Sequence record: OR544954
Length of the DNA stretch: 64,000 bases
Strand: one strand, 5' to 3'
Source of the DNA: Escherichia phage vB_EcoM_EP32a
Shown here in pieces: positions 1-64,000 of the stretch; within the stretch, counting starts at the first letter, position 1; each line of letters starts with the position of its first letter. A program made the translations under genes and the position numbers. Under the pieces are notes generated by a model. The model was not told the DNA's origin and ran no database searches. It saw nothing but the letters and a program-made list of their open reading frames with translations.

Positions 1-264
1 AGAAACAGTATCCCCGCATGAAATTGGGTCAGCCATTTGAACGGCCTTTTTACCGGTGACGTATACTTTAGATGTACGAGGTTCAGTAACACCTCCATGA
101 GTCTCGTATGGTTTTTTAATTTCTGTATGAGGTGTTATTTGGTCTCCTGCCACAAGAACAGGAATACCGCCGGTGAACACTTTAGATTGGGAAGCATTTA
201 TTACAGTAGGAGGCCATGCTTCATGACCTGTTGTAACGCACTTGTCGTAACTTAAGCCAGACAT
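1..264 (-). CDS. 5.4: PAAR-repeat baseplate spike tip protein gp5.4, N-terminal part (gene runs past window start)
   Basis: Minus-strand ATG at 264-262; translation [33 protein letters not shown]... is recognisable as T4 gp5.4; sits directly downstream of the gene 5 operon. Confidence 0.8.
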
Positions 265-266
265 TT

Positions 267-782
267 TCACGGCCTCACATAAACGTAGTTTCGTAATTGA
301 TGAGCCCATTTGCTCCAATTTCCTACTATAGTTTTTGTATAAACCTTAGTAAGAGTTTTTTGTACTGGAGCCGGTGGAGGTTCTGTACCAGAGTCACTTC
401 TAGAACCGCCTGATGAACTTTCTTCTTGGTAGTTATAAATCATTTCAACCGTATAACTAAACACTTTACGAAGATTCTGAGGAGCTCTCCACAAATATAA
501 CTGGGTTGATTCATCTTTTGGTAAATCATCCCATGAAGATGCGGTTTCAAAATTATCATTTAATCGGTATTTCAATGCGTCTGAAGAAAAGCTAAACACA
601 CTTTCATATGTTCCATATAAACGATTACCATCTACCGTAATGCCTTGTGTCGGTTCATAATCTGTTATATTTATTGACACTAAAGTTTCGGTTGTTTCTA
701 ACTGTGGAGTAAAAAGGACGTCAATAGACGCCCCTTCCATGTCTTCTCCTAAGTCGGTATTTAAAGGAAGTATTTGTGCCAT
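267..782 (-). CDS. hypothetical protein downstream of gp5 (171 aa, T4 5.1 position)
   Basis: Six-frame ORF; start 4 nt after gp5 stop, stop 3 nt before gp5.4 start. Confidence 0.6.
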
Positions 783-785
783 ATA

Positions 786-2519
786 TTACCCAATATCAAT
801 ACGAGATCCGTCAACAGTGTATTGTCCTGAAGCTACTGAGCTCATTGTAGACATTGTTTCTGCCCAATCCCCTGCAACAGTCATATCAACATTACCGTTA
901 ACAGTCCATTTAACGTTTCCGTTGACGGTGTAATCATGATTCCCTTCGACCTGAGTTTTAGCATCACCTTTAACAAGAATATCTGCATTTCCGTCAACAA
1001 CTATTTTGATATTCCCCTTAACGTAAAGAGTTCCATCACCTTCAACAGTTTTAGTTTGATTACCACGAATAAAGATTGTGTCATTGCCGTCTATTTGATG
1101 GAGGCGGTCTGCCATGTTATAATATATTTCATTAGCGCCAACGTTAACAAGCTTATCGCCAGAAATCAAGAAGTTCCCATCACCATTAGTGATGTCATAA
1201 AGGTCTTCTACAGTTTTACGAGTACGACGCCCGGACGGAGAAACTTCCTCATATGACCCTGTTGGATGAACTAAGCGATAACGTTCATTACCTGGAGTAT
1301 CGTCAAATTCTTGGATATGACCACTTTCTGTTTCCATAGCATGAACGTATGGATACTCACCACGATAACTTGATTCTGGTTCTTTAAAAAGGATGCGTGA
1401 ATCTAATGGAACAGGAGGACCAGCCGGGTCTTCTGAATCGGTATTTCTAGTAACTAAATCGGCACCAACTCCTGGTGAAGGAGGTGTTTTAACAGGAACA
1501 CCGTATGATTCCATATTACCTGTTAAAATAATTGTTGTTACACGTGAAGCGCGTCCTTTAGTCTGTTGGAACCATAATGAATCGCGCCCAGATTTGTATG
1601 CAGTTTTCCAATCACCTTCGGCCATTGCTTTAAGCATAGTATTGAATTTTGCTACACCACCAACGCCCATTTGGAAGCACATGTTTTCTAATGCCATTTG
1701 GCGAGATCTGTTCATTTTAGCATAAACAGGACCCACTTTAGAATTAGAACGAATGTCTTTCTGCATCTTAGCAAGGTCTTTCTCAAATAACGCTGTTGCT
1801 TCTTCTAATGTAATAGTCCCGGGATTTCCTGTTACTTCACGCCCTACTTGATCAGATAACAATTTATTAATTCGAGACATATCTCGGGTCTTTTCCATTA
1901 CGATAAGGTGTCCAATACCTACTGTAGGATACCCGAGATGGTCCCAATACACTTTATCACGAAGACCTTCGTCACGACGTAACATTTCTGTTATTGTAAA
2001 ATTAGGGTCATCATCTTCTGGAATATTTGCTAAATCTGTATCATCTGGGTTTATACCATAATCCAAGTTGTTATCTTGAATTACGTTAGAGTTCGAATAA
2101 TAACCAGCTTCACCACCTTGGTTTAATACGTTCGTATCATTACCTAAACGTCGTGGATATTGACCTGTAGGGTCGGAAAAACCTTCGAGTCTATTAGGCT
2201 TTTCGCGTACAATTCCACCGTATGTACCGAGTACAATACCGTTTGTTTTCCATTTGTCTAAGAAATGACCATATACTCTAGTTCCTTCAACAGGACCTGT
2301 AACAGAACCACCAATACCTGACATTGACGCAGACGTAATAGGTTGAATAACAGTCATCCACGGAAGTTTTTCTGTAGGAATACCTTGTACGTCACCTTGT
2401 GCTCTCTGTGCCGGATGAAGACCAACGACTCGAACTCGAACTCGCCCTTGTTTTAATGGGTCCATTCTGTCCTCGACAACACCAACGAACCAATTAAGGC
2501 TACTGCTAATCATTTCCAT
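786..2519 (-). CDS. 5: baseplate hub subunit and tail lysozyme gp5
   Basis: 577-aa ORF (T4 gp5 is 575 aa); internal lysozyme domain (GYPTVGIGHL, GREVTG...EEA); C-terminal beta-helix repeats (VxGN/VDGN). Confidence 0.95.
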   Translation of the reverse strand: MEMISSSLNWFVGVVEDRMDPLKQGRVRVRVVGLHPAQRAQGDVQGIPTEKLPWMTVIQPITSASMSGIGGSVTGPVEGTRVYGHFLDKWKTNGIVLGTYGGIVREKPNRLEGFSDPTGQYPRRLGNDTNVLNQGGEAGYYSNSNVIQDNNLDYGINPDDTDLANIPEDDDPNFTITEMLRRDEGLRDKVYWDHLGYPTVGIGHLIVMEKTRDMSRINKLLSDQVGREVTGNPGTITLEEATALFEKDLAKMQKDIRSNSKVGPVYAKMNRSRQMALENMCFQMGVGGVAKFNTMLKAMAEGDWKTAYKSGRDSLWFQQTKGRASRVTTIILTGNMESYGVPVKTPPSPGVGADLVTRNTDSEDPAGPPVPLDSRILFKEPESSYRGEYPYVHAMETESGHIQEFDDTPGNERYRLVHPTGSYEEVSPSGRRTRKTVEDLYDITNGDGNFLISGDKLVNVGANEIYYNMADRLHQIDGNDTIFIRGNQTKTVEGDGTLYVKGNIKIVVDGNADILVKGDAKTQVEGNHDYTVNGNVKWTVNGNVDMTVAGDWAETMSTMSSVASGQYTVDGSRIDIG

Positions 2520-3094
2520 TATGCAATCTCCATCTCACGAATCAAATCTGTGATAAACGAGTTTATATCTTCTTTTGCAACAATTTTTATTTTACGAAGT
2601 TTTTCATTATCTAATACTGCCGCTTCATAAGTATCTACTGCAGCTAAAGGTCCTTTATATTGCGGATACTTACGAGCTTCATCACCTTTATCGTACCACA
2701 CTAAAGGCTCGTCCGGATATGAAACCAAATTGTAAAATTTCTCACGGTTCTCGTTAATATGATAAAGAATTTGGTCTCCGCCGGCATTTGCATATTTCTG
2801 AATAGAAGCTTGATACGCTGCTTCCTGAGATGTAATCCAACCATAATACGGGTCGTAGTTATCGTTGCACATCAAAAGAACCCAGTATAATTGTGGGTTT
2901 CCATAAATTATGTTTGCTAGTTCTTCAGGACGTGGAGAGCCTTTAATGTAATAAGAACGTAATCTATAATTGGCCGCCACACGCTTAAAGTACTCTTTAT
3001 AGTTACGAAATATGTCTGTCATAGGAATAGTAGGTGCATTCTTATTAACTGTTTTAGCACTATATCCTATTGGGTCGAAGAATGTAAATAACAA
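2519..3094 (-). CDS. 53: baseplate wedge protein gp53
   Basis: 191-aa ORF MLFTFFDPIGYSAKTVNKNAPTIPMTDIFRNY... matching T4 gp53; stop overlaps gp5 start. Confidence 0.9.
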   Translation of the reverse strand: MLFTFFDPIGYSAKTVNKNAPTIPMTDIFRNYKEYFKRVAANYRLRSYYIKGSPRPEELANIIYGNPQLYWVLLMCNDNYDPYYGWITSQEAAYQASIQKYANAGGDQILYHINENREKFYNLVSYPDEPLVWYDKGDEARKYPQYKGPLAAVDTYEAAVLDNEKLRKIKIVAKEDINSFITDLIREMEIA

Positions 3095-3121
3095 GATAGT
3101 CTCCTTCCAATATGAAATTGG

Positions 3122-3129
3122 TATAAATA
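3122..3129 (+). promoter_or_regulatory. late promoter (TATAAATA) for gene 4
   Basis: Exact T4 late-promoter octamer about 27 nt upstream of the gene 4 ATG. Confidence 0.6.
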
Positions 3130-3136
3130 ATAATAC

Positions 3137-3144
3137 TATTTATA
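3137..3144 (-). promoter_or_regulatory. late promoter (TATAAATA on minus strand) for gene 53
   Basis: Plus-strand tatttata is TATAAATA on the minus strand, about 43 nt upstream of the gp53 ATG; divergent from the gene 4 promoter. Confidence 0.55.
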
Positions 3145-3155
3145 AGGAGGACAAC

Positions 3156-3605
3156 ATGGCCTACTCTGGTAAATGGGTCCCAAAAAATTTAAAAAAATAC
3201 CGTGGAGACCATACCAAAATAACGTATCGTTCAAACTGGGAAAAATTCTTTTTCGAATGGTTGGATAAAAATCCAGAAATTATTGCATGGGGTAGTGAAA
3301 CAGCAGTAATTCCATATTTTTGTAATGCTGAAGGTAAGAAACGTCGATACTATATGGACATATGGATGAAAGATGCATCAGGCCAAGAGTTTTTTGTAGA
3401 AATAAAACCAAAGAAAGAAACTCAACCACCTATTAAGCCCGTAAATCTTACGACCGCAGCAAAGAAACGTTATATGAATGAAATCTACACGTGGTCTGTG
3501 AACTGTGACAAATGGAAAGCTGCTTCAGCTGTTGCTGAAAAGAGAAATATAAAATTTCGAGTTCTAACCGAAGATGGACTTAGGAAACTCGGATACAAGG
3601 GGTAA
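3156..3605 (+). CDS. 4: head completion protein gp4
   Basis: [43 protein letters not shown]... matches T4 gp4; start moved to the internal ATG preceded by AAGGAGG. Confidence 0.9.
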
Positions 3606-3607
3606 TT

Positions 3608-4429
3608 ATGAGCATATTCCAAATTATATCTGAAGGCGTACAAGCCCCTAAGATTGCTCAGTCTATGAATGAAAGAAAATGGATTGAGATAGGATTAGAA
3701 TACAAGAAAGCTAAAGAGAAAGGAATCACTGCAAAAGCATTTGCAGAATCAAAAGGAATAAAATACTCGTCGTTTACATCTGCAATGTCTAGATATGCAT
3801 CATCTATTAAGACTGCACAGAAAATTGAAACGCTTGAATCTAAACCTAAAAATAAACTCAATAAGCAAGAACGTCAACTTCTGATGATAAACTCGTTTCG
3901 CAGTTCAATACGAGAAAAGATTAGAAATGAAGGCGCAGCAGTAAACAACAAATCATCTAAGTGGTTTGTTGAAACAATTAAGAAAAGTGTAAAAGGTCAT
4001 AAAGTAGTCAAACCTACGCCAGGCAAAATTTATACTTACGTTTATGATGCTAAACATAAAGATACTCTGCCATACTGGGACCGATATCCTTTGATTATTT
4101 ATTTAGGATTAGGTAAACATAATTTGATGTATGGGTTAAACTTGCACTATATCCCACCTAAAGCGCGTCAACAGTTTCTTGAAGAATTGCTGAAGCAATA
4201 TGCTAGCACAACTACTATTACTAATAACACAAAGTTGAAAATAGACTGGAGTAAGGTGAAAGGATTTCAAGGTGCTGACAAAATGATTAAAGCATACTTG
4301 CCAGGCCACATTAGAGGAACAATAACAGAAATAGCTCCTAAAGACTGGGCTAACATAATCATGTTACCTACTCAGCAGTTTATGTCAAAAGGAAAACGTT
4401 TCTCTGCGAATACTGTTTGGAAATCTTAA
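3608..4429 (+). CDS. 2: DNA end protector protein gp2
   Basis: 273-aa ORF (T4 gp2 is 274 aa), conserved position between genes 4 and 3. Confidence 0.9.
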
Positions 4430-4531
4430 TTCTATTCTCTTCCGTTCGTCTGATATTCTATTGAACCGGATTAATGGAAGAGACCTAAAACCATTATACT
4501 GCATTTTTATTAAAGCGTTTTTGAGGTGCTT

Positions 4532-5116
4532 ATGACTCGTCCAGCGAGACAGATTTTTAACCAAACAAATATAACAAACTTTGTTGTGGATATCCCAGAT
4601 AGTACACGAACTTCAGGTTTTGTGCTCAATGCCCAAACGGCTCCATTGCCAGGTGTGAGAATTCCTGTTGTTGAAACTGTGACAGGCACAATGGGGCTAG
4701 GACGTGCAATGCGTGCAGGCACCACATTTGAATATGACCCTTTTATTGTACGATTTATAGTTGATGAAGACATGACGTCCTGGATGAACATGTATAAATG
4801 GATGCTCAGCACTAATAACTATATAACCGGCCATAATACAGCCCACTCTGATGGTCCTGAGTTTGTTACTTTGCACATTTTAAACAACAATAAGACCGAA
4901 GTAGTTTTGACGGCAAATTTCTATAAACCATGGATTTCTGATTTGAGTGAAATTGAATTTAGTTACACTGAAGACTCCGACCCTGCCGTTACGTGCGTAG
5001 CAACTATTCATTACGCTTATATGACGATAGAAAAAGATGGTGAAGTCATTGTATCTCAACAACCACGTCAAGCGGTCGAATCTAAATCCATTTCTAGACA
5101 CCCTTCCTTGCGTTAA
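4532..5116 (+). CDS. 3: tail completion / sheath stabiliser gp3
   Basis: ORF beginning MTRPARQIFNQTNITNFVVDIPDS...; ATG at 4532 preceded by GAGG. Confidence 0.85.
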   Translation: MTRPARQIFNQTNITNFVVDIPDSTRTSGFVLNAQTAPLPGVRIPVVETVTGTMGLGRAMRAGTTFEYDPFIVRFIVDEDMTSWMNMYKWMLSTNNYITGHNTAHSDGPEFVTLHILNNNKTEVVLTANFYKPWISDLSEIEFSYTEDSDPAVTCVATIHYAYMTIEKDGEVIVSQQPRQAVESKSISRHPSLR

Positions 5117-5143
5117 TCGCTTCTAGCTCCGTATGTTATAATC
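5117..5143 (+). promoter_or_regulatory. candidate middle promoter upstream of gene 1
   Basis: tcGCTTctA (MotA-box-like) followed 12 nt later by TATAAT, within an extended TGTTATAAT. Confidence 0.35.
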
Positions 5144-5169
5144 ACTCATAAATTATATGAGGAAAACCT

Positions 5170-5904
5170 ATGGAGCTAATCTTTTTAAGCGGCATCAAAC
5201 GTAGTGGTAAAGACACCACTGCTGATTACATCAATTCAAACTTTAAATCCGTAAAATATCAATTGGCATATCCAATTAAAGACGCTCTAGCAATAGCCTG
5301 GGGACGTAGGCATGCTGAAAATCCTGATGTATTCACAGAGTTGAAATACGAATACTTTGAAGGCATTGGATACGACCGTGAAACACCATTAAATCTCAAT
5401 AAGTTGGATGTTATTGAATTATTGGAAGAAGCGCTAATTTATTTGCAAAGCCAATATTTACCAATTAATAATGTTAAAGTATTATCATCGTTAGAAGGTG
5501 GATATTCGTATCTAGATATTAAACCATATGAAGCCCTGCGTGAAGCTATAAATAATATCAACGACACATGGTCAATCCGCCGTCTTATGCAAGCCCTCGG
5601 TACGGATGTTGTCGTTAATTTATTTGACCGTATGTATTGGGTTAAACTTTTTGCATTAAACTATATGGATTATATTGGAAGTGATTTCGATTACTATGTC
5701 GTAACCGATACACGTCAAGTCCATGAAATGGAAACCGCTAGAGCGATGGGTGCTACAGTTATTCATGTGGTTCGCTCTGGTACGGAATCCACCGATAAAC
5801 ATATTACAGAAGCTGGGTTGCCTATTGAAGAAGGCGATTTAGTTATTACAAACGACGGCTCTTTAGAAGAGCTTTATTCTAAAATTGAAACAATCTTAAG
5901 GTAA
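5170..5904 (+). CDS. 1: deoxynucleoside monophosphate kinase gp1
   Basis: P-loop FLSGIKRSGKDT; 244 aa (T4 gp1 is 241 aa); conserved synteny. Confidence 0.9.
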   Translation: MELIFLSGIKRSGKDTTADYINSNFKSVKYQLAYPIKDALAIAWGRRHAENPDVFTELKYEYFEGIGYDRETPLNLNKLDVIELLEEALIYLQSQYLPINNVKVLSSLEGGYSYLDIKPYEALREAINNINDTWSIRRLMQALGTDVVVNLFDRMYWVKLFALNYMDYIGSDFDYYVVTDTRQVHEMETARAMGATVIHVVRSGTESTDKHITEAGLPIEEGDLVITNDGSLEELYSKIETILR

Positions 5905-5908
5905 TAAA

Positions 5909-6594
<686 letters not shown>

Positions 6595-6607
6595 TTTTTA
6601 CAAAACA

Positions 6608-6637
6608 GTTTACATAAGGATGATGGTGTGTTACTAT
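6608..6637 (+). promoter_or_regulatory. early sigma70-type promoter (GTTTAC -35, TACTAT -10) within a palindrome
   Basis: GTTTAC at 6608-6613, -10 at 6632-6637, inverted repeat aggatgat...atcatcct around the -10. Confidence 0.5.
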
Positions 6638-6671
6638 CATCCTATCAAATAAACAGCCTCAAGGAAATAAA

Positions 6672-6959
6672 ATGAAAACCTATAAAGAATTTATATCACC
6701 TGTTGCTAACGTTTCTACTCTGACCGAAGCATCCCTTACTTCTGAAGTTATTAAAACAAATAAAGGACGTGAGGGTAAACCAATGATTAGTCTGGTTGAT
6801 GGTGAAGAAGTAAAAGGTACTGTTTACTTAGGGGATGGATGGTCTGCTAAGAAAGATGGCGCTACTATTGTTATCTCTCCGGCTGAAGAGACTGCACTGT
6901 TTAAAGCTAAGCATATTTCTGTAGCTCAGCTTAAAATTATTGCAAAAACTCTTCTGTAA
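6672..6959 (+). CDS. ipI: internal protein (ipI-like) with capsid targeting sequence
   Basis: N-terminal MKTYKEFI is the T4 CTS consensus; 95 aa, same as the T4 IPI precursor; T4 ipI position after 57B. Confidence 0.7.
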   Translation: MKTYKEFISPVANVSTLTEASLTSEVIKTNKGREGKPMISLVDGEEVKGTVYLGDGWSAKKDGATIVISPAEETALFKAKHISVAQLKIIAKTLL

Positions 6960-6963
6960 GTAG

Positions 6964-6992
6964 TTTACATGCTGATAGGACTATGTTATAGT
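6964..6992 (+). promoter_or_regulatory. early promoter cassette (GTTTAC ... TGTTATAGT) with palindrome around the -10
   Basis: GTTTAC 6964-6969, 17-nt spacer, TATAGT 6987-6992, flanked by ataggacta / tagtcctat. Confidence 0.55.
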
Positions 6993-7029
6993 AGTCCTAT
7001 CAAATCAAATGAGTAAATGGAGAAATAAA

Positions 7030-7215
7030 ATGAAACGCGCTGAACTGATTCGTAATGTTGCTGTAGTAATTGCTTCAATGGCTTTTAGTTTTTCGATGTT
7101 TGTAGGATTCATTTGTGGACTACTGACAACAACTGAAAACTCTATCTCATTGGTAGTAGCATTTCTAATCGGCTTAATCGCTATCGTTATGGATAAAATT
7201 GCAAAAGGTGAGTAA
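7030..7215 (+). CDS. small membrane protein
   Basis: ATG after GGAG SD; hydrophobic segments VAVVIASMAFSFSMFVGFICGLL and VVAFLIGLIAIV. Confidence 0.5.
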   Translation: MKRAELIRNVAVVIASMAFSFSMFVGFICGLLTTTENSISLVVAFLIGLIAIVMDKIAKGE

Positions 7216-7216
7216 A

Positions 7217-7579
7217 ATGAAATATCACGTATATGCTGATTTTGAAGCAAATCCTTCTAAAGACCCGGATTGTCGTTTGATACGTAATCCGTTTGATTCA
7301 GCAGCTCAAGCATGGACTTGGATTAAATCTAAATCGCCTGGTTATATGTTCTTTGAAGTAGTCGATGACAATGGTACACTGCATCCAGAACCTACAGAAA
7401 CTATTAATTTCCTTCTGTTTGCTGGTTATGACTGTTATCCTCTTGGTGGTATTGACGACCTTGTTGCTACAGGAAAAACTGTTGAGGCTCTTCGCGAAAT
7501 TTATAAAAACGCAGAAGAAAATTTTGACTGGTATCATATTGTCAGTGCACATACTTTTGAAGTGGTGGAACACTCATGA
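7217..7579 (+). CDS. hypothetical protein
   Basis: 120-aa ORF, ATG preceded by GGTGAG. Confidence 0.5.
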   Translation: MKYHVYADFEANPSKDPDCRLIRNPFDSAAQAWTWIKSKSPGYMFFEVVDDNGTLHPEPTETINFLLFAGYDCYPLGGIDDLVATGKTVEALREIYKNAEENFDWYHIVSAHTFEVVEHS

Positions 7580-7646
7580 TTCTTTACGCTAAAGTAAAAT
7601 CTGTCGAGAACGGATATGAAAGCGACTAGTCGATGACTATGGTATT

Positions 7647-7847
7647 TTGACTAATTTTGAAGTTGAAAAGGTTTATATCGACCGTTCATCTTCGCAAGTT
7701 AAATTACTCTGTGAAGATGATAAATTTAACACAGTGAACTTTGATTTCTTTATTGAAACAGAAAAAGGCCCTCTTGAATATGATATTTTCAAGAATCCTT
7801 TGAAATTACGTTGCATTGAATATAATTACATTAATATGGTACGGTGA
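7647..7847 (+). CDS. hypothetical protein (TTG start only)
   Basis: 66-codon ORF with no ATG; weak. Confidence 0.25.
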   Translation: MTNFEVEKVYIDRSSSQVKLLCEDDKFNTVNFDFFIETEKGPLEYDIFKNPLKLRCIEYNYINMVR

Positions 7848-7851
7848 TTAA

Positions 7852-8367
7852 ATGAATATTCGTTTAGGCAGTACAATTCCTAAGGGCTACGTAATTGATG
7901 TCACTACCTAGGAAAATGATGGTGACAACTATAAAACCAAAACATTGTTTGAAGTGGAAGAGCATGAGCTCCAACAGTTTAAATATCTCTTGAAGAAATT
8001 TAAGAGTCGTCATTCTAGCACTAAAGCCGAACGTTATTGTGGTAATACACCATTCAGTGATTGCTCGCTTTTAATCTATGAATACTTGGTTGAAGGGCTG
8101 TTCTCAGACCAGCTTTATCCAGAATTTATTAAAAAGGTCTTTGATATTGAAGTCGACCTCGGTAATAAATCTGAAGAAGACGAAGCGCGTGTATTTGACC
8201 TGTTCCATGAGAATGGATATTTAGTATCAGAAGGTCTCATTGATATTCTTGGCCATGCTTCTGAATACTATGATTACGATTTCTTGCGTGTAGTTGAACG
8301 TGTCGAATTTGCTTATATTGAAGAAGAAATCGTTTTGCCAACCGTTAAAATGGTTGATTTGCTTTAA
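7852..8367 (+). CDS. hypothetical protein, reading frame interrupted by in-frame TAG at 7909-7911
   Basis: ATG 7852 with GGTGA SD opens MNIRLGSTIPKGYVIDVTT, then TAG, then the same frame continues ENDGDNYKTKTLFEVEEHELQQ... to 8367. Confidence 0.4.
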
Positions 8368-8446
8368 GAATTATGTGTTATTATTAATTCATACCCTCTA
8401 TTACCAAAGGTGCTCTAAAGTGCCTTTCATAATAGAAAGTTATTTA

Positions 8447-8520
8447 GGCCCTGTAGCTCAATGGTTAGCAGCAGTCCCCTCATAAGGGAAAGGTTACCAG
8501 TTCGAATCTGGTCTGGGTCA
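8447..8520 (+). tRNA. tRNA with CAU anticodon (Met, or Ile-AUA if lysidine-modified)
   Basis: Manual cloverleaf fold: acceptor GGCCCTG/CTGGGTC, T-arm ACCAG-TTCGAAT-CTGGT, anticodon loop CTCATAA; D-stem imperfect. Confidence 0.7.
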
Positions 8521-8526
8521 TATATT

Positions 8527-8603
<77 letters not shown>

Positions 8604-8621
8604 ACTTTAAGTGAGGAAAAT

Positions 8622-9017
8622 ATGAAAGGCAATGTTTATCTGGTAGTTCATGATTTAACGTTTTATTTTAACGAACGTGAAACAGTTATTTCCGACCGGT
8701 TGATTAATTCGTTATATCAACACGCTGATTACGTTTATTTCCAAAATGAATTTGGCCATTGGAAGTTCATTAAAAACCGTTCTGGGTTAACTAGTTTTGA
8801 ATACTTTGACCGTAAAGACCTTTTAAACGAAATCCCATTGCAACATCGGTTCCAGAAACGCGAATCATTATATTATTGCCGTCATATATCAAATGCTGAA
8901 TGTGTTGATGAAGTAATTAATCTATGGCGTAGACGTAGAGAAAACAAATTGATGATATGTCAAAATAAGAAGCCGGGTCGCTACCGGCAAGTCGTCGGAC
9001 TGATGTTCCCTGAGTAA
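8622..9017 (+). CDS. hypothetical protein
   Basis: ATG after GTGAGGAAAA; the listed 8574 start would overlap the tRNA. Confidence 0.55.
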   Translation: MKGNVYLVVHDLTFYFNERETVISDRLINSLYQHADYVYFQNEFGHWKFIKNRSGLTSFEYFDRKDLLNEIPLQHRFQKRESLYYCRHISNAECVDEVINLWRRRRENKLMICQNKKPGRYRQVVGLMFPE

Positions 9018-9029
9018 GGACTGGTCTTA

Positions 9030-9280
9030 ATAAATCTTTACGATTTGTTAATATCCCCTTACATCACAGCAGAAACGGCGCACCGAATTATCGATTCGAG
9101 GAAATATCTTTGCCGTAAGCCGAGTAGCGTTTTTGACGGAACGTTCGGATATGGTCGAGATATGGCCTTTTAAAAATATTGAGTAGCGTCAACTGCTTAA
9201 TAACCGGGTTCGAATCCCGGCGTTTCGTACAAACACTTTGCCTTAGTAGGTGGAACCCCGACAAGGTTGCCGCAAGGCTT
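9030..9280 (+). ncRNA. candidate small stable RNA(s) (tRNA-like; analogous to T4 RNA C/D region)
   Basis: About 250 nt with no ORF next to the tRNAs; T-arm-like CCGGG-TTCGAAT-CCCGG at 9204-9220; repeated GAGTAGCGT at 9122 and 9181; ends at a terminator. Confidence 0.3.
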
Positions 9281-9308
9281 AGCCCCTTCCGAAAGGTCGG
9301 GGCTTTTT
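9281..9308 (+). terminator. rho-independent terminator
   Basis: GCCCCttccgaaaggtcGGGGC hairpin followed by TTTTT. Confidence 0.6.
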
Positions 9309-9320
9309 GAGGAAAATGTT

Positions 9321-9623
9321 ATGAGTCTTTACACTGAACTGAATAAAAAATCTGAAGAATCTGCTGAAACTATTTTTAAAAACGTGCAAAAGCGTATTTT
9401 AGAAAAGATGTATAACGCTGCAGCTAAAGGTGAAAAATCTTGCCGGTTTCCGATTAGGTGTTCTTCCGATTTATGCGCAAATACTATTGAATGGTTGGAA
9501 AGTGAAGGTCTTACGGTAGAGAAAAACCCGGCGACTTCTATTGGCAGTGAATCATATATTAGTATTTCTTGGGATAAATCAACAAAATTAAAAATAATGA
9601 TGTACAAGCACCAAGGATGGTGA
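9321..9623 (+). CDS. hypothetical protein
   Basis: ATG after GAGGAAAA; 100 aa. Confidence 0.5.
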   Translation: MSLYTELNKKSEESAETIFKNVQKRILEKMYNAAAKGEKSCRFPIRCSSDLCANTIEWLESEGLTVEKNPATSIGSESYISISWDKSTKLKIMMYKHQGW

Positions 9624-9659
9624 TACTATAGACTTATCAACTACAAAGGAGTAAACAAA

Positions 9660-9824
9660 ATGACTACTTTAATTATTTGGTTCGATGAAAATGAAGAAAC
9701 ATACTGTGTGAATATTGGTGAAAGTCCAATGCCTGAATTTGAATCCTCAGATAAAAACTCTGTTGTATCTTGGGCTGAAGGTTATAAAGCCGCTAAAGGT
9801 GACGTTGAAATAATTTACATCTAA
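9660..9824 (+). CDS. small hypothetical protein (54 aa)
   Basis: ATG after AAGGAG, downstream of a promoter-like TACTATAGAC element; below the ORF-track size cutoff. Confidence 0.4.
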   Translation: MTTLIIWFDENEETYCVNIGESPMPEFESSDKNSVVSWAEGYKAAKGDVEIIYI

Positions 9825-9870
9825 GTAAGTTTATGTTATAGTAATCACATCAAATAAAGAGGAAAACAAA

Positions 9871-10098
9871 ATGGCTAAAGTTAGTATTGATGTCGTTGAT
9901 TATGAATACACCGAAGAAGTTATTCGCAACCGACACCCTGAAGTTCGTATCGATTCAGTCCAAGATTCCAAGTTCTGGACAACTGAGCTTAATCTGAGTG
10001 GTCCTTATGAAGCTGTTAAGAAGTTCATGGTTGAAGAATACTGCGAAGGCATGCACCCTGAAGATGCAGAATTTTATGTCAACTTGATTAAAAAATAA
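9871..10098 (+). CDS. hypothetical protein
   Basis: 75-aa ORF after promoter cassette 9811-9845 and AGAGGAAAA SD. Confidence 0.5.
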   Translation: MAKVSIDVVDYEYTEEVIRNRHPEVRIDSVQDSKFWTTELNLSGPYEAVKKFMVEEYCEGMHPEDAEFYVNLIKK

Positions 10099-10168
10099 TT
10101 TACAAACTCTCGAGAGCAGAGTATAATGCTCTCGTTGGATAATAAACCACCAATTGAAAGGTAATAAT

Positions 10169-10762
10169 ATGAACACACTGAAGAAACTTGTTGAATTCAT
10201 CCGCACTAAACTGGGTACTGCTATGGCTAAAAATCTGACTGTCGAAGAACAGTATAACGCAGCTGCAGATAAGTTGATTACCCAAATCAAAGAACTAAAA
10301 ACGGCTTCTGTTAAATCTATTAATGAAGAAAAACGTATTCGCGAACTTGTTAATGAAAAGAATAAGCAAGCCGCTTCTAAGGAACGTGAAATTCGTAAGC
10401 TCCTGGCTGAAGGACAAGATGTTACTATGCATGCTAAGCTTGGTCTTCTGTATCGTCGAACTGCCGAACAACTTAATACAAAAGCTGACGGGTATGCCGC
10501 TATGCGAATTGAAATTGCTCGTAAGGTGGTTGAACTTGATGATGCTCGTCAGAATCTGGCAATCAAACTCGAATACATTCGTGAAACTCGAGCAGCCAAT
10601 GCCCTTGGTATCTCTACGGCTGATGATGTAATTGAAATCGCTGCACTGACTAAGGTTGATATCGAAGACACTCTGACTCGTGTTGAAACGTTCAATGGCA
10701 CTCCAGCCGGTGTCGAAACCACTTCTGCTGATGTACAAGAATATATTAACTCTTTGAAATAA
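10169..10762 (+). CDS. coiled-coil protein (possible PspA/IM30-like architecture)
   Basis: 197 aa, heptad-rich helical sequence; resemblance to PspA is by pattern only. Confidence 0.5.
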
Positions 10763-10770
10763 AATAATAC

Positions 10771-10794
10771 GGAGGACTCCGGTCCTCCTTTTGG
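10771..10794 (+). terminator. rho-independent terminator
   Basis: GGAGGACTccGGTCCTCC hairpin followed by TTTT. Confidence 0.6.
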
Positions 10795-10811
10795 ATAATA
10801 AAGGAGTTAAC

Positions 10812-11414
10812 ATGCGAAACCAAAATAATGATATTGACTCAATGTTCGAAGAGTTCCGAAATAAGGTAAATCCACCTACGTCTTTAGTTGATTCATTACG
10901 ATATGTTGCAACTGGACGTAAATGGTACTGGTCGTCTTCTTATGAGACTACTGAGAAAACGGCCAGCCATAGCAGAAAATCTTTATTAGCCCCAGGTATT
11001 ATGATTCATGATATCGGAGCTATTGCTAAACTAGTTGCAGACCATGATATTAGATTCACTGATTTCGTTGCTCCTACGTGGTCTGTTTGTTGTTTAAACA
11101 CTGAATGGGAATATATCAGCGAACGCTCTAAAGATTATTATGGTTTTAGAGACAAGCTTTTAAGGTCTAACATGTTTTATATTGATACAGAAGTTCTGGT
11201 CAATAATAAAAAATACTACTTCACTTTAATCATCGATTCTGAAACTATGTATGAAGGCAAGCCTTTGCTTAAGAGAGTTGATGCTTTAAGTGCTATTGAT
11301 GCGCTTTATGAAACTATGGTTGTTAGTCCTAATTTCACTAACAATTTAATCCTTGAGCAATTTATTATGGAATGTAGAGAATATGTCAAAGCCAACCCTA
11401 TACATGCCAAGTAA
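10812..11414 (+). CDS. hypothetical protein, C-terminal EQFIMECRE motif
   Basis: 200-aa ORF; ATG after AAGGAG. Confidence 0.55.
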   Translation: MRNQNNDIDSMFEEFRNKVNPPTSLVDSLRYVATGRKWYWSSSYETTEKTASHSRKSLLAPGIMIHDIGAIAKLVADHDIRFTDFVAPTWSVCCLNTEWEYISERSKDYYGFRDKLLRSNMFYIDTEVLVNNKKYYFTLIIDSETMYEGKPLLKRVDALSAIDALYETMVVSPNFTNNLILEQFIMECREYVKANPIHAK

Positions 11415-11778
11415 GCCCTGGGCGTATGAATACAAGCGTAAATTAATCCCAAATGAAGTACTATTTGGCCCTATTTTAGCTTTAGCATTTTTAATCTTTA
11501 TGATTATAGGAGCTGTTTTAGATTCTAGTGAAGTTATATCGTCTGATGCAGCATTTTCATTAATGTTCGTCGCACCACTTATTGTACCGTTTTTATTAAT
11601 GCCTATTAATTGGGTAGGATATTGGCACCAAGGCCGTCATCACAGAGCCCGATTAAGAGAATGGAAAGTTCAGTGCGCAAAAGCCCAAGCTCAGTATGAT
11701 GAAGCTGTTAAAAAGTATGAATATGAAGAAGCTATGGAATTCGTTAAGGAAATAAGATGCAAAAGCCTCAACTCTTAA
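11383..11778 (+). CDS. small membrane protein
   Basis: Hydrophobic segments ILALAFLIFMIIGAVL and MFVAPLIVPFLLMPI; start overlaps upstream ECRE motif. Confidence 0.5.
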   Translation: MSKPTLYMPSKPWAYEYKRKLIPNEVLFGPILALAFLIFMIIGAVLDSSEVISSDAAFSLMFVAPLIVPFLLMPINWVGYWHQGRHHRARLREWKVQCAKAQAQYDEAVKKYEYEEAMEFVKEIRCKSLNS

Positions 11779-12116
11779 CCGTATGGCCTTCTCTTGGTGA
11801 GAACATTCTAATTTTTATTATGAGTATTGGCATGGGATTTGCCTTTGGATTAGTTGGATTTCTTATTGACGGCGTTGTGTTAGGATTTATAGGGAACACT
11901 GGTGGATTCACAGACCAATGGCAGGACTTACGGTACACCCAAGCCTTTGCATCCATCGCATCATTTTGTACTGTAGTCTATTTTTACTACGATTTTATAA
12001 ACCACAACAAGAAAAATAAAAAGGTTTACGCTTCTCAAATGATTAGTTATAATGAACTCCTAGCTAGACGTGAAAATGAAACAATCGAAAACTTTATTAA
12101 GGAATGTAGAAAATGA
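11757..12116 (+). CDS. small membrane protein, C-terminal ENFIKECRK motif
   Basis: TM segments; conserved C-terminal motif. Confidence 0.5.
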   Translation: MQKPQLLTVWPSLGENILIFIMSIGMGFAFGLVGFLIDGVVLGFIGNTGGFTDQWQDLRYTQAFASIASFCTVVYFYYDFINHNKKNKKVYASQMISYNELLARRENETIENFIKECRK

Positions 12117-12418
12117 GTAAGATTATTGAAATTAAAGTACCAGAGTTTAATGATGCCAAATCCGCTTCAGATGCAATTTATAAACTTCTGAATCAAGCTG
12201 AACGTATCGAAGAAGAAGCAACAAAGATCGCAGACCAATATGCCGTATCATTTTCTGTAGGTGATTATGGTAGCGGTCGTACTTATTATCCTAAGGGTGA
12301 AATCGTATCCCAGTGGATGAAAGATGAAATTGAAAATAATGGCGGCGATGTTAAGCGTGAAGGTAATGGATACGTTATTACTGAAGGTGCTTGGGTTTCG
12401 TCTTCTGCGTTGTGCTAA
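12113..12418 (+). CDS. small protein, C-terminal GAWVSSSALC (paralog 1 of 3)
   Basis: ATGA-coupled ORF; shares C-terminal GWVxSSxxC with the next two ORFs. Confidence 0.5.
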   Translation: MSKIIEIKVPEFNDAKSASDAIYKLLNQAERIEEEATKIADQYAVSFSVGDYGSGRTYYPKGEIVSQWMKDEIENNGGDVKREGNGYVITEGAWVSSSALC

Positions 12419-12427
12419 GGAATCATT

Positions 12428-12700
12428 ATGTCTAAAGAACAAACCGAACTGGCTGAAGCTGTAGCAAAAATCTATGCAGCTATTGAGGCTGCCAAAGAAA
12501 TTGCTGATAAACAAAACACAACATTCAACTTGTACCCAGCTTATGGTATGGGTGGAACCTATCATTCACCCGGACATCTTAAAGCCGATCTTGAACGTTG
12601 TACAAAAAACGGCTATGCTGAATGGGCTGACGTTTACCAATACGACTACAACCTGAGCCTCGAAACTGGTGGTTGGGTCGCATCTTCTCACACTTGCTAA
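12428..12700 (+). CDS. small protein, C-terminal GGWVASSHTC (paralog 2 of 3)
   Basis: ORF after AAGGAA SD. Confidence 0.5.
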   Translation: MSKEQTELAEAVAKIYAAIEAAKEIADKQNTTFNLYPAYGMGGTYHSPGHLKADLERCTKNGYAEWADVYQYDYNLSLETGGWVASSHTC

Positions 12701-12709
12701 GGAAACAAT

Positions 12710-12907
12710 ATGTCTCGTGAATTAGATTGTGCTGTACGTACGGCAGTAGCTGCTCTGGAAAACCTGTTCCAAATTGCAACAGAAGAACGCGAAGAAGTTA
12801 CATTATGGATTGAAGATAACGCAGGTCTGAATCTCCAGGACGCGATCTCATTATCCCACAATAGTATCACTGTTCAAGGCTGGGTATCATCTAGTTATTC
12901 TTGCTAA
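12710..12907 (+). CDS. small protein, C-terminal QGWVSSSYSC (paralog 3 of 3)
   Basis: ORF after AAGGAAA SD. Confidence 0.5.
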   Translation: MSRELDCAVRTAVAALENLFQIATEEREEVTLWIEDNAGLNLQDAISLSHNSITVQGWVSSSYSC

Positions 12908-12913
12908 AACAGT

Positions 12914-12948
12914 TTACAACAAGATAGGGCTATGTTATAGTAGTCCTA
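12914..12948 (+). promoter_or_regulatory. early promoter cassette (GTTTAC ... TGTTATAGT) with palindrome
   Basis: agtttacaacaagatagggctatgttatagtagtcctatcaaaacaaatggag. Confidence 0.5.
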
Positions 12949-12969
12949 TCAAAACAAATGGAGTCCACA

Positions 12970-13209
12970 ATGATTTATTACGAAAGTATCGGAACCAAAG
13001 TGGTTGGCAAAACCATTACTCGTGAAAAGTTTGCAAAGATATTCGATATGCGTTATAAAAAATCTGAACACAAAGGCATCCGATTCGAAGATGCGCACTG
13101 TACAATTTGCCCTTATAATGAAGACATAAACGGTACAATCGTTCCATTGGTAGAAGCTTCACATGATGACCTCTGGGATGAATATAATATCGCATGTCGT
13201 GAAATTTAA
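12970..13209 (+). CDS. hypothetical protein
   Basis: ATG after the conserved leader caaatGGAG. Confidence 0.45.
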   Translation: MIYYESIGTKVVGKTITREKFAKIFDMRYKKSEHKGIRFEDAHCTICPYNEDINGTIVPLVEASHDDLWDEYNIACREI

Positions 13210-13237
13210 GTTAATGAATTAATCCGAGGAAAATATT

Positions 13238-14194
13238 ATGATGTTAGTTATTGGTTCTCGTGCACTTCACTATCACGGTCTTATTGATTCTAGCGCTATC
13301 AAAAATAGTGATTGGGACTTTATTGCGGACCAAGGTTCTTGGAATGCATTCAAAAATCAAATGATGGGTGTATATGTCCACCAAGATAACCCTGATGTCC
13401 AAGTTTTCAAATGCTTCCATAATGGTCGCGAAACTCATTTTGAAGCATATATTGTTCCGGCAATCACTAATGTCCGTGAATTAGTCGGTGAACTCACTCC
13501 TGAAGATTTCACATCTTCTTATGACCTTTTAAAATACGCCAAGAAAAATTTGACTAAAGACCGTTTGAACGGGTTTTACTGGGCAACTCCTGAGATATGT
13601 CTTGCAATTAAGATGTCTCATCGTTTCAAGAAAAATAATCCATTCTTTTTAAAGACTATGAACCATATTCAGTATCTTCGTGGTAAAGGTGTTACACTGA
13701 ACGATGAACTTACTGAAATTATGCTGAAACGCCAAAAAGAAACTTTGAACTATGCTCACCCTGTTCTTGACACTTCTAAAAGTGCGTTCTTTAAAGATGA
13801 CATCTATACATATGACCATGATACTATTCACGAAGCCATTGCACTAACAGACCGTCCGGCTTATATGTTTTACATGAAAGATGGTTCTGAAGTCATGACC
13901 TCACGCGAGAAGTTCGAATCATTACCGGAAATGGTCAAATTGGCCGGTGTATATGAAGAATCATGTGTACTAGCATTAGAACGTTCTCAGATTCCTAACG
14001 ACTTTAAAATCCATCCACGTGATAGTTTTATGATGGCCCTTGAAAAGGTCTGTACATCAATCACATCAGGATGGTTCCGTGAGTTCGCTTGGGAAAATTA
14101 TAGCAAAGTAGTAAGTATGTACCAAAGCTTAGGACACGACGATTACGTCAAGCGTTTCAAACAAAACTTTCATATGGTAAAACCTTTCAAATAA
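13238..14194 (+). CDS. hypothetical protein, possible nucleotidyltransferase fold
   Basis: 318-aa ORF; N-terminal IGSRAL...SDWDFIAD loosely fits the G-S...D-x-D NTase motif with atypical spacing. Confidence 0.5.
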   Translation: MMLVIGSRALHYHGLIDSSAIKNSDWDFIADQGSWNAFKNQMMGVYVHQDNPDVQVFKCFHNGRETHFEAYIVPAITNVRELVGELTPEDFTSSYDLLKYAKKNLTKDRLNGFYWATPEICLAIKMSHRFKKNNPFFLKTMNHIQYLRGKGVTLNDELTEIMLKRQKETLNYAHPVLDTSKSAFFKDDIYTYDHDTIHEAIALTDRPAYMFYMKDGSEVMTSREKFESLPEMVKLAGVYEESCVLALERSQIPNDFKIHPRDSFMMALEKVCTSITSGWFREFAWENYSKVVSMYQSLGHDDYVKRFKQNFHMVKPFK

Positions 14195-14274
14195 TTTCAC
14201 AAAACAGTTTACAAGGTCTGTAGTTGTTGATACTATAGACCTATCAAAACAAATGAGTGAATGGAGATATAAAA

Positions 14275-14475
14275 ATGACTACTTTGAATAAACGTTTCGG
14301 TAAAGCTAAACCTGGTTGTGCAGCAGAACGTCGTTATGTTTTCGCTCAGTTAGAAGATGTAGAGTATCAGATTAATCAAGTTCACATTACTGGTATCGAG
14401 CCTATGTGTGGCCTTGAAGCTCTTCGTGAAGTTCGTGATGGGTATCGTCGTGACATCGAAGAAATGTCAAAATAA
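14275..14475 (+). CDS. hypothetical protein
   Basis: ATG after a promoter cassette and aatGGAG leader. Confidence 0.45.
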   Translation: MTTLNKRFGKAKPGCAAERRYVFAQLEDVEYQINQVHITGIEPMCGLEALREVRDGYRRDIEEMSK

Positions 14476-14533
14476 GTGTACAAACTGATAGGACTATGTT
14501 ATAGTAGTCCTATTAAAACATGAGGAGAATATT

Positions 14534-14839
14534 ATGAAATTAGGCGAAACCAACCGAATTGGTCTTTTAACAATATTTGTATCACTTTTTTACGCAGCTC
14601 TTTCTGTTGCAGTATTACAAAAGGCTTACAGTATGGATGGTGTTCCTGGTTGTATATTTTTATCACCATTTTTGCTATTCGTTGGAGCTTTGTTATTATA
14701 TGCCACGTCTGGTTTCGACAATAATGTCTGGGTCAATTATAAACGTAAATTGTCTGAAGAAGAACACGCAGAAGCTCGTAAAAAAGCTATTGAATCTACC
14801 AATCTAGAAAATTTCATTAAAGAATGTCGAGGAAAATAA
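14534..14839 (+). CDS. small membrane protein, C-terminal ENFIKECRGK motif
   Basis: TM segments LLTIFVSLFYAALSVAVL and FLSPFLLFVGALLLY. Confidence 0.5.
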   Translation: MKLGETNRIGLLTIFVSLFYAALSVAVLQKAYSMDGVPGCIFLSPFLLFVGALLLYATSGFDNNVWVNYKRKLSEEEHAEARKKAIESTNLENFIKECRGK

Positions 14840-14967
14840 TATGAATAGTTCTAAAGTGTTTAATAGTCAAGCTCGTGCAGTAGGTGGTTTTGCTCACGCG
14901 ATTAAAAATGACCAGATTAAAAACGAGCCTATGTTCTTCAACTGTAGTATTTGATTCACGAGTCCAT

Positions 14968-15441
14968 ATGCTGATGCCTGGTTGGTATCCTGCTATTCCA
15001 GGTTATCACCATGACGATGTACCACGCCCGGATATTCCAGTTGGTCAACACTTTATTACTGCAGGACAACCTGACTATGACAATCCTCGCTATTTGTCTG
15101 AACACATTCTTGGTCTTGTTAACGCTGATGTGTGTCCTACTCATTTTGCAACAGGAACTGCAGAGTTCAGTCAGATTCCTGATGGCGAACTTATCTATCG
15201 CCAGTGGCACAAAGAAGTCCTCGAAAAAATCGAAAAAGGTGAACTAGAGAAATGGGAAGCTCCGGACCGTACTCTTCTTCAGTTTGATTGGCAAACATGG
15301 CACACTGGTTCTCGTGCAATTAGTAATGGATGGCGTTGGTTCGGACGTGTATCTCGTAATACAGACCGAGTTAAAAAGATTACCAATGAAATTCGTGTCA
15401 ATGCTCAAGTTTATCTGGAATTCCCTATGGAAGGCTGGTAA
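14968..15441 (+). CDS. hypothetical protein (possibly the shifted continuation of the 14851-14964 mini-ORF)
   Basis: 157-codon ORF from an ATG without an SD; a strongly SD-led 37-codon ORF (14851-14964) ends in another frame just upstream. Confidence 0.35.
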   Translation: MLMPGWYPAIPGYHHDDVPRPDIPVGQHFITAGQPDYDNPRYLSEHILGLVNADVCPTHFATGTAEFSQIPDGELIYRQWHKEVLEKIEKGELEKWEAPDRTLLQFDWQTWHTGSRAISNGWRWFGRVSRNTDRVKKITNEIRVNAQVYLEFPMEGW

Positions 15442-15932
15442 TGATTAACAAAACATATTGGTCTAATATTGACGACGGCAATGAAGGTATTTCATACTAT
15501 TCAGTAGATTGGACAGGATGTCCATCCTACTTAGTGAAACGTATTTGCCAAGAATTTAAAATCGACCAGCCAGCAGGTATTATCGTGAACAGATACATTA
15601 ATGGATATCAACCTATCGATGAAGTAATACGAACAACTCAAGCTGAGCTTGAAAAGTTTTTCAATAAGTGCCAATGGATAACAGGATGGATTATATTTGT
15701 ACCGTCTATATGGTTTTTCAGTACTAAGGTGAGTTCTTTCGGTTTTGTTGATATTATTGCTATCTTATTAGCATCTACTATCGTAAGTATTATTGGCGGT
15801 ATAATTGGTGGAGGTACTGTAGGCATCATTATTAATCTTATTAAAAGTAGTTTACAAGAACATAAAGACAAGATAAAAGCCAAGAATAATGAAGTTGAAC
15901 GTTTTATTACCGAATGCAGGAATTTGAGATGA
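15441..15932 (+). CDS. membrane protein, C-terminal ERFITECRNLR motif
   Basis: ATGA overlap; TM region WITGWIIFVPSIWFF...IIGGIIGGGTVGIIINLI. Confidence 0.5.
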   Translation: MINKTYWSNIDDGNEGISYYSVDWTGCPSYLVKRICQEFKIDQPAGIIVNRYINGYQPIDEVIRTTQAELEKFFNKCQWITGWIIFVPSIWFFSTKVSSFGFVDIIAILLASTIVSIIGGIIGGGTVGIIINLIKSSLQEHKDKIKAKNNEVERFITECRNLR

Positions 15933-16165
15933 GTATAGCAATTTACATTAAATCAGAATCATGTGATAGTTATCTGTACACATACGATAAAGATGTGTCA
16001 GAAGAAAAAATCAAAGACGACCTTAATACGGATCTTGATATGTTCTGTCCTATTGCAGATTACAAACTTGCGGTCTCTAATAGTGAAAGTCCATCTAAAG
16101 AAACGCGCATTGAAGAATTTATGTCCGAATTAATGGCCAAATCATGGGACCGAGATGATGAGTAA
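15929..16165 (+). CDS. hypothetical protein
   Basis: ATGA-coupled 78-aa ORF. Confidence 0.45.
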   Translation: MSIAIYIKSESCDSYLYTYDKDVSEEKIKDDLNTDLDMFCPIADYKLAVSNSESPSKETRIEEFMSELMAKSWDRDDE

Positions 16166-16613
16166 GAAAAATAAAGTGAAAGAACTATCAGCCGGTATTA
16201 TTTTCCTTACCGAAGATAAAGAATTATTCATGGGGCGTGTAACTGGTTCTCGTCCTAAAGGTTCTTTAGCTCATCGCTGGGATATTCCTAAAGGACGTGT
16301 CGAGCCCGGTGAATCTCCTATTGAAGCCGCTATTCGCGAATGCGAAGAAGAAACTGGGTTTACACAATATGACCCTGCCTTCCTGAAAGACCTAGGTGAA
16401 CATCATTACTCAGACAATAAGAATATTCATCTGTTCCTATATACCATCCCTGTAGAGCACGAGCAATTCAGAAACAGTGCTTGTAATTCCTATCATACAT
16501 TCCCAGACGGACGACAGATTCCTGAATTTGATGCGTTCGCTTTAATTAAACCTTCTCAATGGGAATATGTAATGGGCAAATCATTATATAAGGTGCTCAC
16601 TACCCTCCTATAA
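16155..16613 (+). CDS. nudE: Nudix hydrolase (NudE / e.1-like)
   Basis: Nudix box GRVEPGESPIEAAIRECEEETGF; immediately upstream of lysozyme as in T4. Confidence 0.8.
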   Translation: MMSKKNKVKELSAGIIFLTEDKELFMGRVTGSRPKGSLAHRWDIPKGRVEPGESPIEAAIRECEEETGFTQYDPAFLKDLGEHHYSDNKNIHLFLYTIPVEHEQFRNSACNSYHTFPDGRQIPEFDAFALIKPSQWEYVMGKSLYKVLTTLL

Positions 16614-16647
16614 GTAATAAATACCTCCTATAAACGTGGGAGGTATT
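16603..16647 (+). promoter_or_regulatory. SD-sequestering hairpin with embedded late-promoter-like TATAAAcg upstream of gene e
   Basis: tACCTCCtataaacgtgGGAGGTa: the SD GGAGG pairs with upstream CCTCC; direct repeat cctcctataa at 16603 and 16624. Confidence 0.45.
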
Positions 16648-17136
16648 ATGAATATATTTGAAATGCTTCGTAATGACGAAGGTCTTAGACTGACTTTATA
16701 CAAAGACACTGAAGGCTTTTGGACGATTGGCATAGGCCATTTAGTAACAAAGAACCCATCTTTAGCCGTAGCTAAAGCTGAACTTGACAGAATGATCGGA
16801 CGTAAATGCAACGGTACAATTACCCTTGATGAGGCTGAAAAGCTATTTAATGAAGACGTTGATAAAGCTGTTCGCGGAATCTTGGGTAATGCTAAACTTA
16901 AACCGGTATATGATTCTTTAGATGCAGTTCGTCGATGTGCATTGGTCAATATGGTCTTCCAAATGGGTGTAACAGGCGTCGCCGGTTTTACTAATTCTCT
17001 TCGTATGCTTCAACAGAAACGTTGGGACGAGGCGGCAGTAAATCTAGCCCAATCTAAATGGTACCGTCAGACACCTAATCGCGCGAAACGCGTAATCTCA
17101 ACATTTAAAACAGGAACTTGGAAAGCGTATATATGA
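16648..17136 (+). CDS. e: endolysin (T4 lysozyme e homolog)
   Basis: [32 protein letters not shown]... strongly similar to T4 lysozyme. Confidence 0.95.
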
Positions 17137-17414
17137 AAACATATAGTGAATTTTTATCAGAATCTATTCTTAACGAAGCTACTGACACATTTGCAACTAA
17201 GCTAGGTGCAGCTTTGGTTGAAGCTGAAAGTCTATTAGCACGTATTTCTGAACTTGCTAGTAAGATAGATACTCGCAAATTTGAACGTACCAGCGATATC
17301 GCTAAGCTTGAAGCCTTGTTGCGTATGTGTGATAAACCGGAAGAAATCGCTAAGAACGGCTCGCTGATGAAACAACGTCTTGAAAAATATATTTCAGGCG
17401 CTTCAGAAAAATAG
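17133..17414 (+). CDS. internal protein (ipII-like) with capsid targeting sequence
   Basis: Starts [10 protein letters not shown] (CTS consensus); 93 aa; between e and denV. Confidence 0.65.
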
Positions 17415-17416
17415 TG

Positions 17417-17455
17417 TTTACTTCCTCCAAGGGTTTTGATACTATACATTCATCA
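17417..17455 (+). promoter_or_regulatory. early promoter cassette with palindrome
   Basis: GTTTACttcctccaagggttttgaTACTATacattcatcaactacttggagg; inverted repeat cctccaag/cttggagg. Confidence 0.45.
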
Positions 17456-17472
17456 ACTACTTGGAGGAAATT

Positions 17473-17886
17473 ATGACTCGTATCAATTTAACACTTGTTT
17501 CTGAACTGACCGACCAACATCTTATGGCTGAGTATCGTGAATTACCACGCGTATTTGGTGCAGTCCGTAAACATGTTCAAAACGGTAAACGTGTAAAGGA
17601 TTTTAAAATCTCTCCAACATTTATCTTAGGCACAGGTCACGTAACATTCTTTTACGACAAACTCGAATTTTTACGTTTACGTCAAATCGAGCTAATCGCT
17701 GAATGCTTGAAACGTGGTTTCAAAATCAAGGACACGACTGTTCAGGATATTTCCGACATCCCTGCCGAATTTCGTAATAATTACGTCCCGTCCGAAGCGT
17801 CCATTGCGATAAGTCAAGCACGCTTAGATGAAAAAATTGCTCAACGTCCGACTTGGTACAAATACTATGGTAAATCAATTTACTAA
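17473..17886 (+). CDS. denV: endonuclease V (pyrimidine-dimer DNA glycosylase) DenV
   Basis: [35 protein letters not shown]... matches T4 DenV. Confidence 0.95.
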
Positions 17887-17893
17887 GGAAAAA

Positions 17894-18154
17894 ATGAAAA
17901 TGTATCAAGAATTTATCATTGAAGCAGATGCCAAAGACCCTAAATTTAAAGTTAAAGCTTTCATTGGTGATGCGGAAGACTTTGGCTCATTAAAACGTAA
18001 TGGGTATTCTTTCTTAGGTGGTGATGGTAAAGAAATCAACACCTATGCAAAACGTAGTGAAATTGCTTATGTTGTAGTAAGTCCTAAAGTAGATGTTGAC
18101 GATATTGGATACGATTTTAACAACTTCGGAATTATTTCTGGCGGTAAAGCTTAA
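17894..18154 (+). CDS. internal protein-like with capsid targeting sequence
   Basis: Starts MKMYQEFIIEA (CTS-like); 86 aa. Confidence 0.55.
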   Translation: MKMYQEFIIEADAKDPKFKVKAFIGDAEDFGSLKRNGYSFLGGDGKEINTYAKRSEIAYVVVSPKVDVDDIGYDFNNFGIISGGKA

Positions 18155-18157
18155 ATT

Positions 18158-18195
18158 GTTTACGCTTAAGTATTAATATGGTATAATTACTCTAT
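18158..18195 (+). promoter_or_regulatory. early promoter (GTTTAC -35, extended TGGTATAAT -10)
   Basis: ttGTTTACgcttaagtattaataTGGTATAATtactctatcaaaa. Confidence 0.55.
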
Positions 18196-18217
18196 CAAAA
18201 CAAACAAGGAAACAAAA

Positions 18218-18295
18218 ATGAAAACATATAAAGAATTTATCGCCGATCCAACCTGTAATAAGGTCGAGCCCAAGTGCGGTAATGGGTTTACATAG
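18218..18295 (+). CDS. 25-aa peptide carrying only a capsid targeting sequence (MKTYKEFIADPTCNKVEPKCGNGFT)
   Basis: ATG after AAGGAAACAAAA, downstream of a strong early promoter; first 8 aa identical to the ipI-like CTS. Confidence 0.4.
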   Translation: MKTYKEFIADPTCNKVEPKCGNGFT

Positions 18296-18351
18296 CGAGT
18301 CGAAGGACCTAACATGTGCCACGGAATGGCCCAAACCTTAAGAGAAATAAT

Positions 18352-18891
18352 ATGAGAACATTTTTAACTGGACCTTATCTATCCCTGATGAATGCTTTTA
18401 CACACCATTCTGATGCTAGAGTAGAAGAAATTTGTAAGAACGGTTATGTCCCGCCATTTGAAGAAGTACTCAAGCAGTACTGTACACTTCGTTTAGACGG
18501 CGGCCGACAATCCGGTAAATAAATTGCTGTGACTAACTTTGCTGCTAATTGGCTGTATGATGGTGGAACAGTTATTGTTCTTTCTAATACTTCAGCTTAT
18601 GCTAAAATTTCTGCTGGCAACATTAAAAAAGAATTTTCTCGTTATTCTAGCGATGATATTCGATTCCGTTTATTTACTGATTCTGTTCGTAGTTTTATTG
18701 GCAATGAAGGTTCTAAATTCCGTGGATTAACGCTTTCTCGTATTCTGTATATAATTGACGAGCCTATTAAAGCTCCTGATATGGATAAGATTTACAATGT
18801 ACATATTAAAACAGTCCAACACTGTTGCAAAAGCAAATATTGCATCGGCGGTAATGCTCGTCCTCAATTTTTTGTGATTGGAATGCAATGA
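18352..18891 (+). CDS. putative P-loop NTPase interrupted by in-frame TAA (18520-18522) directly after the Walker A lysine
   Basis: ...LRLDGGRQSGK-TAA-IAVTNFAANWLYDGG...ILYIIDEP in one continuous frame; GxxxxGK is followed by a stop where S/T is expected; Walker-B-like IIDE downstream. Confidence 0.4.
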
Positions 18892-19196
18892 TGACCACTA
18901 TTGAAGTTTTTGAGTATTGTTATAACAGTCCAGTATGCAATAAAAGGGCCCTTGTAGAAAATTACGAGATTTACCATTTTAAACCTAAACGATATCGTTT
19001 GACTAAAGGTCCGTTCGCAGGGCAGCAGGTTCTTTGTACTGCTCCTAATGCACGACTGATGACTAGTATTCCACATTTCAAAATGGAATTTATTGATGGG
19101 CCATTTAAGGGATTAATCACTCAAAGTTTAATGGCGTTTAATTCCGACCCATTTTTGATTAAAGAAAAATCTTGGATAAATTTATTTTCTAATTGA
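18888..19196 (+). CDS. hypothetical protein
   Basis: 102-aa ORF, ATGA overlap with upstream ORF. Confidence 0.45.
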   Translation: MMTTIEVFEYCYNSPVCNKRALVENYEIYHFKPKRYRLTKGPFAGQQVLCTAPNARLMTSIPHFKMEFIDGPFKGLITQSLMAFNSDPFLIKEKSWINLFSN

Positions 19197-19202
19197 GGTT
19201 AT

Positions 19203-19565
19203 ATGAAAGCATATCAAATTCTTGAAGGTGCACATAAAGGCACTATTTATTTTGAAGACGGTACTCAAGCCAGGATTATTGTCTCTAAGACTTTTAAAGA
19301 AGACGCTATTGTAGACCCGGAAATTTTCTACGGTTTGAATGCCCGTGAAATTGAAATTGAACATCAACCTAAAGTTAAAATTGAAGGTGGACAACATCTG
19401 AACGTTAACGTTCTGCGTCGTGAAACTCTAGAAGATGCAGTTAAGCATCCAGAAAAATATCCGCAGCTGACCATCCGTGTATCTGGTTATGCAGTTCGCT
19501 TTAACTCTCTGACTCCGGAACAGCAGCGTGACGTTATCGCTCGCACCTTTACTGAGAGTCTATAA
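19203..19565 (+). CDS. autonomous glycyl radical cofactor (GrcA/YfiD-like)
   Basis: C-terminal ...[59 protein letters not shown] carries the RVSGY glycyl-radical motif and matches, as I recall it, E. coli GrcA. Confidence 0.8.
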
Positions 19566-19789
19566 TGGCTAAATTGATTATAGAAGGGTCTGAAGATGTT
19601 TTAAAATGTTTTGCCGCCTGGTTTAGTTGCTCAGGCGAGCAATCATTCACTGAAGCATTTAGAATGGGTGATATTACTGGAAACTATCCGACAACTGATA
19701 TCACTGTACGTGGATATGGTATTAATGAGCCTATCCAATTGGTCGAATATGACCTTGCCACCGATGAGGAAATTCCTTATGTCGATTGA
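19565..19789 (+). CDS. hypothetical protein
   Basis: 74-aa ORF, ATGG-coupled to the GrcA-like gene. Confidence 0.4.
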   Translation: MAKLIIEGSEDVLKCFAAWFSCSGEQSFTEAFRMGDITGNYPTTDITVRGYGINEPIQLVEYDLATDEEIPYVD

Positions 19790-19912
19790 AGACATCAAAG
19801 GCTACAAGCCGCATACCGATGATAAAATCAGTAAAGTGAACGCTATTAAAGATGCAGAAGTTCGTGTCGTGCAGTATTTCGACCTGAGGAAAAATACTAA
19901 TGGCTAGAGTAG

Positions 19913-19962
19913 TTTACTTCTCCTCTAGTTGTGTTACTATAGACCTGTCAACTAGAGGAGAA
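19913..19962 (+). promoter_or_regulatory. early promoter cassette with 12-bp inverted repeat
   Basis: GTTTACttctcctctagttgtgTTACTATagacctgtcaactagaggag; near-identical copy at 60757-60806. Confidence 0.5.
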
Positions 19963-19968
19963 ATCAAA

Positions 19969-20427
19969 ATGACTATCAATTCAGACGTTTTTATCCGTCG
20001 TAATAAACTCCGTCGAATCTTTGAAACGGAGTTCCGCAAAATAAATGCCGGTATAAAAGATGCTGCAAAGTCTCTTGGACTACCAGGCTTTCATATCAAG
20101 TATTCTCAACATCTCTTAGATCGTGCCATCCAGAGAGAAATAGATGAGAATTACGTTTTTGAATTATTTCATAAAGTAAAAAATCACGTTAAAGAAGTTG
20201 CAGAATTTTTATCAATGCCGGCACGTCCAGATGTTGATGAAGATTTTGTCGAAGGTGTCGAGTATCGTCCAGGCCGTTTAGAAATAACTGACGGAAATCT
20301 TTGGTTAGGACTTACAGTTTGTCGCGAAAATCCGACATTCAAAATGAAGACTCTTCAATGTAGAATGGCTATTATTAACAGTAAACGACTACCAGGAAAA
20401 GCTTCTAAAGCAGTGATTAAAATCTAG
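19969..20427 (+). CDS. regB: endoribonuclease RegB
   Basis: MTINSDVFIRRNKLRR...KYSQHLLDRAIQREIDE...GRLEITDGNLWLG...LQCRMAIINSKRLPGKASKAVIK; 152 aa (T4 RegB 153 aa). Confidence 0.8.
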   Translation: MTINSDVFIRRNKLRRIFETEFRKINAGIKDAAKSLGLPGFHIKYSQHLLDRAIQREIDENYVFELFHKVKNHVKEVAEFLSMPARPDVDEDFVEGVEYRPGRLEITDGNLWLGLTVCRENPTFKMKTLQCRMAIINSKRLPGKASKAVIKI

Positions 20428-20435
20428 AGGTAAAC

Positions 20436-20978
20436 ATGAGAAAAGCACTACTCGCTGGTCTATTTGCTCTTTCATTATCAGCACATAGCTCCGAGCATAC
20501 TTTTAGTAATGTCCAACTCGATAACTTGAATTATGCTTATCAGTTTGGGGAACAGTTTTCTAAGGACGGAAAATTTAAAACGCATGAAAATATGCATAAG
20601 AAAGGACTTGGATACATAATGGCCGCAATACTATGGCAAGAATCATCTGCCGGTATTAATCTTAAAGATAAGAAAGGTCACCATGCGTATGGAATGTTCC
20701 AAAATTATCTACCAACAATGAGGGCAAGAATTAACCAGCTTGGTTATAATATGACTGATGCCCAAATTAAGAAAATGCTATCTAAGCGGTCTAATTCAGC
20801 CAGATGGGCTTATATCGAATTTTCTTATTGGTTAAATATACATAACGGGGATATAAGAAAAGCTATATCCTCATATAATGCGGGATGGAAGACAAGTGCT
20901 GGAAGTAAATATGCTTCTGAAGTCCTAGAAAAGGCTAATTACCTTAAATCAAATAAACTACTGGAAATAAAAGAATGA
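20436..20978 (+). CDS. secreted lytic transglycosylase-like protein (vs.1-like)
   Basis: Signal peptide MRKALLAGLFALSLSAHS; SLT-domain motifs ILWQESSAG, AYGMFQ, YNAG. Confidence 0.7.
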   Translation: MRKALLAGLFALSLSAHSSEHTFSNVQLDNLNYAYQFGEQFSKDGKFKTHENMHKKGLGYIMAAILWQESSAGINLKDKKGHHAYGMFQNYLPTMRARINQLGYNMTDAQIKKMLSKRSNSARWAYIEFSYWLNIHNGDIRKAISSYNAGWKTSAGSKYASEVLEKANYLKSNKLLEIKE

Positions 20979-21322
20979 CCAAAATGTTGGCTTTAATAGT
21001 TAGCTTGGTTTCATTTAACGCTCTTGCTAATACTACATATACTGATGTAACGGAGTATACAAACAGAACGGCGTCTGATTATTGTGGTAAAAGTCAAGAG
21101 TGTAAAGTAGATTTTTCACAAAAATTGTTATACGCGTATAAAGACGGAGAAAAAGATGGGGCGTCTAGTAGGTTCAAGGCGTCTACCTTAATTAAAAGAT
21201 ACTATAAAAAATGGCAAATATTAGAATGCTCGGTGGCGGAACCTAAAGATAAGGCAGCATGCAATTCTATGGTGGACCGTCTAGTTGACTCTTATAATAG
21301 AGGACTTGCAGCAAGTGATTAA
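20975..21322 (+). CDS. small secreted protein
   Basis: Signal peptide MTKMLALIVSLVSFNALA; four Cys in mature part. Confidence 0.5.
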   Translation: MTKMLALIVSLVSFNALANTTYTDVTEYTNRTASDYCGKSQECKVDFSQKLLYAYKDGEKDGASSRFKASTLIKRYYKKWQILECSVAEPKDKAACNSMVDRLVDSYNRGLAASD

Positions 21323-21782
21323 AAACTACATCAAGGGCGATATTGTCGCCCTGTTTTCTAAAGGTAATAATATTGCTCATGGGTGTAATTGTTTTCATAC
21401 AATGGGCGCCGGTGTAGCAGGCCAATTAGCAAAGGCTTATCCAAAAATTTTAGAAGCCGATAAACTTCAAACCGAATTCGGAGACGAGTCTAAACTCGGG
21501 TCTTATTCGGTTTATGAAAAATATTTTAAGACCCATAAAGCTTATTGCTTTAATCTTTATACGCAGTTTGAGCCTGGACCTAATTTTGAGTACTCTGCTT
21601 TAATGAATTGTATAATAGAATTAAATGAATTCGGAAAGAATAAGATAACAAAGCCTGTAATTTATATGCCAAGAATTGGTGCAGGTATCGGTGGTGGAAA
21701 CTGGGATGTCATCGAAGAGATTTTAGATACGTATTCCACTAAACTAGAAATTGTGATTGTTGATTGGGAACCATTATTATGA
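21315..21782 (+). CDS. macro domain protein (ADP-ribose binding / processing)
   Basis: GDIVALFSKGNNIAHGCNC...GAGVAGQL and PRIGAGIGGGNWDVI fit macrodomain signatures; start inferred at GTG 21315 after GAGGA (the ORF has no ATG before the domain). Confidence 0.6.
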   Translation: MIKNYIKGDIVALFSKGNNIAHGCNCFHTMGAGVAGQLAKAYPKILEADKLQTEFGDESKLGSYSVYEKYFKTHKAYCFNLYTQFEPGPNFEYSALMNCIIELNEFGKNKITKPVIYMPRIGAGIGGGNWDVIEEILDTYSTKLEIVIVDWEPLL

Positions 21783-21991
21783 ATATACATTATCCACATC
21801 CATATGACCCAAAGAATAAGGCAGTAATTATTCGTCAATGGGAACGCATTTGCCGTACCAAATGTCCAATTAATAGTCTACATGATGTAGATAAAGACTA
21901 CATTGGAACATTCGTTGAATATACCTTTATTGATAAGAAAGGTCGTAAACAGCATGTAGAAGAATACTGCTTAAAGGTGACATGGTTATGA
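21779..21991 (+). CDS. hypothetical protein
   Basis: 70-aa ORF. Confidence 0.4.
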   Translation: MNIHYPHPYDPKNKAVIIRQWERICRTKCPINSLHDVDKDYIGTFVEYTFIDKKGRKQHVEEYCLKVTWL

Positions 21992-22194
21992 GTCAAACAA
22001 AAATTCTTACAGGTGCTAAATGCGAAAAATGCGAATGGCCTGTAGTTTTTGCTTTATGCAATGACGAAATGGCTTGTGATTTTGATTATTGGTGTTACTG
22101 TTCGAACAAAGGTTGTAGCAATCATAAAGGTGAAGGGTTTTACTCAGGATTTTACCCTTACCCGGATTTCGTTAAAGAAGGTGAACCTAAATGA
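21988..22194 (+). CDS. Cys-rich small protein (putative zinc-binding)
   Basis: CEKCEW...CNDEMACD...WCYCSNKGC. Confidence 0.45.
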   Translation: MSQTKILTGAKCEKCEWPVVFALCNDEMACDFDYWCYCSNKGCSNHKGEGFYSGFYPYPDFVKEGEPK

Positions 22195-22373
22195 AATTGA
22201 CTAAAGAAGAGAAAACTAAACTGTTCGAACTTATCCATGACCTATTGGACGAGCAAGCAGCCACCAATGCGTACGATGAATATGCTCCTTTAACAGATGA
22301 AGAATATCAAGCATTGATGGAATCATTTGACAGGAAAGAACAAGAACTCATTGACTACGTGAATTCACTATAA
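22191..22373 (+). CDS. hypothetical protein
   Basis: 60-aa acidic ORF, ATGA-coupled. Confidence 0.4.
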   Translation: MKLTKEEKTKLFELIHDLLDEQAATNAYDEYAPLTDEEYQALMESFDRKEQELIDYVNSL

Positions 22374-22382
22374 GGGACTCTT

Positions 22383-22964
22383 ATGGCTAGTTTAATTTTT
22401 ACATATGCCGCTATGAATGCTGGTAAGTCTGCTTCATTACTTACTGCCGCACATAACTATAAAGAACGTGGCATGGGTGTATTAGTTCTTAAACCGGCTA
22501 TTGATACTCGCGATTCAAAAGGTGAAATAGTCTCTCGTATTGGTATTCGTCAGGATGCCAATATAATTACAAAAGACATGGATATCTTTGAATTCTATAA
22601 ATGGGCTGCAGCACAAAAGGATATTCACTGTGTATTTGTTGACGAAGCTCAGTTCTTAACTACTGAAAAGGTGTATCAACTTAGTCGTATTGTTGACGTA
22701 TACAATGTGCCGGTAATGGCATATGGACTACGAACAGATTTTAAAGGTAATCTATTTGAAGGTTCTCAAGCATTAATGGCTATTGCCGATAAGCTTGTTG
22801 AACTTAAAGGTGTCTGTCATTGTGGTAAAAAGGCCACAATGGTAGCTAGAGTCACGGAAGACGGACTTCCAATTACAGATGGCAGCCAAATTGAAATTGG
22901 TGATACCGATAGATATGTGTCATTATGCCGGAAGCATTGGAATGATTTGACAGGGTTGTTATAA
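22383..22964 (+). CDS. tk: thymidine kinase
   Basis: P-loop MNAGKSASLL; zinc ribbon CHCGKKAT...CRKHW; 193 aa as in T4 Tk. Confidence 0.9.
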   Translation: MASLIFTYAAMNAGKSASLLTAAHNYKERGMGVLVLKPAIDTRDSKGEIVSRIGIRQDANIITKDMDIFEFYKWAAAQKDIHCVFVDEAQFLTTEKVYQLSRIVDVYNVPVMAYGLRTDFKGNLFEGSQALMAIADKLVELKGVCHCGKKATMVARVTEDGLPITDGSQIEIGDTDRYVSLCRKHWNDLTGLL

Positions 22965-22967
22965 ATA
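22960..22967 (+). promoter_or_regulatory. late promoter TATAAATA
   Basis: Exact octamer about 25 nt upstream of the ATG at 22992. Confidence 0.5.
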
Positions 22968-22991
22968 CTAATATCTAACCAAGAGGTATAT

Positions 22992-23204
22992 ATGCAGCAA
23001 TTAAACGAAAGACAACTTCGTAATCTTACTGTAACCCAATTGGATGAAATCCGAAGAGAATTAGGACATTCTATTTCTCATTTAAACGAGGATATCCGTC
23101 AAACTGGTTCTAAAGCTGATTATACACGCAAGCGCAAGCTGGAAAAATACCTCGCAGATGTTAAGGCCGTCCAAAGGCGAAAAATAAATACTGGCCAAAA
23201 TTAA
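22992..23204 (+). CDS. hypothetical protein
   Basis: 70-aa ORF after AAGAGG SD. Confidence 0.45.
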
Positions 23205-23216
23205 CAGGAGGCCTAT

Positions 23217-23519
23217 ATGGCCTTAAGAGCGATAGCTGTCATGGCGATGCTGGGGTTTTTTGCAGCAACAACTCCTATCGTTGGTACTGCATATATCGAC
23301 CCATATTTTGATAACTTTATGGAATCAGGGATTAAAAACGTATATACTTTGTTTGAAATTCAAAATGTTGAGAATTCTGAAAAATTCTATAAGTATATGG
23401 CAAAGCATTACAAAAATAGTCCCTGTGATGATGCATTTGAATGTCATGAACAAGGCATAAAAACCGCCAGACAATTTGCTGAGTTCATGAAAATAAAATT
23501 AGAGCCTACATCTATCTAA
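23217..23519 (+). CDS. rI: lysis inhibition regulator RI
   Basis: N-terminal signal-anchor MALRAIAVMAMLGFFAA; DPYFDNFMESGIKNVYTLFE...CDDAFEC recognisable as T4 RI; 100 aa (T4 97 aa); position next to tk. Confidence 0.75.
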   Translation: MALRAIAVMAMLGFFAATTPIVGTAYIDPYFDNFMESGIKNVYTLFEIQNVENSEKFYKYMAKHYKNSPCDDAFECHEQGIKTARQFAEFMKIKLEPTSI

Positions 23520-23525
23520 TTTACT

Positions 23526-23553
23526 AGCCCCTTCCTTATGGTTGGGGCTTTTT
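23526..23553 (+). terminator. rho-independent terminator
   Basis: AGCCCCttccttatggttGGGGCT followed by TTTTT. Confidence 0.65.
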
Positions 23554-23620
23554 GGCATTTAGCAGTTTACTTTTCCTCAGGTTGTGTTATAGTAGTCCTT
23601 ACTTACTAGAGGAGAACATT

Positions 23621-23800
23621 ATGACACGTAAAGAAAAAATTTCTAAGTTAATGTTTTTGATTGAAGAGTACGCTAATGCGGTATCTGATTGGGAAAATGC
23701 TCATGGTTGCGAAGATGGAGACATCGACATTAACAGAGCTATGAAAAAGATGGCTGACGCCCACACCGAATTGCAAATGTATGTTAACGAGATTATGTGA
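23621..23800 (+). CDS. small hypothetical protein
   Basis: ATG after promoter cassette and GAGGAG. Confidence 0.4.
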   Translation: MTRKEKISKLMFLIEEYANAVSDWENAHGCEDGDIDINRAMKKMADAHTELQMYVNEIM

Positions 23801-23807
23801 GGATATT

Positions 23808-24014
23808 ATGCTTTACGATTATACTGGAAAATCTGAAGACGGTGTACTTGAGCTTTTATCTGAAAGCGCTGAAGATGACGATACGGTGGTGATGTTTTGT
23901 AAAAATGGTCCTGGGGATAAGGGATGGATTTATCTTCGCCAAGAAAATGACCTAATTGTTTTGGACCCTAAACAAGTTGAAGAACTTTATCAACATTTAA
24001 AACACAATCGGTAG
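23808..24014 (+). CDS. hypothetical protein
   Basis: 68-aa ORF after GTGAGGA. Confidence 0.4.
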   Translation: MLYDYTGKSEDGVLELLSESAEDDDTVVMFCKNGPGDKGWIYLRQENDLIVLDPKQVEELYQHLKHNR

Positions 24015-24178
24015 TTTACGTCTTGGTAGGACTATGATATAGTAATCCTACCAAAACAAATGGAGAACAAAATGAAACTTTTGCTTATCGCTTATGTTGT
24101 AGTACAATATAATTATCCGATGTTTACTTATAACATGGTAAACGGCATAGTGAATCTTATTGAAACGAGTATGGTAAA

Positions 24179-24358
24179 ATGACCCGTGAACAAGCTAATA
24201 AATTGATGGACCTTATCCATGACTTACGTGAAGCCGATTCAGATTTGAATGATGTAGCTTATCATGCGGTAAATGATAACGGAGACTTTTATGAAAATCA
24301 GGTTGATGCTTGCCAGAATGCTTTGGTGAATTTTGTTGAAACTTTAATTGGTGAATAA
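24179..24358 (+). CDS. small hypothetical protein (59 aa)
   Basis: ATGA-coupled to a 36-codon ORF at 24072-24182; below the track cutoff. Confidence 0.3.
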   Translation: MTREQANKLMDLIHDLREADSDLNDVAYHAVNDNGDFYENQVDACQNALVNFVETLIGE

Positions 24359-24359
24359 T

Positions 24360-24890
24360 ATGAAAACTGTAATTGAAACAACCGAGTTGTTTGGCGATTT
24401 ATGTATCGAAAAACGTGGTTATGCTTACGTTCTGACACAAGAAGATGATGCTGTTACTATTCTTCCTATGGAACTGGACAAGATTTTGAAACTCAATCCG
24501 CCCGGCCATGCATCTGTAATTAACATTGATGAAGACCTTCAAGTTCGTTTTTATCACGGTCTTTATAGTGGGGTTAATATCGAAACAGAAGATGAATGCC
24601 TTTCTATCAATAATTGGAAAACATTCGTCACTAAGGTGAAAGAATTCATAGAATCTGAAACTGCCAAAAAGGCCAAACTTCAATGGGCTAAATGCCGTAA
24701 TGCTTTTATTACAAATCAGGACCGCCCTGACTATACAACAGTCCTAGGCGTTAATCCTTCTTATGAAGACGGTGATGTCGTAGTTATTCGCCAAATTGAT
24801 GACCTTCGTCAACATATCGTTACATTAGACAAAGATGAAGCAGTTGCTCTTAAAGCTTATCTTGATTCTATTATCCCGACTTTGAAATAA
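24360..24890 (+). CDS. hypothetical protein
   Basis: 176-aa ORF, TAATATG coupling. Confidence 0.5.
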   Translation: MKTVIETTELFGDLCIEKRGYAYVLTQEDDAVTILPMELDKILKLNPPGHASVINIDEDLQVRFYHGLYSGVNIETEDECLSINNWKTFVTKVKEFIESETAKKAKLQWAKCRNAFITNQDRPDYTTVLGVNPSYEDGDVVVIRQIDDLRQHIVTLDKDEAVALKAYLDSIIPTLK

Positions 24891-24900
24891 GGAAATTATT

Positions 24901-25374
24901 ATGATTATCAATGAAAACTCTTGGCACTTTAAAATTTATGCCGCGTTCAATAGTACGTGGAATCGTCCGAAAACATTATGTGCTTATTTTTGGAAAACGC
25001 TAATCCCGGTATTGGCTGCTTCAATTATTGGATTTGCGATTTTAGCAGCAGTCACAATCATTGGCCAGGAAATTTTAACTAAATTCTTTGTTTTTAGCAG
25101 TCTATGGACATTAGTTCCAGCCTCAATTGGTGTAGGCATTTTGATTGTAGCAGTCATGGCTTTTATTGCTACCGGGGCGGTAATTGGTCCGTCTTGGTTG
25201 TTAGACAAATATAACGACAGAAAATATTATAAAGAAATTGAGTTCATTGCACAAAACCAAGAACGAATTAAAAATGGACTTGAGCCTATTGAACGTAAGA
25301 AATCATTAATAGGTGAATACCTTAAAGCTCGTAAAGAAAAAGTCTGTCCTACTCTTGAATATAAGGCTAAATGA
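24901..25374 (+). CDS. membrane protein
   Basis: TM segments LIPVLAASIIGFAILAAVTIIG and LVPASIGVGILIVAVMAFIATGAVIG. Confidence 0.5.
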   Translation: MIINENSWHFKIYAAFNSTWNRPKTLCAYFWKTLIPVLAASIIGFAILAAVTIIGQEILTKFFVFSSLWTLVPASIGVGILIVAVMAFIATGAVIGPSWLLDKYNDRKYYKEIEFIAQNQERIKNGLEPIERKKSLIGEYLKARKEKVCPTLEYKAK

Positions 25375-26360
25375 TGAAAACAATTATGAAAGGCTACTTT
25401 GGTAGCCACCTTTATGGAACGTCTACTCCTGAATCTGACGTCGATTTTAAAGAAATTTATGTCCCTCATGCTCGTGATATCTTGACCGGTAACGTTAAAG
25501 AACACATGAGCAAGAACACGAATAACACATCTTCTAAGAACACAAAAGACGACGTGGACCACGAGTTGTATAGTCTCAAATATTTCTTTAAACTAGCTGC
25601 GGATGGTGAAACCGTCGCATTAGATATGCTTCACACTCCACAAAGTCTAGTAGTTAAATCTGATTTGCCTGATGTATGGAAGTATATTCAAGATAACAGG
25701 TCTCGTTTCTATACCACTAACATGAAATCTTATTTAGGGTATGTCCGTAAGCAAGCTTCTAAATATGGTGTCAAGGGTTCTCGACTGGCTGTTCTTCGTC
25801 AAGCCCTTAAACGTTCTAATGAATGGGGACGATACTTTGATAATGGTGCCGTAATTCGTTTATCACATATGAAGAACGTTCTGCCTGTAGGTGAATTTGC
25901 TTTGTGGGTTGAAACCGAAAACGAGAAAACAGGTAAGCAAACATTCTATAATCTGTTAGACCGTAAATTCCAAGACACATTAACCAATAAAGAGTTCAAT
26001 GCCATCCTGGTTAAACTAGAAGAGAACTATGGTGAACGTGCTCGTAAGGCAGAAGCTAACGAAGGTATTGACTGGAAAGCATTGAGTCATGCATGTCGTG
26101 GTGGACTTCAATTATTGGAAATTTACAAAACCGGCGACCTGGTTTACCCACTTCAGGATGCTCCGTTTATTCTCGATGTTAAGCTTGGTAAACATACGTT
26201 TAAAACCGTACAAGAATTCCTAGAAGATATCGTTGACCAAGTTGAACATGCGTCAGAACAAGCTGCCAAGAACGGTATGCAACAAAAAGTAGATATGAGT
26301 TTCTGGGATGATTTCCTTGAGCAAGTCTATCTCGAAAATCATAATTCTTACTATAAATAA
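25371..26360 (+). CDS. nucleotidyltransferase-fold protein (Pol-beta superfamily)
   Basis: N-terminal GSHLYGTSTPESDVDF fits the hG[GS]-x(9-13)-[DE]h[DE] minimal NTase motif; 329 aa. Confidence 0.55.
   Translation: MMKTIMKGYFGSHLYGTSTPESDVDFKEIYVPHARDILTGNVKEHMSKNTNNTSSKNTKDDVDHELYSLKYFFKLAADGETVALDMLHTPQSLVVKSDLPDVWKYIQDNRSRFYTTNMKSYLGYVRKQASKYGVKGSRLAVLRQALKRSNEWGRYFDNGAVIRLSHMKNVLPVGEFALWVETENEKTGKQTFYNLLDRKFQDTLTNKEFNAILVKLEENYGERARKAEANEGIDWKALSHACRGGLQLLEIYKTGDLVYPLQDAPFILDVKLGKHTFKTVQEFLEDIVDQVEHASEQAAKNGMQQKVDMSFWDDFLEQVYLENHNSYYK
26352..26359 (+). promoter_or_regulatory. late promoter TATAAATA
   Basis: Exact octamer 33 nt upstream of the ATG at 26392. Confidence 0.5.
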
Positions 26361-26391
26361 GTAGATAAATAACCCTTAACTTGAGGTAAAT

Positions 26392-26673
26392 ATGAAAAAA
26401 TTAGCAATTGGTTTATTCGCAGTAATGATGGCATTCTCTGTTGGTGCTACCACGGGTGCAGCCAGCGGTAGTGCAGGAGCTGGTGGTAACCAGTCTTCTG
26501 GGCCTTCCAACGGTTCGGTAAATGCATCACATTCTCAGGGTATTGAGAATATCAAATCGAGCTATATTAATAGCACGGCCGGACAAGCAACTGAAGCATG
26601 GTCAAAGGGTCGAGTAGTTACTCGCTCCGTATTCTGTGATATGCCTAATTATGTTGCTAAGTGCGATAAGTAA
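26392..26673 (+). CDS. small secreted Gly/Ser-rich protein
   Basis: Signal peptide MKKLAIGLFAVMMAFSVGA; low-complexity G/S/A/N region. Confidence 0.5.
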   Translation: MKKLAIGLFAVMMAFSVGATTGAASGSAGAGGNQSSGPSNGSVNASHSQGIENIKSSYINSTAGQATEAWSKGRVVTRSVFCDMPNYVAKCDK

Positions 26674-26676
26674 ATG

Positions 26677-26697
26677 TGGGGACCTTCGGGTCCCTTT
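26677..26697 (+). terminator. terminator-like UUCG hairpin
   Basis: GGGGACCttcgGGTCCC followed by TTT. Confidence 0.45.
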
Positions 26698-26791
26698 AGG
26701 GGGTTAAAATATTTTTAAAAAGTAGTGTACATGCTTTTAGGATATGTTATTATAGACCTATCGAAACGAAATGAGTAAATTGGAGAATAAA

Positions 26792-27772
26792 ATGTTCAAC
26801 GTTCAAATCAAAAAAGGTATCTATCGTAATAACGAAATCTCTGGTTCTTATGTTGCCACAAAGACCTGGTTCCCGGCAAAGCTTAATCCTGAATGTTCCC
26901 ACTTAGGTGATGGTAAAATTTTCGTTATGATTGATGGTTCTGAACGTGGAGTATGGGTCTTCAAATCAGACATCGTAATGGAAGGAGTTGAGACGTCGCC
27001 AGTTGCAGTTGTTGAAAGCACTGAAGATATGAAAACTCGTATCAACAAACGCTTTAAAGTAATGAACATGATGACGAATGGCATTATCGATGGCAAAATT
27101 CGTTCACTCATTATTTCAGGTGCAGCTGGTATTGGTAAGACGTATTCTCTGGATAAAGCACTTAATAATGCTAATGATAATGGTTTCATCAAATACAAAA
27201 GCATTAATGGTAAAATCTCCGGTATTGGCCTTTACGAACAACTTTGGCTCAACCGTGATGCAGATAGCGTTCTCTTAATCGACGACGTTGATGTATTCTC
27301 GGATATGGATATCTTAAACCTTCTTAAAGCAGCATTAGATACCGGAGATAAACGCAAAGTTTGTTGGAGCACTGCGTCATCTTATCTCGAGGATAAGGGT
27401 ATTGATAAAGAATTTGAGTTTGAAGGTACTATCGTTTTCATTACAAACGTTGATATCGATAAAGAGTTAGAACGGGGTTCGAAACTTGCTCCACACCTTC
27501 AAGCTTTAGTATCTCGTTCAGTGTATCTCGACCTTGGAGTACACTCTAATGAAGAGATTATGGTTCGAGTTGAAGATGTAATATTATCTACTGACATGAT
27601 GCAGAAACGTGGTCTGACGGATGCAGAAACGTATAAAGCATTGTCCTGGATGAAGGCTAACGTATCTCGTCTTCGCAATGTATCATTACGTACGGCTCTT
27701 TATGTAGCAGATTTTATTTCAACCGATAAAGATGGTTGGGAGGAAATCTCGGAAGTTACTTTACTGAAATAA
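26792..27772 (+). CDS. P-loop ATPase (AAA-like)
   Basis: Walker A GAAGIGKTY, Walker B LLIDDVD; start at the ATG after the aatTGGAG leader. Confidence 0.6.
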   Translation: MFNVQIKKGIYRNNEISGSYVATKTWFPAKLNPECSHLGDGKIFVMIDGSERGVWVFKSDIVMEGVETSPVAVVESTEDMKTRINKRFKVMNMMTNGIIDGKIRSLIISGAAGIGKTYSLDKALNNANDNGFIKYKSINGKISGIGLYEQLWLNRDADSVLLIDDVDVFSDMDILNLLKAALDTGDKRKVCWSTASSYLEDKGIDKEFEFEGTIVFITNVDIDKELERGSKLAPHLQALVSRSVYLDLGVHSNEEIMVRVEDVILSTDMMQKRGLTDAETYKALSWMKANVSRLRNVSLRTALYVADFISTDKDGWEEISEVTLLK

Positions 27773-27909
27773 GCTTATAGGAAGTTCTTAGGTAACAAAA
27801 GCCATAAAGATGAATAATCATATGGCTTACCTCAAAGAAGGACACCAGGAACCTACTGAGGGCATAGAAATATTTAAAATAACGATGTACAAATCAAAGA
27901 GGATATGTT

Positions 27910-28197
27910 ATGGATTTTATGCAAAAAATTAAAGCCGCAGTCGAACTGTATGCTCATCGTATGGTTAGTTCTACGATGCAATATAGTGAGGAGGTTCGCC
28001 ATGACTCTTCCTTGAAAGGAAAAACTAAAGCCTTAATTACCTTAGATCGTTTGCAAAAGAATGCCATAGAGATGCTCCAGTACGACAAGGGTGTATATAA
28101 GAAAGAACAGGAAGAGAAACTTAAATCTGAAAAATTACAAAAAATCCCGAAGTCTGTTTGGTTCAGTGGAAAAAATACCGAAAAAAGTTTCTTTTAG
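27910..28197 (+). CDS. hypothetical protein
   Basis: 95-aa ORF. Confidence 0.4.
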   Translation: MDFMQKIKAAVELYAHRMVSSTMQYSEEVRHDSSLKGKTKALITLDRLQKNAIEMLQYDKGVYKKEQEEKLKSEKLQKIPKSVWFSGKNTEKSFF

Positions 28198-28255
28198 TTG
28201 TTTACAAGGTCTATGGTTATGTTATTATAGACCTATCAACTACTGGAGGTAAAAC

Positions 28256-28783
28256 ATGAACGCTAAAGATATTTTCAACCTGGTAAATTATAACGACGGT
28301 AAATTTAAATCTGAAGCACAAAGCAAGTTCTTTAATGACGTTGCTTATGGTAACGAGATTACCGTGGACGGAGGTCAGATTTTCAAATCTCGCTGGAATT
28401 GGATTGTTATCATCGATTCAGTTGGAATTGTGGAAGTCTACAAAAACACTAACAAAAAACGTACATTATTCTGGTCTCGTGAAACTAACGAGCAGTACAA
28501 AAAGGATAAAGCATCTCGTTTATCCAAAGTAACCCAGGAAGATATCGACTTCATCAAGAAAGATATCGAGATGTACGAAAATTTAATTGCTGAAGACCAG
28601 GCAGTACTCGATAAGTTTGATGAAATTAAAGCTTCTCGTGAAATCCCTGACTTCATGAAAGAAACAGTAAACGAACGATACGCTCTCACTTCAGAACGTA
28701 TTGCAAACTATACAAAACAGAAAGCAGAACGTATTAGTACTCTTCGGAAATTTGAAGAACGTTTAAAGACGGTTCACGCATAA
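28256..28783 (+). CDS. hypothetical protein
   Basis: 175-aa ORF after promoter cassette 28199-28250. Confidence 0.5.
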   Translation: MNAKDIFNLVNYNDGKFKSEAQSKFFNDVAYGNEITVDGGQIFKSRWNWIVIIDSVGIVEVYKNTNKKRTLFWSRETNEQYKKDKASRLSKVTQEDIDFIKKDIEMYENLIAEDQAVLDKFDEIKASREIPDFMKETVNERYALTSERIANYTKQKAERISTLRKFEERLKTVHA

Positions 28784-28845
28784 ACGCTTTACCCAAGGAC
28801 GGGTTATAATGGTTTTGAGTTCCAATTCAATCTGAGGAAATAGTT

Positions 28846-29841
28846 ATGAGCATTACATCTGATGCGGTAAAACATGAAATTAACGGTTTATGTGCTTCAC
28901 AGATTAAAGTGTGGTTTAAAGACCATAATGATCGCAGAGCACTTAATTATGAACGAATTGCTATCCAAGTTCATCAATTACTGGTTAGTAAATTTGATTT
29001 TCATATGCCGTCTGAAATCTATACTAATCTACCTCGAGCGCTTATTAAAGCGTGTAAAGGCTACGGAAAATCAATGGCTGATGGAATCTTCAGCGCGCTG
29101 AATAAACTTAACGTTCTGTCGATGATTAACTCTAACAACATCCTGCGTAATCTAGGACGTACTGATTTGTTCGGTCGTGAACAGTGTAAAATGCCTTTGA
29201 AATGGATTGTTGCTCATCTTAACGAGAACCAAACACGTTTTATGGCCGTAACAGCACGTTTACAAATGGGCCTAGATCGTCAGATGAACTTTAAAACTCA
29301 TCCACGTTATTCAGGTTCAACTGACTTTTATAAATGCGAGCTTCAAAAGGTTGCAGGCAAAACTGTCTTAGTAGTTCGTGTAACGTTTGAAGGACGACGT
29401 CAAGGATATTTTGACCTAATTGGCTCTGGTCTCAAACATTGTGGATTTATCGACGAAGTTGATATCAAGCGAGACGGCACTGGATACCGTATTGGATATG
29501 TTTGCACTCTTAAAGAAGAGATTTCGGGACCAGCACCAGGACTAAAAGACGTTAGATATAAAGACGAGCTAGTTGAAGAAATAAAAGAAGTTGAATATGA
29601 TATCAACCAAGAAGATGCTCTTAAAGACCTTATTGACGAACTAAACCAAGACGTTATTCCGGTTCAGAAATTTGAATCAAAACATGCTGAGCAAATCAAA
29701 TACTTTGAAGCTTTGATTAACGAACTTAATGTAACTATTCAGCAGACTGACGATGAAATCTCACGATTAGCAGGCTTAAATGGTAAAAATAAAACAGAAC
29801 GAGCTAATCTTATTCAAGTAGTAAAACTTCTTAAGGAATGA
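28846..29841 (+). CDS. hypothetical protein with C-terminal coiled coil (family member 1 of 3)
   Basis: 331 aa; globular N-terminal part plus helical C-terminus. Confidence 0.5.
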   Translation: MSITSDAVKHEINGLCASQIKVWFKDHNDRRALNYERIAIQVHQLLVSKFDFHMPSEIYTNLPRALIKACKGYGKSMADGIFSALNKLNVLSMINSNNILRNLGRTDLFGREQCKMPLKWIVAHLNENQTRFMAVTARLQMGLDRQMNFKTHPRYSGSTDFYKCELQKVAGKTVLVVRVTFEGRRQGYFDLIGSGLKHCGFIDEVDIKRDGTGYRIGYVCTLKEEISGPAPGLKDVRYKDELVEEIKEVEYDINQEDALKDLIDELNQDVIPVQKFESKHAEQIKYFEALINELNVTIQQTDDEISRLAGLNGKNKTERANLIQVVKLLKE

Positions 29842-29896
29842 TGTACAACCAAGGATGGTTGGAGTATAATAAATTTTTCAACATGAGGAATATAAA

Positions 29897-30727
29897 ATGG
29901 CTTTTATTACACGTAGAGAACTTATCAAAGAATTTACCTCTAACGCATATACTCCAGGACCTAATCCTATCCGTATGCCTGTAAAGACTCCTGAAGAGAT
30001 TGAGGAAATCTGTTCATATTATGGGATTACTTCTCGTAAGTTTACTCAATTTGAATGTGTTACTAACACACCCGTTAAAGAGTTCATTAAAAATGGCGAG
30101 TTCAGCCGTTTATTAGCCAAACAGAAACTTCGTAATTTTTGTATCGGCGGTGAAGGACAATATTTCGCTAAGCAGTTCCGAAATAACCTTAACAATCTGA
30201 TGGCCATTGCTTCTCGTATTCGTCCTCAAGCAATTAACATGAAACATTTGAAATATACTTACGATAAGTTAGAAATCATGGTTATCAGTGAGAACGAGTT
30301 CACTCTTACATATAATCCTAAGAATGATAACGTTGCTCGTGTATTCCACCAAGCACTGGAAGTTTTAGGCGATAATATCCACCAGATTAAAGCGATTTAT
30401 TCTCGTGAGCTTAATATTATTGACCCTATCAAGAATAAGGGCAATATCGCTATCCAGGCTCGTGTATCTATTGGTAAAAAGGTTCCTGCGCCATGGTGGC
30501 ACAAAGACTCTGAATACTATCAAAATCTTAAAAAGGAAAATGCATTGTTTGAAGCTCTTCTTCCGGCCGAAGATTACCATTACAATCAAATCAAGGCCAC
30601 TATGGACCAACTGTCTGTTGAACTTGACAAAGCACAAGCTAAGCTTCGTGATGCTCAACAAGTAGTTACCAATCTCCAGTTGCAGTACTCTAAACTTTTT
30701 AACGCAATGAATGCATTAAAATCATAA
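29897..30727 (+). CDS. hypothetical protein with C-terminal coiled coil (family member 2 of 3)
   Basis: 276 aa; preceded by caaccaaggatggttgGAGTATAAT cassette. Confidence 0.5.
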   Translation: MAFITRRELIKEFTSNAYTPGPNPIRMPVKTPEEIEEICSYYGITSRKFTQFECVTNTPVKEFIKNGEFSRLLAKQKLRNFCIGGEGQYFAKQFRNNLNNLMAIASRIRPQAINMKHLKYTYDKLEIMVISENEFTLTYNPKNDNVARVFHQALEVLGDNIHQIKAIYSRELNIIDPIKNKGNIAIQARVSIGKKVPAPWWHKDSEYYQNLKKENALFEALLPAEDYHYNQIKATMDQLSVELDKAQAKLRDAQQVVTNLQLQYSKLFNAMNALKS

Positions 30728-30789
30728 ATCAGTTTACAACCAAGGATGGTTGGAGTATAATGAATCTATCTTAACGAGAGGAAAATATT

Positions 30790-31740
30790 ATGACACGTTC
30801 ACATTACATTGATTATTTTGCAGGTCTTATCGCTAATGTTCATGCCCAACGTGCTTCTGGTTCATTAGGATTTGATGTTCCACACCGAGATGTAGTAAGT
30901 GGTATTCTTCGCGATTTTGGTACATATACCGGCCAAGAAAATCATATCTGTAAAGATACTCAAAATGCGTATTCTCATTCATTAGGGACACTGCTTCAAT
31001 GGTTCAAACGTTCTCGTTTATTATCTTCTACTGTAGCTCGCGATAACATTAAAAACTTTATGAAACCGAGCTTTATTAAATCTGTGACATCTAAAACCGA
31101 TTTGGTTGAATTCACTATTGTTAATGATGTTAAAAAGACTCATTTAGCTGATTGGTTATCTACCATTCCTGAAACTAAATTTGCTGATAAATTTGCTTGT
31201 GAATTCAATAACCAAGTGAATATGCTTTTTAAACATTCTCGTAAATTATTCACTGGCGGTGATGGTCGTACAAATAAAGTTCATGTTAAAGATTGGGTTA
31301 CTGCAGTATTCAAACCAACCGGTAATGGTAACGCATCATTATCAATTGATATCCAGGTTCCTTATTACTACTCATGTAATCTCGGTACCATGAAAGCCGA
31401 AGAAATTAAGAAGCACAATAAAACCGTTCGTTCGCTGTCTTATAAACTTCGCATGATGTTAAGAGTCATGGACGTGGTAGAAATGTATGATGAAACCGAA
31501 GATAATGGTTCAATGTTATACAGTTCTCGCATTCAAATTAAGTTGAAGAACCCTAACGAGTATAAGCCTAAGCCTATTAAAGAGCCTAAAGCAGAAAAAG
31601 TTGATAACTTAAGAGAAGAACGTGAGTACCTCAAATCTCGTCTGAAAGAAGTCGAAGCCCAGATTGCAGAACAAACTAAATCGTTAAAAGCTCTGAATGC
31701 GAAAGCGGACGGTTTACGAAATGCCATTGAGGTTTTATAA
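30790..31740 (+). CDS. hypothetical protein with C-terminal coiled coil (family member 3 of 3)
   Basis: 316 aa; preceded by a near-identical caaccaaggatggttgGAGTATAAT cassette. Confidence 0.5.
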   Translation: MTRSHYIDYFAGLIANVHAQRASGSLGFDVPHRDVVSGILRDFGTYTGQENHICKDTQNAYSHSLGTLLQWFKRSRLLSSTVARDNIKNFMKPSFIKSVTSKTDLVEFTIVNDVKKTHLADWLSTIPETKFADKFACEFNNQVNMLFKHSRKLFTGGDGRTNKVHVKDWVTAVFKPTGNGNASLSIDIQVPYYYSCNLGTMKAEEIKKHNKTVRSLSYKLRMMLRVMDVVEMYDETEDNGSMLYSSRIQIKLKNPNEYKPKPIKEPKAEKVDNLREEREYLKSRLKEVEAQIAEQTKSLKALNAKADGLRNAIEVL

Positions 31741-32045
31741 TGAAACTACGTCTTTTAGAGGATATTGACATGAGCACTAATCATGGCTTGGTTAAGTTTA
31801 TTGACGATAGTTCAAAGATTGAATTTGTTCAGCGAGATAAAATCCACGGTGAAGAAGAGTTCGTTCCTCCGGCATGGAACGAAATAATGAAAATGGTTGA
31901 ACGACGTGAAAATGCTGCCAAATCGGCAGCAAAACATCCATGCCCGGAATGTGGAACTATCCAAGTCCAACTGGTTAACTGGACCAGTGATAACTTGAAA
32001 TTGAAATGCCGTAAATGCTTCCACAAATTTGAGAGAACATTATAA
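31740..32045 (+). CDS. zinc-ribbon protein
   Basis: CPECG...CRKC pair; ATGA-coupled. Confidence 0.5.
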   Translation: MKLRLLEDIDMSTNHGLVKFIDDSSKIEFVQRDKIHGEEEFVPPAWNEIMKMVERRENAAKSAAKHPCPECGTIQVQLVNWTSDNLKLKCRKCFHKFERTL

Positions 32046-32458
32046 TGAGATATAGCCTTCGTTGTTTTATCGCAGCTTTAGTTTTTGCTATTATTCCATT
32101 CATTTGGAACAGCCAGAATACTTACATGGAAACTAAAGTAATTCCCGTGGAGGTAGTGGAATTAATCTCAGGCCAATCTACAGGAAAATATTCTAAATTA
32201 GAATTTATTGCAGTCTATAAAGATGAGCAAGGACGAGTTTTTGACAGGCGTATATCACCGTCGTTTTATACGCTTCTGAATAAAGGTGATACGATAGCTA
32301 TAGAAATTCGTGAGATGGATATCAAACAAACTACTAAAGATAACTTGATTTGGTTCTTTGGTACAGTGTTGTTGGTTTCTATCTGTATCACAGGTTTTAT
32401 TACATGTATTGTATTTGGCATTGCATATTTAATCGATGAAAGGAAAAATAATGTTTAA
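32045..32458 (+). CDS. membrane protein
   Basis: N-terminal and C-terminal TM segments. Confidence 0.45.
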   Translation: MRYSLRCFIAALVFAIIPFIWNSQNTYMETKVIPVEVVELISGQSTGKYSKLEFIAVYKDEQGRVFDRRISPSFYTLLNKGDTIAIEIREMDIKQTTKDNLIWFFGTVLLVSICITGFITCIVFGIAYLIDERKNNV

Positions 32459-32714
32459 AGTGTACGGGTATGACTCTACTATTCATAAATGCATTTATTG
32501 CGATAATGCGAAACGATTGCTGACTGTTAAGAAACAGCCGTTCGAATTCATTAATGTTATGCCAGAAAAAGGTGTTTTTGATGATGAGAAAATTGCTGAG
32601 CTTCTGACTAAGCTCGGGCGTGAAACAAAAGTCGGATTGACAATGCCACAGGTATTTGCTCCTGATGGAACTTTGATCGGCGGATTTGACCAACTGCGAG
32701 AATATTTTAAATGA
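32451..32714 (+). CDS. nrdC: glutaredoxin NrdC
   Basis: MFKVYGYDSTIHKCIYCDNAKRLL... matches T4 NrdC; CxYC active site; 87 aa. Confidence 0.9.
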   Translation: MFKVYGYDSTIHKCIYCDNAKRLLTVKKQPFEFINVMPEKGVFDDEKIAELLTKLGRETKVGLTMPQVFAPDGTLIGGFDQLREYFK

Positions 32715-32738
32715 GACCTGCGAGAATATTTTAAATGA
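32694..32738 (+). repeat. tandem direct repeat 2 x 21 bp (CTGCGAGAATATTTTAAATGA) separated by GAC
   Basis: Copy 1 is the last codons and stop of nrdC; copy 2 supplies the ATG of the next ORF. Confidence 0.85.
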
Positions 32739-33091
32739 CATATTCATTAAATCTTAAAGATTTCCAAGATGTATACGAAGTTTGTGCCAATGAACTTGGT
32801 CCTGATGCTCCAACTATTATTGAAGTTTTAAATGTGCTCCCTTCATCATTAGCTTACGAAGCCAAATCATGGGGTTGGAACGACACTGTCGTTCGTGATG
32901 ACCTTTACGTCCTGATGAACGATATGATGGTTAAAAAGGCAGAACCGGTTGCACCAATTGTTACCATTACCGTTGAAGAATATAATCGCCTGCAAGCCAT
33001 TGAAGAGCTTCTGTGGAACATTGAATGTGACCTGCCATCCGGACTAGAATCCTGGATTGATTATGAAGAGCTCAATAAACTCCGGGGTTAA
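32735..33091 (+). CDS. hypothetical protein
   Basis: 118-aa ORF whose ATG lies in the duplicated nrdC 3' end. Confidence 0.5.
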   Translation: MTYSLNLKDFQDVYEVCANELGPDAPTIIEVLNVLPSSLAYEAKSWGWNDTVVRDDLYVLMNDMMVKKAEPVAPIVTITVEEYNRLQAIEELLWNIECDLPSGLESWIDYEELNKLRG

Positions 33092-33219
33092 ACCATGGTA
33101 TTCGGCTCGATGGGAGACAGTCGAGCCAGACGTCGAAACAGTTTACAATGACGAAGAAACGTGTTATGATGAACCTTCAATAAATGAATTAATTGATATG
33201 GAAATGGGAAGAGATTATT

Positions 33220-33390
33220 ATGCAAGTTAAATTATTGTACCGTTTATTAAAAAATGGCAAGCATGATTGGTATTTGCTTATTAAAACCGATCCGAATTTT
33301 TTCTCTGGACAACCATTTACAGTTCGTCCTACTAAACGTCAGCTTCGCAAAGCTAAACGTTCCCATCGTAACTTTTATAGAGAATATTGA
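33220..33390 (+). CDS. small basic protein with C-terminal VRPTKRQLRKAKR
   Basis: ATG after GGGAAGAG; shares the VRPTKRQ[IL]R motif with ORF 61315-61527. Confidence 0.4.
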   Translation: MQVKLLYRLLKNGKHDWYLLIKTDPNFFSGQPFTVRPTKRQLRKAKRSHRNFYREY

Positions 33391-33391
33391 T

Positions 33392-33817
33392 ATGAATATT
33401 TCTGAAACTCGCGGTAAATGGTTCAAGATTGTTAAAGAAGACGAAGAACTCCAAGATAAGTTTCCTGAATTAAAGAAAGATACGATCATCAAGGTAATTG
33501 GTACTACTACCGAAGATGGTTATGGCGACCATGGCATTATCGAAGTGATGTTGAACACAGGTGAGAAACTTTGCATCTATGACCGTGATACTTCTCTTTG
33601 GTGCTTCTGGGAATCCCATTCAATAGATGAACTCGAAGAAATTGATTCGGCTGATATTGCGGATGTGCTAGGTAGTAAACTTGGTGAATTCGAAGGTGAA
33701 CGAATTTCTTATGCATTAGCTAAATTAGCTGGACAAGAAAATAACGACGGCTATGAAGGTAACCTGATGCAAGCAGCCGCAGAATACATTGAATATTTAG
33801 AAAGACGTTTAAGTTAA
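33392..33817 (+). CDS. hypothetical protein (T4 pin position)
   Basis: 141-aa acidic ORF between nrdC and gene 49. Confidence 0.45.
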   Translation: MNISETRGKWFKIVKEDEELQDKFPELKKDTIIKVIGTTTEDGYGDHGIIEVMLNTGEKLCIYDRDTSLWCFWESHSIDELEEIDSADIADVLGSKLGEFEGERISYALAKLAGQENNDGYEGNLMQAAAEYIEYLERRLS

Positions 33818-33852
33818 TAAATACCCTTATCTATTTATGGTAAGGGTTTATT

Positions 33853-34326
33853 ATGTTATTATCTGGCAAATTATACAAAGAAGAAAAACAAAAATTTTAT
33901 GATGCACAGAATGGTAAGTGTCCTATTTGCCACCGTGAATTAGACCCTGATGTTCAAGGTAACCATCTTGACCACGACCACGAATTAAACGGGCCAAAAG
34001 CAGGTAGAGTTCGTGGGTTACTCTGTAATCTGTGCAACGCAGCAGAAGGCCAAATGAAGCATAAGTTCAACCGTTCCGGTCTTAAAGGACGTGATGTCGA
34101 CTACCTCGAATGGCTTGAAGCTCTTCTTGCTTATTTGAAACAAGATTATTCTGATAATAATATCCATCCTAATTTTGTTCCAGACAAAACTAAAGAGTTC
34201 TCAAGACTAGGTAAAGAGGAAATGATGACTGAGATGCTTCAAAGAGGATTTGAATATAATGAATCTGATACCAAAACACAATTAATAGCTTCATTCAAAA
34301 AGCAGCTTAGAAAGAGTTTAAAATGA
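33853..34326 (+). CDS. 49: recombination endonuclease VII (Holliday junction resolvase) gp49
   Basis: MLLSGKLYKEEKQKFYDAQNGKCPICHRELDPD...HLDHDHELNGPKAG; 157 aa as in T4. Confidence 0.95.
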   Translation: MLLSGKLYKEEKQKFYDAQNGKCPICHRELDPDVQGNHLDHDHELNGPKAGRVRGLLCNLCNAAEGQMKHKFNRSGLKGRDVDYLEWLEALLAYLKQDYSDNNIHPNFVPDKTKEFSRLGKEEMMTEMLQRGFEYNESDTKTQLIASFKKQLRKSLK

Positions 34327-36140
34327 AAATTGAAAAAGAAATTGAAGGATTAATTCATAAAACTAATAAAGATCTTTTGAACGAGAATGCTAATAAAGAT
34401 TCTCGTGTTTTTCCAACTCAACGGGACCTTATGGCTGGTATTGTGTCTAAGCACATTGCCAAAAATATGGTCCCGTCTTTTATTATGAAAGCACATGAAA
34501 GCGGAATTATCCATTTCCATGATATTGATTATTCCCCTGCTCTTCCATTTACTAATTGCTGTTTAGTAGATTTAAAAGGAATGCTTGAAAACGGGTTTAA
34601 GCTAGGTAATGCTCAAATTGAAACGCCTAAATCGATTGGTGTTGCTACTGCAATTATGGCACAAATTACCGCACAGGTTGCTTCACATCAGTACGGCGGA
34701 ACGACTTTTGCTAATGTAGATAAAGTACTTTCTCCTTATGTTAAACGCACCTATGCAAAACATATTGAGGATGCAGAAAAATGGCAAATTGCTGATGCGT
34801 TGAATTATGCCCAATCTAAAACAGAAAAAGACGTATACGATGCATTTCAAGCTTATGAGTATGAAGTAAATACTCTTTTTAGCTCAAACGGTCAAACGCC
34901 TTTTGTAACAATTACATTTGGTACTGGAACTGACTGGACTGAACGAATTATTCAGAAAGCAATTCTGAAAAATCGTATTAAAGGTCTTGGTCGTGATGGA
35001 ATAACTCCTATTTTCCCTAAACTTGTTATGTTCGTTGAAGAAGGTGTTAATCTTTATAAAGACGATCCGAACTATGATATTAAGCAGCTTGCGTTAGAAT
35101 GTGCAAGCAAAAGAATGTATCCTGATATTATTTCGGTTAAGAACAATAAAGCTATCACTGGTTCATCTATTCCTGTTTCTCCAATGGGTTGTCGTAGTTT
35201 CTTGAGTGTATGGAAAGATTCGACTGGAAATGAAATTCTTGATGGACGTAATAATCTTGGTGTTGTAACACTGAATCTTCCTCGTATTGCGTTAGATTCT
35301 TATATTGGAACACAATTCAATGAACAGAAATTTGTTGAGCTATTTAATGAACGAATGGATCTGTGTTTTGAAGCCTTGATGTGTAGAATTAGTTCTTTAA
35401 AGGGTGTTAAAGCAACTGTTGCTCCTATTCTTTACCAAGAAGGTGCATTCGGGGTTCGTCTTAAACCTGATGACGATATAATTGAGTTATTTAAAACCGG
35501 TAGAAGTTCAGTGTCCTTAGGATACATTGGTATTCACGAATTGAATATTCTTGTCGGTCGTGATATTGGACAAGAAATTTTAACTAAAATGAATGCTCAT
35601 CTTAAGCAGTGGACTGAAAGAACCGGTTTTGCTTTTAGCTTGTATTCTACTCCTGCTGAAAACCTGTGCTATCGCTTCTGTAAACTTGATACCGAGAAAT
35701 ATGGAAGTGTAAAAGATGTTACTGATAAAGGCTGGTACACTAATAGTTTCCATGTTTCAGTAGAAGAAAATATCACTCCGTTTGAAAAGATTTCTCGCGA
35801 AGCCCCATATCATTTCATTGCGACTGGCGGACATATTTCTTATGTTGAACTTCCAGATATGAAAAACAATTTAAAGGGTCTTGAGGCTGTATGGGATTAT
35901 GCTGCACAACATTTAGATTATTTTGGTGTTAATATGCCAGTAGATAAATGTTTTACATGTGGAAGTACTCATGAAATGACTCCTACTGAAACCGGATTTG
36001 TTTGTTCTATTTGTGGAGAAACTGACCCTAAAAAGATGAACACCATAAGAAGAACATGCGGTTATCTTGGAAATCCTAACGAACGCGGATTTAATCTCGG
36101 CAAAAATAAAGAAATCATGCATAGGGTTAAACACCAATGA
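34323..36140 (+). CDS. nrdD: anaerobic ribonucleoside-triphosphate reductase NrdD
   Basis: 605 aa as in T4 NrdD; C-terminal glycyl-radical region and Cys cluster CFTCGSTHEM...CSICGE; no intron. Confidence 0.9.
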   Translation: MKIEKEIEGLIHKTNKDLLNENANKDSRVFPTQRDLMAGIVSKHIAKNMVPSFIMKAHESGIIHFHDIDYSPALPFTNCCLVDLKGMLENGFKLGNAQIETPKSIGVATAIMAQITAQVASHQYGGTTFANVDKVLSPYVKRTYAKHIEDAEKWQIADALNYAQSKTEKDVYDAFQAYEYEVNTLFSSNGQTPFVTITFGTGTDWTERIIQKAILKNRIKGLGRDGITPIFPKLVMFVEEGVNLYKDDPNYDIKQLALECASKRMYPDIISVKNNKAITGSSIPVSPMGCRSFLSVWKDSTGNEILDGRNNLGVVTLNLPRIALDSYIGTQFNEQKFVELFNERMDLCFEALMCRISSLKGVKATVAPILYQEGAFGVRLKPDDDIIELFKTGRSSVSLGYIGIHELNILVGRDIGQEILTKMNAHLKQWTERTGFAFSLYSTPAENLCYRFCKLDTEKYGSVKDVTDKGWYTNSFHVSVEENITPFEKISREAPYHFIATGGHISYVELPDMKNNLKGLEAVWDYAAQHLDYFGVNMPVDKCFTCGSTHEMTPTETGFVCSICGETDPKKMNTIRRTCGYLGNPNERGFNLGKNKEIMHRVKHQ

Positions 36141-36607
36141 ATTATGATAGATTTTATCCTTGCGATTTTGTGAATGGCCCTGGTTGCAGGGTCGTTCTTT
36201 TCGTTACAGGTTGTTTGCATAAATGCGAAGGGTGTTATAATAAATCAACATGGAACGCTAGAAATGGTATTCCATTCACGGGTGAAACACTAGAGCAATT
36301 AATTGAATGTTTGAATAATGATTATATAGAAGGATTAACTATAACTGGAGGAGACCCTCTCTATCCCGATAACAGAGATGTTGTTCATTGCATTGCTCAA
36401 ACAGTAAAAAATCTTTATCCCAATAAAAGCATTTGGTTGTGGACAGGATATAAGTTTGAAGATATTAAACAACTAGAAATGCTTAAATATGTTGATGTTA
36501 TTATTGATGGGAAGTATGAGAAAAATCTTCCGACCAAAAAACTGTGGCGAGGATCAGATAATCAGCGACTTTGGTCAAATACCGATGGGGTGTGGAAACA
36601 TGATTAA
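36137..36607 (+). CDS. nrdG: anaerobic RNR activating enzyme NrdG (radical SAM)
   Basis: GCRVVLFVTGCLHKCEGCYN (CxxxCxxC); ATGA overlap with nrdD. Confidence 0.9.
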   Translation: MNYDRFYPCDFVNGPGCRVVLFVTGCLHKCEGCYNKSTWNARNGIPFTGETLEQLIECLNNDYIEGLTITGGDPLYPDNRDVVHCIAQTVKNLYPNKSIWLWTGYKFEDIKQLEMLKYVDVIIDGKYEKNLPTKKLWRGSDNQRLWSNTDGVWKHD

Positions 36608-36717
36608 ATTGAATTACATTATGGATACTATAAATGATATGATTTTTCGTTTTGGTCCAGAATTTTATTCGCAGTATAGTTTGGTGTTTATCAATGCTTA
36701 GTTAATTAAGGGTAAAT

Positions 36718-36933
36718 ATGTATAAATTTCGTAAAGGTTTAGCTGATTTTCTTACAACTGTAACGTTCTTTTTGTTTATGGCAGTTGGAGCTATTTTTCT
36801 TATTCCTTTTACTGTTGTATTTTTCTTGATTAGTTTAATTTCTCCGGAAAAGGGTTTATCCTCCAGCGAATTCAATGAACGTTTGGACAAAATTACTAAT
36901 AAACTGAATTCTGTTCTTGATAAAAAGGCTTAA
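36718..36933 (+). CDS. small membrane protein
   Basis: TM segment FLFMAVGAIFLIPFTVVFFLISLI. Confidence 0.45.
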   Translation: MYKFRKGLADFLTTVTFFLFMAVGAIFLIPFTVVFFLISLISPEKGLSSSEFNERLDKITNKLNSVLDKKA

Positions 36934-36935
36934 TT

Positions 36936-37253
36936 ATGATTAGTTTTGAGCGGTATGTGGTAGAGAGTTGGAAAGGTTTTGATATGTTCGGTAATGACTA
37001 TTATTTTTACGAATGTAATCTGAACCCAAGCTTCTGGGCTGGACGTGAACGAGATCTCGAAGAAATTAATGCTCGTGCCGAATTGTTAGGTGAACTGCCT
37101 ACAGTTTATTTTACCTTTGATGAATCCGGCTTCGTTATCCAGGTTTATTTTCCTGAAGAAAACTCTGGCGAGGATTCTGTTAATCCTCCTTATTGGGCTT
37201 ACCAAGGAATTATTTCTCGTGGAACAAAACTCGAACTTAAAGAACAAGATTGA
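36936..37253 (+). CDS. hypothetical protein
   Basis: 105-aa ORF. Confidence 0.45.
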   Translation: MISFERYVVESWKGFDMFGNDYYFYECNLNPSFWAGRERDLEEINARAELLGELPTVYFTFDESGFVIQVYFPEENSGEDSVNPPYWAYQGIISRGTKLELKEQD

Positions 37254-37542
37254 AATTTATGGCATCCCTGAAGAAGTAGGACGTTGTCCGGGATGTTATA
37301 CTGTTACAAAACTTTTAAAGGAGCTCAATGCTCCTTATACATTTTATAAAGTCCTCACTAATAATGGTAAGATTGAATATGACCGTCCTTTAATCGTATC
37401 TCTTGCTAAACGTGCAGGATTCACTTCACTTAATATTCGTTATCCTGTCATATTTTTAAATGATAAGAAACAAAAGAATATTGCAGAGTTTAAAAAGACC
37501 TTGATTTCATTAGGATATGACTCTGATATCATAGAAGATTGA
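37219..37542 (+). CDS. nrdH: glutaredoxin-like NrdH (start uncertain; no in-frame ATG)
   Basis: KIEIYGIPEEVGRCPGCYTVTKLL... with CPGC active site; candidate start GTG 37219 after AAGGA, or ATT 37249; overlaps upstream ORF. Confidence 0.6.
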   Translation: MEQNSNLKNKIEIYGIPEEVGRCPGCYTVTKLLKELNAPYTFYKVLTNNGKIEYDRPLIVSLAKRAGFTSLNIRYPVIFLNDKKQKNIAEFKKTLISLGYDSDIIED

Positions 37543-37641
37543 CCAGGTGCCGCCTGGTCTTCTTTATCTCATTTCTAATATAATCCATTGGAATCTTCAC
37601 TTCACTATCTCCTTGTGCCACTCTCAAATCAAAAAATATTT

Positions 37642-37700
37642 TCATAAAACAGTTTACATCCTCAATAGATGTGTTAAGATTAAACCATCTACTATAGAGG
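37642..37700 (+). promoter_or_regulatory. early promoter cassette
   Basis: caGTTTACatcctcaatagatgtgTTAAGATtaaaccatctactatagagg. Confidence 0.4.
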
Positions 37701-37708
37701 AAAATAAA

Positions 37709-37891
37709 ATGACAATTGAAGATAAAGAAATTAAGGTCGACCAGTACTATTCTGTCAACGGTAGTGCAGTACAGATAACCAGAGTTTCAAGCCTGGATGT
37801 TTGGTACCGTTCGATCAAATATCCGGAAATTGGTGAAATGCTTTGTGACCGTGGTATCTTCTGTTCAATTGCGAAGGAAATTAAGCCATGA
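37709..37891 (+). CDS. small hypothetical protein
   Basis: ATG after AGAGGAAAATAAA. Confidence 0.4.
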   Translation: MTIEDKEIKVDQYYSVNGSAVQITRVSSLDVWYRSIKYPEIGEMLCDRGIFCSIAKEIKP

Positions 37892-38136
37892 TTAGTTTAG
37901 ATTCAAAGAAAGTTGTTCTATCTCTTAATGTAAATAACGAACGTCCGATATTCATTACCATTTCCGATTTGAATGTTGAAATTGCTAATGGCGTCCGTAC
38001 TTATCAAACGTCTAAAACACAATGGGACTATATCCCAATGTTGACTCTTACTCAGCGTTTAGAATCAATCGGTCTTAAAGACCTTTCAGTAAGTGAAGTG
38101 AATTTTATCAAACGTATTGTATCAATCAACCTCTGA
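37888..38136 (+). CDS. hypothetical protein
   Basis: 82-aa ATGA-coupled ORF. Confidence 0.4.
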   Translation: MISLDSKKVVLSLNVNNERPIFITISDLNVEIANGVRTYQTSKTQWDYIPMLTLTQRLESIGLKDLSVSEVNFIKRIVSINL

Positions 38137-38143
38137 GGTACTT

Positions 38144-38437
38144 ATGGGTAAAACGTATCGTCGTAAAGATTTGAAAGTTCGCGATTACGACTATTTTGGT
38201 AAGCGTAAAGCTCCTGATGGTGTTAGCCACAAAGACATGGTTGAAAACATTTTCCGCTCAGATAAATGGAAACGTATGAAAGGCGTTGATTCTGAAGTCA
38301 AGAATGAAATGAATCGACAACTCCGCAAAGAAGTTCGTAAGTTGAAAAAAGATGTTTACAGTAAAGAAGAGTATGATTATAATACTTCTCATACTGAAGC
38401 CAAACGTAAAGCTAACGAATGTTATCGTTACAGTTGA
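38144..38437 (+). CDS. small basic protein
   Basis: Lys/Arg-rich 97-aa ORF after GAGGTA. Confidence 0.4.
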   Translation: MGKTYRRKDLKVRDYDYFGKRKAPDGVSHKDMVENIFRSDKWKRMKGVDSEVKNEMNRQLRKEVRKLKKDVYSKEEYDYNTSHTEAKRKANECYRYS

Positions 38438-38444
38438 GGAAATT

Positions 38445-38579
38445 ATGAATATCAAACGAATGCTTTTTAAGCAGGGATTATATACTTTAAATGTTAATCC
38501 AAAGGGTGATACAACTAAATGGTCTGTAAATGACTGGATTAAGTTCATCGATGAAAATGGGGCGTGGAACACAAAATGA
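38445..38579 (+). CDS. small hypothetical protein (44 aa)
   Basis: ATG after GAGGAAA. Confidence 0.3.
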   Translation: MNIKRMLFKQGLYTLNVNPKGDTTKWSVNDWIKFIDENGAWNTK

Positions 38580-38779
38580 ATCCTGAAAATATTGTGTCAT
38601 GGCAAAAGCTTCGTGAAGAACGTGCCGAATTCTTTGCCAATATGAAACTCAACGGTGTTGAGGATGAAGACTTTTTACGTTGGTTCTGGATTTACAAATA
38701 CAAAGAATGCCAGCACGCTGTACTACTGACTTGTGCAGTTATGTACGAAGGCTGGAAAGGCGCTAAAAAGTTCGGTTAA
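38576..38779 (+). CDS. hypothetical protein
   Basis: ATGA-coupled 67-aa ORF. Confidence 0.4.
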   Translation: MNPENIVSWQKLREERAEFFANMKLNGVEDEDFLRWFWIYKYKECQHAVLLTCAVMYEGWKGAKKFG

Positions 38780-38852
38780 TAATATACAACGATAGGAAGA
38801 CATGTTATTATCTTCCTATCGTCTTAAAATGAGGAAAATATCATGGCCCAAG

Positions 38853-38912
38853 AATTAGATTTTATTACAAACTCTTGAGAGCAGAGTATAATGCTCTCTC
38901 ATTGGATAATAA
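38853..38912 (+). promoter_or_regulatory. early promoter cassette with inverted repeat around GAGTATAAT (near-duplicate of 10088-10150)
   Basis: attacaaactcttgagagcaGAGTATAATgctctctcattggataataaa versus 10091 atttacaaactctcgagagcaGAGTATAATgctctcgttggataataaa. Confidence 0.5.
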
Positions 38913-38931
38913 AATAACCGAGGAAAATAAT

Positions 38932-39264
38932 ATGTCTACTAAAATCAAAAACGTAGTTAATTCTTTCGCTTTCGATAAAGTTGTTGCTCTTCTGGAATCC
39001 GGCAATATTGTTACTCCTCAAGTCCTTGACGCGTGGGAATTCCGTCTTTATGAAATCATGCAAAAACACGACCAGAAAATTGGACGTAATTCTATTCGTG
39101 AAATTCTAGTACAATATATTCTTTCTGAATTTGACGTTGCTGCATTTGGTGTTGAATCTAAAGCTTATCAGAAACATGAAATCTCTGAAAAGACTATCCG
39201 TCGTATGAAAAATCAACGTAAGAAAAAATTCGTTGACCTGAAAATTGTTAAGGCGGTAAAATGA
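38932..39264 (+). CDS. hypothetical protein
   Basis: 110-aa ORF after GAGGAAAATAAT. Confidence 0.45.
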   Translation: MSTKIKNVVNSFAFDKVVALLESGNIVTPQVLDAWEFRLYEIMQKHDQKIGRNSIREILVQYILSEFDVAAFGVESKAYQKHEISEKTIRRMKNQRKKKFVDLKIVKAVK

Positions 39265-39488
39265 GCGTATTAACAGAATCTTTGATTAATGACCTGCGTC
39301 TAGCTGGTTACGAAGTTGGTACAAATAGCCTAGGTCTTTCTCAGATTGAAGGGCTTGGATTTATCCTAGAATATGAATTCAAACAATGGTGGCTATATGC
39401 TACGGCTGACGATGCGTTGAATATCGATTTCGTTGACCAATTTGATTCGTTGGATGATGCTCTTGAAGCAGCAAAGGAACTAGAATGA
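39261..39488 (+). CDS. hypothetical protein
   Basis: ATGA-coupled 75-aa ORF. Confidence 0.4.
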   Translation: MSVLTESLINDLRLAGYEVGTNSLGLSQIEGLGFILEYEFKQWWLYATADDALNIDFVDQFDSLDDALEAAKELE

Positions 39489-39754
39489 AATTAACTCGAA
39501 TCAGTATAACTGAAGAAAAGCTGGGCGAATTTTATGTTGACGAATACATGAAAGTCACGTATTTTCCATTCGTTAAAGGTGTTGGTTTTTGGGAAACTCA
39601 TGTATCTCAATTAAACGAAGGCGACTATAACGAAACTCATGAGAACTTTTTAGATTTTCTTTATAATGCCGGTCTTACTGAGCTTTATATCGATATCCAT
39701 GAGTTCAAACGTTTAATGGAAAAAGTGTTTCAGGCTTATTGTTTGCTCCGATAG
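39485..39754 (+). CDS. hypothetical protein
   Basis: ATGA-coupled 89-aa ORF. Confidence 0.4.
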   Translation: MKLTRISITEEKLGEFYVDEYMKVTYFPFVKGVGFWETHVSQLNEGDYNETHENFLDFLYNAGLTELYIDIHEFKRLMEKVFQAYCLLR

Positions 39755-39763
39755 TATCTCGTG

Positions 39764-39802
39764 CTTTAAGATAGGTCTCTAAATATTATGATATAATAGA
39801 CC
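39764..39802 (+). promoter_or_regulatory. promoter upstream of gene 55 (MotA-box-like TGCTTTAAG plus -10) with palindrome
   Basis: tgctttaagaTAGGTCTctaaatattatgatataatAGACCTA. Confidence 0.4.
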
Positions 39803-39826
39803 TATGAATTGAGCTAAGAGGTACTT

Positions 39827-40384
39827 ATGACTGGACAAAAACCTAAAAATAACTATGTGAATAATAAAGAGCTTCTCGCCGCTATAATCGAGTGGAAAAA
39901 GGAGCTCTTAAATAATAAAGACCCAAACAAAATTATTCGTCAGAATGATACCATCGGTTTAGCAATTATGCTTATCGCCGAAGGCCTGTCCAAACGTTTC
40001 AACTTTTCAGGATATACCCAGTCTTGGAAGCAGGAGATGATTGCAGATGGGATTGAAGCCTCTATTAAGGGACTTCATAATTTCGACGAAACTAAGTACA
40101 ATAACCCACATGCATACATAACTCGAGCTTGTTTTAATGCTTTTGTCCAACGTATCAAAAAAGAACGTAAGGAAGTTGCAAAGAAATATAGTTACTTCGT
40201 TCATAATGTCTACGACAGTCATGACGATGATATGGTAGCGTTGGTAGATGAAACGTTTATTCAAGACATCTACGATAAAATGACGCATTATGAAGAATCC
40301 GCTTATAAAGCTCCTGGGGCTGAAAAGAAGGAAGTTGTTAGCGATTCGCCTAGTTTGGATTTTTTATATGAGGATGACAATTGA
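39827..40384 (+). CDS. 55: late-transcription sigma factor gp55
   Basis: 185 aa as in T4 gp55; [26 protein letters not shown]... Confidence 0.85.
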
Positions 40385-40583
40385 CATCTCTAACTACTTA
40401 GAAGAACCTTTTGACGAAGCAATCCCTTATTTGGTAAAACTGTTGGGTCGTGAATTTAAAATTAATTTTGACATCGACCCTTTGAACCCACATGACGTGT
40501 CATTTTCGATAAATGGGACTCCGGTTGAGTATGAGTTCTGTATTGAAGAGGATGGACGTTTTTATTTTAATTTAATGAGATAA
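40374..40583 (+). CDS. hypothetical protein
   Basis: 70-aa ORF overlapping the gp55 stop. Confidence 0.35.
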
Positions 40584-40584
40584 T

Positions 40585-40908
40585 ATGACTACCGAGATTA
40601 TTGAAAATAAAGAAGCAGAAGATGCAGTAGCTAAAATGCTACAAGAAATCCAAAAGAAAAATGAAGCTGAAGCACGTAAAAAATCCGAAAAGATTCTTAA
40701 AAAGAATCGTTTTGAACTAAACCGTCTTTATGCTCACGCTCAAGAAGCAGCAATTCAAAACAACTTCGAAGCTTACGAATATGCTATTAAGAAATCTCGG
40801 GATATTCTACGCCAACCATATAATGACAAGTTAATTAAAATCCAGTGGGTTACTACTCGTCAGGCTATTGAGGACATCATTAATGGCGCTAGTTCAAACA
40901 AAGTTTAA
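40585..40908 (+). CDS. hypothetical protein
   Basis: 107-aa ORF. Confidence 0.45.
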   Translation: MTTEIIENKEAEDAVAKMLQEIQKKNEAEARKKSEKILKKNRFELNRLYAHAQEAAIQNNFEAYEYAIKKSRDILRQPYNDKLIKIQWVTTRQAIEDIINGASSNKV

Positions 40909-41089
40909 ACGTCTGAAGCTGAACGCAGGGTTCACCCTTAAATTGGGAGGTCCTCTTTGTGTTAAAATCTCTGAAAAGGAATATCACGACTGTTCTATTA
41001 CAGAAATTTGTCCGCCTATTGTAAAGGCAGACCCAAAACAACTCGTGTGGGTTGATTCATTTCAAGTTAAGAAATGGTGGAAACGATGA
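40883..41089 (+). CDS. hypothetical protein
   Basis: 68-aa ORF. Confidence 0.35.
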   Translation: MALVQTKFKRLKLNAGFTLKLGGPLCVKISEKEYHDCSITEICPPIVKADPKQLVWVDSFQVKKWWKR

Positions 41090-41128
41090 GAGAAATCGAT
41101 TTAGGTATTTTCTGAGAGGTGCTTATGC

Positions 41129-41302
41129 ATGACGAACATCCCGACTTCTGAAAATTTCGATAAAATCCATAAAGGCAAAGCAGAAAGAATGAGACGTTTT
41201 AAAGAGTCTTATGATAAAGCTAAAGCCGAAGGAACTATTACATACAAGCCCATTCGATTTAAAAGTTCAAATGAGCCTCTGTACGGTGTACTATGTGGAT
41301 AG
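41129..41302 (+). CDS. small hypothetical protein (57 aa)
   Basis: ATG after GAGAGG; below the track cutoff. Confidence 0.35.
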   Translation: MTNIPTSENFDKIHKGKAERMRRFKESYDKAKAEGTITYKPIRFKSSNEPLYGVLCG

Positions 41303-41329
41303 GAACTCTTCGGAGTTCCTTTTTTTTTT
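41302..41329 (+). terminator. rho-independent terminator (UUCG hairpin plus T9)
   Basis: GGAACTCttcgGAGTTCC followed by TTTTTTTTT. Confidence 0.8.
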
Positions 41330-41353
41330 GCTTTATAGCCGGATGATAGAATG
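41328..41353 (+). promoter_or_regulatory. middle promoter for gene 47 (MotA box TTTGCTTTA plus TAGAAT -10)
   Basis: MotA-box consensus at 41328-41336, -10 about 12 nt downstream, 22 nt before the gene 47 ATG. Confidence 0.5.
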
Positions 41354-41375
41354 AATTAACTAATGAGGAAATAAT

Positions 41376-42395
41376 ATGAAAATTTTGCACTTAGGCGACT
41401 TCCATATCGGAGTCAAACAAGATGACCCATGGGTTCAAGATATTCAACGTGATGGTATTCGTCAAGCAATTGAATACTCTAAGAAACACGGGATTAAAAC
41501 TTGGATTCAGTACGGTGATTGGTTTGACGTCCGTAAAGCAATAACACATCGTACGATGGAATTCAATCGTGAAATCGTTGATATGATTTCTAAAGCAGGC
41601 ATTCACGTTCATGTCACGATAGGAAACCATGACATGGCGTTTAAGAATACAATAACACCTAACACTGTTTCTGAATTGTTAACTCAATTTGAAAACTTTA
41701 CTATTTACGAACATCCAACTACTGTAGATTTTGACGGATGTCTGATTGATATCGTTCCATGGATGTGTGAAGAAAATACGGGTGAAATCTTAGAGCACAT
41801 CAAGACTTCTTCTGCGGCGTATTGTGTTGGGCACTGGGAATTAAATGGCTTCTATTTCTATAAAGGAATGAAGTCTCATGGGCTTGAACCTGATTTCTTA
41901 AAGACCTATAAACAAGTCTGGTCTGGCCACTTCCACACAATCTCTGAAGCTGCTAACGTCAAATATATTGGGACACCATGGACCCTTACTGCAGGCGATG
42001 AGAACGACCCGCGCGGATTCTGGGTATTTGACACTGATGTTGAACGTATGGAATTTATTCCTAATGAAACAACATGGCATCGACGAATCACTTATCCGTT
42101 TAAAGGCAAAATCAATTATTCTGATTATACTAATCTAGCCGTACGTGTTATAGTATCAGAAATTGATTCAGAGTTGACTAAGTTTGAATCTGAACTTGAA
42201 AAAGTAGTTCACTCTCTTCGTATGGTTTCTAAAGTTGATAACAGTGTTGAATCTGATGATGACCAGGAAATCGAGATTAAATCACTTCAAGATATCATTA
42301 AAGAATATATTGACGCGATTCCAGATATCTCAGACGAAGACAGAGAAGCGCTGGTTAAATATTCTAACGAACTTTATATTGAGGCAACACAATGA
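41376..42395 (+). CDS. 47: recombination endonuclease subunit gp47 (Mre11/SbcD-like)
   Basis: Phosphoesterase motifs LHLGDFH, GDWFD, GNHD, GHWE; 339 aa as in T4. Confidence 0.95.
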   Translation: MKILHLGDFHIGVKQDDPWVQDIQRDGIRQAIEYSKKHGIKTWIQYGDWFDVRKAITHRTMEFNREIVDMISKAGIHVHVTIGNHDMAFKNTITPNTVSELLTQFENFTIYEHPTTVDFDGCLIDIVPWMCEENTGEILEHIKTSSAAYCVGHWELNGFYFYKGMKSHGLEPDFLKTYKQVWSGHFHTISEAANVKYIGTPWTLTAGDENDPRGFWVFDTDVERMEFIPNETTWHRRITYPFKGKINYSDYTNLAVRVIVSEIDSELTKFESELEKVVHSLRMVSKVDNSVESDDDQEIEIKSLQDIIKEYIDAIPDISDEDREALVKYSNELYIEATQ

Positions 42396-42649
42396 CTTTA
42401 GATGAATTTAACAATGCCGGGCTCAGCCTTGAAGTTGAAATGGACGTTAAAGATGATGATGGATTCGAGAACACTATCAAGTATTGGATTGAGCCATTAC
42501 GCGTTGAAGGCAATGAAGTTAAAGCAGTTCATGTCTGCACCGACTGGGCTATTGAATTTAGCTTTAATATAATGGACAACGATACTCCTGGCTCTATTCT
42601 TAAAATGGCCGAAGCGTGTATCGAGGATGCGTATAATGACGAAGACTGA
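42392..42649 (+). CDS. hypothetical protein (46.x position)
   Basis: ATGA-coupled 85-aa acidic ORF. Confidence 0.45.
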   Translation: MTLDEFNNAGLSLEVEMDVKDDDGFENTIKYWIEPLRVEGNEVKAVHVCTDWAIEFSFNIMDNDTPGSILKMAEACIEDAYNDED

Positions 42650-42875
42650 TTATGAAATCCATCGTCATGAATTTAGTATTGGTGACGGTTATATTGGTAT
42701 CGTTGAATGGACCGAGAATTACGAGGAATCAACTCCTCGTTTCTTTGGAACAATGTATGTTACCTGTGAGTACGCACCAGGTGTTGTTATGTATGCAGAA
42801 CTAGATGAATATTTTGCTGATAGAGATGACATGTTAAAATATGTAGAGGACTTCATTCGAAGAGAATACATATGA
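42636..42875 (+). CDS. hypothetical protein (46.x position)
   Basis: 79-aa ORF. Confidence 0.45.
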   Translation: MTKTDYEIHRHEFSIGDGYIGIVEWTENYEESTPRFFGTMYVTCEYAPGVVMYAELDEYFADRDDMLKYVEDFIRREYI

Positions 42876-44392
42876 AATCATTTAAATTAAATCGTGTTCG
42901 TTATCAAAACATCATGTCGGTAGGTGGGAATCCTATTGATATCCAATTAGATAAAGTCCAAAAGACATTAATCACTGGTAAAAATGGCGGTGGTAAATCT
43001 ACGATGTTAGAAGCCATTACTTTCGGACTTTTCGGTAAACCATTTCGTGATGTTAAGAAAGGACAAATCATTAACAGCACGAATAAGAAAGAGCTCTTAG
43101 TTGAGCTTTGGATGGAATTCGATGGTAAAAAATACTTCATTAAACGTGGCCAAAAGCCCAATATTTTCGAAATCTCCGTTGACGGTGTTCGTCTTGATGA
43201 ATCTGCCAGCAGTCGCGACTTCCAAGAAGAATTTGAACGTAGCATCGGAATGTCATACGCGTCTTTTAAACAAATCGTTGTGCTTGGGACGGCAGGGTAT
43301 ACCCCTTTCATGGCTCTTAGCACCCCTGCTCGTAGAAAACTTGTCGAAGACCTTTTAGAAGTCGGCACACTCGCTGAAATGGATAAAATCAATAAGTCTC
43401 AAGTTCGAGAACTTAATTCCCAGGGACAAGTTCTCGATGCCAAGAAAGATGGTATTATCCAACAAATTAAGATTTATAACGAGAATATCGAACGTCAAAA
43501 GAAATTATCTGGTGATAATGTAGCGCGTCTACAGAATATGTATGACGACCTAGCCAAAGAAGCTCGTTCATTAAAAGCAGAAATCGAAGAAGCTAATGAG
43601 CGACTACTTAATATCGTTCTTGACGAAGACCCTACTGAGGCATTCAACAAGATAGGACAAGAAGCATTCTTGATTAAATCTAAAATTGACTCATATAACA
43701 AAGTTATTAAGATGTATCATGATGGCGGTACATGTCCTACTTGTGCATCACAGTTGCACCAGGGTGATCCTATTGTCTCTAAGATTACCGATAAGCTTCA
43801 CGAATGTAATCACTCATTCGAGCAACTTACATGTCACAGAGATAATCTGAGTGTCCTAGTGGACGAATATAGAGCTAATGTTAAGACTAAACAGGACCTT
43901 GCATCTGATATTCGCACCAAGAAACAAGCAATGATTGCCACTATTGATAAAGCTAAGAAAGTTAAAGCTGCAATAGAGCAAGCCTCAGCAGAATTTATCG
44001 ACCATGCCGATGAGATAGCTTTGCTTCAAAAAGAACTTGATAAAATCATTAAAACAAAATCAGATATCGTTCTTGAAAAATACCATCGTGGTATTATCAC
44101 AGATATGTTAAAAGATTCTGGTATTAAAGGTGCTATCATTAAAAAATATGTGCCTCTGTTCAACAAGCAGATTAACCATTATCTTAAAATCATGGAAGCT
44201 GATTACGTGTTTTCTATTGATGAAGAATTCAATGAATCTATAAAATCACGTGGTCGTGAAGATTTTAGTTATGCTTCATTTAGTCAAGGTGAAAAAGCGC
44301 GTATCGATATCGCATTGTTGTTTACATGGCGAGATATTGCTGAAAAGGTCTCTGGCGTTAGAATCAACAAACGTGTTCATTATTTGTCATAG
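42872..44392 (+). CDS. 46: recombination endonuclease subunit gp46 (Rad50/SbcC-like), frame broken near 44366-44372; the H-loop segment continues in another frame to 44471
   Basis: Walker A GKNGGGKST, coiled coil, signature FSQGEKARIDIAL; after ...VSGVRIN the frame stops (KRVHYLS*), while the shifted frame reads TNVFIICHRDHDPQAYGQHLQMSKVGRFTVMTVS; no Walker B/D-loop between signature and H-loop. Confidence 0.85.
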   Translation: MKSFKLNRVRYQNIMSVGGNPIDIQLDKVQKTLITGKNGGGKSTMLEAITFGLFGKPFRDVKKGQIINSTNKKELLVELWMEFDGKKYFIKRGQKPNIFEISVDGVRLDESASSRDFQEEFERSIGMSYASFKQIVVLGTAGYTPFMALSTPARRKLVEDLLEVGTLAEMDKINKSQVRELNSQGQVLDAKKDGIIQQIKIYNENIERQKKLSGDNVARLQNMYDDLAKEARSLKAEIEEANERLLNIVLDEDPTEAFNKIGQEAFLIKSKIDSYNKVIKMYHDGGTCPTCASQLHQGDPIVSKITDKLHECNHSFEQLTCHRDNLSVLVDEYRANVKTKQDLASDIRTKKQAMIATIDKAKKVKAAIEQASAEFIDHADEIALLQKELDKIIKTKSDIVLEKYHRGIITDMLKDSGIKGAIIKKYVPLFNKQINHYLKIMEADYVFSIDEEFNESIKSRGREDFSYASFSQGEKARIDIALLFTWRDIAEKVSGVRINKRVHYLS

Positions 44393-44475
44393 AGACCATG
44401 ACCCACAAGCTTATGGACAACATCTTCAAATGAGCAAAGTTGGACGATTTACTGTAATGACTGTTTCATAAACGC

Positions 44476-44510
44476 TTTAACACGATGTGGTTATAATGAC
44501 CACATCAAAT
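44476..44510 (+). promoter_or_regulatory. promoter-like palindrome with TATAAT
   Basis: cgATGTGGTtataatgACCACATcaaattaaatggag. Confidence 0.35.
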
Positions 44511-44525
44511 TAAATGGAGAACAAC

Positions 44526-44714
44526 ATGGAGTATTCAACTGGCCAACATCTTCTCGTTGTCCCTGAAATTAAAAAATATGTTTTGACCAATACGTTTTCA
44601 GGTGAAGAACATATTGTTACTGAACAAATGCTCAAATCTGCTTTTAAAGATGAGTATAATAAAATAATGTCTAATCGCAATTCCGCATGGACAGTTACCG
44701 ACTTCTACGAATAA
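44526..44714 (+). CDS. 45.2: gp45.2-like small protein
   Basis: 62-aa ORF between 46 and rpbA, as in T4. Confidence 0.55.
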   Translation: MEYSTGQHLLVVPEIKKYVLTNTFSGEEHIVTEQMLKSAFKDEYNKIMSNRNSAWTVTDFYE

Positions 44715-44726
44715 GAGAGAAATAAT

Positions 44727-45143
44727 ATGTTTACTACTGCTAAAGGTTTCACTGCTGCTGATCTGAAAGTTACTTCTATCCGTACTGACGCTAACCCACA
44801 TAACCATAATCGTGTTCGTAAAGCATGGGTCCTGCATTGTGATGACGCAAGTGCTAAAAAACTCCAATCTTTGCCACAAGAAACTCGTTTTATGATTTAT
44901 GGTTTTATTGATAATGATGTATCTGATATGTGGATTCATCTGATGCATAAGCACTATAAAGATTCTATTGAAGCTGGTGGAAAAATCGTTCTTGATAAAG
45001 ACGGTTCTGAGCGTCTGGAAGATTTCTATTGTGTTGACGCTGACGAACAACTAATTGCAGCTGGCGAAATTGTTGCTTCTAAAATTCCAGAATATATTGA
45101 ATCACTGCCTGAAGCTATTAAAAAGCAGATGGTTGCTGCATAA
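44727..45143 (+). CDS. rpbA: RNA polymerase-binding protein RpbA-like
   Basis: 138-aa ORF directly upstream of gene 45 (synteny). Confidence 0.55.
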   Translation: MFTTAKGFTAADLKVTSIRTDANPHNHNRVRKAWVLHCDDASAKKLQSLPQETRFMIYGFIDNDVSDMWIHLMHKHYKDSIEAGGKIVLDKDGSERLEDFYCVDADEQLIAAGEIVASKIPEYIESLPEAIKKQMVAA

Positions 45144-45185
45144 TAAATTTGTTATAAACTTTGAATTGTCTTGAAAGGAAATAAA

Positions 45186-45872
45186 ATGAAACTGTCTAAA
45201 GATACTATCGCTATTCTGAAAAACTTTGCCTCTATTAACTCCGGCATTCTGCTGAGTCAAGGTAAATTTATTATGACTCGTGCAGTTAATGGCACCACTT
45301 ATGCGGAAGCAAATATCTCTGATGAAATTGATTTTGACGTAGCACTTTATGATTTGAATAGCTTCTTAAGCATTTTGAGTCTAGTGTCTGATGATGCTGA
45401 AATTTCAATGCACACTGATGGCAATATTAAAATTGCAGATACACGTTCCACAGTTTATTGGCCTGCCGCTGACAAGAGCACCATTGTTTTTCCTAATAAG
45501 CCAATTCAATTCCCGGTGGCTTCTGTGATTACTGAAATTAAAGCTGAAGACCTTCAACAATTGCTTCGAGTTTCACGTGGTCTTCAGATTGATACAATTG
45601 CTATTACAAATAAAGATGGTAAAATTGTTATCAATGGCTATAATAAAGTTGAAGATTCTGGTCTAACTCGTCCTAAGTATTCTTTGACTCTTACCGATTA
45701 TGATGGTTCTAACAACTTTAACTTCGTAATCAATATGGCTAATATGAAAATCCAGCCAGGTAACTATAAAGTAATGTTGTGGGGAGCTGGTGATAAAGTT
45801 GCAGCCAAGTTTGAAAGCTCTCAAGTAAGTTATGTTATTGCGATGGAAGCCGATTCTACTCACGACTTCTAA
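45186..45872 (+). CDS. 45: sliding clamp gp45
   Basis: MKLSKDTIAILKNFASINSGILLSQGKFIMTRAVNGTTYAEANISD... matches T4/RB69 gp45; 228 aa. Confidence 0.95.
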   Translation: MKLSKDTIAILKNFASINSGILLSQGKFIMTRAVNGTTYAEANISDEIDFDVALYDLNSFLSILSLVSDDAEISMHTDGNIKIADTRSTVYWPAADKSTIVFPNKPIQFPVASVITEIKAEDLQQLLRVSRGLQIDTIAITNKDGKIVINGYNKVEDSGLTRPKYSLTLTDYDGSNNFNFVINMANMKIQPGNYKVMLWGAGDKVAAKFESSQVSYVIAMEADSTHDF

Positions 45873-45947
45873 GTCAAAGCTTTACGTTTATTGTGATACG
45901 ATTATGGAGGAGAAATCCTCCAGTTTAATGATAATGAGGAAAATTAC

Positions 45948-46910
45948 ATGATTACTATCAATTCCAAAGAACACATTCTAGAACAGAAATATCGTCCTTC
46001 TTCCATTGATGAATGTATTCTGCCTGCGTATGACCATGAAACATTCAAGTCTTTAGTATCTAAAGGAAAACTTCCTCATATTATTTTACACTCTCCATCT
46101 CCTGGTACCGGTAAAACCACCGTGGCAAAAGCATTATGTAACGATATCAACGCTGAAATGATGTTTGTCAACGGTTCTGATTGTAAAATTGATTTTGTAC
46201 GCGGTCCGTTAACTGCATTTGCTCGTTCAGTCTCAATGGAAGGCAAACCTAAAGTTATTGTTATTGATGAATTTGACCGTAGTGGCCTCGCCGAATCACA
46301 ACGTCACCTTCGTACATTCATGGAAGAATTCTCTAGTAACTGTTCTATTATTATTACTGCCAACAACATCGATGGAATTATTGAACCATTACGTAGTCGT
46401 TGTCGAGTTATTGAATTCGGTCGTCCGACTGAAGAAGATAAAATCTCAATGATGAAGAAAATGATTCATCGCATGGTTGAAATCTGTAAGAACGAAAATA
46501 TCGAAATCGCTGATATGAAAGTTGTTGCAGCTCTGGTTAAAAAGAACTTTCCGGACTTTCGTCGTACAATTGGTCAATTAGACCAGTACTCGTCTAAAGG
46601 TGTTCTTGATGCAGGTATTTTGTCTATTGTAACCAATGATCGTGGCACGGTAGATGATGTCATAGAAGCAATGAAAAATAAAGATATCAAACAGCTTCGT
46701 GCGTTAGCTCCAAAATATGCCGCTGATTATTCATGGTTCATCGATAAATTAGTTTCTGAGTGTTATGACAAAGTTGCACCAGGTAAAAGTATTATTTCGC
46801 TTTATGAAATTGCAGGCGAAAATAATAAGTTTCATGGATTAGCAAGTAATATTGAATTACATGTTATGTATATGCTTCTTCAACTGACCTGCGAACTGAC
46901 TTGGAAATAA
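45948..46910 (+). CDS. 44: clamp loader large subunit gp44 (AAA+)
   Basis: Walker [11 protein letters not shown], Walker [12 protein letters not shown] motif; 320 aa. Confidence 0.95.
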
Positions 46911-46911
46911 T

Positions 46912-47475
46912 ATGAACTTATTTGATGATGACGTCCAACTTAACGAGCACCAAATTGCATGGAAGTCTAACGACGCTGATGCGATTCAAAAATGTGCTGA
47001 CATGTTTAAAGAAAAACCTGAGAATGAATTCTTTAAAATCATTAATGCTATTAATGAAAAGAAATCTATGTCAATTGCTCAGGTCGACTACTCAAAATTT
47101 ATGGTTGAGAACTCATTATCCCAGTTTCCAGAATGTATGCCCGCAGTTTACATGATGAACTTGGTCGGTTCTGAATTAAGTGATGAAGCACACTTCAACT
47201 ATATGATGGCCGCCGTTCCGCGTGGCCGACGATTCTCTAAATGGGCTAAACTAGTTGAAGACACTTCAGAGTTACTAGTTATCAAACTGTTGATGAAACG
47301 TTACACAATCAACATGAATGATGCTACCGAGTATAAGCGGCTCCTTGAAAAAAATAACAAGTTGCCAATAGTCCTTAAAGAACTGAAGGCCATGGTCACT
47401 GATGAGTTTCTCAAAGAAGTTACAAAAAATGTGAAAGAACAAAAACAATTTAAAAAATTAGCATTGGAATGGTAA
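46912..47475 (+). CDS. 62: clamp loader small subunit gp62
   Basis: 187 aa as in T4; immediately after gene 44. Confidence 0.85.
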
Positions 47476-47477
47476 AA

Positions 47478-47846
47478 ATGATTGAAATTAAATTGAAGAA
47501 CCCCGAAGATTTTCTTAAAGTCAAAGAGACTCTGACCCGTATGGGCATCGCTAATAACAAGGATAAAGTTCTTTATCAGTCCTGTCATATCCTCCAAAAG
47601 CAAGGTAAATATTACATCGTCCACTTTAAAGAAATGTTGCGTATGGACGGGCGTCAAGTTGATATTGATGGTGAAGACTACCAACGACGTGATTCGATTG
47701 CCCAGTTGCTTGAAGACTGGGGATTGATTGTTATTGAAGACTCTGCTCGTGAAGATCTGTTTGGCCTAACTAATAACTTCCGTGTTATCTCTTTTAAACA
47801 GAAAGATGACTGGACTTTGAAAGCAAAATATACAATTGGTAATTAA
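47478..47846 (+). CDS. regA: translational repressor RegA
   Basis: MIEIKLKNPEDFLKVKETLTRMGIANNKDKVLYQSCHILQKQGKYYIVHFKEMLRMDGRQV matches T4 RegA; 122 aa. Confidence 0.9.
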   Translation: MIEIKLKNPEDFLKVKETLTRMGIANNKDKVLYQSCHILQKQGKYYIVHFKEMLRMDGRQVDIDGEDYQRRDSIAQLLEDWGLIVIEDSAREDLFGLTNNFRVISFKQKDDWTLKAKYTIGN

Positions 47847-47852
47847 AGCAAT

Positions 47853-47866
47853 GGGACTTCGGTCCC
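47853..47866 (+). terminator. UUCG hairpin (terminator or RNA stability element)
   Basis: GGGACttcgGTCCC; weak T-run (attt). Confidence 0.35.
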
Positions 47867-47899
47867 ATTTGGAGTATAATAAGTTCATCAACAAACAAA

Positions 47900-47927
47900 A
47901 GACAATAACTCGTCTAAAGGAAATTAA
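47900..47927 (+). promoter_or_regulatory. gene 43 translational operator (hairpin with 8-nt loop AAUAACUC next to the SD)
   Basis: AGAC-aataactc-GTCT followed by aAAGGAaattaaATG; matches the T4 gp43 autoregulatory operator as I recall it. Confidence 0.5.
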
Positions 47928-50639
47928 ATGAAAGAATTTTACTTAACGGTTGAACAGATTGGTGATTCAATTTTTGAACGTTACATCGATTCTAATGGCC
48001 GTGAACGTACTCGTGAAGTAGAATATAAACCATCGCTGTTTGCTCATTGTCCAGAAAGTCAGGCTACGAAATATTTCGATATCTACGGTAAGCCGTGTAC
48101 TCGTAAGTTGTTCGCTAATATGCGTGATGCCTCCCAATGGATTAAACGCATGGAAGATATCGGACTTGAAGCACTTGGCATGGACGATTTCAAATTGGCG
48201 TATTTGTCTGACACTTATAACTATGAAATCAAATACGACCATACAAAAATTCGTGTGGCTAACTTCGACATCGAAGTAACATCTCCGGACGGGTTCCCTG
48301 AGCCGTCACAAGCAAAACATCCTATTGATGCTATCACCCATTATGACTCAATTGACGACAGGTTCTACGTATTTGATCTATTGAATTCTCCATATGGTAA
48401 TGTGGAAGAATGGTCTATCGAAATTGCAGCTAAGCTTCAAGAACAAGGTGGTGATGAAGTTCCATCCGAAATTATCGACAAAATCGTTTATATGCCGTTT
48501 GATAATGAAAAAGAATTATTGATGGAATATCTCAACTTCTGGCAACAGAAAACTCCTGTCATTTTGACTGGATGGAACGTTGAGTCATTTGATATTCCAT
48601 ATGTGTATAACCGAATCAAGAATATTTTTGGCGAATCTACTGCGAAACGTTTATCACCACATCGTAAAACTCGCGTTAAAGTTATCGAAAACATGTATGG
48701 TTCTCGTGAAATCATTACATTGTTCGGTATCTCTGTTCTTGATTACATTGACCTTTACAAAAAATTCTCTTTTACTAATCAACCGTCGTATTCTCTGGAT
48801 TACATTTCAGAATTTGAATTGAACGTTGGTAAACTGAAATATGACGGCCCTATTTCTAAGCTTCGTGAAAGCAATCACCAACGATATATTTCTTATAACA
48901 TTATCGACGTGTATCGTGTATTGCAAATTGATGCTAAGCGTCAGTTCATCAACTTGAGTTTGGACATGGGTTATTATGCTAAGATACAGATTCAATCTGT
49001 GTTTAGCCCAATTAAAACATGGGATGCTATTATTTTTAATAGCCTTAAAGAGCAGAACAAGGTGATTCCACAAGGTCGTTCTCACCCGGTTCAACCTTAT
49101 CCTGGCGCTTTTGTTAAGGAACCTATTCCAAATCGATACAAATATGTAATGAGTTTCGACCTTACATCTCTGTATCCAAGTATTATTCGCCAAGTGAATA
49201 TTAGCCCAGAAACAATAGCAGGAACGTTTAAAGTAGCTCCATTGCATGATTATATTAACGCTGTTGCTGAACGTCCTTCTGATGTGTACAGTTGCTCTCC
49301 TAACGGCATGATGTATTATAAAGACCGTGATGGTGTAGTTCCAACTGAAATCACTAAAGTCTTTAATCAACGTAAAGAACATAAAGGTTATATGCTTGCG
49401 GCTCAACGTAATGGTGAAATAATTAAAGAGGCGTTGCATAATCCTAATCTTTCTGTTGACGAACCATTAGATGTTGATTATCGTTTCGACTTTAGCGATG
49501 AGATTAAAGAAAAGATTAAAAAGTTGTCTGCTAAATCTCTTAATGAAATGTTGTTTAGAGCTCAACGTACTGAAGTTGCAGGTATGACTGCCCAAATTAA
49601 CCGTAAATTGCTTATCAACTCACTTTATGGTGCACTTGGCAACGTTTGGTTCCGTTATTACGATTTGCGTAATGCTACTGCAATCACAACATTTGGTCAA
49701 ATGGCTTTACAGTGGATTGAACGTAAAGTTAATGAATATCTGAATGAAGTTTGTGGCACAGAAGGTGAAGCTTTCGTTCTTTATGGTGATACAGACTCTA
49801 TTTACGTATCTGCTGATAAAATTATCGATAAGGTTGGTGAATCTAAATTCCGTGATACCAACCATTGGGTAGACTTCTTAGATAAGTTTGCACGTGAACG
49901 TATGGAACCAGCTATTGATAGAGGTTTCCGTGAAATGTGTGAATACATGAACAATAAACAACACTTAATGTTCATGGACCGAGAAGCTATCGCTGGTCCT
50001 CCGCTTGGTTCTAAAGGTATTGGTGGATTCTGGACTGGCAAGAAACGTTATGCATTAAACGTGTGGGATATGGAAGGCACTCGTTACGCTGAGCCTAAAC
50101 TCAAAATCATGGGTCTCGAGACTCAGAAATCTTCGACTCCTAAAGCAGTACAGAAAGCTCTTAAAGAATGTATTCGTCGTATGCTTCAAGAAGGTGAAGA
50201 ATCATTACAAGAATATTTTAAAGAGTTTGAAAAAGAATTCCGTCAATTGAATTATATTAGCATCGCGTCGGTATCTTCTGCGAATAACATTGCTAAATAT
50301 GACGTAGGTGGATTCCCTGGTCCCAAATGCCCGTTCCATATTCGTGGAATTCTGACGTATAACCGGGCTATCAAAGGTAATATTGATGCTCCACAAGTTG
50401 TAGAAGGTGAAAAAGTATATGTTCTGCCTTTACGTGATGGAAACCCATTCGGTGATAAATGTATCGCATGGCCTTCTGGTACTGAAATCACAGATTTAAT
50501 TAAAGACGACGTACTTCATTGGATGGACTACACTGTTCTCCTTGAGAAGACATTTATTAAACCACTTGAAGGATTCACATCAGCAGCGAAACTCGATTAC
50601 GAGAAGAAAGCATCTCTGTTCGATATGTTCGATTTTTGA
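47928..50639 (+). CDS. 43: DNA polymerase gp43 (family B)
   Basis: 903 aa; exonuclease motifs FDIEV, YNIIDV; polymerase motifs DLTSLYPSII, KLLINSLYGALG, YGDTDS; long stretches match the RB69 gp43 sequence as I recall it. Confidence 0.97.
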   Translation: MKEFYLTVEQIGDSIFERYIDSNGRERTREVEYKPSLFAHCPESQATKYFDIYGKPCTRKLFANMRDASQWIKRMEDIGLEALGMDDFKLAYLSDTYNYEIKYDHTKIRVANFDIEVTSPDGFPEPSQAKHPIDAITHYDSIDDRFYVFDLLNSPYGNVEEWSIEIAAKLQEQGGDEVPSEIIDKIVYMPFDNEKELLMEYLNFWQQKTPVILTGWNVESFDIPYVYNRIKNIFGESTAKRLSPHRKTRVKVIENMYGSREIITLFGISVLDYIDLYKKFSFTNQPSYSLDYISEFELNVGKLKYDGPISKLRESNHQRYISYNIIDVYRVLQIDAKRQFINLSLDMGYYAKIQIQSVFSPIKTWDAIIFNSLKEQNKVIPQGRSHPVQPYPGAFVKEPIPNRYKYVMSFDLTSLYPSIIRQVNISPETIAGTFKVAPLHDYINAVAERPSDVYSCSPNGMMYYKDRDGVVPTEITKVFNQRKEHKGYMLAAQRNGEIIKEALHNPNLSVDEPLDVDYRFDFSDEIKEKIKKLSAKSLNEMLFRAQRTEVAGMTAQINRKLLINSLYGALGNVWFRYYDLRNATAITTFGQMALQWIERKVNEYLNEVCGTEGEAFVLYGDTDSIYVSADKIIDKVGESKFRDTNHWVDFLDKFARERMEPAIDRGFREMCEYMNNKQHLMFMDREAIAGPPLGSKGIGGFWTGKKRYALNVWDMEGTRYAEPKLKIMGLETQKSSTPKAVQKALKECIRRMLQEGEESLQEYFKEFEKEFRQLNYISIASVSSANNIAKYDVGGFPGPKCPFHIRGILTYNRAIKGNIDAPQVVEGEKVYVLPLRDGNPFGDKCIAWPSGTEITDLIKDDVLHWMDYTVLLEKTFIKPLEGFTSAAKLDYEKKASLFDMFDF

Positions 50640-50679
50640 TATAATGTCATGGACGGTAAACTAATTAAATGAGAGAAAT

Positions 50680-51315
50680 ATGAAAACTACTCCTATTACT
50701 ATCGCTATTGACGCAATCATAAAACAAGCTTCTTCTTTGGCCGCTATGGCCAAAGTAATTAGTCAAAACCCTGCTCGTTATAATGCTATTCTAGAAACTC
50801 TTCGACGCCCTGGACTTAGTAATTATGAAAGCCGGGTAATTATTACAGGTGTTGGTAAGAATGCTAATATCGCAACTAAAGCTTCCGAGACTTTTGCTTC
50901 ACTAGGTATTCCTAGCATGTATTTGAACACCGGGCATTATTCTCATGGTGATGCAGGATTTATTGCGCCTAATGATGTGTTGATTCATATTAGTCGTTCT
51001 GGTAAAACTGAAGAAATGATAGGTGTTGCTAAACATCTTCGTATGATTCGTCCTCAGGTTAAACAGATTCTGTTACATTGTAACCCAGACATTCCACAAG
51101 AATACGAAGCTCTTTTTGATTATACGTTCTGTACCGGTATCGCGGTAGAAGTTGACGAGAACTCTTTGGCTCCGACTATGTCCACTACATTGTTGTTAGC
51201 GCTTATCGATACGTTTGCTATCAACCTTTCGTCTGAACGCGGATTTACCTCTAATGACTTCCTTAAGTTCCACCCTGGTGGTGCACTAGGTGCCATGTTA
51301 CGAGGCGAACAATGA
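50680..51315 (+). CDS. SIS-domain sugar phosphate isomerase, KdsD/GutQ-type arabinose-5-phosphate isomerase-like
   Basis: VIITGVGKNANIATKASETFASLGIP, HGDAGF, ISRSGKTEE, LAPTMSTT, RGFTSNDFLKFHPGGALG align with the KdsD SIS domain by eye; 211 aa, single SIS domain. Confidence 0.8.
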   Translation: MKTTPITIAIDAIIKQASSLAAMAKVISQNPARYNAILETLRRPGLSNYESRVIITGVGKNANIATKASETFASLGIPSMYLNTGHYSHGDAGFIAPNDVLIHISRSGKTEEMIGVAKHLRMIRPQVKQILLHCNPDIPQEYEALFDYTFCTGIAVEVDENSLAPTMSTTLLLALIDTFAINLSSERGFTSNDFLKFHPGGALGAMLRGEQ

Positions 51316-51443
51316 AAGCAATAACAATAGGACTTTTACTATTGATGCTTGTCATGACTATCTACTGGAGCTTAATGGCTCCAGTAATGATTCCAACACT
51401 TGTAATTGGATGGATTATGATTGGACTACAAGCAAAGTATGAA

Positions 51444-51468
51444 TGCTTTATCTAGAATAGTGTACAAT
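51444..51468 (+). promoter_or_regulatory. middle promoter (MotA box aaTGCTTTA, -10 TACAAT)
   Basis: MotA box 51444-51450, TACAAT at 51463-51468, 29 nt before the ATG at 51497. Confidence 0.45.
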
Positions 51469-51496
51469 ACTCCTACTTACCAATGAGGACTTCAAC

Positions 51497-53182
51497 ATGA
51501 AAAAAGCTGTTATTCTTGGTGCTGGACTGGCAACTCGTTTGTATCCAATAACGCATCATATTCCTAAGGTGCTTGTTAACTATAAACAAGACACTATTCT
51601 GAGCAATTTGTATACAATTTATTCTGACCTTGGCGCAGATGAAATTATTGTAGTAGTTCATTCAAAATTTGCTGAAACCGTTCGAGCTTATTGTGAGCAA
51701 GAAGGGTTCAATGTGACTATTCGTACAGTTGATGAAGCGTATGGTTCTGCTTATGCTCTTGCTAAATTATACAAAGATTTAGATGGCCATAACGTAATTG
51801 TTAACTGGTGTGATATTATTCCTGATTTTGGTTCATGGTCTTGGAATGTTAACGCAATCTATGTTAAGGGTGATGAATGTCGATATAATTTCGACGGTGA
51901 AAATATCACTAACGTAGGTTCAACGGGTGGTAATGTTGTAGGAATTTACCAGTTCAAAGACTGGGAATTCTATATGGGTTCTACTGATGAGGAAATTCAT
52001 GAATACTGCAAAGGACGTGATTTCGTAGAATTCCTTTACGGGAGTGCATTCAATAAATCAGAGCTTATGAATCTAATTGATTTAGGTGATATGCCTAAAC
52101 TTGAAAAAGCTCATGAAGTTCGTGAACTTAATCGTAGTTTTAATGCAGTTGAAATTGGTGAAGAAACTGTAACTAAATTCGCATTAACCGAACAGGGTCG
52201 AGCTCTTCAGAAAGATGAGATTTCATGGTATCTTAAAGTGAAATCAGATTCAGTTCCTCAGTTAGTTTCTGTTAATGAAAATAACTTTGAAATGGAACGC
52301 ATTAAAGGTAAGCCGGCATTTGAATATATTAAATCCAAATCAAGTCTTGCTCGTCCACAAATTGTTGATGCAATTTTAGATGCACTGAAATTCAGCACAG
52401 ACACTTATTTTGTAAGTCCTGAAACTGTTCGTCGTGATTTCACTAAAGAATTCTATACGAAAGTTATTGATCGTTGTGAAAGCATTCAGCCATTGATTGA
52501 TTCATTTGGTAAAATCACACATGTGAACTACACTAAGATTGGACGTCTGAAGCCAATGCTGAAACAAGCTTTAGAACACCTTATTCGTTATCATAACCGT
52601 TCTCAGGGACAGTACTCTGTTATTCACGGTGACCCGAACTTCAGTAATACTATGATTACTGATAATGGCGAAGTCAAGTTTATCGACCCTCGTGGATATT
52701 TTGGTGAAACCAAGATTTACGGGCCAAAATTGTATGACGAAGCTAAAGTGCTTTATGCTGTTTCAGGTTATGATGAATTCAATGCTAATCCAACCTGGGG
52801 ACAGTTTACTATTGATGAAACAACTTGTAATGTGACTATTAACATCAATCCATTAGTTTACAAATATGGAAAGATGAGTTCGTTTAACGAGTATCATCAT
52901 TTGGCAGTGGCAATTATCTGGATTGCATTAGGTGGTTATTTCAAGAATAATCCACTTAAAGCGGTAGCCGCATATTATAAAGGTATGGAACTTCTGACTA
53001 AGCAATTACGTAACATGGGCCGTGTACTTCAGGACGGCTCTATTAGTTATGACGTAGCAGAACCTGTAACGGCTACTCTGATTACAAAAAATCCTGGTAA
53101 ATGGGTACTAACTGATAAAGAAACTGGTGTTTCCTATCGTCCAATCGGTGGCGATATCACTCATCAATGGGAACGAATCTAA
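51497..53182 (+). CDS. bifunctional sugar-1-phosphate nucleotidyltransferase (N-terminal) / APH-ChoK-fold kinase (C-terminal)
   Basis: N-terminus AVILGAGLATRLYPITHHIPKVLV (G-x-G-x-x-R, LicC/MurU-like); C-terminus VIHGDPNFSNTMITDNGEVKFIDPRG (HGDxxxxN catalytic loop plus D of the APH/choline-kinase fold); 561 aa. Confidence 0.75.
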   Translation: MKKAVILGAGLATRLYPITHHIPKVLVNYKQDTILSNLYTIYSDLGADEIIVVVHSKFAETVRAYCEQEGFNVTIRTVDEAYGSAYALAKLYKDLDGHNVIVNWCDIIPDFGSWSWNVNAIYVKGDECRYNFDGENITNVGSTGGNVVGIYQFKDWEFYMGSTDEEIHEYCKGRDFVEFLYGSAFNKSELMNLIDLGDMPKLEKAHEVRELNRSFNAVEIGEETVTKFALTEQGRALQKDEISWYLKVKSDSVPQLVSVNENNFEMERIKGKPAFEYIKSKSSLARPQIVDAILDALKFSTDTYFVSPETVRRDFTKEFYTKVIDRCESIQPLIDSFGKITHVNYTKIGRLKPMLKQALEHLIRYHNRSQGQYSVIHGDPNFSNTMITDNGEVKFIDPRGYFGETKIYGPKLYDEAKVLYAVSGYDEFNANPTWGQFTIDETTCNVTININPLVYKYGKMSSFNEYHHLAVAIIWIALGGYFKNNPLKAVAAYYKGMELLTKQLRNMGRVLQDGSISYDVAEPVTATLITKNPGKWVLTDKETGVSYRPIGGDITHQWERI

Positions 53183-53568
53183 TGCACCGTGTAGAAAACA
53201 TGCTTAATCTTTGTTTTGATGTCGACGATTGTATAACAGAGTGGAATAACAATCGTGATTACGTGAACTTCAAGCCAGACGTCGAAATGGTGACTGCCAT
53301 TAATGCCCTGTATGATGCAGGGCATACCATAACGCTTTACACTGCTCGTGGTATGAAGTCAGTAGGTCCTGGACGTATAGCAATTGATATTCTCCCAAGT
53401 CTGATTCAGAACTTGGCAAACATTGGCTTGAAGTACCATAATTTGCTAACACATAAACCAGTATATGATTGGATTATCGACGACAAAGCTATGCGTCCTG
53501 ACGAATTCAAAGCTCTTATGAATAAAGGCGAATTCGAAACATTTAAATCGTATAAACCGAATCTATAA
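53182..53568 (+). CDS. HAD-superfamily phosphatase-like protein
   Basis: Motif I-like FDVDDCIT, motif II ITLYTARG, motif III/IV HKPVYDWIIDDKA; start taken at the ATG overlapping the upstream stop. Confidence 0.55.
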   Translation: MHRVENMLNLCFDVDDCITEWNNNRDYVNFKPDVEMVTAINALYDAGHTITLYTARGMKSVGPGRIAIDILPSLIQNLANIGLKYHNLLTHKPVYDWIIDDKAMRPDEFKALMNKGEFETFKSYKPNL

Positions 53569-53628
53569 TAATTTAAGTAAGACCTGCAAAAAAAAACCAT
53601 CGCGTCAATTAACGTGAGATGCAAAAAA

Positions 53629-54789
53629 ATGAATACTTTTAAAATCGGAACGAATTTTGATTTAGCTCTTCTTGATAAAATCGTAGAGCTCAATAAAACT
53701 TATCCTAATAGCTTGATAAACGAAGTATACGGCTCTACAAGAGAAATGGCTTTTGTAGCAGCCAGACCTGATTTTAGGCTTCCTGACGTTGACAAAAAGA
53801 TGTTAGAAGATTACGTTAAACGTTGTAACGAATTAGGTATTTGCTTTAACTATACACTCAACACGATAAATCCTGGTTCAAAAAGAGAACTAGTTGAGTG
53901 GAAGAAGAAAGCTATTCAGGATTATGTTCAGTATCTTTGGTCAATAGGCGTATGGCGTATTACTATCGCTAACCCTGTTGTTATGGAAATTGTTCGTGAA
54001 GTCAATAAAGACATTGAGATTGAAGTTTCAACAATTCTACATGTCGATGCTGTAACTCAAATAAAATACTTACATGACCAATACAATATCAAAAAGGTCT
54101 GCTGTGGAATTCATAAGAACCGTTCAGTTTCTTTCCTGAAGCGTGCAGCAGAGTTTTGCAATAAGAACAATATAATATTTGAAGTTCTTGTAAATGAGTT
54201 CTGTTCTAATGCTGGTAAAGGGTATACAACACATTGTAGCTATCGTGACTCTTGCTATATTTTCCATAGTACTGATGTTACAGCTGATGATGCTAAATCC
54301 TTAAACGGGTATCCTATGCAGCACTGTATTAAAGCTCGTGATACAGACCCATTTAACTGGTTGAGAACTCGTTTTGTTCGTCCTCAAGATTTGAAACTTT
54401 ATAATGATATTGGTATCACTCAATTCAAAGTTTCAGGACGTACAGGTAGCACAGACTACATTTTGAAAGTTCTTGAAGCATACGCTTCTGAAAAGTTTGA
54501 AGGTAATTTGTTAGAACTGTGGAAGCCTTTAGAGACTATTTTCACTCTTGAAAACGAAACTGAGTTTTCACATACAGTAAATATTGAAACCTCTTTGTTA
54601 GATGGCTTTTTAGAAAAAAGGTGGTTCAGACATCCAGATTTCGATTGTGCTAATGAAATCTGCGGGACGACGTGTACATATTGTGAAAGATATTATAAAC
54701 GTCAATTATCTAAAAACGGGTTAGCAGAAAACTCTATATCTATTATTGATATAACTAACTCTGATGACGCTTTGAGGTACCCGGAATGA
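53629..54789 (+). CDS. hypothetical Cys-cluster protein (possibly peptidase-U32-like)
   Basis: 386 aa; NEFCSNAGKGYTTHCSYRDSC resembles the U32 signature E-x-F-x2-G-[SA]-h-C-x4-G-x-C; C-terminal C-x4-C-x3-C-x2-C; assignment tentative. Confidence 0.45.
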   Translation: MNTFKIGTNFDLALLDKIVELNKTYPNSLINEVYGSTREMAFVAARPDFRLPDVDKKMLEDYVKRCNELGICFNYTLNTINPGSKRELVEWKKKAIQDYVQYLWSIGVWRITIANPVVMEIVREVNKDIEIEVSTILHVDAVTQIKYLHDQYNIKKVCCGIHKNRSVSFLKRAAEFCNKNNIIFEVLVNEFCSNAGKGYTTHCSYRDSCYIFHSTDVTADDAKSLNGYPMQHCIKARDTDPFNWLRTRFVRPQDLKLYNDIGITQFKVSGRTGSTDYILKVLEAYASEKFEGNLLELWKPLETIFTLENETEFSHTVNIETSLLDGFLEKRWFRHPDFDCANEICGTTCTYCERYYKRQLSKNGLAENSISIIDITNSDDALRYPE

Positions 54790-55025
54790 TTTCTAGAAAA
54801 ACTTTTAATCACCGACTTAATGAAGAGATTTTGACTACGAAACTGAACACTAACGAACAAATTCTTAAAAAGGCCCTGATGGGCCTGTTTGAAATTAAAG
54901 CGGCTAAAGTGATTAAAGAACCTGTTCAATTGGAATACTACGCTGATGCATTTCTTCATAGTGTTCTTGGAAGTATCGATGCTGAAGCTTTACGTTATAT
55001 CAACATTGTCAAGAAATTCAAATAA
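54786..55025 (+). CDS. hypothetical protein
   Basis: 79-aa ORF ATGA-coupled to the preceding gene; not membrane-like, so unlikely to be Imm. Confidence 0.4.
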   Translation: MISRKTFNHRLNEEILTTKLNTNEQILKKALMGLFEIKAAKVIKEPVQLEYYADAFLHSVLGSIDAEALRYINIVKKFK

Positions 55026-55066
55026 GCTTTACGAATTGAGTATATAATAATTGTATTGAGGTAAAC

Positions 55067-55783
55067 ATGGGAAAACATAACACAATGAAATATATCAAAG
55101 CCGCAGATTTTCAAACCGCATTTAAAGCAGTCAATCGTGAAATTTTAGAAAACCCGGAATTCGTAACTGATTCTCGTATTGGACGTTGTAATGAAATTGG
55201 GTCTATGACAGTAGTTGTTGACACTCCATCATCATTCAAAATGACAGACCCACGTATTAACCGCATCTCTTATGAATATGCCGAAGACTTCTGGAAGTTT
55301 ATGATTTCTGGTGGTACCAACGCAGAAGAAGCGTTTAAGGCATATCCTAATGTCGCTAAATTTATTTCTAAACCAAAATCAGATGTTTTGCCGGCGAACT
55401 TCAACACTTTCTATGGTCCTCGCATTGCGGCCCAGCTACCGGCTCTTCTAAAAGAACTTAAAGAGAAGCCTAACTCTCGAAGAGTTGTGTTCCAAATTCT
55501 AGAAAGTTCTGATCAGGCTTTGCTTGATTCGGACGAAACGCTTGAATATCCATGTACTGACTCAGTGACTTATTATATTCGTGATGGTAAGCTTTATACC
55601 CACTGTCATATGCGTTCCCAGAACTGTGCTGTTGTTATGCAGTTGGATTTTTATCTCCAAGGAAAATTACTTCATTATATCGCTAACGAATGTGGTGTAG
55701 AAGTTGGTGATTATACTCATACCATGGTAAGTGCCCATGTGTTTGAACGTGATTTTGATTATGTTAAAGGATTCCTTGACTAA
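55067..55783 (+). CDS. 42: dCMP hydroxymethylase gp42 (thymidylate-synthase fold)
   Basis: NSRRVVFQI, YPCTDSVTYYIRDGKLYTHCHMRSQN, VSAHVFERDF correspond to T4 gp42 motifs (DSRRG, CTNTVQYLIRD, SLHVYSRHF); 238 aa. Confidence 0.8.
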   Translation: MGKHNTMKYIKAADFQTAFKAVNREILENPEFVTDSRIGRCNEIGSMTVVVDTPSSFKMTDPRINRISYEYAEDFWKFMISGGTNAEEAFKAYPNVAKFISKPKSDVLPANFNTFYGPRIAAQLPALLKELKEKPNSRRVVFQILESSDQALLDSDETLEYPCTDSVTYYIRDGKLYTHCHMRSQNCAVVMQLDFYLQGKLLHYIANECGVEVGDYTHTMVSAHVFERDFDYVKGFLD

Positions 55784-56682
55784 TGGCTATTTTCCGCGTA
55801 CCTATCTTGAGTATGCGGTCTTATGAAACTGGACAGTATGCTATCCTTAAGGATGGCAACTTCCAACTTCATTTGCACCGTGCTAATCCAGGTGATGTGA
55901 TTACATATCCACGTAATGCATCTGATATTAAAGAATGCGAACGTCTTTTTCCGGAATTTAAGTTTGTTCCATTATGGTATAAAGATAACGCGTATAACAC
56001 TCGTAAATATTTCTGGTCTGAAAATGAATTTGTGGTTGATTCATTAATTGCTTATTATGATTGTGATTTTCTAATCACAGATATCACCGGATATGATGGC
56101 GCTTTTGACGTAGAATTCAATTTCAATATCACTGCAGACCCTAATAAACCACGTTTTTATATTGATGAATTCTTAAAAACCGACATGTTGTCTGTTAATC
56201 GTTCACTTCAAACTACTGTGTTGAATGAACGTCAAAAAGAAGTGCTGGTTAACGCAGGTGCAGATGGTAATAAGATTATCGTAACACAGAAAGTTATACG
56301 TCCTTCCGTCATGCAGCGTCTTGTAGGTGATTTGGCTCCTATTCATCTAGATGGTATTTTTCATCCATTTCGAATTAGTGACCCATGCTATCGTTTTGAA
56401 CAAGTGGTTGAATGCGCAATTCAATTAGGTCAACCGCTTTATATAACTGATCCAAATAATAGTTTCGACAGAAATAAGTATCCTGAAGAAGCGCTGATTC
56501 GAATTTTTAATCCAACTAAAACTGAGTACTATCAAATTCTTAAAGGACGTCCGAAGATTCAATATTTCGAAAATCCTGAAGAAGTATTCCATCCAGGTCT
56601 TGGTGAGTTCATCTACTTTAATGCTTTAATTTCTTCACCGTATAATATACCTAAATACGAAGATGTCGTAATCGAGGAATAA
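55783..56682 (+). CDS. hypothetical protein in the beta-glucosyltransferase slot (candidate hmC-DNA glycosyltransferase)
   Basis: 299-aa ORF ATGG-coupled to gene 42, between 42 and uvsX where T4 has beta-gt; no similarity to T4 beta-gt by eye; function from position only. Confidence 0.45.
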   Translation: MAIFRVPILSMRSYETGQYAILKDGNFQLHLHRANPGDVITYPRNASDIKECERLFPEFKFVPLWYKDNAYNTRKYFWSENEFVVDSLIAYYDCDFLITDITGYDGAFDVEFNFNITADPNKPRFYIDEFLKTDMLSVNRSLQTTVLNERQKEVLVNAGADGNKIIVTQKVIRPSVMQRLVGDLAPIHLDGIFHPFRISDPCYRFEQVVECAIQLGQPLYITDPNNSFDRNKYPEEALIRIFNPTKTEYYQILKGRPKIQYFENPEEVFHPGLGEFIYFNALISSPYNIPKYEDVVIEE

Positions 56683-56683
56683 A

Positions 56684-57232
56684 ATGGCTAAAATTATTTT
56701 AGTAGACGGGCCTGATAATGCTGGTAAAACAACTTTCATTAATGACATAATGGAAATTAGTGAAAGATATGTAAAGATTGATTTCCCTAAACGAACAGTT
56801 GATGGGCGTTTCGATGTTAAGTCTCGAAATGAAGTTGGCTGTTTCGAAACGATGTTGAATTATTTAGACCCTACTAAGATTTATCTATTAGACCGTGGAT
56901 ATATTAGTAACTGGGTTTATGGACGTATTCGACAAGATGCGGACTCGGTTCTTGACGTTTATGAACAGGATTATGTTCGTCTTTGCCAAAACCATGATGT
57001 GTTCACAATTATTTTAACCCGTAACGAAATGACTGAAAGTTTTGAAGACGACCTTATTACTTTGTCTTCATTCGGTTTTAATACAGTCATTTCACATTTT
57101 GAAGAGTTTGCAATTCATAACAAAATCCAAACGTATCAATTACTTAATCATGATGGTTCTAACAAAGTTATAGGATTTAATGCAAGTGAACGTAATAATT
57201 TGATTACAGAAATCATTAAATGGGCTCGTTAA
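56684..57232 (+). CDS. P-loop kinase, thymidylate-kinase/dNK-like fold
   Basis: IILVDGPDNAGKTTFIND, LLDRGYISNWVYG (DR motif); 182 aa; separate from gene 1. Confidence 0.55.
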   Translation: MAKIILVDGPDNAGKTTFINDIMEISERYVKIDFPKRTVDGRFDVKSRNEVGCFETMLNYLDPTKIYLLDRGYISNWVYGRIRQDADSVLDVYEQDYVRLCQNHDVFTIILTRNEMTESFEDDLITLSSFGFNTVISHFEEFAIHNKIQTYQLLNHDGSNKVIGFNASERNNLITEIIKWAR

Positions 57233-57251
57233 GAGCCATTTAAAGTTTTAA

Positions 57252-57281
57252 ATGCTGTATAACTCTTAGTATATAATCATC
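57252..57281 (+). promoter_or_regulatory. middle promoter upstream of uvsX (MotA-box-like AAATGCTGTA plus TATATAAT)
   Basis: MotA-like box 57252-57261, -10 about 12 nt downstream. Confidence 0.4.
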
Positions 57282-57330
57282 TTATCTTTTAAACATGAGT
57301 AAAATATAATGATGCCTATGGAAAAATACA

Positions 57331-58503
57331 ATGTCTGATTTAAAATCTCGTCTGATTAAAGCTTCTACTTCTAAAATGACTGCAGACTTGACTAAGTCTA
57401 AGCTGTTTAATAATCGTGATGAAGTCCCTACTCGTATTCCGATGTTGAATATTGCATTAGGTGGTGCTCTGAATGCAGGATTGCAATCAGGCTTGACTAT
57501 TTTTGCTGCTCCTTCTAAACACTTTAAAACGTTGTTTGGACTAACTATGGTTGCAGCATATATGAAGAAATATAAAGATGCAATTTGTTTGTTCTATGAT
57601 TCAGAATTTGGTGCTTCAGAATCTTATTTTCGTTCAATGGGTGTTGATTTAGACCGTGTAGTTCATACACCAATTCAGTCAGTAGAACAACTTAAAGTTG
57701 ATATGACTAATCAGCTTGACGCGATTGAACGCGGTGATAAAGTTATTATCTTTATCGATTCAATCGGTAATACTGCATCTAAGAAAGAAACTGAAGATGC
57801 ATTGAACGAGAAAGTTGTAGGTGATATGTCTCGTGCTAAGGCACTTAAATCTCTTTTCCGTATTGTGACCCCGTATCTGACTATTAAAGATATTCCGTGT
57901 GTTGCAATTAACCATACCGCAATGGAAATTGGCGGATTGTATCCTAAAGAGATTATGGGCGGTGGTACAGGTATTCTTTATTCTGCTAACACTGTATTCT
58001 TTATCTCTAAACGTCAGGTTAAAGAAGGTACAGAATTGACCGGTTATGACTTCACGTTGAAAGCAGAAAAATCTCGTACAGTTAAAGAGAAATCTACTTT
58101 CCCGATCACGGTTAATTTCGATGGTGGTATCGACCCATTCAGTGGCTTGCTAGAAATGGCAACTGAAATCGGTTTTGTGGTTAAGCCTAAAGCCGGGTGG
58201 TATGCTCGTGAATTCCTTGACGAAGAAACAGGTGAAATGATTCGTGAAGAGAAATCGTGGCGTGCTAAAGCTACTGATTGTGTAGAATTCTGGGGACCGT
58301 TGTTTAAACACAAGCCTTTCCGTGACGCAATTGAAACTAAATATAAACTAGGTGCTATCTCTTCTATTAAAGAAGTTGATGACGCTGTTAACGACCTTAT
58401 TAATTGCAAAGCAACAACTAAAGTTCCGGTTAAAACTTCTGATGCTCCGTCTGCAGCAGATATAGAAAACGACCTTGACGAAATGGAAGATTTCGATGAA
58501 TAA
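57331..58503 (+). CDS. uvsX: recombinase UvsX (RecA-like)
   Basis: MSDLKSRLIKASTSKMTADLTKSKLFN...; Walker A AAPSKHFKT; 390 aa (T4 391 aa). Confidence 0.95.
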   Translation: MSDLKSRLIKASTSKMTADLTKSKLFNNRDEVPTRIPMLNIALGGALNAGLQSGLTIFAAPSKHFKTLFGLTMVAAYMKKYKDAICLFYDSEFGASESYFRSMGVDLDRVVHTPIQSVEQLKVDMTNQLDAIERGDKVIIFIDSIGNTASKKETEDALNEKVVGDMSRAKALKSLFRIVTPYLTIKDIPCVAINHTAMEIGGLYPKEIMGGGTGILYSANTVFFISKRQVKEGTELTGYDFTLKAEKSRTVKEKSTFPITVNFDGGIDPFSGLLEMATEIGFVVKPKAGWYAREFLDEETGEMIREEKSWRAKATDCVEFWGPLFKHKPFRDAIETKYKLGAISSIKEVDDAVNDLINCKATTKVPVKTSDAPSAADIENDLDEMEDFDE

Positions 58504-58837
58504 TCTCGATGATTTAAATCTAGAAATCGTTGATGAATCCCCTTCTTTGGAAGGGGAGGACATTCGCAAAGAACGAGTGTTTAATGAATCTCTTAAAATT
58601 GTCCGTTCAGCAATGGAAAATGTCATTCAAGAGATTCTGATTACACTTGAAGACGGTTCCCATCATATAGTCTATATTACAAAACTAGACTGGGTTGATG
58701 GTAAAATCGTAATGGACTTTGCAGTTCTTGACCAGGACAGAAAAGCAGAACTTGCGCCACATGTTGAAAAATGTGTTACAATGCAAGTACAACAAGCTTT
58801 TAATGAACGGACCAAGAAAAAATTTAAATTCTTTTAA
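58496..58837 (+). CDS. 40: gp40-like protein
   Basis: 113-aa ORF between uvsX and 41 (synteny); start overlaps uvsX stop. Confidence 0.55.
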   Translation: MNNLDDLNLEIVDESPSLEGEDIRKERVFNESLKIVRSAMENVIQEILITLEDGSHHIVYITKLDWVDGKIVMDFAVLDQDRKAELAPHVEKCVTMQVQQAFNERTKKKFKFF

Positions 58838-58846
58838 GGAGTTATC

Positions 58847-60289
58847 GTGGTAGAAATTATTTTGTCTCATCTAGTATACGACCAGGCTTATTTTTCTAAG
58901 GTCTGGCCTTATATGGATTCTGAGTATTTTGAGCGTGGACCGGCAAAAAACGTCTTTAAAATTATAAAGAGCCACGTTAACGAATATAATGCAATGCCGT
59001 CTATCAATGCATTAAAGGTGGCTTTAGATAACAGTTCTTTAACTGAAGCTGAATATAAAGGAACTTCAGACCTAATTGAAAAATTGGCTGATACTCCTGA
59101 AGACCATGAATGGCTGGTTAAAGAAACTGAGAAATATGTCCAGCAAAAAGCGATGTATAATGCTACGTCCAAAATCATTGAGATTCAGTCTAATGCTGAA
59201 CTACCTCCAGAACAACGTAACAAGAAAATGCCTGACGTAGGAGCTATTCCTGATATTATGCGTCAAGCACTTTCAATTTCGTTTGATAGTTATGTTGGAC
59301 ATGACTGGATGGAAGACTACGAAGCACGCTGGCTTTCTTATCTAAATAAAGCACGTAAGGTCCCGTTCAAATTAAACATTCTGAATAAAATCACTAAAGG
59401 TGGTGCTGAAACAGGTACACTGAATGTTTTAATGGCCGGTGTTAACGTTGGTAAATCTTTAGGCCTTTGTTCACTTGCTGCAGATTATCTTCAAACAGGT
59501 CATAATGTTCTTTATATTTCCATGGAAATGGCTGAAGAAGTTTGTGCTAAGCGTATAGATGCAAACATGCTTGACGTATCACTCGATGATATCGATGATG
59601 GTAACGTATCTTATGCCGAATATAAAGCCAAGATGGAAAAATGGCGTTCAAAATCCACATTAGGACGTTTAGTAGTTAAACAGTATCCTACTGGTGGAGC
59701 TAACGCTAATACATTTCGTGCATTGCTTAATGAGTTAAAACTTAAGAAGAACTTTGTGCCATCTGTAATCATGGTTGATTACTTAGGTATTTGTGGGTCT
59801 TGTCGTATCAGAGTTTACACTGAAAATAGCTACACATTAGTTAAAGCTATCGCAGAAGAACTTCGTGCATTAGCAGTAGAATCTGAAACAGTTCTATGGA
59901 CTGCAGCTCAAGTAGGACGTGCAGCATGGGATGCTTCGGATATGAACATGAGTGATATTGCAGAATCAGCAGGTTTACCAGCAACGGCAGATTTCATGTT
60001 GGCTGTAATTGAAACCGAAGAACTTGCACAAGCTGAACAACAACTTATCAAACAAATCAAATCACGATATGGTGATAAGAATAAGTGGAATAAATTCCTG
60101 ATGGGTGTACGTAAAGGCAACCAGAAATGGATTGAGATTGAGCAAGAAGGCATGAACACACCTAACACAGTAAATGAAAACGCAGGTGCTCAGATGCGTC
60201 AGGCAGAGGTGAATCGTACGGAACGCGTAGGTAAAGCCAAAGCAACACGGGCTGACCTAGATAGCTTAGCCAATGAGTTAAAATTTTAA
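58847..60289 (+). CDS. 41: replicative helicase gp41 (DnaB-like)
   Basis: MVEIILSHLVYDQAYFSKVWPYMDSEYFE...; Walker A MAGVNVGKSL; GTG start after AAGGAG; 480 aa. Confidence 0.95.
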   Translation: MVEIILSHLVYDQAYFSKVWPYMDSEYFERGPAKNVFKIIKSHVNEYNAMPSINALKVALDNSSLTEAEYKGTSDLIEKLADTPEDHEWLVKETEKYVQQKAMYNATSKIIEIQSNAELPPEQRNKKMPDVGAIPDIMRQALSISFDSYVGHDWMEDYEARWLSYLNKARKVPFKLNILNKITKGGAETGTLNVLMAGVNVGKSLGLCSLAADYLQTGHNVLYISMEMAEEVCAKRIDANMLDVSLDDIDDGNVSYAEYKAKMEKWRSKSTLGRLVVKQYPTGGANANTFRALLNELKLKKNFVPSVIMVDYLGICGSCRIRVYTENSYTLVKAIAEELRALAVESETVLWTAAQVGRAAWDASDMNMSDIAESAGLPATADFMLAVIETEELAQAEQQLIKQIKSRYGDKNKWNKFLMGVRKGNQKWIEIEQEGMNTPNTVNENAGAQMRQAEVNRTERVGKAKATRADLDSLANELKF

Positions 60290-60294
60290 TAAAA

Positions 60295-60313
60295 AGGAGA
60301 CTTCGGTCTCCTT
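60295..60313 (+). terminator. UUCG hairpin terminator after gene 41
   Basis: GGAGACttcgGTCTCC followed by TTTCGGGG. Confidence 0.5.
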
Positions 60314-60377
60314 TCGGGGTTTACATCTTCCTCTAGGCATGATATGATGTACTTACACCAACCAAGAGGAAAACATT

Positions 60378-60752
60378 ATGAATATGTCTCAAGCAATTTT
60401 TACTGCAATCACCGAAAACACAACTGTTGAAGTAGTTTCTCCACTGGCAACCTACGTTATTCTTGCTCCTAAAACTATTGTATCTCGTATGGAAAACATG
60501 GGCAAACGTATCGTACAAATTGTTGGAGCCGGAAATCAAAAACTTGATTATCTGCGAACCATCAAAGCTTATGAACATTTCCAACTCGAAAAAGGTTCTC
60601 CTATCCAGGTAGAACTTGTAAATGGTGATATCGTTCGAGCAATGTTCCATCATTTCTATGCATTGAATGACCCATCTAAAGCGGTTCGTTTAATTGCATA
60701 CGACGCAAACCAAAACGAAATCAACGCAGATATATCTAAATTACGTTTTTAA
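60378..60752 (+). CDS. hypothetical protein
   Basis: 124-aa ORF after AGAGGAAAACATT. Confidence 0.5.
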   Translation: MNMSQAIFTAITENTTVEVVSPLATYVILAPKTIVSRMENMGKRIVQIVGAGNQKLDYLRTIKAYEHFQLEKGSPIQVELVNGDIVRAMFHHFYALNDPSKAVRLIAYDANQNEINADISKLRF

Positions 60753-60756
60753 GTTT

Positions 60757-60806
60757 ACTTCTCCAGTAGTTGTGTTATTATAGACCTATCAACTACTGGA
60801 GAACAA
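60757..60806 (+). promoter_or_regulatory. early promoter cassette (near-duplicate of 19913-19962)
   Basis: GTTTACttctccagtagttgtgTTATTATagacctatcaactactggag. Confidence 0.5.
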
Positions 60807-60807
60807 A

Positions 60808-61125
60808 ATGAAAACCATCGATTGTAAAGCAGAATTTAAGATTTTTTATCACGGTTCAAGTAGTTCAGCTAACATCGAAAACATGCTTTGTCCTCCTGAG
60901 GAAACAGGAGTTCTGTCTGAAACTGGGCGTAAGAAAAACTTGGATCGTGTATTCTTTACCGAAGATATCGGTTTAGCAAAGATTTATGCAGGACGAGCAG
61001 CACGCTCTTATGGAGGTGAACCACGTCTCTATCGAGTAATTTCTCCGGTAGATGTAGTTCAAATGAATGATACTAAAGGCGCTACAGTTTATCACGCTGA
61101 ATGGGCATTTTGCGAGGAAATATGA
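60808..61125 (+). CDS. hypothetical protein, possible Arr-like ADP-ribosyltransferase fold
   Basis: FYHGSSS, RVFFTEDIGLAKIYAGRA, EPRLYRVISP resemble Arr motifs (FYHGT, IYFS...AVWGA, YIYIVEP) by eye; 105 aa. Confidence 0.5.
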   Translation: MKTIDCKAEFKIFYHGSSSSANIENMLCPPEETGVLSETGRKKNLDRVFFTEDIGLAKIYAGRAARSYGGEPRLYRVISPVDVVQMNDTKGATVYHAEWAFCEEI

Positions 61126-61313
61126 GCAAATTAACTAAAGTTACTTTTATTGGTTGGTTTAAAAGCGGTGAGATGTTCACTAAAGATATCATGTTATCAG
61201 GCGACCGTGAAGAAATCGAGTGGGTTGCGGTACAACTTGCTGAAGTGAACAAAGCATTAGTTAAAGCATTTGTTAATGACGAGAAAGTTTTTGAAGCTGA
61301 TTTCAGAGGATAA
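61122..61313 (+). CDS. small hypothetical protein
   Basis: 63-aa ATGA-coupled ORF. Confidence 0.4.
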   Translation: MSKLTKVTFIGWFKSGEMFTKDIMLSGDREEIEWVAVQLAEVNKALVKAFVNDEKVFEADFRG

Positions 61314-61314
61314 T

Positions 61315-61527
61315 ATGTATTCAACTGTGTTTAAACCATCAACATACGAATTTGCATCAACTACACAATGGAAAGCTCTTATTCTGGAAGGATGGGAACT
61401 AATGATGGACTGTGAAGCATCTGAAAAGTTTCCACACGGCAAAGTGGACTTCGTTAAATTTGCTGTACGTCCGACTAAACGACAGATTCGTCAAGAAAAA
61501 CGCAAATTTCGAAAAAGTTTAAAATAG
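61315..61527 (+). CDS. small basic protein with C-terminal VRPTKRQIRQEKRKFRK
   Basis: Shares the xVRPTKRQ[IL]R motif with ORF 33220-33390. Confidence 0.4.
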   Translation: MYSTVFKPSTYEFASTTQWKALILEGWELMMDCEASEKFPHGKVDFVKFAVRPTKRQIRQEKRKFRKSLK

Positions 61528-61587
61528 CTGTTTACAAGCACCACATACTGTGTTACTATCTTTCTATCAACTACAGAGGAAATTGAA

Positions 61588-61956
61588 ATGAAAAAATTAA
61601 TCGCTTTAGCAATGGTATTTGGATTAACCGGATGTGGTGCCCATGGCTTTATTCCTAATAACGTTGGCCAACTGATTTACAATCCGAATGTTAAACAGTA
61701 CAACCAACCTAAAGTTGAAGTGGAAGACCCGGTTACTGTAGGTAATCGAATGATTCAAGCCGATGCTCATGCTCAACGTTATCGTGATTCCGATACTGTA
61801 GCTATGTCAAAAGAACAGCGCGTTAAAGAACATTGCTTACAGGCTACTGAAATCGCATTCATTCGCTATGTTGAAACAACTGGTAAAGAGCCTACCCAGA
61901 AACAAATCGCGAATAACTATGTCCAGTGTATTGAACGTTTAAACAAATTTAATTAA
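61588..61956 (+). CDS. lipoprotein
   Basis: Signal peptide with lipobox MKKLIALAMVFGLTGC. Confidence 0.6.
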   Translation: MKKLIALAMVFGLTGCGAHGFIPNNVGQLIYNPNVKQYNQPKVEVEDPVTVGNRMIQADAHAQRYRDSDTVAMSKEQRVKEHCLQATEIAFIRYVETTGKEPTQKQIANNYVQCIERLNKFN

Positions 61957-62017
61957 TTGGTTTACACCAAAGTTAAAATAAGATACTATAAACATAACAA
62001 ATCAAGAGGAAATTAAC

Positions 62018-62266
62018 ATGGAATTATTCGTAGCTAGTTCAGTAGCAGTTTTAATCGCAGGTATTGGTTCAATCATCATTTACATGTTGCCTTGGGTAAT
62101 CGCACTTATTCGTGGCACAAAAAGCACAACAGCAATCTTCTTTGTATCTTTACTCTTTAACTGGACGATGGTTGGTTGGATTGGAACTTTAATTTGGTCT
62201 ATCGTTGCCGAAAAGAAATCGGCTCAGCAGCCTCAACAAGTAATTATTATTCGCGAAAAAGAATAA
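62018..62266 (+). CDS. small two-TM membrane protein
   Basis: Two hydrophobic segments; 82 aa. Confidence 0.5.
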   Translation: MELFVASSVAVLIAGIGSIIIYMLPWVIALIRGTKSTTAIFFVSLLFNWTMVGWIGTLIWSIVAEKKSAQQPQQVIIIREKE

Positions 62267-62329
62267 ACTTGTTTACATTATAGATGGACTATAGTATAGT
62301 AGTCCTATCAAATCAACTAAGGAGTTAAA

Positions 62330-62623
62330 ATGAAAAAGTTATCATTAGCAGCAATCTTACTTGCAGTATCATGTGCACCGGCTCCAGTTACGGCAGGTTA
62401 TGATAAAGACCTCTGTGAGTGGTCAATGACTGCAAATCAAGAAGATGTTGAACAACAAATCTTCTCTGATATCATGAACATCACTAAACGAGACCGTCCT
62501 AATATGGTTAATAAAGTTGTTCAACAACTTAAATCTGGCGGTATCATGCAGTACAATTATGTTTTGTATTGTGACCCTAATTTCGATAACAAAGATATCG
62601 TAACCGAAATCACAGGTGAATAA
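62330..62623 (+). CDS. sp: spackle periplasmic protein (superinfection exclusion / lysozyme inhibitor)
   Basis: Signal peptide MKKLSLAAILLAVSCAPA; GYDKDLCEWSMTANQ...SGGIMQYNYVLYCDPNFDNKDIVTEITGE matches T4 Sp as I recall it; 97 aa. Confidence 0.8.
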   Translation: MKKLSLAAILLAVSCAPAPVTAGYDKDLCEWSMTANQEDVEQQIFSDIMNITKRDRPNMVNKVVQQLKSGGIMQYNYVLYCDPNFDNKDIVTEITGE

Positions 62624-62624
62624 T

Positions 62625-63275
62625 ATGATTTATTACATGCACAAAAACGCGCCGTTTAAATATGGTAAATTTCCTAATGCACAATGTTATAATATAACGC
62701 CGAACGAAAATAATAATGGATACCATATTGGTATAATTTTTGTAATTGTTAAAGATAACGAAATCGTTGCCTGGGCAGATTTTAAAGGTACAACATATGA
62801 TGTTAATCCCGTGCCTTTCACATATTACAATATAATGGATTTGGCATATGATTATAATTGGTTTAATCATGACGCGTTGGCTCATATTGAAGGTGTAGGA
62901 TTTGACATCTCATATTCTAGTTATTCATTATGTCCTATGAGCCGAGCTCACGGTAAAGATGCATCATATCTTTCATTTCGGAAACGTGTAAACTTCAAAC
63001 GTAGTACAGAGTATGTTGGTGGGCTCTTTGTTAAAGATAATAAAATAACCCGTATTAGTTATCCTTTAAGTGTAGGTCAAAAAGATGTTGATGTTGATTT
63101 AGACTTAACTGAAAGTAACATTAATCGTATTGCTTCTGTATATTTTGATATCGATGAAAAAATTGTAGTGTGTGGATACGAATTACCACCTGAAGAAAAG
63201 GCTGAAACAATTGAAGTCGAATTAGAAATTTCTGTTGATGACCAAATATTTAATGCATTTATGAATCGAGGTTAA
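62625..63275 (+). CDS. hypothetical protein
   Basis: 216-aa ORF. Confidence 0.45.
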   Translation: MIYYMHKNAPFKYGKFPNAQCYNITPNENNNGYHIGIIFVIVKDNEIVAWADFKGTTYDVNPVPFTYYNIMDLAYDYNWFNHDALAHIEGVGFDISYSSYSLCPMSRAHGKDASYLSFRKRVNFKRSTEYVGGLFVKDNKITRISYPLSVGQKDVDVDLDLTESNINRIASVYFDIDEKIVVCGYELPPEEKAETIEVELEISVDDQIFNAFMNRG

Positions 63276-63276
63276 A

Positions 63277-63474
63277 ATGACTACTGCAATTTGCACTGGT
63301 TCTAAAATTAGTGTTTTTACAAGTTTTGAAGATTATGAAGTTGTTTCAAAACACCAATGCCATATTAGCGTAAAAGCTAATGACGGTGTAATTTGGAATA
63401 TTCCACAGTATGAAGGCACTACATATGAAGTCACAGATATAAATGGTGACAAAGCAATCTTTGTAATTGATTAA
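63277..63474 (+). CDS. hypothetical protein
   Basis: 65-aa ORF. Confidence 0.4.
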   Translation: MTTAICTGSKISVFTSFEDYEVVSKHQCHISVKANDGVIWNIPQYEGTTYEVTDINGDKAIFVID

Positions 63475-63493
63475 ATATACTCAGGAGGTACCT

Positions 63494-63961
63494 ATGGGTA
63501 TTATTAACACTGCAATAGATTCTGTTTACGCATATAAGTTTATTCGACTAATGCAAAAACCTTTTACCGAATGGAAAGCATACGAAGCCAAAATCATCGA
63601 TGAACGTGGAAGTGTTCTTAAACGTCCTTCTACTCCTGAAGAGAAAGCGGCTTATACACCTTTTCATGCTTCAGTTCGTTCAATGAAGCGAATGATGAGC
63701 ACTGTTCCAGGTCTTAATGGAATGGCCTCAATGATGTCTGCCTGGAGTGCTGTAGCTTCACGCTATAACATTACGGAAGAACAACAGAAAGAAATATTTA
63801 AAGAACTCCCTTTATTTGAGGATATGGTTGCTGGTGATTCAGGTGGCAACCCTCAAGCTATTGCATCAGGAACAACTACAGGTGCAGTCGTAAATAAAGG
63901 TCCAGAACAAATTCCTTCCAAGAAAAGAAAGCGAATTAAAGTAAATATTAATAAGTTGTGA
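63494..63961 (+). CDS. hypothetical protein
   Basis: 155-aa ORF after GGAGGTACCT; basic C-terminus. Confidence 0.45.
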   Translation: MGIINTAIDSVYAYKFIRLMQKPFTEWKAYEAKIIDERGSVLKRPSTPEEKAAYTPFHASVRSMKRMMSTVPGLNGMASMMSAWSAVASRYNITEEQQKEIFKELPLFEDMVAGDSGGNPQAIASGTTTGAVVNKGPEQIPSKKRKRIKVNINKL

Positions 63962-64000
63962 TATGATGGCCTTAAATTAATAAGGCCTCTGGAGAATACT

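Follow-up and report, generated by a model that had tools for sequence, protein, structure and literature searches.

The 299-aa protein encoded at positions 55783..56682 (+ strand) of Escherichia phage vB_EcoM_EP32a (record OR544954) is a predicted compact GT-B glycosyltransferase that very probably attaches the first, base-proximal arabinofuranose to 5-hydroxycytosine (5hoC). The 64,000-nt stretch of DNA that we analyzed, hereafter the window, comes from an RB69-like Mosigvirus. In RB69-type DNA, alpha-D-Araf or beta-D-Araf-(1-3)-alpha-D-Araf is ether-linked to 5-hydroxycytosine and not to hmC (PMC13326640, PMC13390438). Such arabinosyl-5-hydroxycytosine DNA shields many T4-like phages from restriction enzymes, CRISPR-Cas and the glycosylase Brig1, and the protected phages include many therapy candidates against E. 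coli, Klebsiella and Acinetobacter.

The assignment itself is already known, having appeared in print in 2025-26: Lee et al. (NAR 2026) named the orthologue RB69 gp46:47 'arabinosyltransferase 1' on the basis of fold and synteny, without a measured activity. In the literature examined, no transferase activity is reported for any member of the family, and the first-sugar enzyme is the sole step of the pathway without a reconstituted activity. The DNA chemistry, hydroxylase activity, donor pathway and DNA-level action of the later transferases are taken from the literature. The present analysis establishes the fold model, the orthology, the synteny and a match between transferase gene number and sugar number across phages. 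This match is new, as are the co-occurrence of hydroxylase, transferase and kinase genes in the same phages, the natural transferase-kinase and phosphatase-transferase fusions, and distant homologues in Rhizobium phages.

Gene context and orthologues

The ORF is on the + strand and begins with ATG, as originally predicted; the A of this start codon is also the last base of the upstream ORF's TAA stop. The junction reads gacTAATGgct, in which the TAATG overlap (55781..55785, +) provides coupling between the hydroxylase and transferase genes; the coupling proposed by the original prediction thus holds as a 1-nt stop/start overlap, although the sequence is not the ATGG that it quoted. An AAGGA lies 11 nt 5' of the start. 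At the corresponding junction, Thanatos-1 has an identical TAATG; the overlap is ATGA in P10VF and in the metagenome contig L004.

We compared the gene order with that of T4, which runs 42, beta-gt, segA, uvsX, 40, 41. The order in the window is ThyA homologue, 299-aa ORF, 182-aa ORF, uvsX, 40, 41; because the two correspond, the 299-aa ORF occupies the beta-gt slot, as had been proposed, but a kinase gene separates it from uvsX. This 182-aa ORF (56684..57232, +; RB69 gp45, PHROG 761) encodes a P-loop thymidylate-kinase-like (Tmk-like) nucleotide kinase. It begins one base past the transferase stop, and its GAGGA Shine-Dalgarno sequence (56674..56678, +) lies within the transferase ORF, at its 3' end. 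Scanning 50500-57500 for promoters and terminators gave fewer promoter-like sites than shuffled sequence did and no convincing terminator within the cluster; the outcome is uninformative on transcription units.

The 299-aa ORF is a genuine gene and not a chance reading frame. Using tblastn, we found its family in 348 phage records, and an alignment of 41 homologues with identities down to 36% retained 34 invariant columns. The protein matched PHROG 3891 (E 1e-155), a family that carries no name. Orthologues are RB69 gp46:47, HY126 XAN60474 (295 of 299 residues identical), DLP3 gp79 and Thanatos TH1_063 (47.5% identity), and identity to the proteins of DLP-type Acinetobacter phages is about 46%. 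A BFVD search returned RB69ORF047c and ORF046c at 98% identity and a protein of Acinetobacter phage KARL-1 (TM 0.95). These two RB69 ORFs are a single gene in the window; the RB69 record has one extra T, which together with scattered substitutions is the sole difference between the two near-identical DNAs. Public records label the gene 'hypothetical protein', RB69 annotates it as two ORFs, and the neighboring gene appears as 'dCMP hydroxymethylase' or 'thymidylate synthase'. These labels are misleading, and correct names can now be given to three co-inherited genes, the hydroxylase, the first transferase and the kinase.

The upstream ORF (55067..55783, +) belongs to the thymidylate synthase family (Pfam Thymidylat_synt) and is identical to the HY126 homologue at 233 of 238 residues. 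It matches PDB entries 9iqc, 9ir2 and 9iqu (titled 'Thymidylate synthase'; E 8e-161), presumably structures of the flavin-dependent dCMP 5-hydroxylase of HY126. At the position of Asp169 in T4 gp42 and ThyA it carries Asn, a published signature, and the position of ThyA Asn177 is occupied by Asp. The Asn signature was present in every ThyA homologue found next to the transferase. For RB69 gp48, dCMP 5-hydroxylase activity has been shown (PMC13326640). As judged from these features, the upstream ORF encodes a flavin-dependent dCMP 5-hydroxylase (5hodCMP synthase), the likely maker of the acceptor base, and not the dCMP hydroxymethylase initially assumed. The acceptor would therefore be 5-hydroxycytosine, which makes hmC-DNA the wrong assay substrate. 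The proposal of a sugar transferase acting on hmC-DNA accordingly survives in its enzyme, by fold, phyletic distribution and synteny, and fails in its base.

Farther upstream lies a probable donor module. A 211-aa arabinose-5-phosphate isomerase (50680..51315, +; RB69 gp55; NCBIfam KpsF/GutQ and KdsD) would catalyze step one of donor synthesis (PMC13326640). A 561-aa bifunctional sugar kinase and NDP-sugar pyrophosphorylase (51497..53182, +; RB69 gp52:53) has a Pfam NTP_transferase domain and weak matches to kinase families; it resembles AfhE and is assigned as a maker of UDP-Araf, the function described for HY126 AfhE (PMC13326640). A 133-aa AfhF-like HAD phosphatase (53167..53568, +; RB69 gp51; NCBIfam capsule biosynthesis phosphatase) would convert Araf-1,5-P2 to Araf-1-P (PMC13326640) and matches PDB 9iqw (E 2e-87). 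It is followed by a conserved module member, a 391-aa U32-family protein (53614..54789, +; RB69 gp50; Pfam Peptidase_U32, E 7.5e-11) with a weak UbiU match, a 48% identical homologue of which lies three genes 3' of a transferase-kinase fusion on the uncultured-phage contig L012. The U32 gene overlaps by 4 nt a 79-aa ORF (54786..55025, +; RB69 gp49; PHROG 8601), which has homologues in Mosigvirus, Yersinia and Pectobacterium phages. We considered whether this ORF is a diverged form of the chorismate mutase that occupies the slot in other genera; the two share no similarity, and Yersinia phage TG1, which has both genes side by side, also excludes this reading.

Predicted fold and conserved residues

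Rather than a fold unrelated to nucleotide-sugar transferases, which had been set in advance as the counter-evidence to the original prediction, the high-confidence structure model has a GT-B fold, with two Rossmann-like beta/alpha/beta domains and a cleft between them. The best structural neighbors of the model are UDP- and ADP-sugar glycosyltransferases. Sequence searches gave little: T4 beta-gt showed no similarity, in agreement with the first reading of the sequence (best BLASTP E 3.6; hhalign probability 0.1%), no Pfam family matched at E <= 0.1, including Glycos_transf_1 and Glyco_trans_4, and NCBIfam contained no match. Searches of PDB sequences with phmmer and with the family profile produced no real match; the single hit, a sulfhydrogenase at E 0.4, was regarded as noise.

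The invariant residues of the N-terminal domain are S10-M-R-S13, K23-D-G-N26, R33 and R74, and those of the C-terminal domain are R197, T222-D-P-N225 (T222, P224 and N225 invariant), K246 and H270-P271-G272, together with E/D275. In the model, the invariant residues are located at strand ends and helix starts of both domains. The GT4 E-x7-E motif is absent from the family: at position 267, eight residues N-terminal to E275, 20 of the 41 sequences have K, 15 have T and only one has E. The family is acidic, with a median pI of 5.1 versus 9.05 for T4 beta-GT (the 299-aa protein itself has pI 5.05 and a net charge of -11), which argues weakly against extensive DNA binding. As a proxy for DNA binding, pI is of limited use, since T4 alpha-GT and gp3 are likewise mildly acidic.

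The fold also bears on whether the protein could be a nucleotide-sugar enzyme other than a transferase, namely a UDP-pentose pyrophosphorylase or a GT-B protein resembling UDP-sugar 2-epimerases. The lowest Foldseek E-values belonged to non-hydrolysing UDP-GlcNAc 2-epimerases, and Brandt et al. detected UDP-xylose, and not sugar transfer, when Thanatos TH1_063 was supplied with UTP and xylose-1-P. However, the 299-aa protein has neither a sequence match to the UDP-GlcNAc 2-epimerase family nor its conserved catalytic acid/base residues, and the modeled fold is GT-B and not that of a nucleotidyltransferase. The cluster already encodes a protein with an NTP-transferase domain, whose HY126 orthologue is a UDP-arabinose pyrophosphorylase. 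The family also occurs in hexose-using Rhizobium phages, and the transferase homologue on L004 has no pentose-activation genes within 8 kb. In addition, mono-arabinosylated phages with no detectable gp3-type gene would be left without a candidate transferase. We therefore regard a non-transferase function as improbable.

Gene numbers and sugar numbers

The transferase, hydroxylase and kinase genes were found in 348, 345 and 343 phage records, respectively, with almost identical genus counts, whereas the gp3-type gene, which encodes the other candidate arabinosyltransferase, was found in only 211. We set these gene counts, obtained by homologue search, against sugar numbers per phage taken from the literature. 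Mosigvirus genomes, with di-arabinosylated DNA, carry one gp3-type copy, and genomes of tri-arabinosylated Acinetobacter T4-like phages carry two. Mono-arabinosylated Thanatos and LC53 have the 299-aa family and no detectable gp3-type gene, which was also absent from Serratia, Shewanella, Klebsiella, Yersinia and Proteus phages. This match indirectly supports base-proximal alpha-D-Araf addition by the 299-aa family, and it yields a simple rule by which the transferase gene count predicts mono-, di- or tri-glycosylation.

The same distribution bears on the reverse assignment, in which the gp3-type GT4 enzyme places the first sugar on the base and the 299-aa protein adds arabinose onto arabinose. 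It is the gp3-type enzyme that He et al. crystallized with UDP (9iqz/9ir0), the only HY126 arabinosylation transferase with a crystal structure and a protein distinct from XAN60474, and Thomas et al. 2018 proposed ORF003c as 'the' arabinosyltransferase. Against this, the single-arabinose phages retain the 299-aa family without a detectable gp3-type gene, and it is the 299-aa family, not the gp3 type, that accompanies the hydroxylase in every lineage, including the hexose-using Rhizobium phages. PMC13216743 summarizes that Aat, an arabinosyltransferase, can be deleted from Bas46 with viability kept, which could fit a dispensable second-sugar enzyme. The reverse assignment is thus very improbable, and by phyletic and synteny evidence the 299-aa protein is the best candidate for the base-proximal transferase.

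Linkage to the kinase is equally regular. A kinase gene lay directly 3' of the transferase gene in every related locus examined, including those of Thanatos, P10VF, L002 and L004, whose kinases are homologous. In the window, RB69, HY126, Thanatos, P10VF and L004, the transferase gene is flanked by an Asn-signature 5hodCMP synthase gene upstream and a Tmk-like kinase gene downstream, and this order, with stop/start overlaps, is kept across Straboviridae, Pootjesviridae (P10VF) and uncultured phages. Natural transferase-kinase fusion proteins of uncultured phages (P0231, P0232, P0237, P0244, P0255 and P0261) show the same order. At least seven cluster representatives carry the transferase fused to a KdsC-like HAD phosphatase, a link that ties the transferase to the sugar pathway. 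Three of the contigs with fusion proteins were too short to show neighboring genes.

Target of the first sugar and known systems

We infer the donor, the acceptor, the residue roles and the first-step role of the 299-aa protein, and propose the following pathway. The coupled ThyA homologue would hydroxylate dCMP at C5, and the products of the genes at 50680-53568 would convert ribulose-5-P to UDP-D-arabinofuranose. The C-terminal Rossmann domain would bind this UDP-sugar through R197, T222-D-P-N225, K246, H270-P-G272 and E/D275, and the N-terminal domain would hold 5-hydroxy-deoxycytidine through S10-M-R-S13, K23-D-G-N26, R33 and R74, so that Araf could be moved to the 5-OH to give an alpha-D-Araf-O5 ether. 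A second, beta-linked arabinose would come from a separate GT4-type enzyme of the RB69 gp3 type, encoded outside the window.

The remaining scientific value of the locus lies in whether nucleotide or DNA is the target of the first sugar. By a small margin, we favor 5hoC already in DNA as the acceptor, by analogy with the T4 glucosyltransferases; the complete reading, in which the 299-aa protein is the base-proximal glycosyltransferase of 5hoC arabinosylation and acts on replicated DNA, is one that we hold tentatively, at somewhat less than even confidence. To our knowledge, every characterized phage DNA sugar modification is installed after replication, as by T4 alpha- and beta-GT. In vitro, DNA receives its third arabinose from DLP3 gp76 and gp77, a precedent for action at the DNA level.

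A less probable but serious alternative is that the first Araf is put on free 5hodCMP before replication, with only the later sugars added on DNA. A Tmk-like kinase would then phosphorylate Araf-5hodCMP, and the polymerase would incorporate a glycosylated dCTP analogue. The conserved gene order of hydroxylase, transferase and kinase is the order of such a pathway, and the transferase-kinase fusions follow it too, but the phosphatase-transferase fusions indicate that fused partners in this family need not catalyze consecutive steps. RB69 gp159, a gp1-type dNMP kinase, already converts 5hodCMP to 5hodCDP; the linked second kinase therefore has no obvious substrate unless it is a glycosylated nucleotide. 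The gp159 kinase would also feed 5hodCTP into DNA, which would require a transferase acting at the DNA level. Virion DNA contains no unglycosylated 5hodC, and its second sugar is incomplete; the acidity of the 299-aa protein likewise fits a nucleotide acceptor. 5-Hydroxycytosine in DNA is a miscoding oxidative lesion excised by Nth and Nei, so that unglycosylated 5hoC in DNA would be a liability.

A DNA assay of an orthologue also enters here. Purified DLP3 gp79 transferred no arabinose to 5hoC-containing DNA from either UDP-Araf or UDP-Arap (data not shown by its authors, who could not distinguish nucleotide-level from DNA-level action). This inactivity would be explained by nucleotide-level transfer, as would the second kinase of the module, but the assay used 0.2 uM commercial UDP-Araf and is weak evidence. 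If pre-replicative transfer is correct, it would be the first nucleotide-level sugar modification of phage DNA that we know of.

Among known systems, T4 beta-glucosyltransferase (CAZy GT63, inverting) has the corresponding slot, between the gene-42 homologue and uvsX. Both are GT-B proteins and, as predicted for the 299-aa protein, O-glycosylate a C5-substituted cytosine from a UDP-sugar. They share no sequence homology, however, and the T4 enzyme is longer and basic (351 aa, pI 9.05, versus 299 aa, pI 5.05), uses UDP-Glc where UDP-Araf is the predicted donor, and acts on CH2OH where the predicted acceptor is a 5-OH directly on the ring. T4 alpha-glucosyltransferase (GT72) and GT4-type retaining GT-B enzymes (6kih sucrose-phosphate synthase, BshA, MshA, PimA) are only 7-12% identical to the 299-aa protein and about 60-100 residues longer, and the GT4 Pfam match and E-x7-E motif are both missing from it. 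The second arabinosyltransferase (RB69 gp3; HY126 9iqz, 9ir0) has no detectable sequence relation to it (hhalign probability 0.5%) and is encoded about 22 kb from gp46:47 in RB69.

In Pootjesviridae, 'galactosyltransferase 1' (RL38J1_215 type; P10VF_178) is a distant homologue; an alignment covering 79% of a long-form family member shows 26% identity (E 1e-9). P10VF_178 likewise has an Asn-signature ThyA homologue on one side and a homologous kinase on the other, and an ATGA overlap; it differs in its length (343 aa) and in its sugar, a hexose, with galactose proximal to the base. RB69 gp46:47, DLP3 gp79, HY126 XAN60474 and Thanatos TH1_063 occupy the same slot between hydroxylase and kinase and show no substantive difference from the 299-aa protein.

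Locus, gene junctions and predicted fold of the transferase

The predicted transferase ORF (55783-56682, + strand; 299 codons, ATG start) lies between a thymidylate-synthase-family ORF (55067-55783, +) and a 182-codon ORF for a Tmk-like kinase, RB69 gp45 (56684-57232, +), which starts 1 base past the transferase stop. The original prediction described an ATGG overlap with the upstream ORF; an overlap is present, but the junction reads gacTAATGgct, in which the upstream TAA stop and the transferase ATG have one base in common. An AAGGA sequence is located 11 nt 5' of the transferase start, and the ribosome-site sequence of the kinase ORF, GAGGA, is within the 3' end of the 299-codon ORF. Because uvsX starts only at 57331, past the kinase ORF, the transferase does not directly precede it. 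The T4 gene order (42, beta-gt, segA, uvsX, 40, 41) shows that the ORF occupies the beta-gt slot, and the claimed lack of similarity to T4 beta-gt was borne out (best BLASTP E-value 3.6; hhalign probability 0.1%). Taken as a whole, the earlier observation on this ORF was largely right.

The region shares 99.2% identity with Escherichia phage vB_EcoM_WFL6982 and 98-99% with JS09 and many other RB69-like phages; the RB69 record places that phage in the genus Mosigvirus. The transferase is 100% identical to the product of phages vB_EQ1, phiEC1, EP32B and LF82-2, and shares 295 of 299 residues with HY126 XAN60474. In the RB69 record (NC_004928; positions 2098-2998 of our comparison locus L005), this stretch is divided between two annotated ORFs, 047c and 046c. 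Alignment with the window revealed scattered substitutions and, at ORF position 545, a single additional T in RB69 that breaks the gene into ORF047c and ORF046c; Lee et al. (PMC13326640) attributed the split to a sequencing error. BFVD and UniProt keep the halves as separate proteins (Q7Y591 and Q7Y592), and all of the several dozen phage records listed label the transferase as a "hypothetical protein".

Searches of Pfam, NCBIfam and PDB sequences returned no match to the transferase, which matches an unnamed family, PHROG 3891. Among 5.8 billion proteins searched, 138 homologues were found, every one unnamed or "hypothetical" and without a Pfam domain; those with a named organism were all from phages. 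An AlphaFold2 model, based on an alignment of 41 homologues with identity down to 36% and 34 invariant columns, had a mean pLDDT of 94.7, a pTM of 0.89 and two beta/alpha/beta domains. In Foldseek, the lowest E-values were to UDP-GlcNAc 2-epimerases (TM 0.42-0.52), and MshA, HepE and a mannosyltransferase matched at TM 0.58-0.63. The structure prediction and fold comparison proposed earlier thus give a predicted GT-B glycosyltransferase fold, on which the fold searches agree, and the protein is a minimal GT-B of 299 residues. Invariant residues comprise S10-M-R-S13, Y19, K23-D-G-N26, R33 and R74 in the N-terminal domain, and F193-x-P-F-R197, D200, T222-D-P-N225, K246, H270-P-G272 and E/D275 in the C-terminal domain. 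In the model they are placed at strand ends and helix starts of both domains, positions at which the cleft-lining residues of Rossmann-type enzymes are found; their roles are predicted. The protein lacks the E-x7-E motif of GT4.

Weak relatives of the transferase were found in Serratia phage PS2 (NC_024121 24150-24683; 24% identical across 58% of the query length, E 1e-6) and, as a 308-aa protein, in Serratia phage Muldoon (BFVD A0A5P8PH66; TM 0.74 at 18% identity). PS2 also has homologues of T4-type beta-gt and T2-type beta-alpha-gt (Thomas et al.), which suggests that compact GT-B enzymes of phages form a broader family than has been recognised.

The upstream hydroxylase and the acceptor base

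The upstream gene had been taken for a dCMP hydroxymethylase, an identification that gives way to a hydroxylase: its product matched three PDB entries titled "Thymidylate synthase" (9iqc, 9ir2 and 9iqu; 238 and 234 aa; E 8e-161), is identical to the HY126 protein at 233 of 238 residues, and carries an Asn signature. RB69 gp48 and DLP3 gp80 convert dCMP to 5-hydroxy-dCMP with a bound flavin and with O2 as the oxygen source (Lee et al., PMC13326640), and the same paper cites a flavin-containing crystal structure of the HY126 hydroxylase by He et al. and gives Asn in place of ThyA Asp169 as the diagnostic. The window hydroxylase reads MRSQN against MRSND in T4 gp42, and Asp replaces Asn177. The ThyA sequence of E. 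coli used for this comparison did not come from a database record, and the comparison with T4 gp42 is independent of it. Public records label the gene as thymidylate synthase, dCMP hydroxymethylase or deoxycytidylate 5-hydroxymethyltransferase; the labels of hydroxylase and transferase are outdated in hundreds of genomes.

RB69 DNA contains alpha-D-arabinofuranosyl (Araf)-5-hydroxy-dC and beta-D-Araf-(1-3)-alpha-D-Araf-5-hydroxy-dC, with dC and hydroxymethylcytosine (hmC) absent (PMC13326640), and DNA of the Durham Mosigvirus NP is modified in the same way (PMC13390438). Since these nucleosides carry Araf on 5-hydroxy-dC, the acceptor of the first sugar is the ring 5-OH of 5-hydroxycytosine (5hoC). 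The proposal of a sugar transferase for hmC-DNA holds for the kind of enzyme, but not for the base or the neighbouring enzyme.

In two contigs of distant uncultured phages (L002 605-1123; L004 6739-7293), the Asn-signature ThyA homologue is preceded by a Flavodoxin_2 gene (FMN-reductase-like), which in L004 is its immediate neighbour. This fits a flavin-dependent hydroxylase in need of reduced flavin. No Flavodoxin_2-like gene was seen at 44000-60000 of the window.

The first arabinosylation step

The reading with the most support is that the predicted transferase would begin glycosylation by moving Araf from UDP-Araf onto O5 of 5-hydroxy-deoxycytidine, the second sugar then coming from the RB69 gp3-type enzyme. 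The first-step assignment is already in print as a prediction: Lee et al. hypothesized that this family starts the sugar chain, since it is the sole transferase at the syntenic place in Thanatos, which is mono-arabinosylated (PMC13326640). Thomas et al. 2018 had proposed another protein, ORF003c (gp3), as the arabinosyltransferase. PDB entries 9iqz and 9ir0 ("phage HY126 glycosyltransferase") are the gp3 orthologue (E 3e-248) and were ruled out as structures of the 299-aa transferase. The Thanatos-1 orthologue TH1_063 (L008 5995-6897; 47.5% identical) was described by Brandt et al. as structurally like glycosyltransferases and as forming UDP-xylose from UTP and xylose-1-P. This "UDP-xylose pyrophosphorylase" activity is hard to square with a GT-B fold and may reflect a contaminant or side reaction.

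T-even phages provide a precedent for an acceptor at the DNA level. DLP3 gp76 and gp77 likewise act on DNA (Lee et al., PMC13326640), and we give 5hoC in DNA a nearly even chance of being the first-step acceptor. When purified DLP3 transferases were assayed each alone with UDP-Araf or UDP-Arap, none acted on 5hoC-DNA (given in PMC13326640 as data not shown), and the negative result for the orthologue gp79 speaks for a free nucleotide as acceptor instead. That alternative, which we regard as a tangible possibility although on balance doubtful in view of the T-even phages and gp76/gp77, is also favored by the conserved operon order hydroxylase-transferase-kinase, the existence of transferase-kinase fusions, the acidity of the transferase (pI 5.05; family median 5.14) and the complete occupancy of the first sugar against partial occupancy of the second (PMC13326640, PMC13390438). 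Moreover, the RB69 gp1-type dNMP kinase already phosphorylates 5hodCMP (PMC13326640), which leaves the second, 182-aa kinase without an obvious substrate. An arabinosylated nucleotide could be that substrate.

Enzymes of CAZy family GT4 are retaining, and the gp3 type is GT4-like. With an alpha linkage for the first sugar and a beta linkage for the second (PMC13326640), a single UDP-Araf anomer serving both enzymes would mean that one retains and the other inverts, and the 299-aa transferase would then be the inverting one. Counting against this assignment, its nearest folds are also retaining enzymes.

Distribution of the module and its distant relatives

By tblastn, the transferase family was found in 348 phage records, spanning Klebsiella, Serratia, Enterobacter, Proteus and Yersinia phages besides the Thanatos-1, Mosigvirus and Acinetobacter groups, and the gp3 type in only 211. 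We set our gene counts beside sugar counts from the literature. Thanatos-1 and Serratia LC53 have the transferase, no detected gp3 type and one sugar on the base; Mosigvirus (RB69, Bas46, NP) has the transferase, one gp3-type copy and a mix of one and two sugars; and Acinetobacter T4-likes (DLP3 type) have the transferase, two copies and up to three sugars, as measured for DLP3. Our analysis thus adds that transferase-gene number matches sugar number across phage groups. It also adds that the hydroxylase, transferase and kinase have essentially the same distribution: the Asn-type ThyA homologue occurs in 345 records and the 182-aa kinase in 343, and the three genes (hydroxylase/transferase/kinase) number 176/176/176 in Escherichia, 57/57/57 in Acinetobacter, 26/26/25 in Klebsiella and 15/15/15 in Shigella phages.

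The module includes a 391-aa U32-family protein (53614-54789, +; Pfam Peptidase_U32 E 7.5e-11, weak NCBIfam UbiU) with the C-terminal Cys cluster CANEICGTTCTYC; a 48% identical homologue occurs together with a transferase-kinase fusion on an unrelated metagenome contig (L012). RlhA, TrhP and UbiU/V, which belong to the U32 family, hydroxylate rings in an O2-independent, prephenate-dependent manner, and the product of RlhA is 5-hydroxycytidine in rRNA. By analogy with these relatives, the window protein may form the 5-OH under anaerobic conditions, alongside the ThyA homologue, which depends on O2 and flavin. A chorismate mutase, whose product is prephenate, fits this idea, and one of about 79 aa separates the U32 gene from the ThyA homologue in 56 phage records (Klebsiella, Serratia, Yersinia, Enterobacter, Edwardsiella, Erwinia, Proteus, Thanatos-2 and others). 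In Enterobacter phage Entb_45 (L016 2783-3022), it matched Pfam CM_2 above the cut-off (E 2.4e-10). The 79-aa ORF in the same slot of the window (54786-55025) is unrelated to chorismate mutase, Yersinia phage TG1 has both genes, and Mosigviruses appear to be without the mutase. Lee et al. (PMC13326640) labelled the U32 gene only as a "sugar or heterocycle reductase".

An exhaustive profile search for the transferase yielded only 229 cluster representatives at E <= 0.001. At least 7 have an N-terminally fused KdsC-like HAD phosphatase, and at least 6 a C-terminally fused Tmk-like kinase, an arrangement that mirrors the gene order and is seen in some uncultured phages. The roughly 4 kb downstream of one such kinase fusion, on L012, hold genes for an arabinose-5-P isomerase and an NTP-transferase as well as the U32-family homologue of 48% identity. 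The transferase-kinase pair is kept in L002 and L004, with the full ThyA-transferase-kinase run in L004. A long-form member (P0103) shares about 26% identity with its matches in 19 Rhizobium phage records, among them P10VF_178 of P10VF, which comes after an Asn-signature ThyA homologue, overlapping it by ATGA, and before a homologous kinase. Our analysis therefore adds that, judged by homology and gene order, the family reaches past the arabinose phages and tracks the 5-hydroxy acceptor rather than one particular sugar; the P10VF gene set matches the hydroxylase-"galactosyltransferase 1"-kinase set RL38J1_216/215/214 of Lee et al. (PMC13326640).

Follow-up and report, generated by a model that had tools for sequence, protein, structure and literature searches.

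The gene between a DNA glycosyltransferase gene and uvsX in a 64,000-nucleotide stretch of the genome of Escherichia phage vB_EcoM_EP32a (OR544954; hereafter the window) codes for a protein that does belong to the thymidylate-kinase superfamily but has diverged strongly. We see roughly even chances that it is a nucleoside monophosphate (NMP) kinase for C5-modified dCMP, converting chiefly 5-hydroxy-dCMP (5hodCMP) to 5hodCDP alongside the phage gp1 homolog. In favor of this reading would count the active-site motifs, the absence of the thymine-O4 arginine, the linkage to a particular type of ThyA homolog, and independence from sugar genes in Morganella phage MP1; relatives fused to a glycosylase domain count against a role with free 5hodCMP, and hint at a role at the level of DNA. 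The gene itself is a familiar one, the RB69p045-type 'nucleotide kinase' of the arabinosyl-5-hydroxycytosine (arabinosyl-5hoC) cluster, and the RB69p045 orthologs DLP3_078, JS98 orf40, and Bas47 bas47_0145 (phrog_761) are the same gene, with no difference of substance. Its product has been described as having 'homologs among thymidylate kinases' (PMC8056088) and appears in Table 1 of PMC13326640 as a 'Nucleotide kinase' whose structural hits are thymidylate kinases; we found no experiments on it in the accessible literature.

A kinase gene at the 3′ edge of the arabinosyl-5hoC cluster

A preliminary description of the window reported an extra P-loop protein beside uvsX, and we confirm both the open reading frame and its position, with uvsX directly downstream (Table 1). 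That the frame is a true gene and not a chance one follows from its match to phrog_761 (E = 1.7e-45), from the 343 phage records recovered by tblastn in a database of 50,697, and from the 315 relatives found with a family profile (below). The start codon lies 1 nt past the stop of the upstream glycosyltransferase gene (TAAAATG) and has a Shine-Dalgarno sequence, which makes translational coupling of the two genes probable. The protein has 98.4% amino acid identity to RB69ORF045c (NP_861735.1), and the surrounding 5.1 kb are 98-99% identical to about 150 genomes of Mosigvirus (RB69-like) phages. A hairpin (GGCTC-GTTAA-GAGCC) spans the kinase stop codon and is followed by an AT-rich 98-nt spacer up to uvsX; our promoter and terminator scan, in which the counts were no higher than the shuffled expectation, made no terminator call there.

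The genes upstream of the kinase correspond gene for gene to the published RB69 cluster, which makes arabinosylated 5-hydroxycytosine (Lee et al., NAR 2026, PMC13326640). The kinase had been placed at the edge of a sugar module; the position holds, at the 3′ edge, and the module itself is a cluster for arabinosyl-5hoC DNA hypermodification. Within it, flavin-dependent 5hodCMP synthase activity has been demonstrated for RB69 gp48, DNA is the acceptor for the arabinosyltransferases, UDP-arabinofuranose is the proposed product of the sugar genes, and gp45 falls in the region to which 'pre-replicative synthesis of 5hodCTP' is ascribed (PMC13326640). Functions given for the other genes from 50680 to 55025 are likewise those proposed there. 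The ThyA homolog of the window carries L143E, D169N, and N177D (RSQN...LD), the signature by which Lee et al. recognize 5hodCMP synthases (PMC13326640), and the family of the U32 homolog includes RlhA, needed for 5-hydroxycytidine in 23S rRNA (ref 65, as cited in PMC13326640). The canonical gp1-type dNMP kinase noted elsewhere in the window is indeed a phrog_139 member; its RB69 ortholog, gp159, converts 5hodCMP to 5hodCDP in vitro, and E. coli DNA acquires 5hodC when only the ThyA homolog and gp159 are supplied (PMC13326640). With gp159 already making 5hodCDP, a second kinase is not, strictly speaking, a necessity.

Table 1. Coordinates of the kinase gene, its motifs and neighbors in the window, and of features at related loci (locus handle before the colon)
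Feature	Coordinates	Strand	Remarks
gp1-type dNMP kinase (RB69 gp159 ortholog)	5170..5904	+	phrog_139, E 1.7e-59; outside cluster
SIS isomerase	50680-51315	+	Matches RB69 cluster
AfhE-like pyrophosphorylase/kinase	51497-53182	+	Matches RB69 cluster; function as proposed in PMC13326640
HAD phosphatase	53167-53568	+	Matches RB69 cluster
U32-family protein	53614-54789	+	Matches RB69 cluster
79-aa ORF	54786-55025	+	Matches RB69 cluster
ThyA homolog, 5hodCMP synthase (RB69 gp48)	55067..55783	+	Pfam Thymidylat_synt, E 2e-15
GT-B glycosyltransferase GT1 (RB69 gp46:47, arabinosyltransferase 1)	55783..56682	+	phrog_3891; function per PMC13326640 Table 1
Shine-Dalgarno GAGGA of the kinase	56674-56678
Thymidylate-kinase-like P-loop kinase CDS	56684..57232	+	ATG start, TAA stop, 182 aa; ortholog of RB69ORF045c / RB69p045
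P-loop / Walker A DGPDNAGKTT, residues 8-17	56705..56734	+	Aligns to thymidylate kinase P-loop
FPKR, residues 34-37	56783..56794	+	hhalign and HMMER alignment to yeast Tmk 'KFPERS'
DRGYISNWVY, residues 70-79	56891..56920	+	Counterpart of thymidylate kinase DR(Y/H/F)xxS motif
DRGY, residues 70-73	56891-56902
R113 and F120-E-D122-D123-L-I	57020..57058	+	Short, putatively LID-like segment after strand 4
Hairpin across kinase stop codon	57223-57237
uvsX	57331-58503
Kinase-glycosylase fusion P0059	L022:10001-11074
Kinase-glycosylase fusion P0060	L032:1446-2390
Kinase-glycosylase fusion P0064	L033:127-1092
MP1 td-locus thymidylate synthase (NC_031020 BI036_gp154)	L027:42020-42859	-
Rgz1 'putative chorismate mutase'	L024:10023-10400
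PSTCR6 tandem kinase paralogs	L043:8356-8916 and 9001-9600
RL38J1_214	L042:11792-12427	-

Fold and active site of the kinase family

Single-sequence searches of Pfam, NCBIfam, and the PDB gave P-loop noise only, and family profiles were required: PF02223 gave no match at E ≤ 1, and against TIGR00041 the kinase scored 16.9 bits (cutoff, 83.25) over residues 3-28, the P-loop only. A family profile search of 1.84 billion representative proteins returned 315 relatives at E ≤ 1e-3, with 45 at E ≤ 1e-10. A search for related loci with alignment A1 found mostly close relatives, and a homolog search with A2, the broad alignment of 42 diverse members that we used for profiles and residue counts, added only four proteins to those in A1. 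Since there are only 315 relatives, and every family context examined is a phage genome or a phage-like contig, the phrog_761-type kinases make up a small family, probably a viral one.

The profile search that had been suggested for placing the protein in a kinase family does so: the 42-member profile matches YorR, a prophage protein of Bacillus subtilis (E = 3.7e-9), as well as thymidylate kinases (E = 8e-9 to 2e-7), and its alignment with Staphylococcus aureus Tmk runs over residues 2-175. With yeast Tmk, hhalign gives a probability of 97.5%, and Foldseek aligns the AF2 model (pLDDT 87.4, with low confidence in residues 33-47 of the base-binding region) to thymidylate kinases at TM 0.5-0.6 (vaccinia 2v54, yeast 1tmk, and S. 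aureus 2ccj; 13-20% sequence identity). The five-stranded parallel sheet, P-loop, and LID of the thymidylate kinase fold are all present. From the agreement of the profile, hhalign, and Foldseek results we conclude that the kinase belongs to the thymidylate-kinase superfamily. It is nonetheless shorter, at 182 aa with a short LID versus about 200-215 aa, and unlike thymidylate kinases the family has an acidic or hydrophobic residue at the thymine-O4 arginine position and its own conserved D122, D123, and N133. The closest sequence relative in the PDB is YorR of the SPbeta prophage (2axp/3kb2), which has a non-canonical P-loop (GPDCCFKST) and, unlike the kinase, no link to a 5hodCMP synthase; we know of no function for YorR. 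A likeness to shikimate and gluconate kinases, raised in the preliminary description, amounts to the general fold, with neither fold nor HMM similarity above that to NMP kinases. The deoxynucleoside kinase hallmarks looked for, a PF01712 HMM match together with a catalytic Glu after strand 2, were not found, and by sequence or structure the protein does not join T4 gp1 in phrog_139.

Both motifs first noticed in the sequence, DGPDNAGKTT and DRGY, are where they were said to be, and together they provide a Walker A motif and a DR(Y/H/F) motif with a downstream Ser and aromatic residue; DRGYISNWVY aligns with DRYVYSGVAY in yeast Tmk, DRFVLSTIAYQ in Aquifex Tmk, and DRFVYSNLVY in YorR. G9, G14, K15, D70, and R71 are invariant in all 42 A2 sequences, and D11 (41/42), K36 (38/42), S75 (38/42), N76 (40/42), Y79 (40/42), R113 (38/42), D122 (41/42), and D123 (39/42) are nearly so, with N133 present in at least 90%. 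In the AF2 model, strand 105-111 precedes the R113/D122/D123 segment and helix 129-145 follows it; the segment would play a LID-like role, and FPKR is the likely counterpart of the phosphate-binding FP(E/D)R loop in thymidylate kinases of the eukaryotic type. In thymidylate kinases the DR arginine and the basic residues of the FP loop bind the acceptor phosphate; because these residues are conserved here, the acceptor is more likely a monophosphate than a hydroxyl group.

Recognition of thymine is another matter. The FSANR segment of yeast Tmk contains a helix 3 arginine, which we take to hydrogen bond with thymine O4. Its position corresponds to E50 in the yeast Tmk alignment (E in 17 A2 sequences, D in 13, S in 6, H in 3, Q in 2, and K in 1) and to a gap or L58 in the Aquifex alignment (L in 27, F in 7, I in 5, and C, S, and M in 1 each). 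The two profile alignments give different registers in the base-binding helix, and in neither does any of the 42 sequences have Arg at this position, so that whichever is used, thymine-specific recognition is predicted to be lost throughout the family. An acidic residue at position 50 would suit the 4-amino group of cytosine, which, with the register uncertain, we take as a lead only.

Linkage to 5hodCMP synthases and its exceptions

The kinase gene lies within the arabinosyl-5hoC cluster in 21/21 of the cluster-bearing Straboviridae loci examined, together with a D169N/N177D ThyA homolog, from phages of Escherichia, Enterobacter, Klebsiella, Serratia, Yersinia, Morganella, Providencia, and Acinetobacter. 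Gene order around the kinase in the window is that of Bas47, and the placement of the kinase between GT1 and uvsX is that of RB69; the kinase follows GT1 in RB69-like and Acinetobacter phages, and in JS98 and Klebsiella phages its neighbors are the phosphatase gene on one side and, on the other, the ThyA homolog or the U32 gene. Its retention despite these rearrangements points to a functional linkage. The U32 gene and the ThyA homolog of Morganella phage Rgz1 flank a gene labeled 'putative chorismate mutase'; a neighborhood of U32 and chorismate mutase genes hints at a possible oxygen-independent, prephenate-dependent hydroxylation route.

Five divergent metagenomic contigs (L022, L032, L035, L039, and L040) each have a kinase family member adjoining a ThyA homolog, and all five homologs carry L143E/D169N/N177D. 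The visible neighbors in L039 are genes for a MazG-like NTP pyrophosphatase, the ThyA homolog, and a dCMP deaminase, and with no glycosyltransferase or sugar gene found in the visible region, the setting of the kinase there is purely nucleotide-metabolic. A more distant relative (32% identity, on L020) lies 1.2 kb from a ThyA homolog with N177D but with D169 kept, which by these residues would be of the dCMP-specific type, without the D169N signature of a 5hodCMP synthase. In the phage database, the 343 kinase records compare with 342 that hold a ThyA homolog sharing 60% identity or more with the enzyme of phage Rgz1, which is of the 5hodCMP-synthase type, and the only exception that we found to co-occurrence of the kinase with a D169N/N177D ThyA homolog is Morganella phage MP1.

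The MP1 locus reads gp43, two small ORFs, kinase, uvsX. A scan of its complete genome found the kinase and a gp1-type kinase, but none of the 5hodCMP synthase, GT1, AfhE-like, phosphatase, U32, or isomerase genes, whereas its genus-mate Rgz1 has the full cluster. The kinases of the two phages are only 60% identical, which suggests that their lineages have long been separate, without fixing the date of cluster loss. The MP1 kinase is 48% identical overall to the window protein and keeps 37/37 of the residues invariant in the close family; with the cluster absent, it is thus kept by selection without the sugar pathway, GT1, or 5hoC. This argues against a sugar- or glycosyltransferase-linked role for the kinase, and, MP1 having no 5hodCMP synthase, also implies that the substrate is not exclusively 5hodCMP.

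At the td locus, the thymidylate synthase of MP1 has N177D (QRSADVPLGLNFD) as well as P145S and H147V, with L143 still Leu, and the orthologs compared from Rgz1, Pm5461, and Vibrio phage SSP002 (L029, L030, and L031) keep N177. N177D is the classical switch in specificity from dUMP to dCMP (refs 46 and 60, as cited in PMC13326640). From N177D combined with L143 we speculate that the MP1 enzyme may be a dCMP methylase making 5-methyl-dCMP, and that MP1 DNA may hold 5-methylcytosine; if so, the retained kinase could still serve a C5-modified dCMP. MP1 also still encodes a gp56-like dCTPase/'dUTPase' and DenB.

Four distant family members (P0059, P0060, P0064, and P0067; 314-357 aa) have an extra C-terminal, MBD4-like HhH-GPD domain, which in P0059 matches the MBD4 glycosylase domain in the PDB (E = 1e-9) with the HhH hairpin and catalytic Asp aligned; we found no report of such a fusion in the accessible literature. 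For two of the four (on L022 and L032) the genomic context is visible, and in each the fusion gene comes immediately behind that of a D169N/N177D ThyA homolog. An FMN reductase gene adjoins the fusion on L022, and one of the two loci has, besides an FMN reductase gene, those for an AfhE-like protein and an SIS isomerase.

Other relatives are aberrant in sequence. Providencia phage PSTCR6 has two tandem kinase paralogs, the first with a degenerate P-loop (GPDNSCKTT; G14C) and 5/37 of the invariant residues lost. Rhizobium phage RL38J1 has a 'nucleotide kinase', RL38J1_214, listed by Lee et al. (PMC13326640), beside a glycosyltransferase (RL38J1_215) that is a clear ortholog of the window GT1 (phrog_3891, E = 8e-88), and RL38J1_219 is its gp1-type kinase. 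We rejected this phage as an independent example of a ThyA-glycosyltransferase-kinase triad, since RL38J1_214 is marginally related to the family (hhalign probability, 73%) and has no D70, K36, or D122/D123.

Proposed reaction and alternatives

In the pathway that we propose, the neighboring flavin-dependent ThyA homolog would convert dCMP to 5hodCMP, which the kinase would then phosphorylate. We predict that Mg-ATP is held by the P-loop (K15, T16, and D70) and the 5′-phosphate of the dNMP by R71 together with the FPK(R) loop, that D11, S75, N76, and Y79 contact its deoxyribose and base, and that transfer of the γ-phosphate would give 5hodCDP. Host Ndk would make 5hodCTP for the phage polymerase, and arabinose would be added later, on DNA. 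The kinase may act in parallel to the gp1-type dNMP kinase or as its high-flux partner; with T4 gp1 (1dek) it probably has the reaction class dNMP to dNDP in common, and possibly 5hodCMP as a substrate. The preliminary description had offered either a modified nucleotide or a sugar as the substrate; we favor the nucleotide, as a prediction, and the sugar is disfavored by the fold ranking and by the MP1 and L039 loci.

That thymidylate kinases are the best fold and profile matches, that databases label the gene thymidylate kinase, and that MP1 keeps it without the 5hoC pathway would all agree with an ordinary dTMP kinase, providing a host-independent supply of dTDP with the gp1 homolog perhaps shifted toward 5hodCMP. 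We consider this rather unlikely, however, as the protein falls short of the curated dTMP-kinase models, the thymine-O4 arginine is absent throughout the family, and a general dTMP kinase does not explain the near one-to-one occurrence with 5hodCMP-synthase-type ThyA homologs (343 versus 342 records), which the kinase adjoins in unrelated contigs too. Like a deoxynucleoside, ribosylnicotinamide, shikimate, or gluconate kinase, the protein might instead phosphorylate a nucleoside or sugar on a hydroxyl group, for salvage of 5-hydroxy-deoxycytidine or as a step toward UDP-arabinofuranose, but the fold ranking and the conserved basic FPK(R) loop speak against it, the sugar kinase step is already assigned, and MP1 and the visible part of L039 have no sugar genes, and we regard it as quite improbable. 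The protein might also be a degenerate, non-catalytic nucleotide-binding protein, acting as a scaffold of a dNTP-synthesizing complex or a sensor, or persisting as a remnant, and here one could point to the G14C paralog of PSTCR6, to the missing residues of RL38J1_214, and to the non-canonical P-loop of YorR. The Walker A motif, DR motif, and acceptor-site residues are intact in the window protein and in 42 relatives, though, and conservation of every invariant residue in the diverged MP1 kinase suggests purifying selection on a working active site, leaving a non-catalytic role very doubtful.

A role at the level of DNA deserves separate consideration, kept alive mainly by the kinase-glycosylase fusions. 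The kinase would phosphorylate 5hoC, or the sugar on it, within the polymer, or act as the ATP-dependent partner of a base-flipping enzyme, either the first arabinosyltransferase or a glycosylase, by analogy with the 5-HMUDK/aGPT-Pplase pairs of thymidine hypermodification; we think this improbable. Like the window kinase, 5-HMUDK (M6 gp54 and ViI gp67) is a P-loop kinase of ~185 aa encoded in a hypermodification cluster beside a ThyA homolog, and both families have relatives fused to a glycosylase-fold domain, fusion of 5-HMUDK with a glycosylase-fold transferase being known (PMC8989533). The fusions found here directly follow D169N/N177D ThyA homologs, and the kinase gene is usually adjacent to that of the DNA glycosyltransferase GT1. 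Against this, the similarity to M6 gp54 covers only 24 P-loop columns in hhalign and the two fall in different PHROGs (phrog_800 and phrog_761), on which grounds we rejected membership of the kinase in 5-HMUDK; the known products, as described in PMC13326640, are phosphate-free arabosyl ethers of 5hoC; glycosyl transfer from a UDP-sugar requires no kinase; and MP1 lacks GT1 and 5hoC but retains the kinase. 5-Hydroxyuracil is the deamination product of 5hoC, and the fusion may reflect a shared pathway only, such as repair of 5-hydroxyuracil:G. Phosphorylation of 5hoC or of this deamination product in DNA, or an ATP-coupled quality control of 5hoC DNA, is likewise a long shot.

The arabinosyl-5hoC pathway was worked out only in 2025-2026, and the kinase is among its few conserved genes without experiments in the accessible literature. 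The annotation 'thymidylate kinase' is probably misleading, and the gene is better used as a marker of 5hoC-type cytosine replacement. If the kinase does act at the level of DNA, a class of DNA-base kinases would have evolved a second time, independently of 5-HMUDK. If it is instead a dedicated 5hodCMP kinase, the pre-replicative half of the pathway would be complete, the presence of two dNMP kinases per phage would be explained, and the enzyme would aid the rebuilding of 5hoC DNA synthesis elsewhere.

Follow-up and report, generated by a model that had tools for sequence, protein, structure and literature searches.

A minimal Arr-like ADP-ribosyltransferase-fold protein of an RB69-like phage that corresponds to the NAD-binding half of Arr

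The 105-residue protein encoded immediately upstream of dmd in Escherichia phage vB_EcoM_EP32a (OR544954) has an ADP-ribosyltransferase (ART) fold, and its N-terminal ~80 residues (beta1, D-loop, beta2, helix and beta3) are homologous to the NAD-binding half of Arr, the rifampin ADP-ribosyltransferase. Judged from the alignments, the phage family is this half of Arr without the acceptor half, and it is not an Arr. We consider it probable, with moderate confidence, that the protein is a catalytically competent minimal (~95-residue core) NAD+-dependent mono-ART from a sister family of Arr that is specific to phages, and that it acts in early host takeover or counter-defence. Positions given below are those of the window, which is the whole stretch of 64,000 nucleotides that was analysed, and the features discussed are collected in Table 1.

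Table 1. Features of the ART locus and the macro-domain gene, in window coordinates
Feature	Position	Strand	Description
Arr-like minimal ART CDS	60808..61125	+	105 aa; RB69ORF040c orthologue; PHROG 2110
ORF between gp41 helicase and ART gene	60378-60752	+	124 aa; phrog_10668; unrelated to ART
T4-early-type promoter-like site	60753..60781	+	GTTTAC, spacer, TG-TATTAT; consensus match
14-bp hairpin	60759..60803	+	5' arm (60759-60772) in promoter spacer; 3' arm contains GGAG
dmd, antitoxin against RnlA/LsoA	61122..61313	+	Pfam Dmd 75 bits; PHROG Dmd
H15-G16-S17, beta-1 'HG[ST]' NAD-binding motif	60850..60858	+	corresponds to Arr H19-G20-T21
Residues 28-47, basic loop PP..T...SE.GRKKNLD	60889..60948	+	Arr/PARP D-loop equivalent
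F49-F50-T51-E52-D53, beta-2 aromatic and candidate acid D53	60952..60966	+	F49 corresponds to Arr Y49
A57-K58-I59-Y60, helix residues at nicotinamide site	60976..60987	+	A57 corresponds to Arr Ala57
T93, strand-5 start, canonical ART catalytic-Glu position	61084..61086	+	predicted secondary structure, covariation
Macro-domain ORF	21285-21782	+	Pfam Macro 27.4 bits, cut-off 22

The reading frame begins with ATG, is preceded by a GGAG Shine-Dalgarno sequence (60798-60801, 7 nt 5' of the ATG) and translates as MKTIDCKAEFKIFYHGSSSSANIENMLCPPEETGVLSETGRKKNLDRVFFTEDIGLAKIYAGRAARSYGGEPRLYRVISPVDVVQMNDTKGATVYHAEWAFCEEI. An earlier note, made from the letters of the DNA, had described an ORF with Arr-like motifs at this place, and this was confirmed: the ORF is real, and the three strings quoted in it are all present, FYHGSSS at aa 13-19, RVFFTEDIGLAKIYAGRA at aa 47-64 and EPRLYRVISP at aa 71-80. 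The same note had placed the gene downstream of the helicase, which is correct in that gp41 (58847-60289) lies upstream, but the ART gene is the second gene after gp41 and one unrelated ORF intervenes. For this intervening gene, which is of RB69ORF041c type, neither a family nor a function was detectable, and it has a match to an early-type promoter of its own at 60320-60348.

Between positions 60300 and 61600 the window is 98.6% identical to RB69 at the nucleotide level, and on this sequence basis it comes from an RB69-like Mosigvirus, a T4-type phage. Because the homologue in 44RR2.8t is annotated as 'similar to RB69ORF040c', the ORF can be equated with RB69ORF040c. Its protein matches phrog_2110 (E=3e-60), which carries no functional annotation. 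The start of the gene is annotated inconsistently across genomes. In Bas47 (MZ501047, 3435-3677) the internal Met26 was taken as the start, which gives 80 aa and loses the conserved HG motif, and the annotated gene is shorter or longer in several other records. Elsewhere in the window, a clear homologue of the anti-CBASS protein Acb1 (2H phosphoesterase) is encoded at 6139-6594 on the plus strand (Pfam Acb1, 196.8 bits), and putative UDP-arabinose biosynthesis genes occupy ~50680-54789, by correspondence with the annotation of Bas47 (MZ501047, 9773-13880); the latter agree with the presence of arabinosyl-hydroxymethylcytosine in the DNA of RB69-type phages.

A consensus scan upstream of the ART gene found TTTACT-16-TATTAT with a TG, and GTTTAC is the -35 motif of T4 early promoters (PMC1524935). 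The hairpin that overlaps this site has a predicted RNA folding energy of -24.7 kcal/mol (z -5.2), and none of 200 shuffled sequences was equally stable. As the hairpin covers the GGAG with its 3' arm and has its 5' arm within the promoter spacer, RNA reading through from gene 41 would mask the ribosome-binding site. RNA from the internal promoter (start ~60788) would leave the site free, and the gene may be translated from such transcripts only. Translational gating is known in T4, and the layout of hairpin and promoter resembles it. In the Klebsiella phage KLB31, a terminator-like hairpin recognised by eye (GGAGGCTTCGGCCTCC, then TTT) is followed by GTTTAC...TATTAT; the pairing with the Shine-Dalgarno sequence is seen upstream of the gene in KLB31 and not in 44RR2.8t. 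At the other end, the stop codon of the ART gene and the start codon of dmd share the sequence ATGA (61122-61125), which suggests co-transcription and translational coupling of the two genes. The start of dmd is placed at ATG 61122, and probably not at 61101, since the PHROG Dmd family aligns only from residue 8 of the longer ORF that opens at 61101. As for a toxin-immunity arrangement (DarT, ParT or Tre type), the neighbours in the window are the upstream ORF and dmd, and no antitoxin or immunity gene of such a pair (macro, ARH, NADAR or a specific inhibitor) adjoins the ART gene.

When searched alone, the window protein had no match in Pfam (up to E=10), in NCBIfam or among the PDB sequences. 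A first homologue search returned close relatives only, every one of them at least 62% identical, and the profile made from these close homologues (A1) found nothing significant in the PDB. From 44 homologues, an exhaustive HMM search gave 220 cluster representatives, and a second profile (A2) was built from 56 diverse domain sequences of this wider family. When the A2 profile was compared with the PDB, Arr was the sole significant family (2HW2/9IAF, E=1.8e-4; ARR-2, E=4.8e-3), and 30 of the 56 sequences matched Pfam Arr-ms individually. A comparison by hhalign with 29 aligned Arr proteins of full length gave a probability of 96.9% (E=2e-10) over 76 columns. Since the single protein has no match in Pfam, NCBIfam or the PDB, the resemblance to Arr is significant only at the level of profiles and structure. 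The AF2 model of the window protein (pLDDT 84.8, with the minimum at residues 38-40) shows the split beta-sheet of the ART fold and has ART-fold matches, and Foldseek found Arr to be the closest family. The profile and structure comparison with Arr that the earlier note had proposed thus yielded both an ART fold and homology to Arr.

The homology has a sharp end. All alignments, by hhalign and by HMM, stop at Arr 'TGPFE', just before EDDPN, and what follows the aligned region is 21 residues in the phage protein and ~60 in Arr. In the alignment of 29 Arr proteins E74, D76, P77 and N78 are invariant (A4 numbering), and the Arr-invariant EDDPN, F84, G86, N87, R93, W107 and H110 (A4 numbering) have no phage counterpart. 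With regard to the H-Y-D triad, Arr Asp84 of EDDPN is absent; the phage protein has VVQMNDT there, and positions 84-88 are not conserved. Rifamycin is contacted in Arr by Asn86, by Lys91 of the lid, and by Leu130 and Leu133 of the C-terminal helix (bioRxiv 10.64898/2026.05.04.722716), and the Lys91 lid, the Leu130/Leu133 helix and Asn86 are all without counterpart in the phage protein.

In contrast, the residues around the NAD site are strongly kept, as counted in 103 domain sequences of the family. H15 and G16, which align to Arr H19-G20 on strand 1, are invariant (103/103). In the loop, E38 (102/103) and R41 (100/103) align to Arr E40 and R43, and P29, P30, K43 and N44 are conserved as well. 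At the position where ARTs of the H-Y-[EDQ] clade have the strand-2 Tyr (Y-x-[ST]), Phe is found in 101 of the 103 sequences and Tyr in two, so the stacking aromatic ring is kept and the Tyr hydroxyl is lost, and T51 is present in 100. On the helix, A57 is found in 102 sequences and Y60 in all 103; we take Y60 to be equivalent in spacing to PARP1 S904-x-x-Y907. In Arr, the backbone of Gly20 is at the nicotinamide site, which is lined by Gly20, Ala57 and Tyr49, Ala57 takes the place of the PARP serine, and the loop Val32-His46 is the equivalent of the D-loop (bioRxiv 10.1101/2025.02.20.639278).

Neither the canonical strand-5 position nor the place of Arr D84 is occupied by an acid in the window protein. 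Across the family, position 93 is Glu in 18 of 103 sequences and Glu or Asp in 22, nearly always where D53 is absent. An acid (Asp or Glu) is found at 53 only in 72 sequences, at 93 only in 21, at both in one and at neither in nine, and some of these nine look shifted by one residue. Column 93 also has the highest mutual information with position 53, and the exchange between the two positions gives p=7e-14 by Fisher's test, a value which ignores kinship; the 21 sequences with the acid at position 93 may be one clade. In the T4-like clade D53 is invariant. This pattern argues for one required acidic group that can be carried by either of two neighbouring elements, and thus for an active enzyme, and D53 is the probable catalytic acid of the clade to which the window protein belongs, and may be relocated from the start of strand 5. 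As a separate candidate, E103 was considered for a general catalytic residue and rejected: all T4-like copies have it, but most of the wider family has a hydrophobic residue there.

By tblastn, the ART gene was found in 609 phage records, mostly at 60-100% identity, including phages of Escherichia, Klebsiella, Acinetobacter, Aeromonas, Enterobacter, Cronobacter, Vibrio and other hosts. Identity is 64-72% among the T4-like phages of Escherichia, Klebsiella, Acinetobacter and Aeromonas, and the copies in Vibrio phages are more distant. Pairwise dN/dS against five homologues is ~0.1-0.25, with dS saturated. The gene is real and constrained. Its place in the genome differs: it adjoins the helicase in KLB31, lies between hoc/inh and gene 24 in 44RR2.8t, and follows tk in Aeromonas phage 65.2. 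Because its position varies, it behaves like a mobile accessory gene, one whose sequence is unusually well conserved. Synteny with the gp41 helicase gene was considered as a functional clue and rejected, as the neighbours differ in 44RR2.8t, Acj61 and 65.2. Solely from the RB69 'ORF' naming convention, we infer that the gene is absent from T4. In the Acinetobacter phage Acj61, the ART gene is located ~1 kb downstream of, and in the same orientation as, a gene for nicotinamide phosphoribosyltransferase (NAD salvage), with a primase gene near; the supply of NAD and its use may be functionally linked there.

The search for related loci with the close-homologue alignment (A1) gave five, three of them in bacterial assemblies and two in Patescibacteria. 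The three bacterial contigs (178 kb, 167 kb and 3.2 kb) carry copies that are 64-71% identical; the 178-kb contig is Flagellimonas marina NZ_JBHSCL010000010, and it and the 167-kb contig match the scale of T4-like phages. These three copies are probably phage DNA and not chromosomal genes. In the two Patescibacteria (CPR) genomes, stand-alone versions of 143-148 aa have a 45-residue N-terminal extension (7902-8348 and 7923-8354). Their neighbours are an IS transposase, Clp protease, PD-(D/E)XK nuclease and glycosidases: one copy adjoins the IS transposase, and the other is in an island with a methyltransferase-like ORF, the PD-(D/E)XK nuclease and the Clp protease. Neither of the two has a macro, ARH or NADAR neighbour. 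Distant stand-alone homologues are mostly on contigs of <5 kb, on which little context is visible.

The domain also occurs inside proteins of 200-3924 aa. Among 55 multidomain relatives, the domains identified were Arr-ms (31), ART-PolyVal (8), NUDIX (3) and DUF7178 (3), and other partners were LPD23, ddrB-ParB, portal, tape measure, CHAP, a 2H/Acb1-like phosphoesterase, GNAT and Toprim. Polyvalent proteins of this kind have been described as injected conflict effectors (PMC5512222), and the phages in which they contain the present module are unrelated to one hosting the free-standing gene.

From these results we propose the following mode of action for the favoured mono-ART. NAD+ would be held by H15/G16, F49/T51, A57/Y60 and the loop with E38/R41, and D53 would take the part of the acid found at the start of strand 5 in canonical ARTs. 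The ADP-ribose would then be transferred to an acceptor other than a rifamycin, because the acceptor pocket of Arr is missing and its hydrophobic D-loop residues are replaced by Lys-Lys. The Lys-Lys D-loop may reflect a shift to an anionic conserved acceptor, for example a patch on a host protein, a nucleic acid or a nucleotide. With its gene apparently transcribed, along with dmd, from an early-type promoter of its own, the protein would act in the first minutes of infection. Such early transcription, with the occurrence of the family as injected polyvalent modules, would therefore point to a role in host takeover or counter-defence.

An alternative that we regard as unlikely is chemistry like that of Tpt1/KptA, in which ADP-ribose goes to a phosphate (an RNA or DNA end, a 2'-phosphate or a nucleotide) and not to a protein side chain. 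Tpt1/KptA (PDB 9LD3, 7KW9) has a two-lobe architecture, and its N-terminal lobe, which binds RNA and carries most of the catalytic Arg-His-Arg residues, is missing in the phage protein; 75 of 179 Tpt1 residues align. The family profile found no Tpt1 in the PDB and thus no detectable sequence similarity, and the covariation between D53 and E93 suggests that an acid is needed. The fusions in polyvalent proteins are weak evidence for such chemistry, as these proteins mix unrelated effectors.

Related to this, and somewhat more doubtful, is the idea of a 'half-Arr', in which the antibiotic pocket has been swapped for a basic loop and an acceptor that is not a protein is modified in the first minutes of infection. 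The reaction could possibly be the capping or marking of a nucleic-acid or nucleotide phosphate, similar to Tpt1 without its RNA lobe, or the inactivation of a diffusible anti-phage metabolite. If true, phages would possess a counter-defence reaction of a new class, delivered either by an immediate-early gene that is translated together with Dmd or as an injected polyvalent module, and the interest of the system would rise to high if the acceptor proves to be non-protein.

It is improbable that the protein is not a transferase at all, and acts as an NAD+ glycohydrolase or as a non-catalytic sponge of NAD-derived signals such as the gcADPR of Thoeris. Neither the canonical catalytic Glu nor the Asp of Arr is present, and the protein is small and apparently expressed early, like known sponges, both of which fit this reading. 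However, the exchange of the acid between D53 and E93 implies selection for catalysis, and the stoichiometric role of a sponge is ill-suited to one domain of an injected few-copy protein of 2000-3900 aa. For a glycohydrolase, one would reason that the depletion of NAD+ harms the phage, and the nicotinamide phosphoribosyltransferase gene upstream in Acj61 suggests productive use of NAD.

It is very improbable that the protein is a true Arr-type enzyme, which would ADP-ribosylate rifamycin-like inhibitors of RNA polymerase, or a diffusible anti-phage compound, and so shield the host RNA polymerase. T4-type phages depend on this polymerase throughout infection, and Arr is the closest family both by sequence and by Foldseek; the idea itself has been raised for bona fide Arr genes of actinophages (Iyer et al. 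2022, PMC9503650). Against it, the homology ends at 'TGPFE' with only 21 residues beyond, the invariant Arr residues and rifamycin contacts beyond that point have no counterpart, Lys-Lys is found at the hydrophobic D-loop positions, and single-copy injected polyvalent proteins would be an odd vehicle for the detoxification of an antibiotic. The relatives score 26-31 bits against Pfam Arr (PF12120, cut-off 25) and ~26 bits against the NCBIfam rifampin_ARR equivalog (NF033144), for which the cut-off is 130. Of the Arr reading in the earlier note, the Arr-like ART fold and motifs therefore stand, while the assignment as a rifampin ADP-ribosyltransferase does not, because EDDPN, the lid and the C-terminal helix are absent and the curated equivalog threshold is missed. 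This has a practical side, since BFVD labels relatives 'rifampin ADP-ribosyltransferase' and automated labels may flag therapeutic phages as carriers of a resistance gene. As the rifamycin-binding half is absent, a rifampin-resistance flag is probably false.

The earlier note had also paired the protein as ADP-ribose writer with the macro-domain protein as eraser, a proposal that we found unsupported. The macro ORF passes the Pfam threshold for Macro and shares one genome with the ART gene, but 39 kb separate the two, the macro family is far wider (2842 phage records against 609), extending to rV5-like, Pseudomonas, Delftia and Streptomyces phages that lie outside the ART-carrying T4-like phages, its best NCBIfam match (far below the cut-off) is the macro domain of the DarG antitoxin, a DNA ADP-ribosyl glycohydrolase, which is consistent with the countering of a host DarT, and no ART-macro fusion is found among the 55 multidomain relatives, so that a dedicated pair is extremely unlikely. 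An independent counter-defence role fits the macro ORF equally well on this evidence, and by analogy it may represent an orphan enzyme of counter-defence that resembles DarG; the NADAR protein AdfN of T-even phages is an analogue for such a role (PMC11825919).

Among the papers searched, we found no description of the present ART family and no biochemistry of any member. A survey of viral NAD and ADP-ribose systems lists Arr-family ARTs only in phages of Microbacterium, Gordonia and Sinorhizobium (PMC9503650). To identify the acceptor of the favoured mono-ART would add an NAD-dependent step to the biology of early infection, and possibly a new mechanism of counter-defence.

Among known systems, Arr (PF12120; PDB 2HW2/9IAF/9IBA) is similar in fold, in the homologous N-terminal half and in being a very small stand-alone ART. 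The two share HG[ST] (H19-G20-T21 of Arr), the E-x-G-R of the D-loop, an aromatic residue at Y49, T51 and A57, and the G-rich turn ahead of the 'Y.V.P.G' strand aligns. They differ in size, Arr having ~135-143 aa and the phage protein 105, in the replacement of Y49 of Arr by F49, and in Y60, which is Gly in the Arr of M. smegmatis and Trp in other Arr sequences. The D-loop of Arr is hydrophobic (GRIM/GRIL) whereas that of the phage family, GRKK, has Lys-Lys, and the phage family is further set apart by its probable acid D53, by being borne on phages and by serving as a module of polyvalent proteins. With ART-PolyVal and the like (Iyer et al. 2017, PMC5512222) it has in common its repeated occurrence as a module in these giant injected proteins. 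ART-PolyVal is nevertheless a distinct ART family, which co-occurs with the present one in one polypeptide and is presumably non-redundant with it, and the copy in the window is a free-standing early gene, not a part of a virion protein.

The anti-CRISPR ART AcrIF11 (PDB 6KYF), from phages and plasmids, has no sequence match to the present family at the profile level, and its target, type I-F Cas8f, is unrelated to the host range of the family. The likeness to Alt, ModA and ModB of T4 is that of phage ARTs used for host takeover, and is an analogy in timing and purpose. All three are members of the R-S-E clade, and ModA and ModB are produced early in infection. Alt enters the cell along with the injected DNA (PMC5512222). 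These enzymes are much larger, are unrelated in sequence and have known targets (the alpha subunit of RNA polymerase and others), and the present family is an uncharacterised ART lineage distinct from T4's Alt, ModA and ModB.
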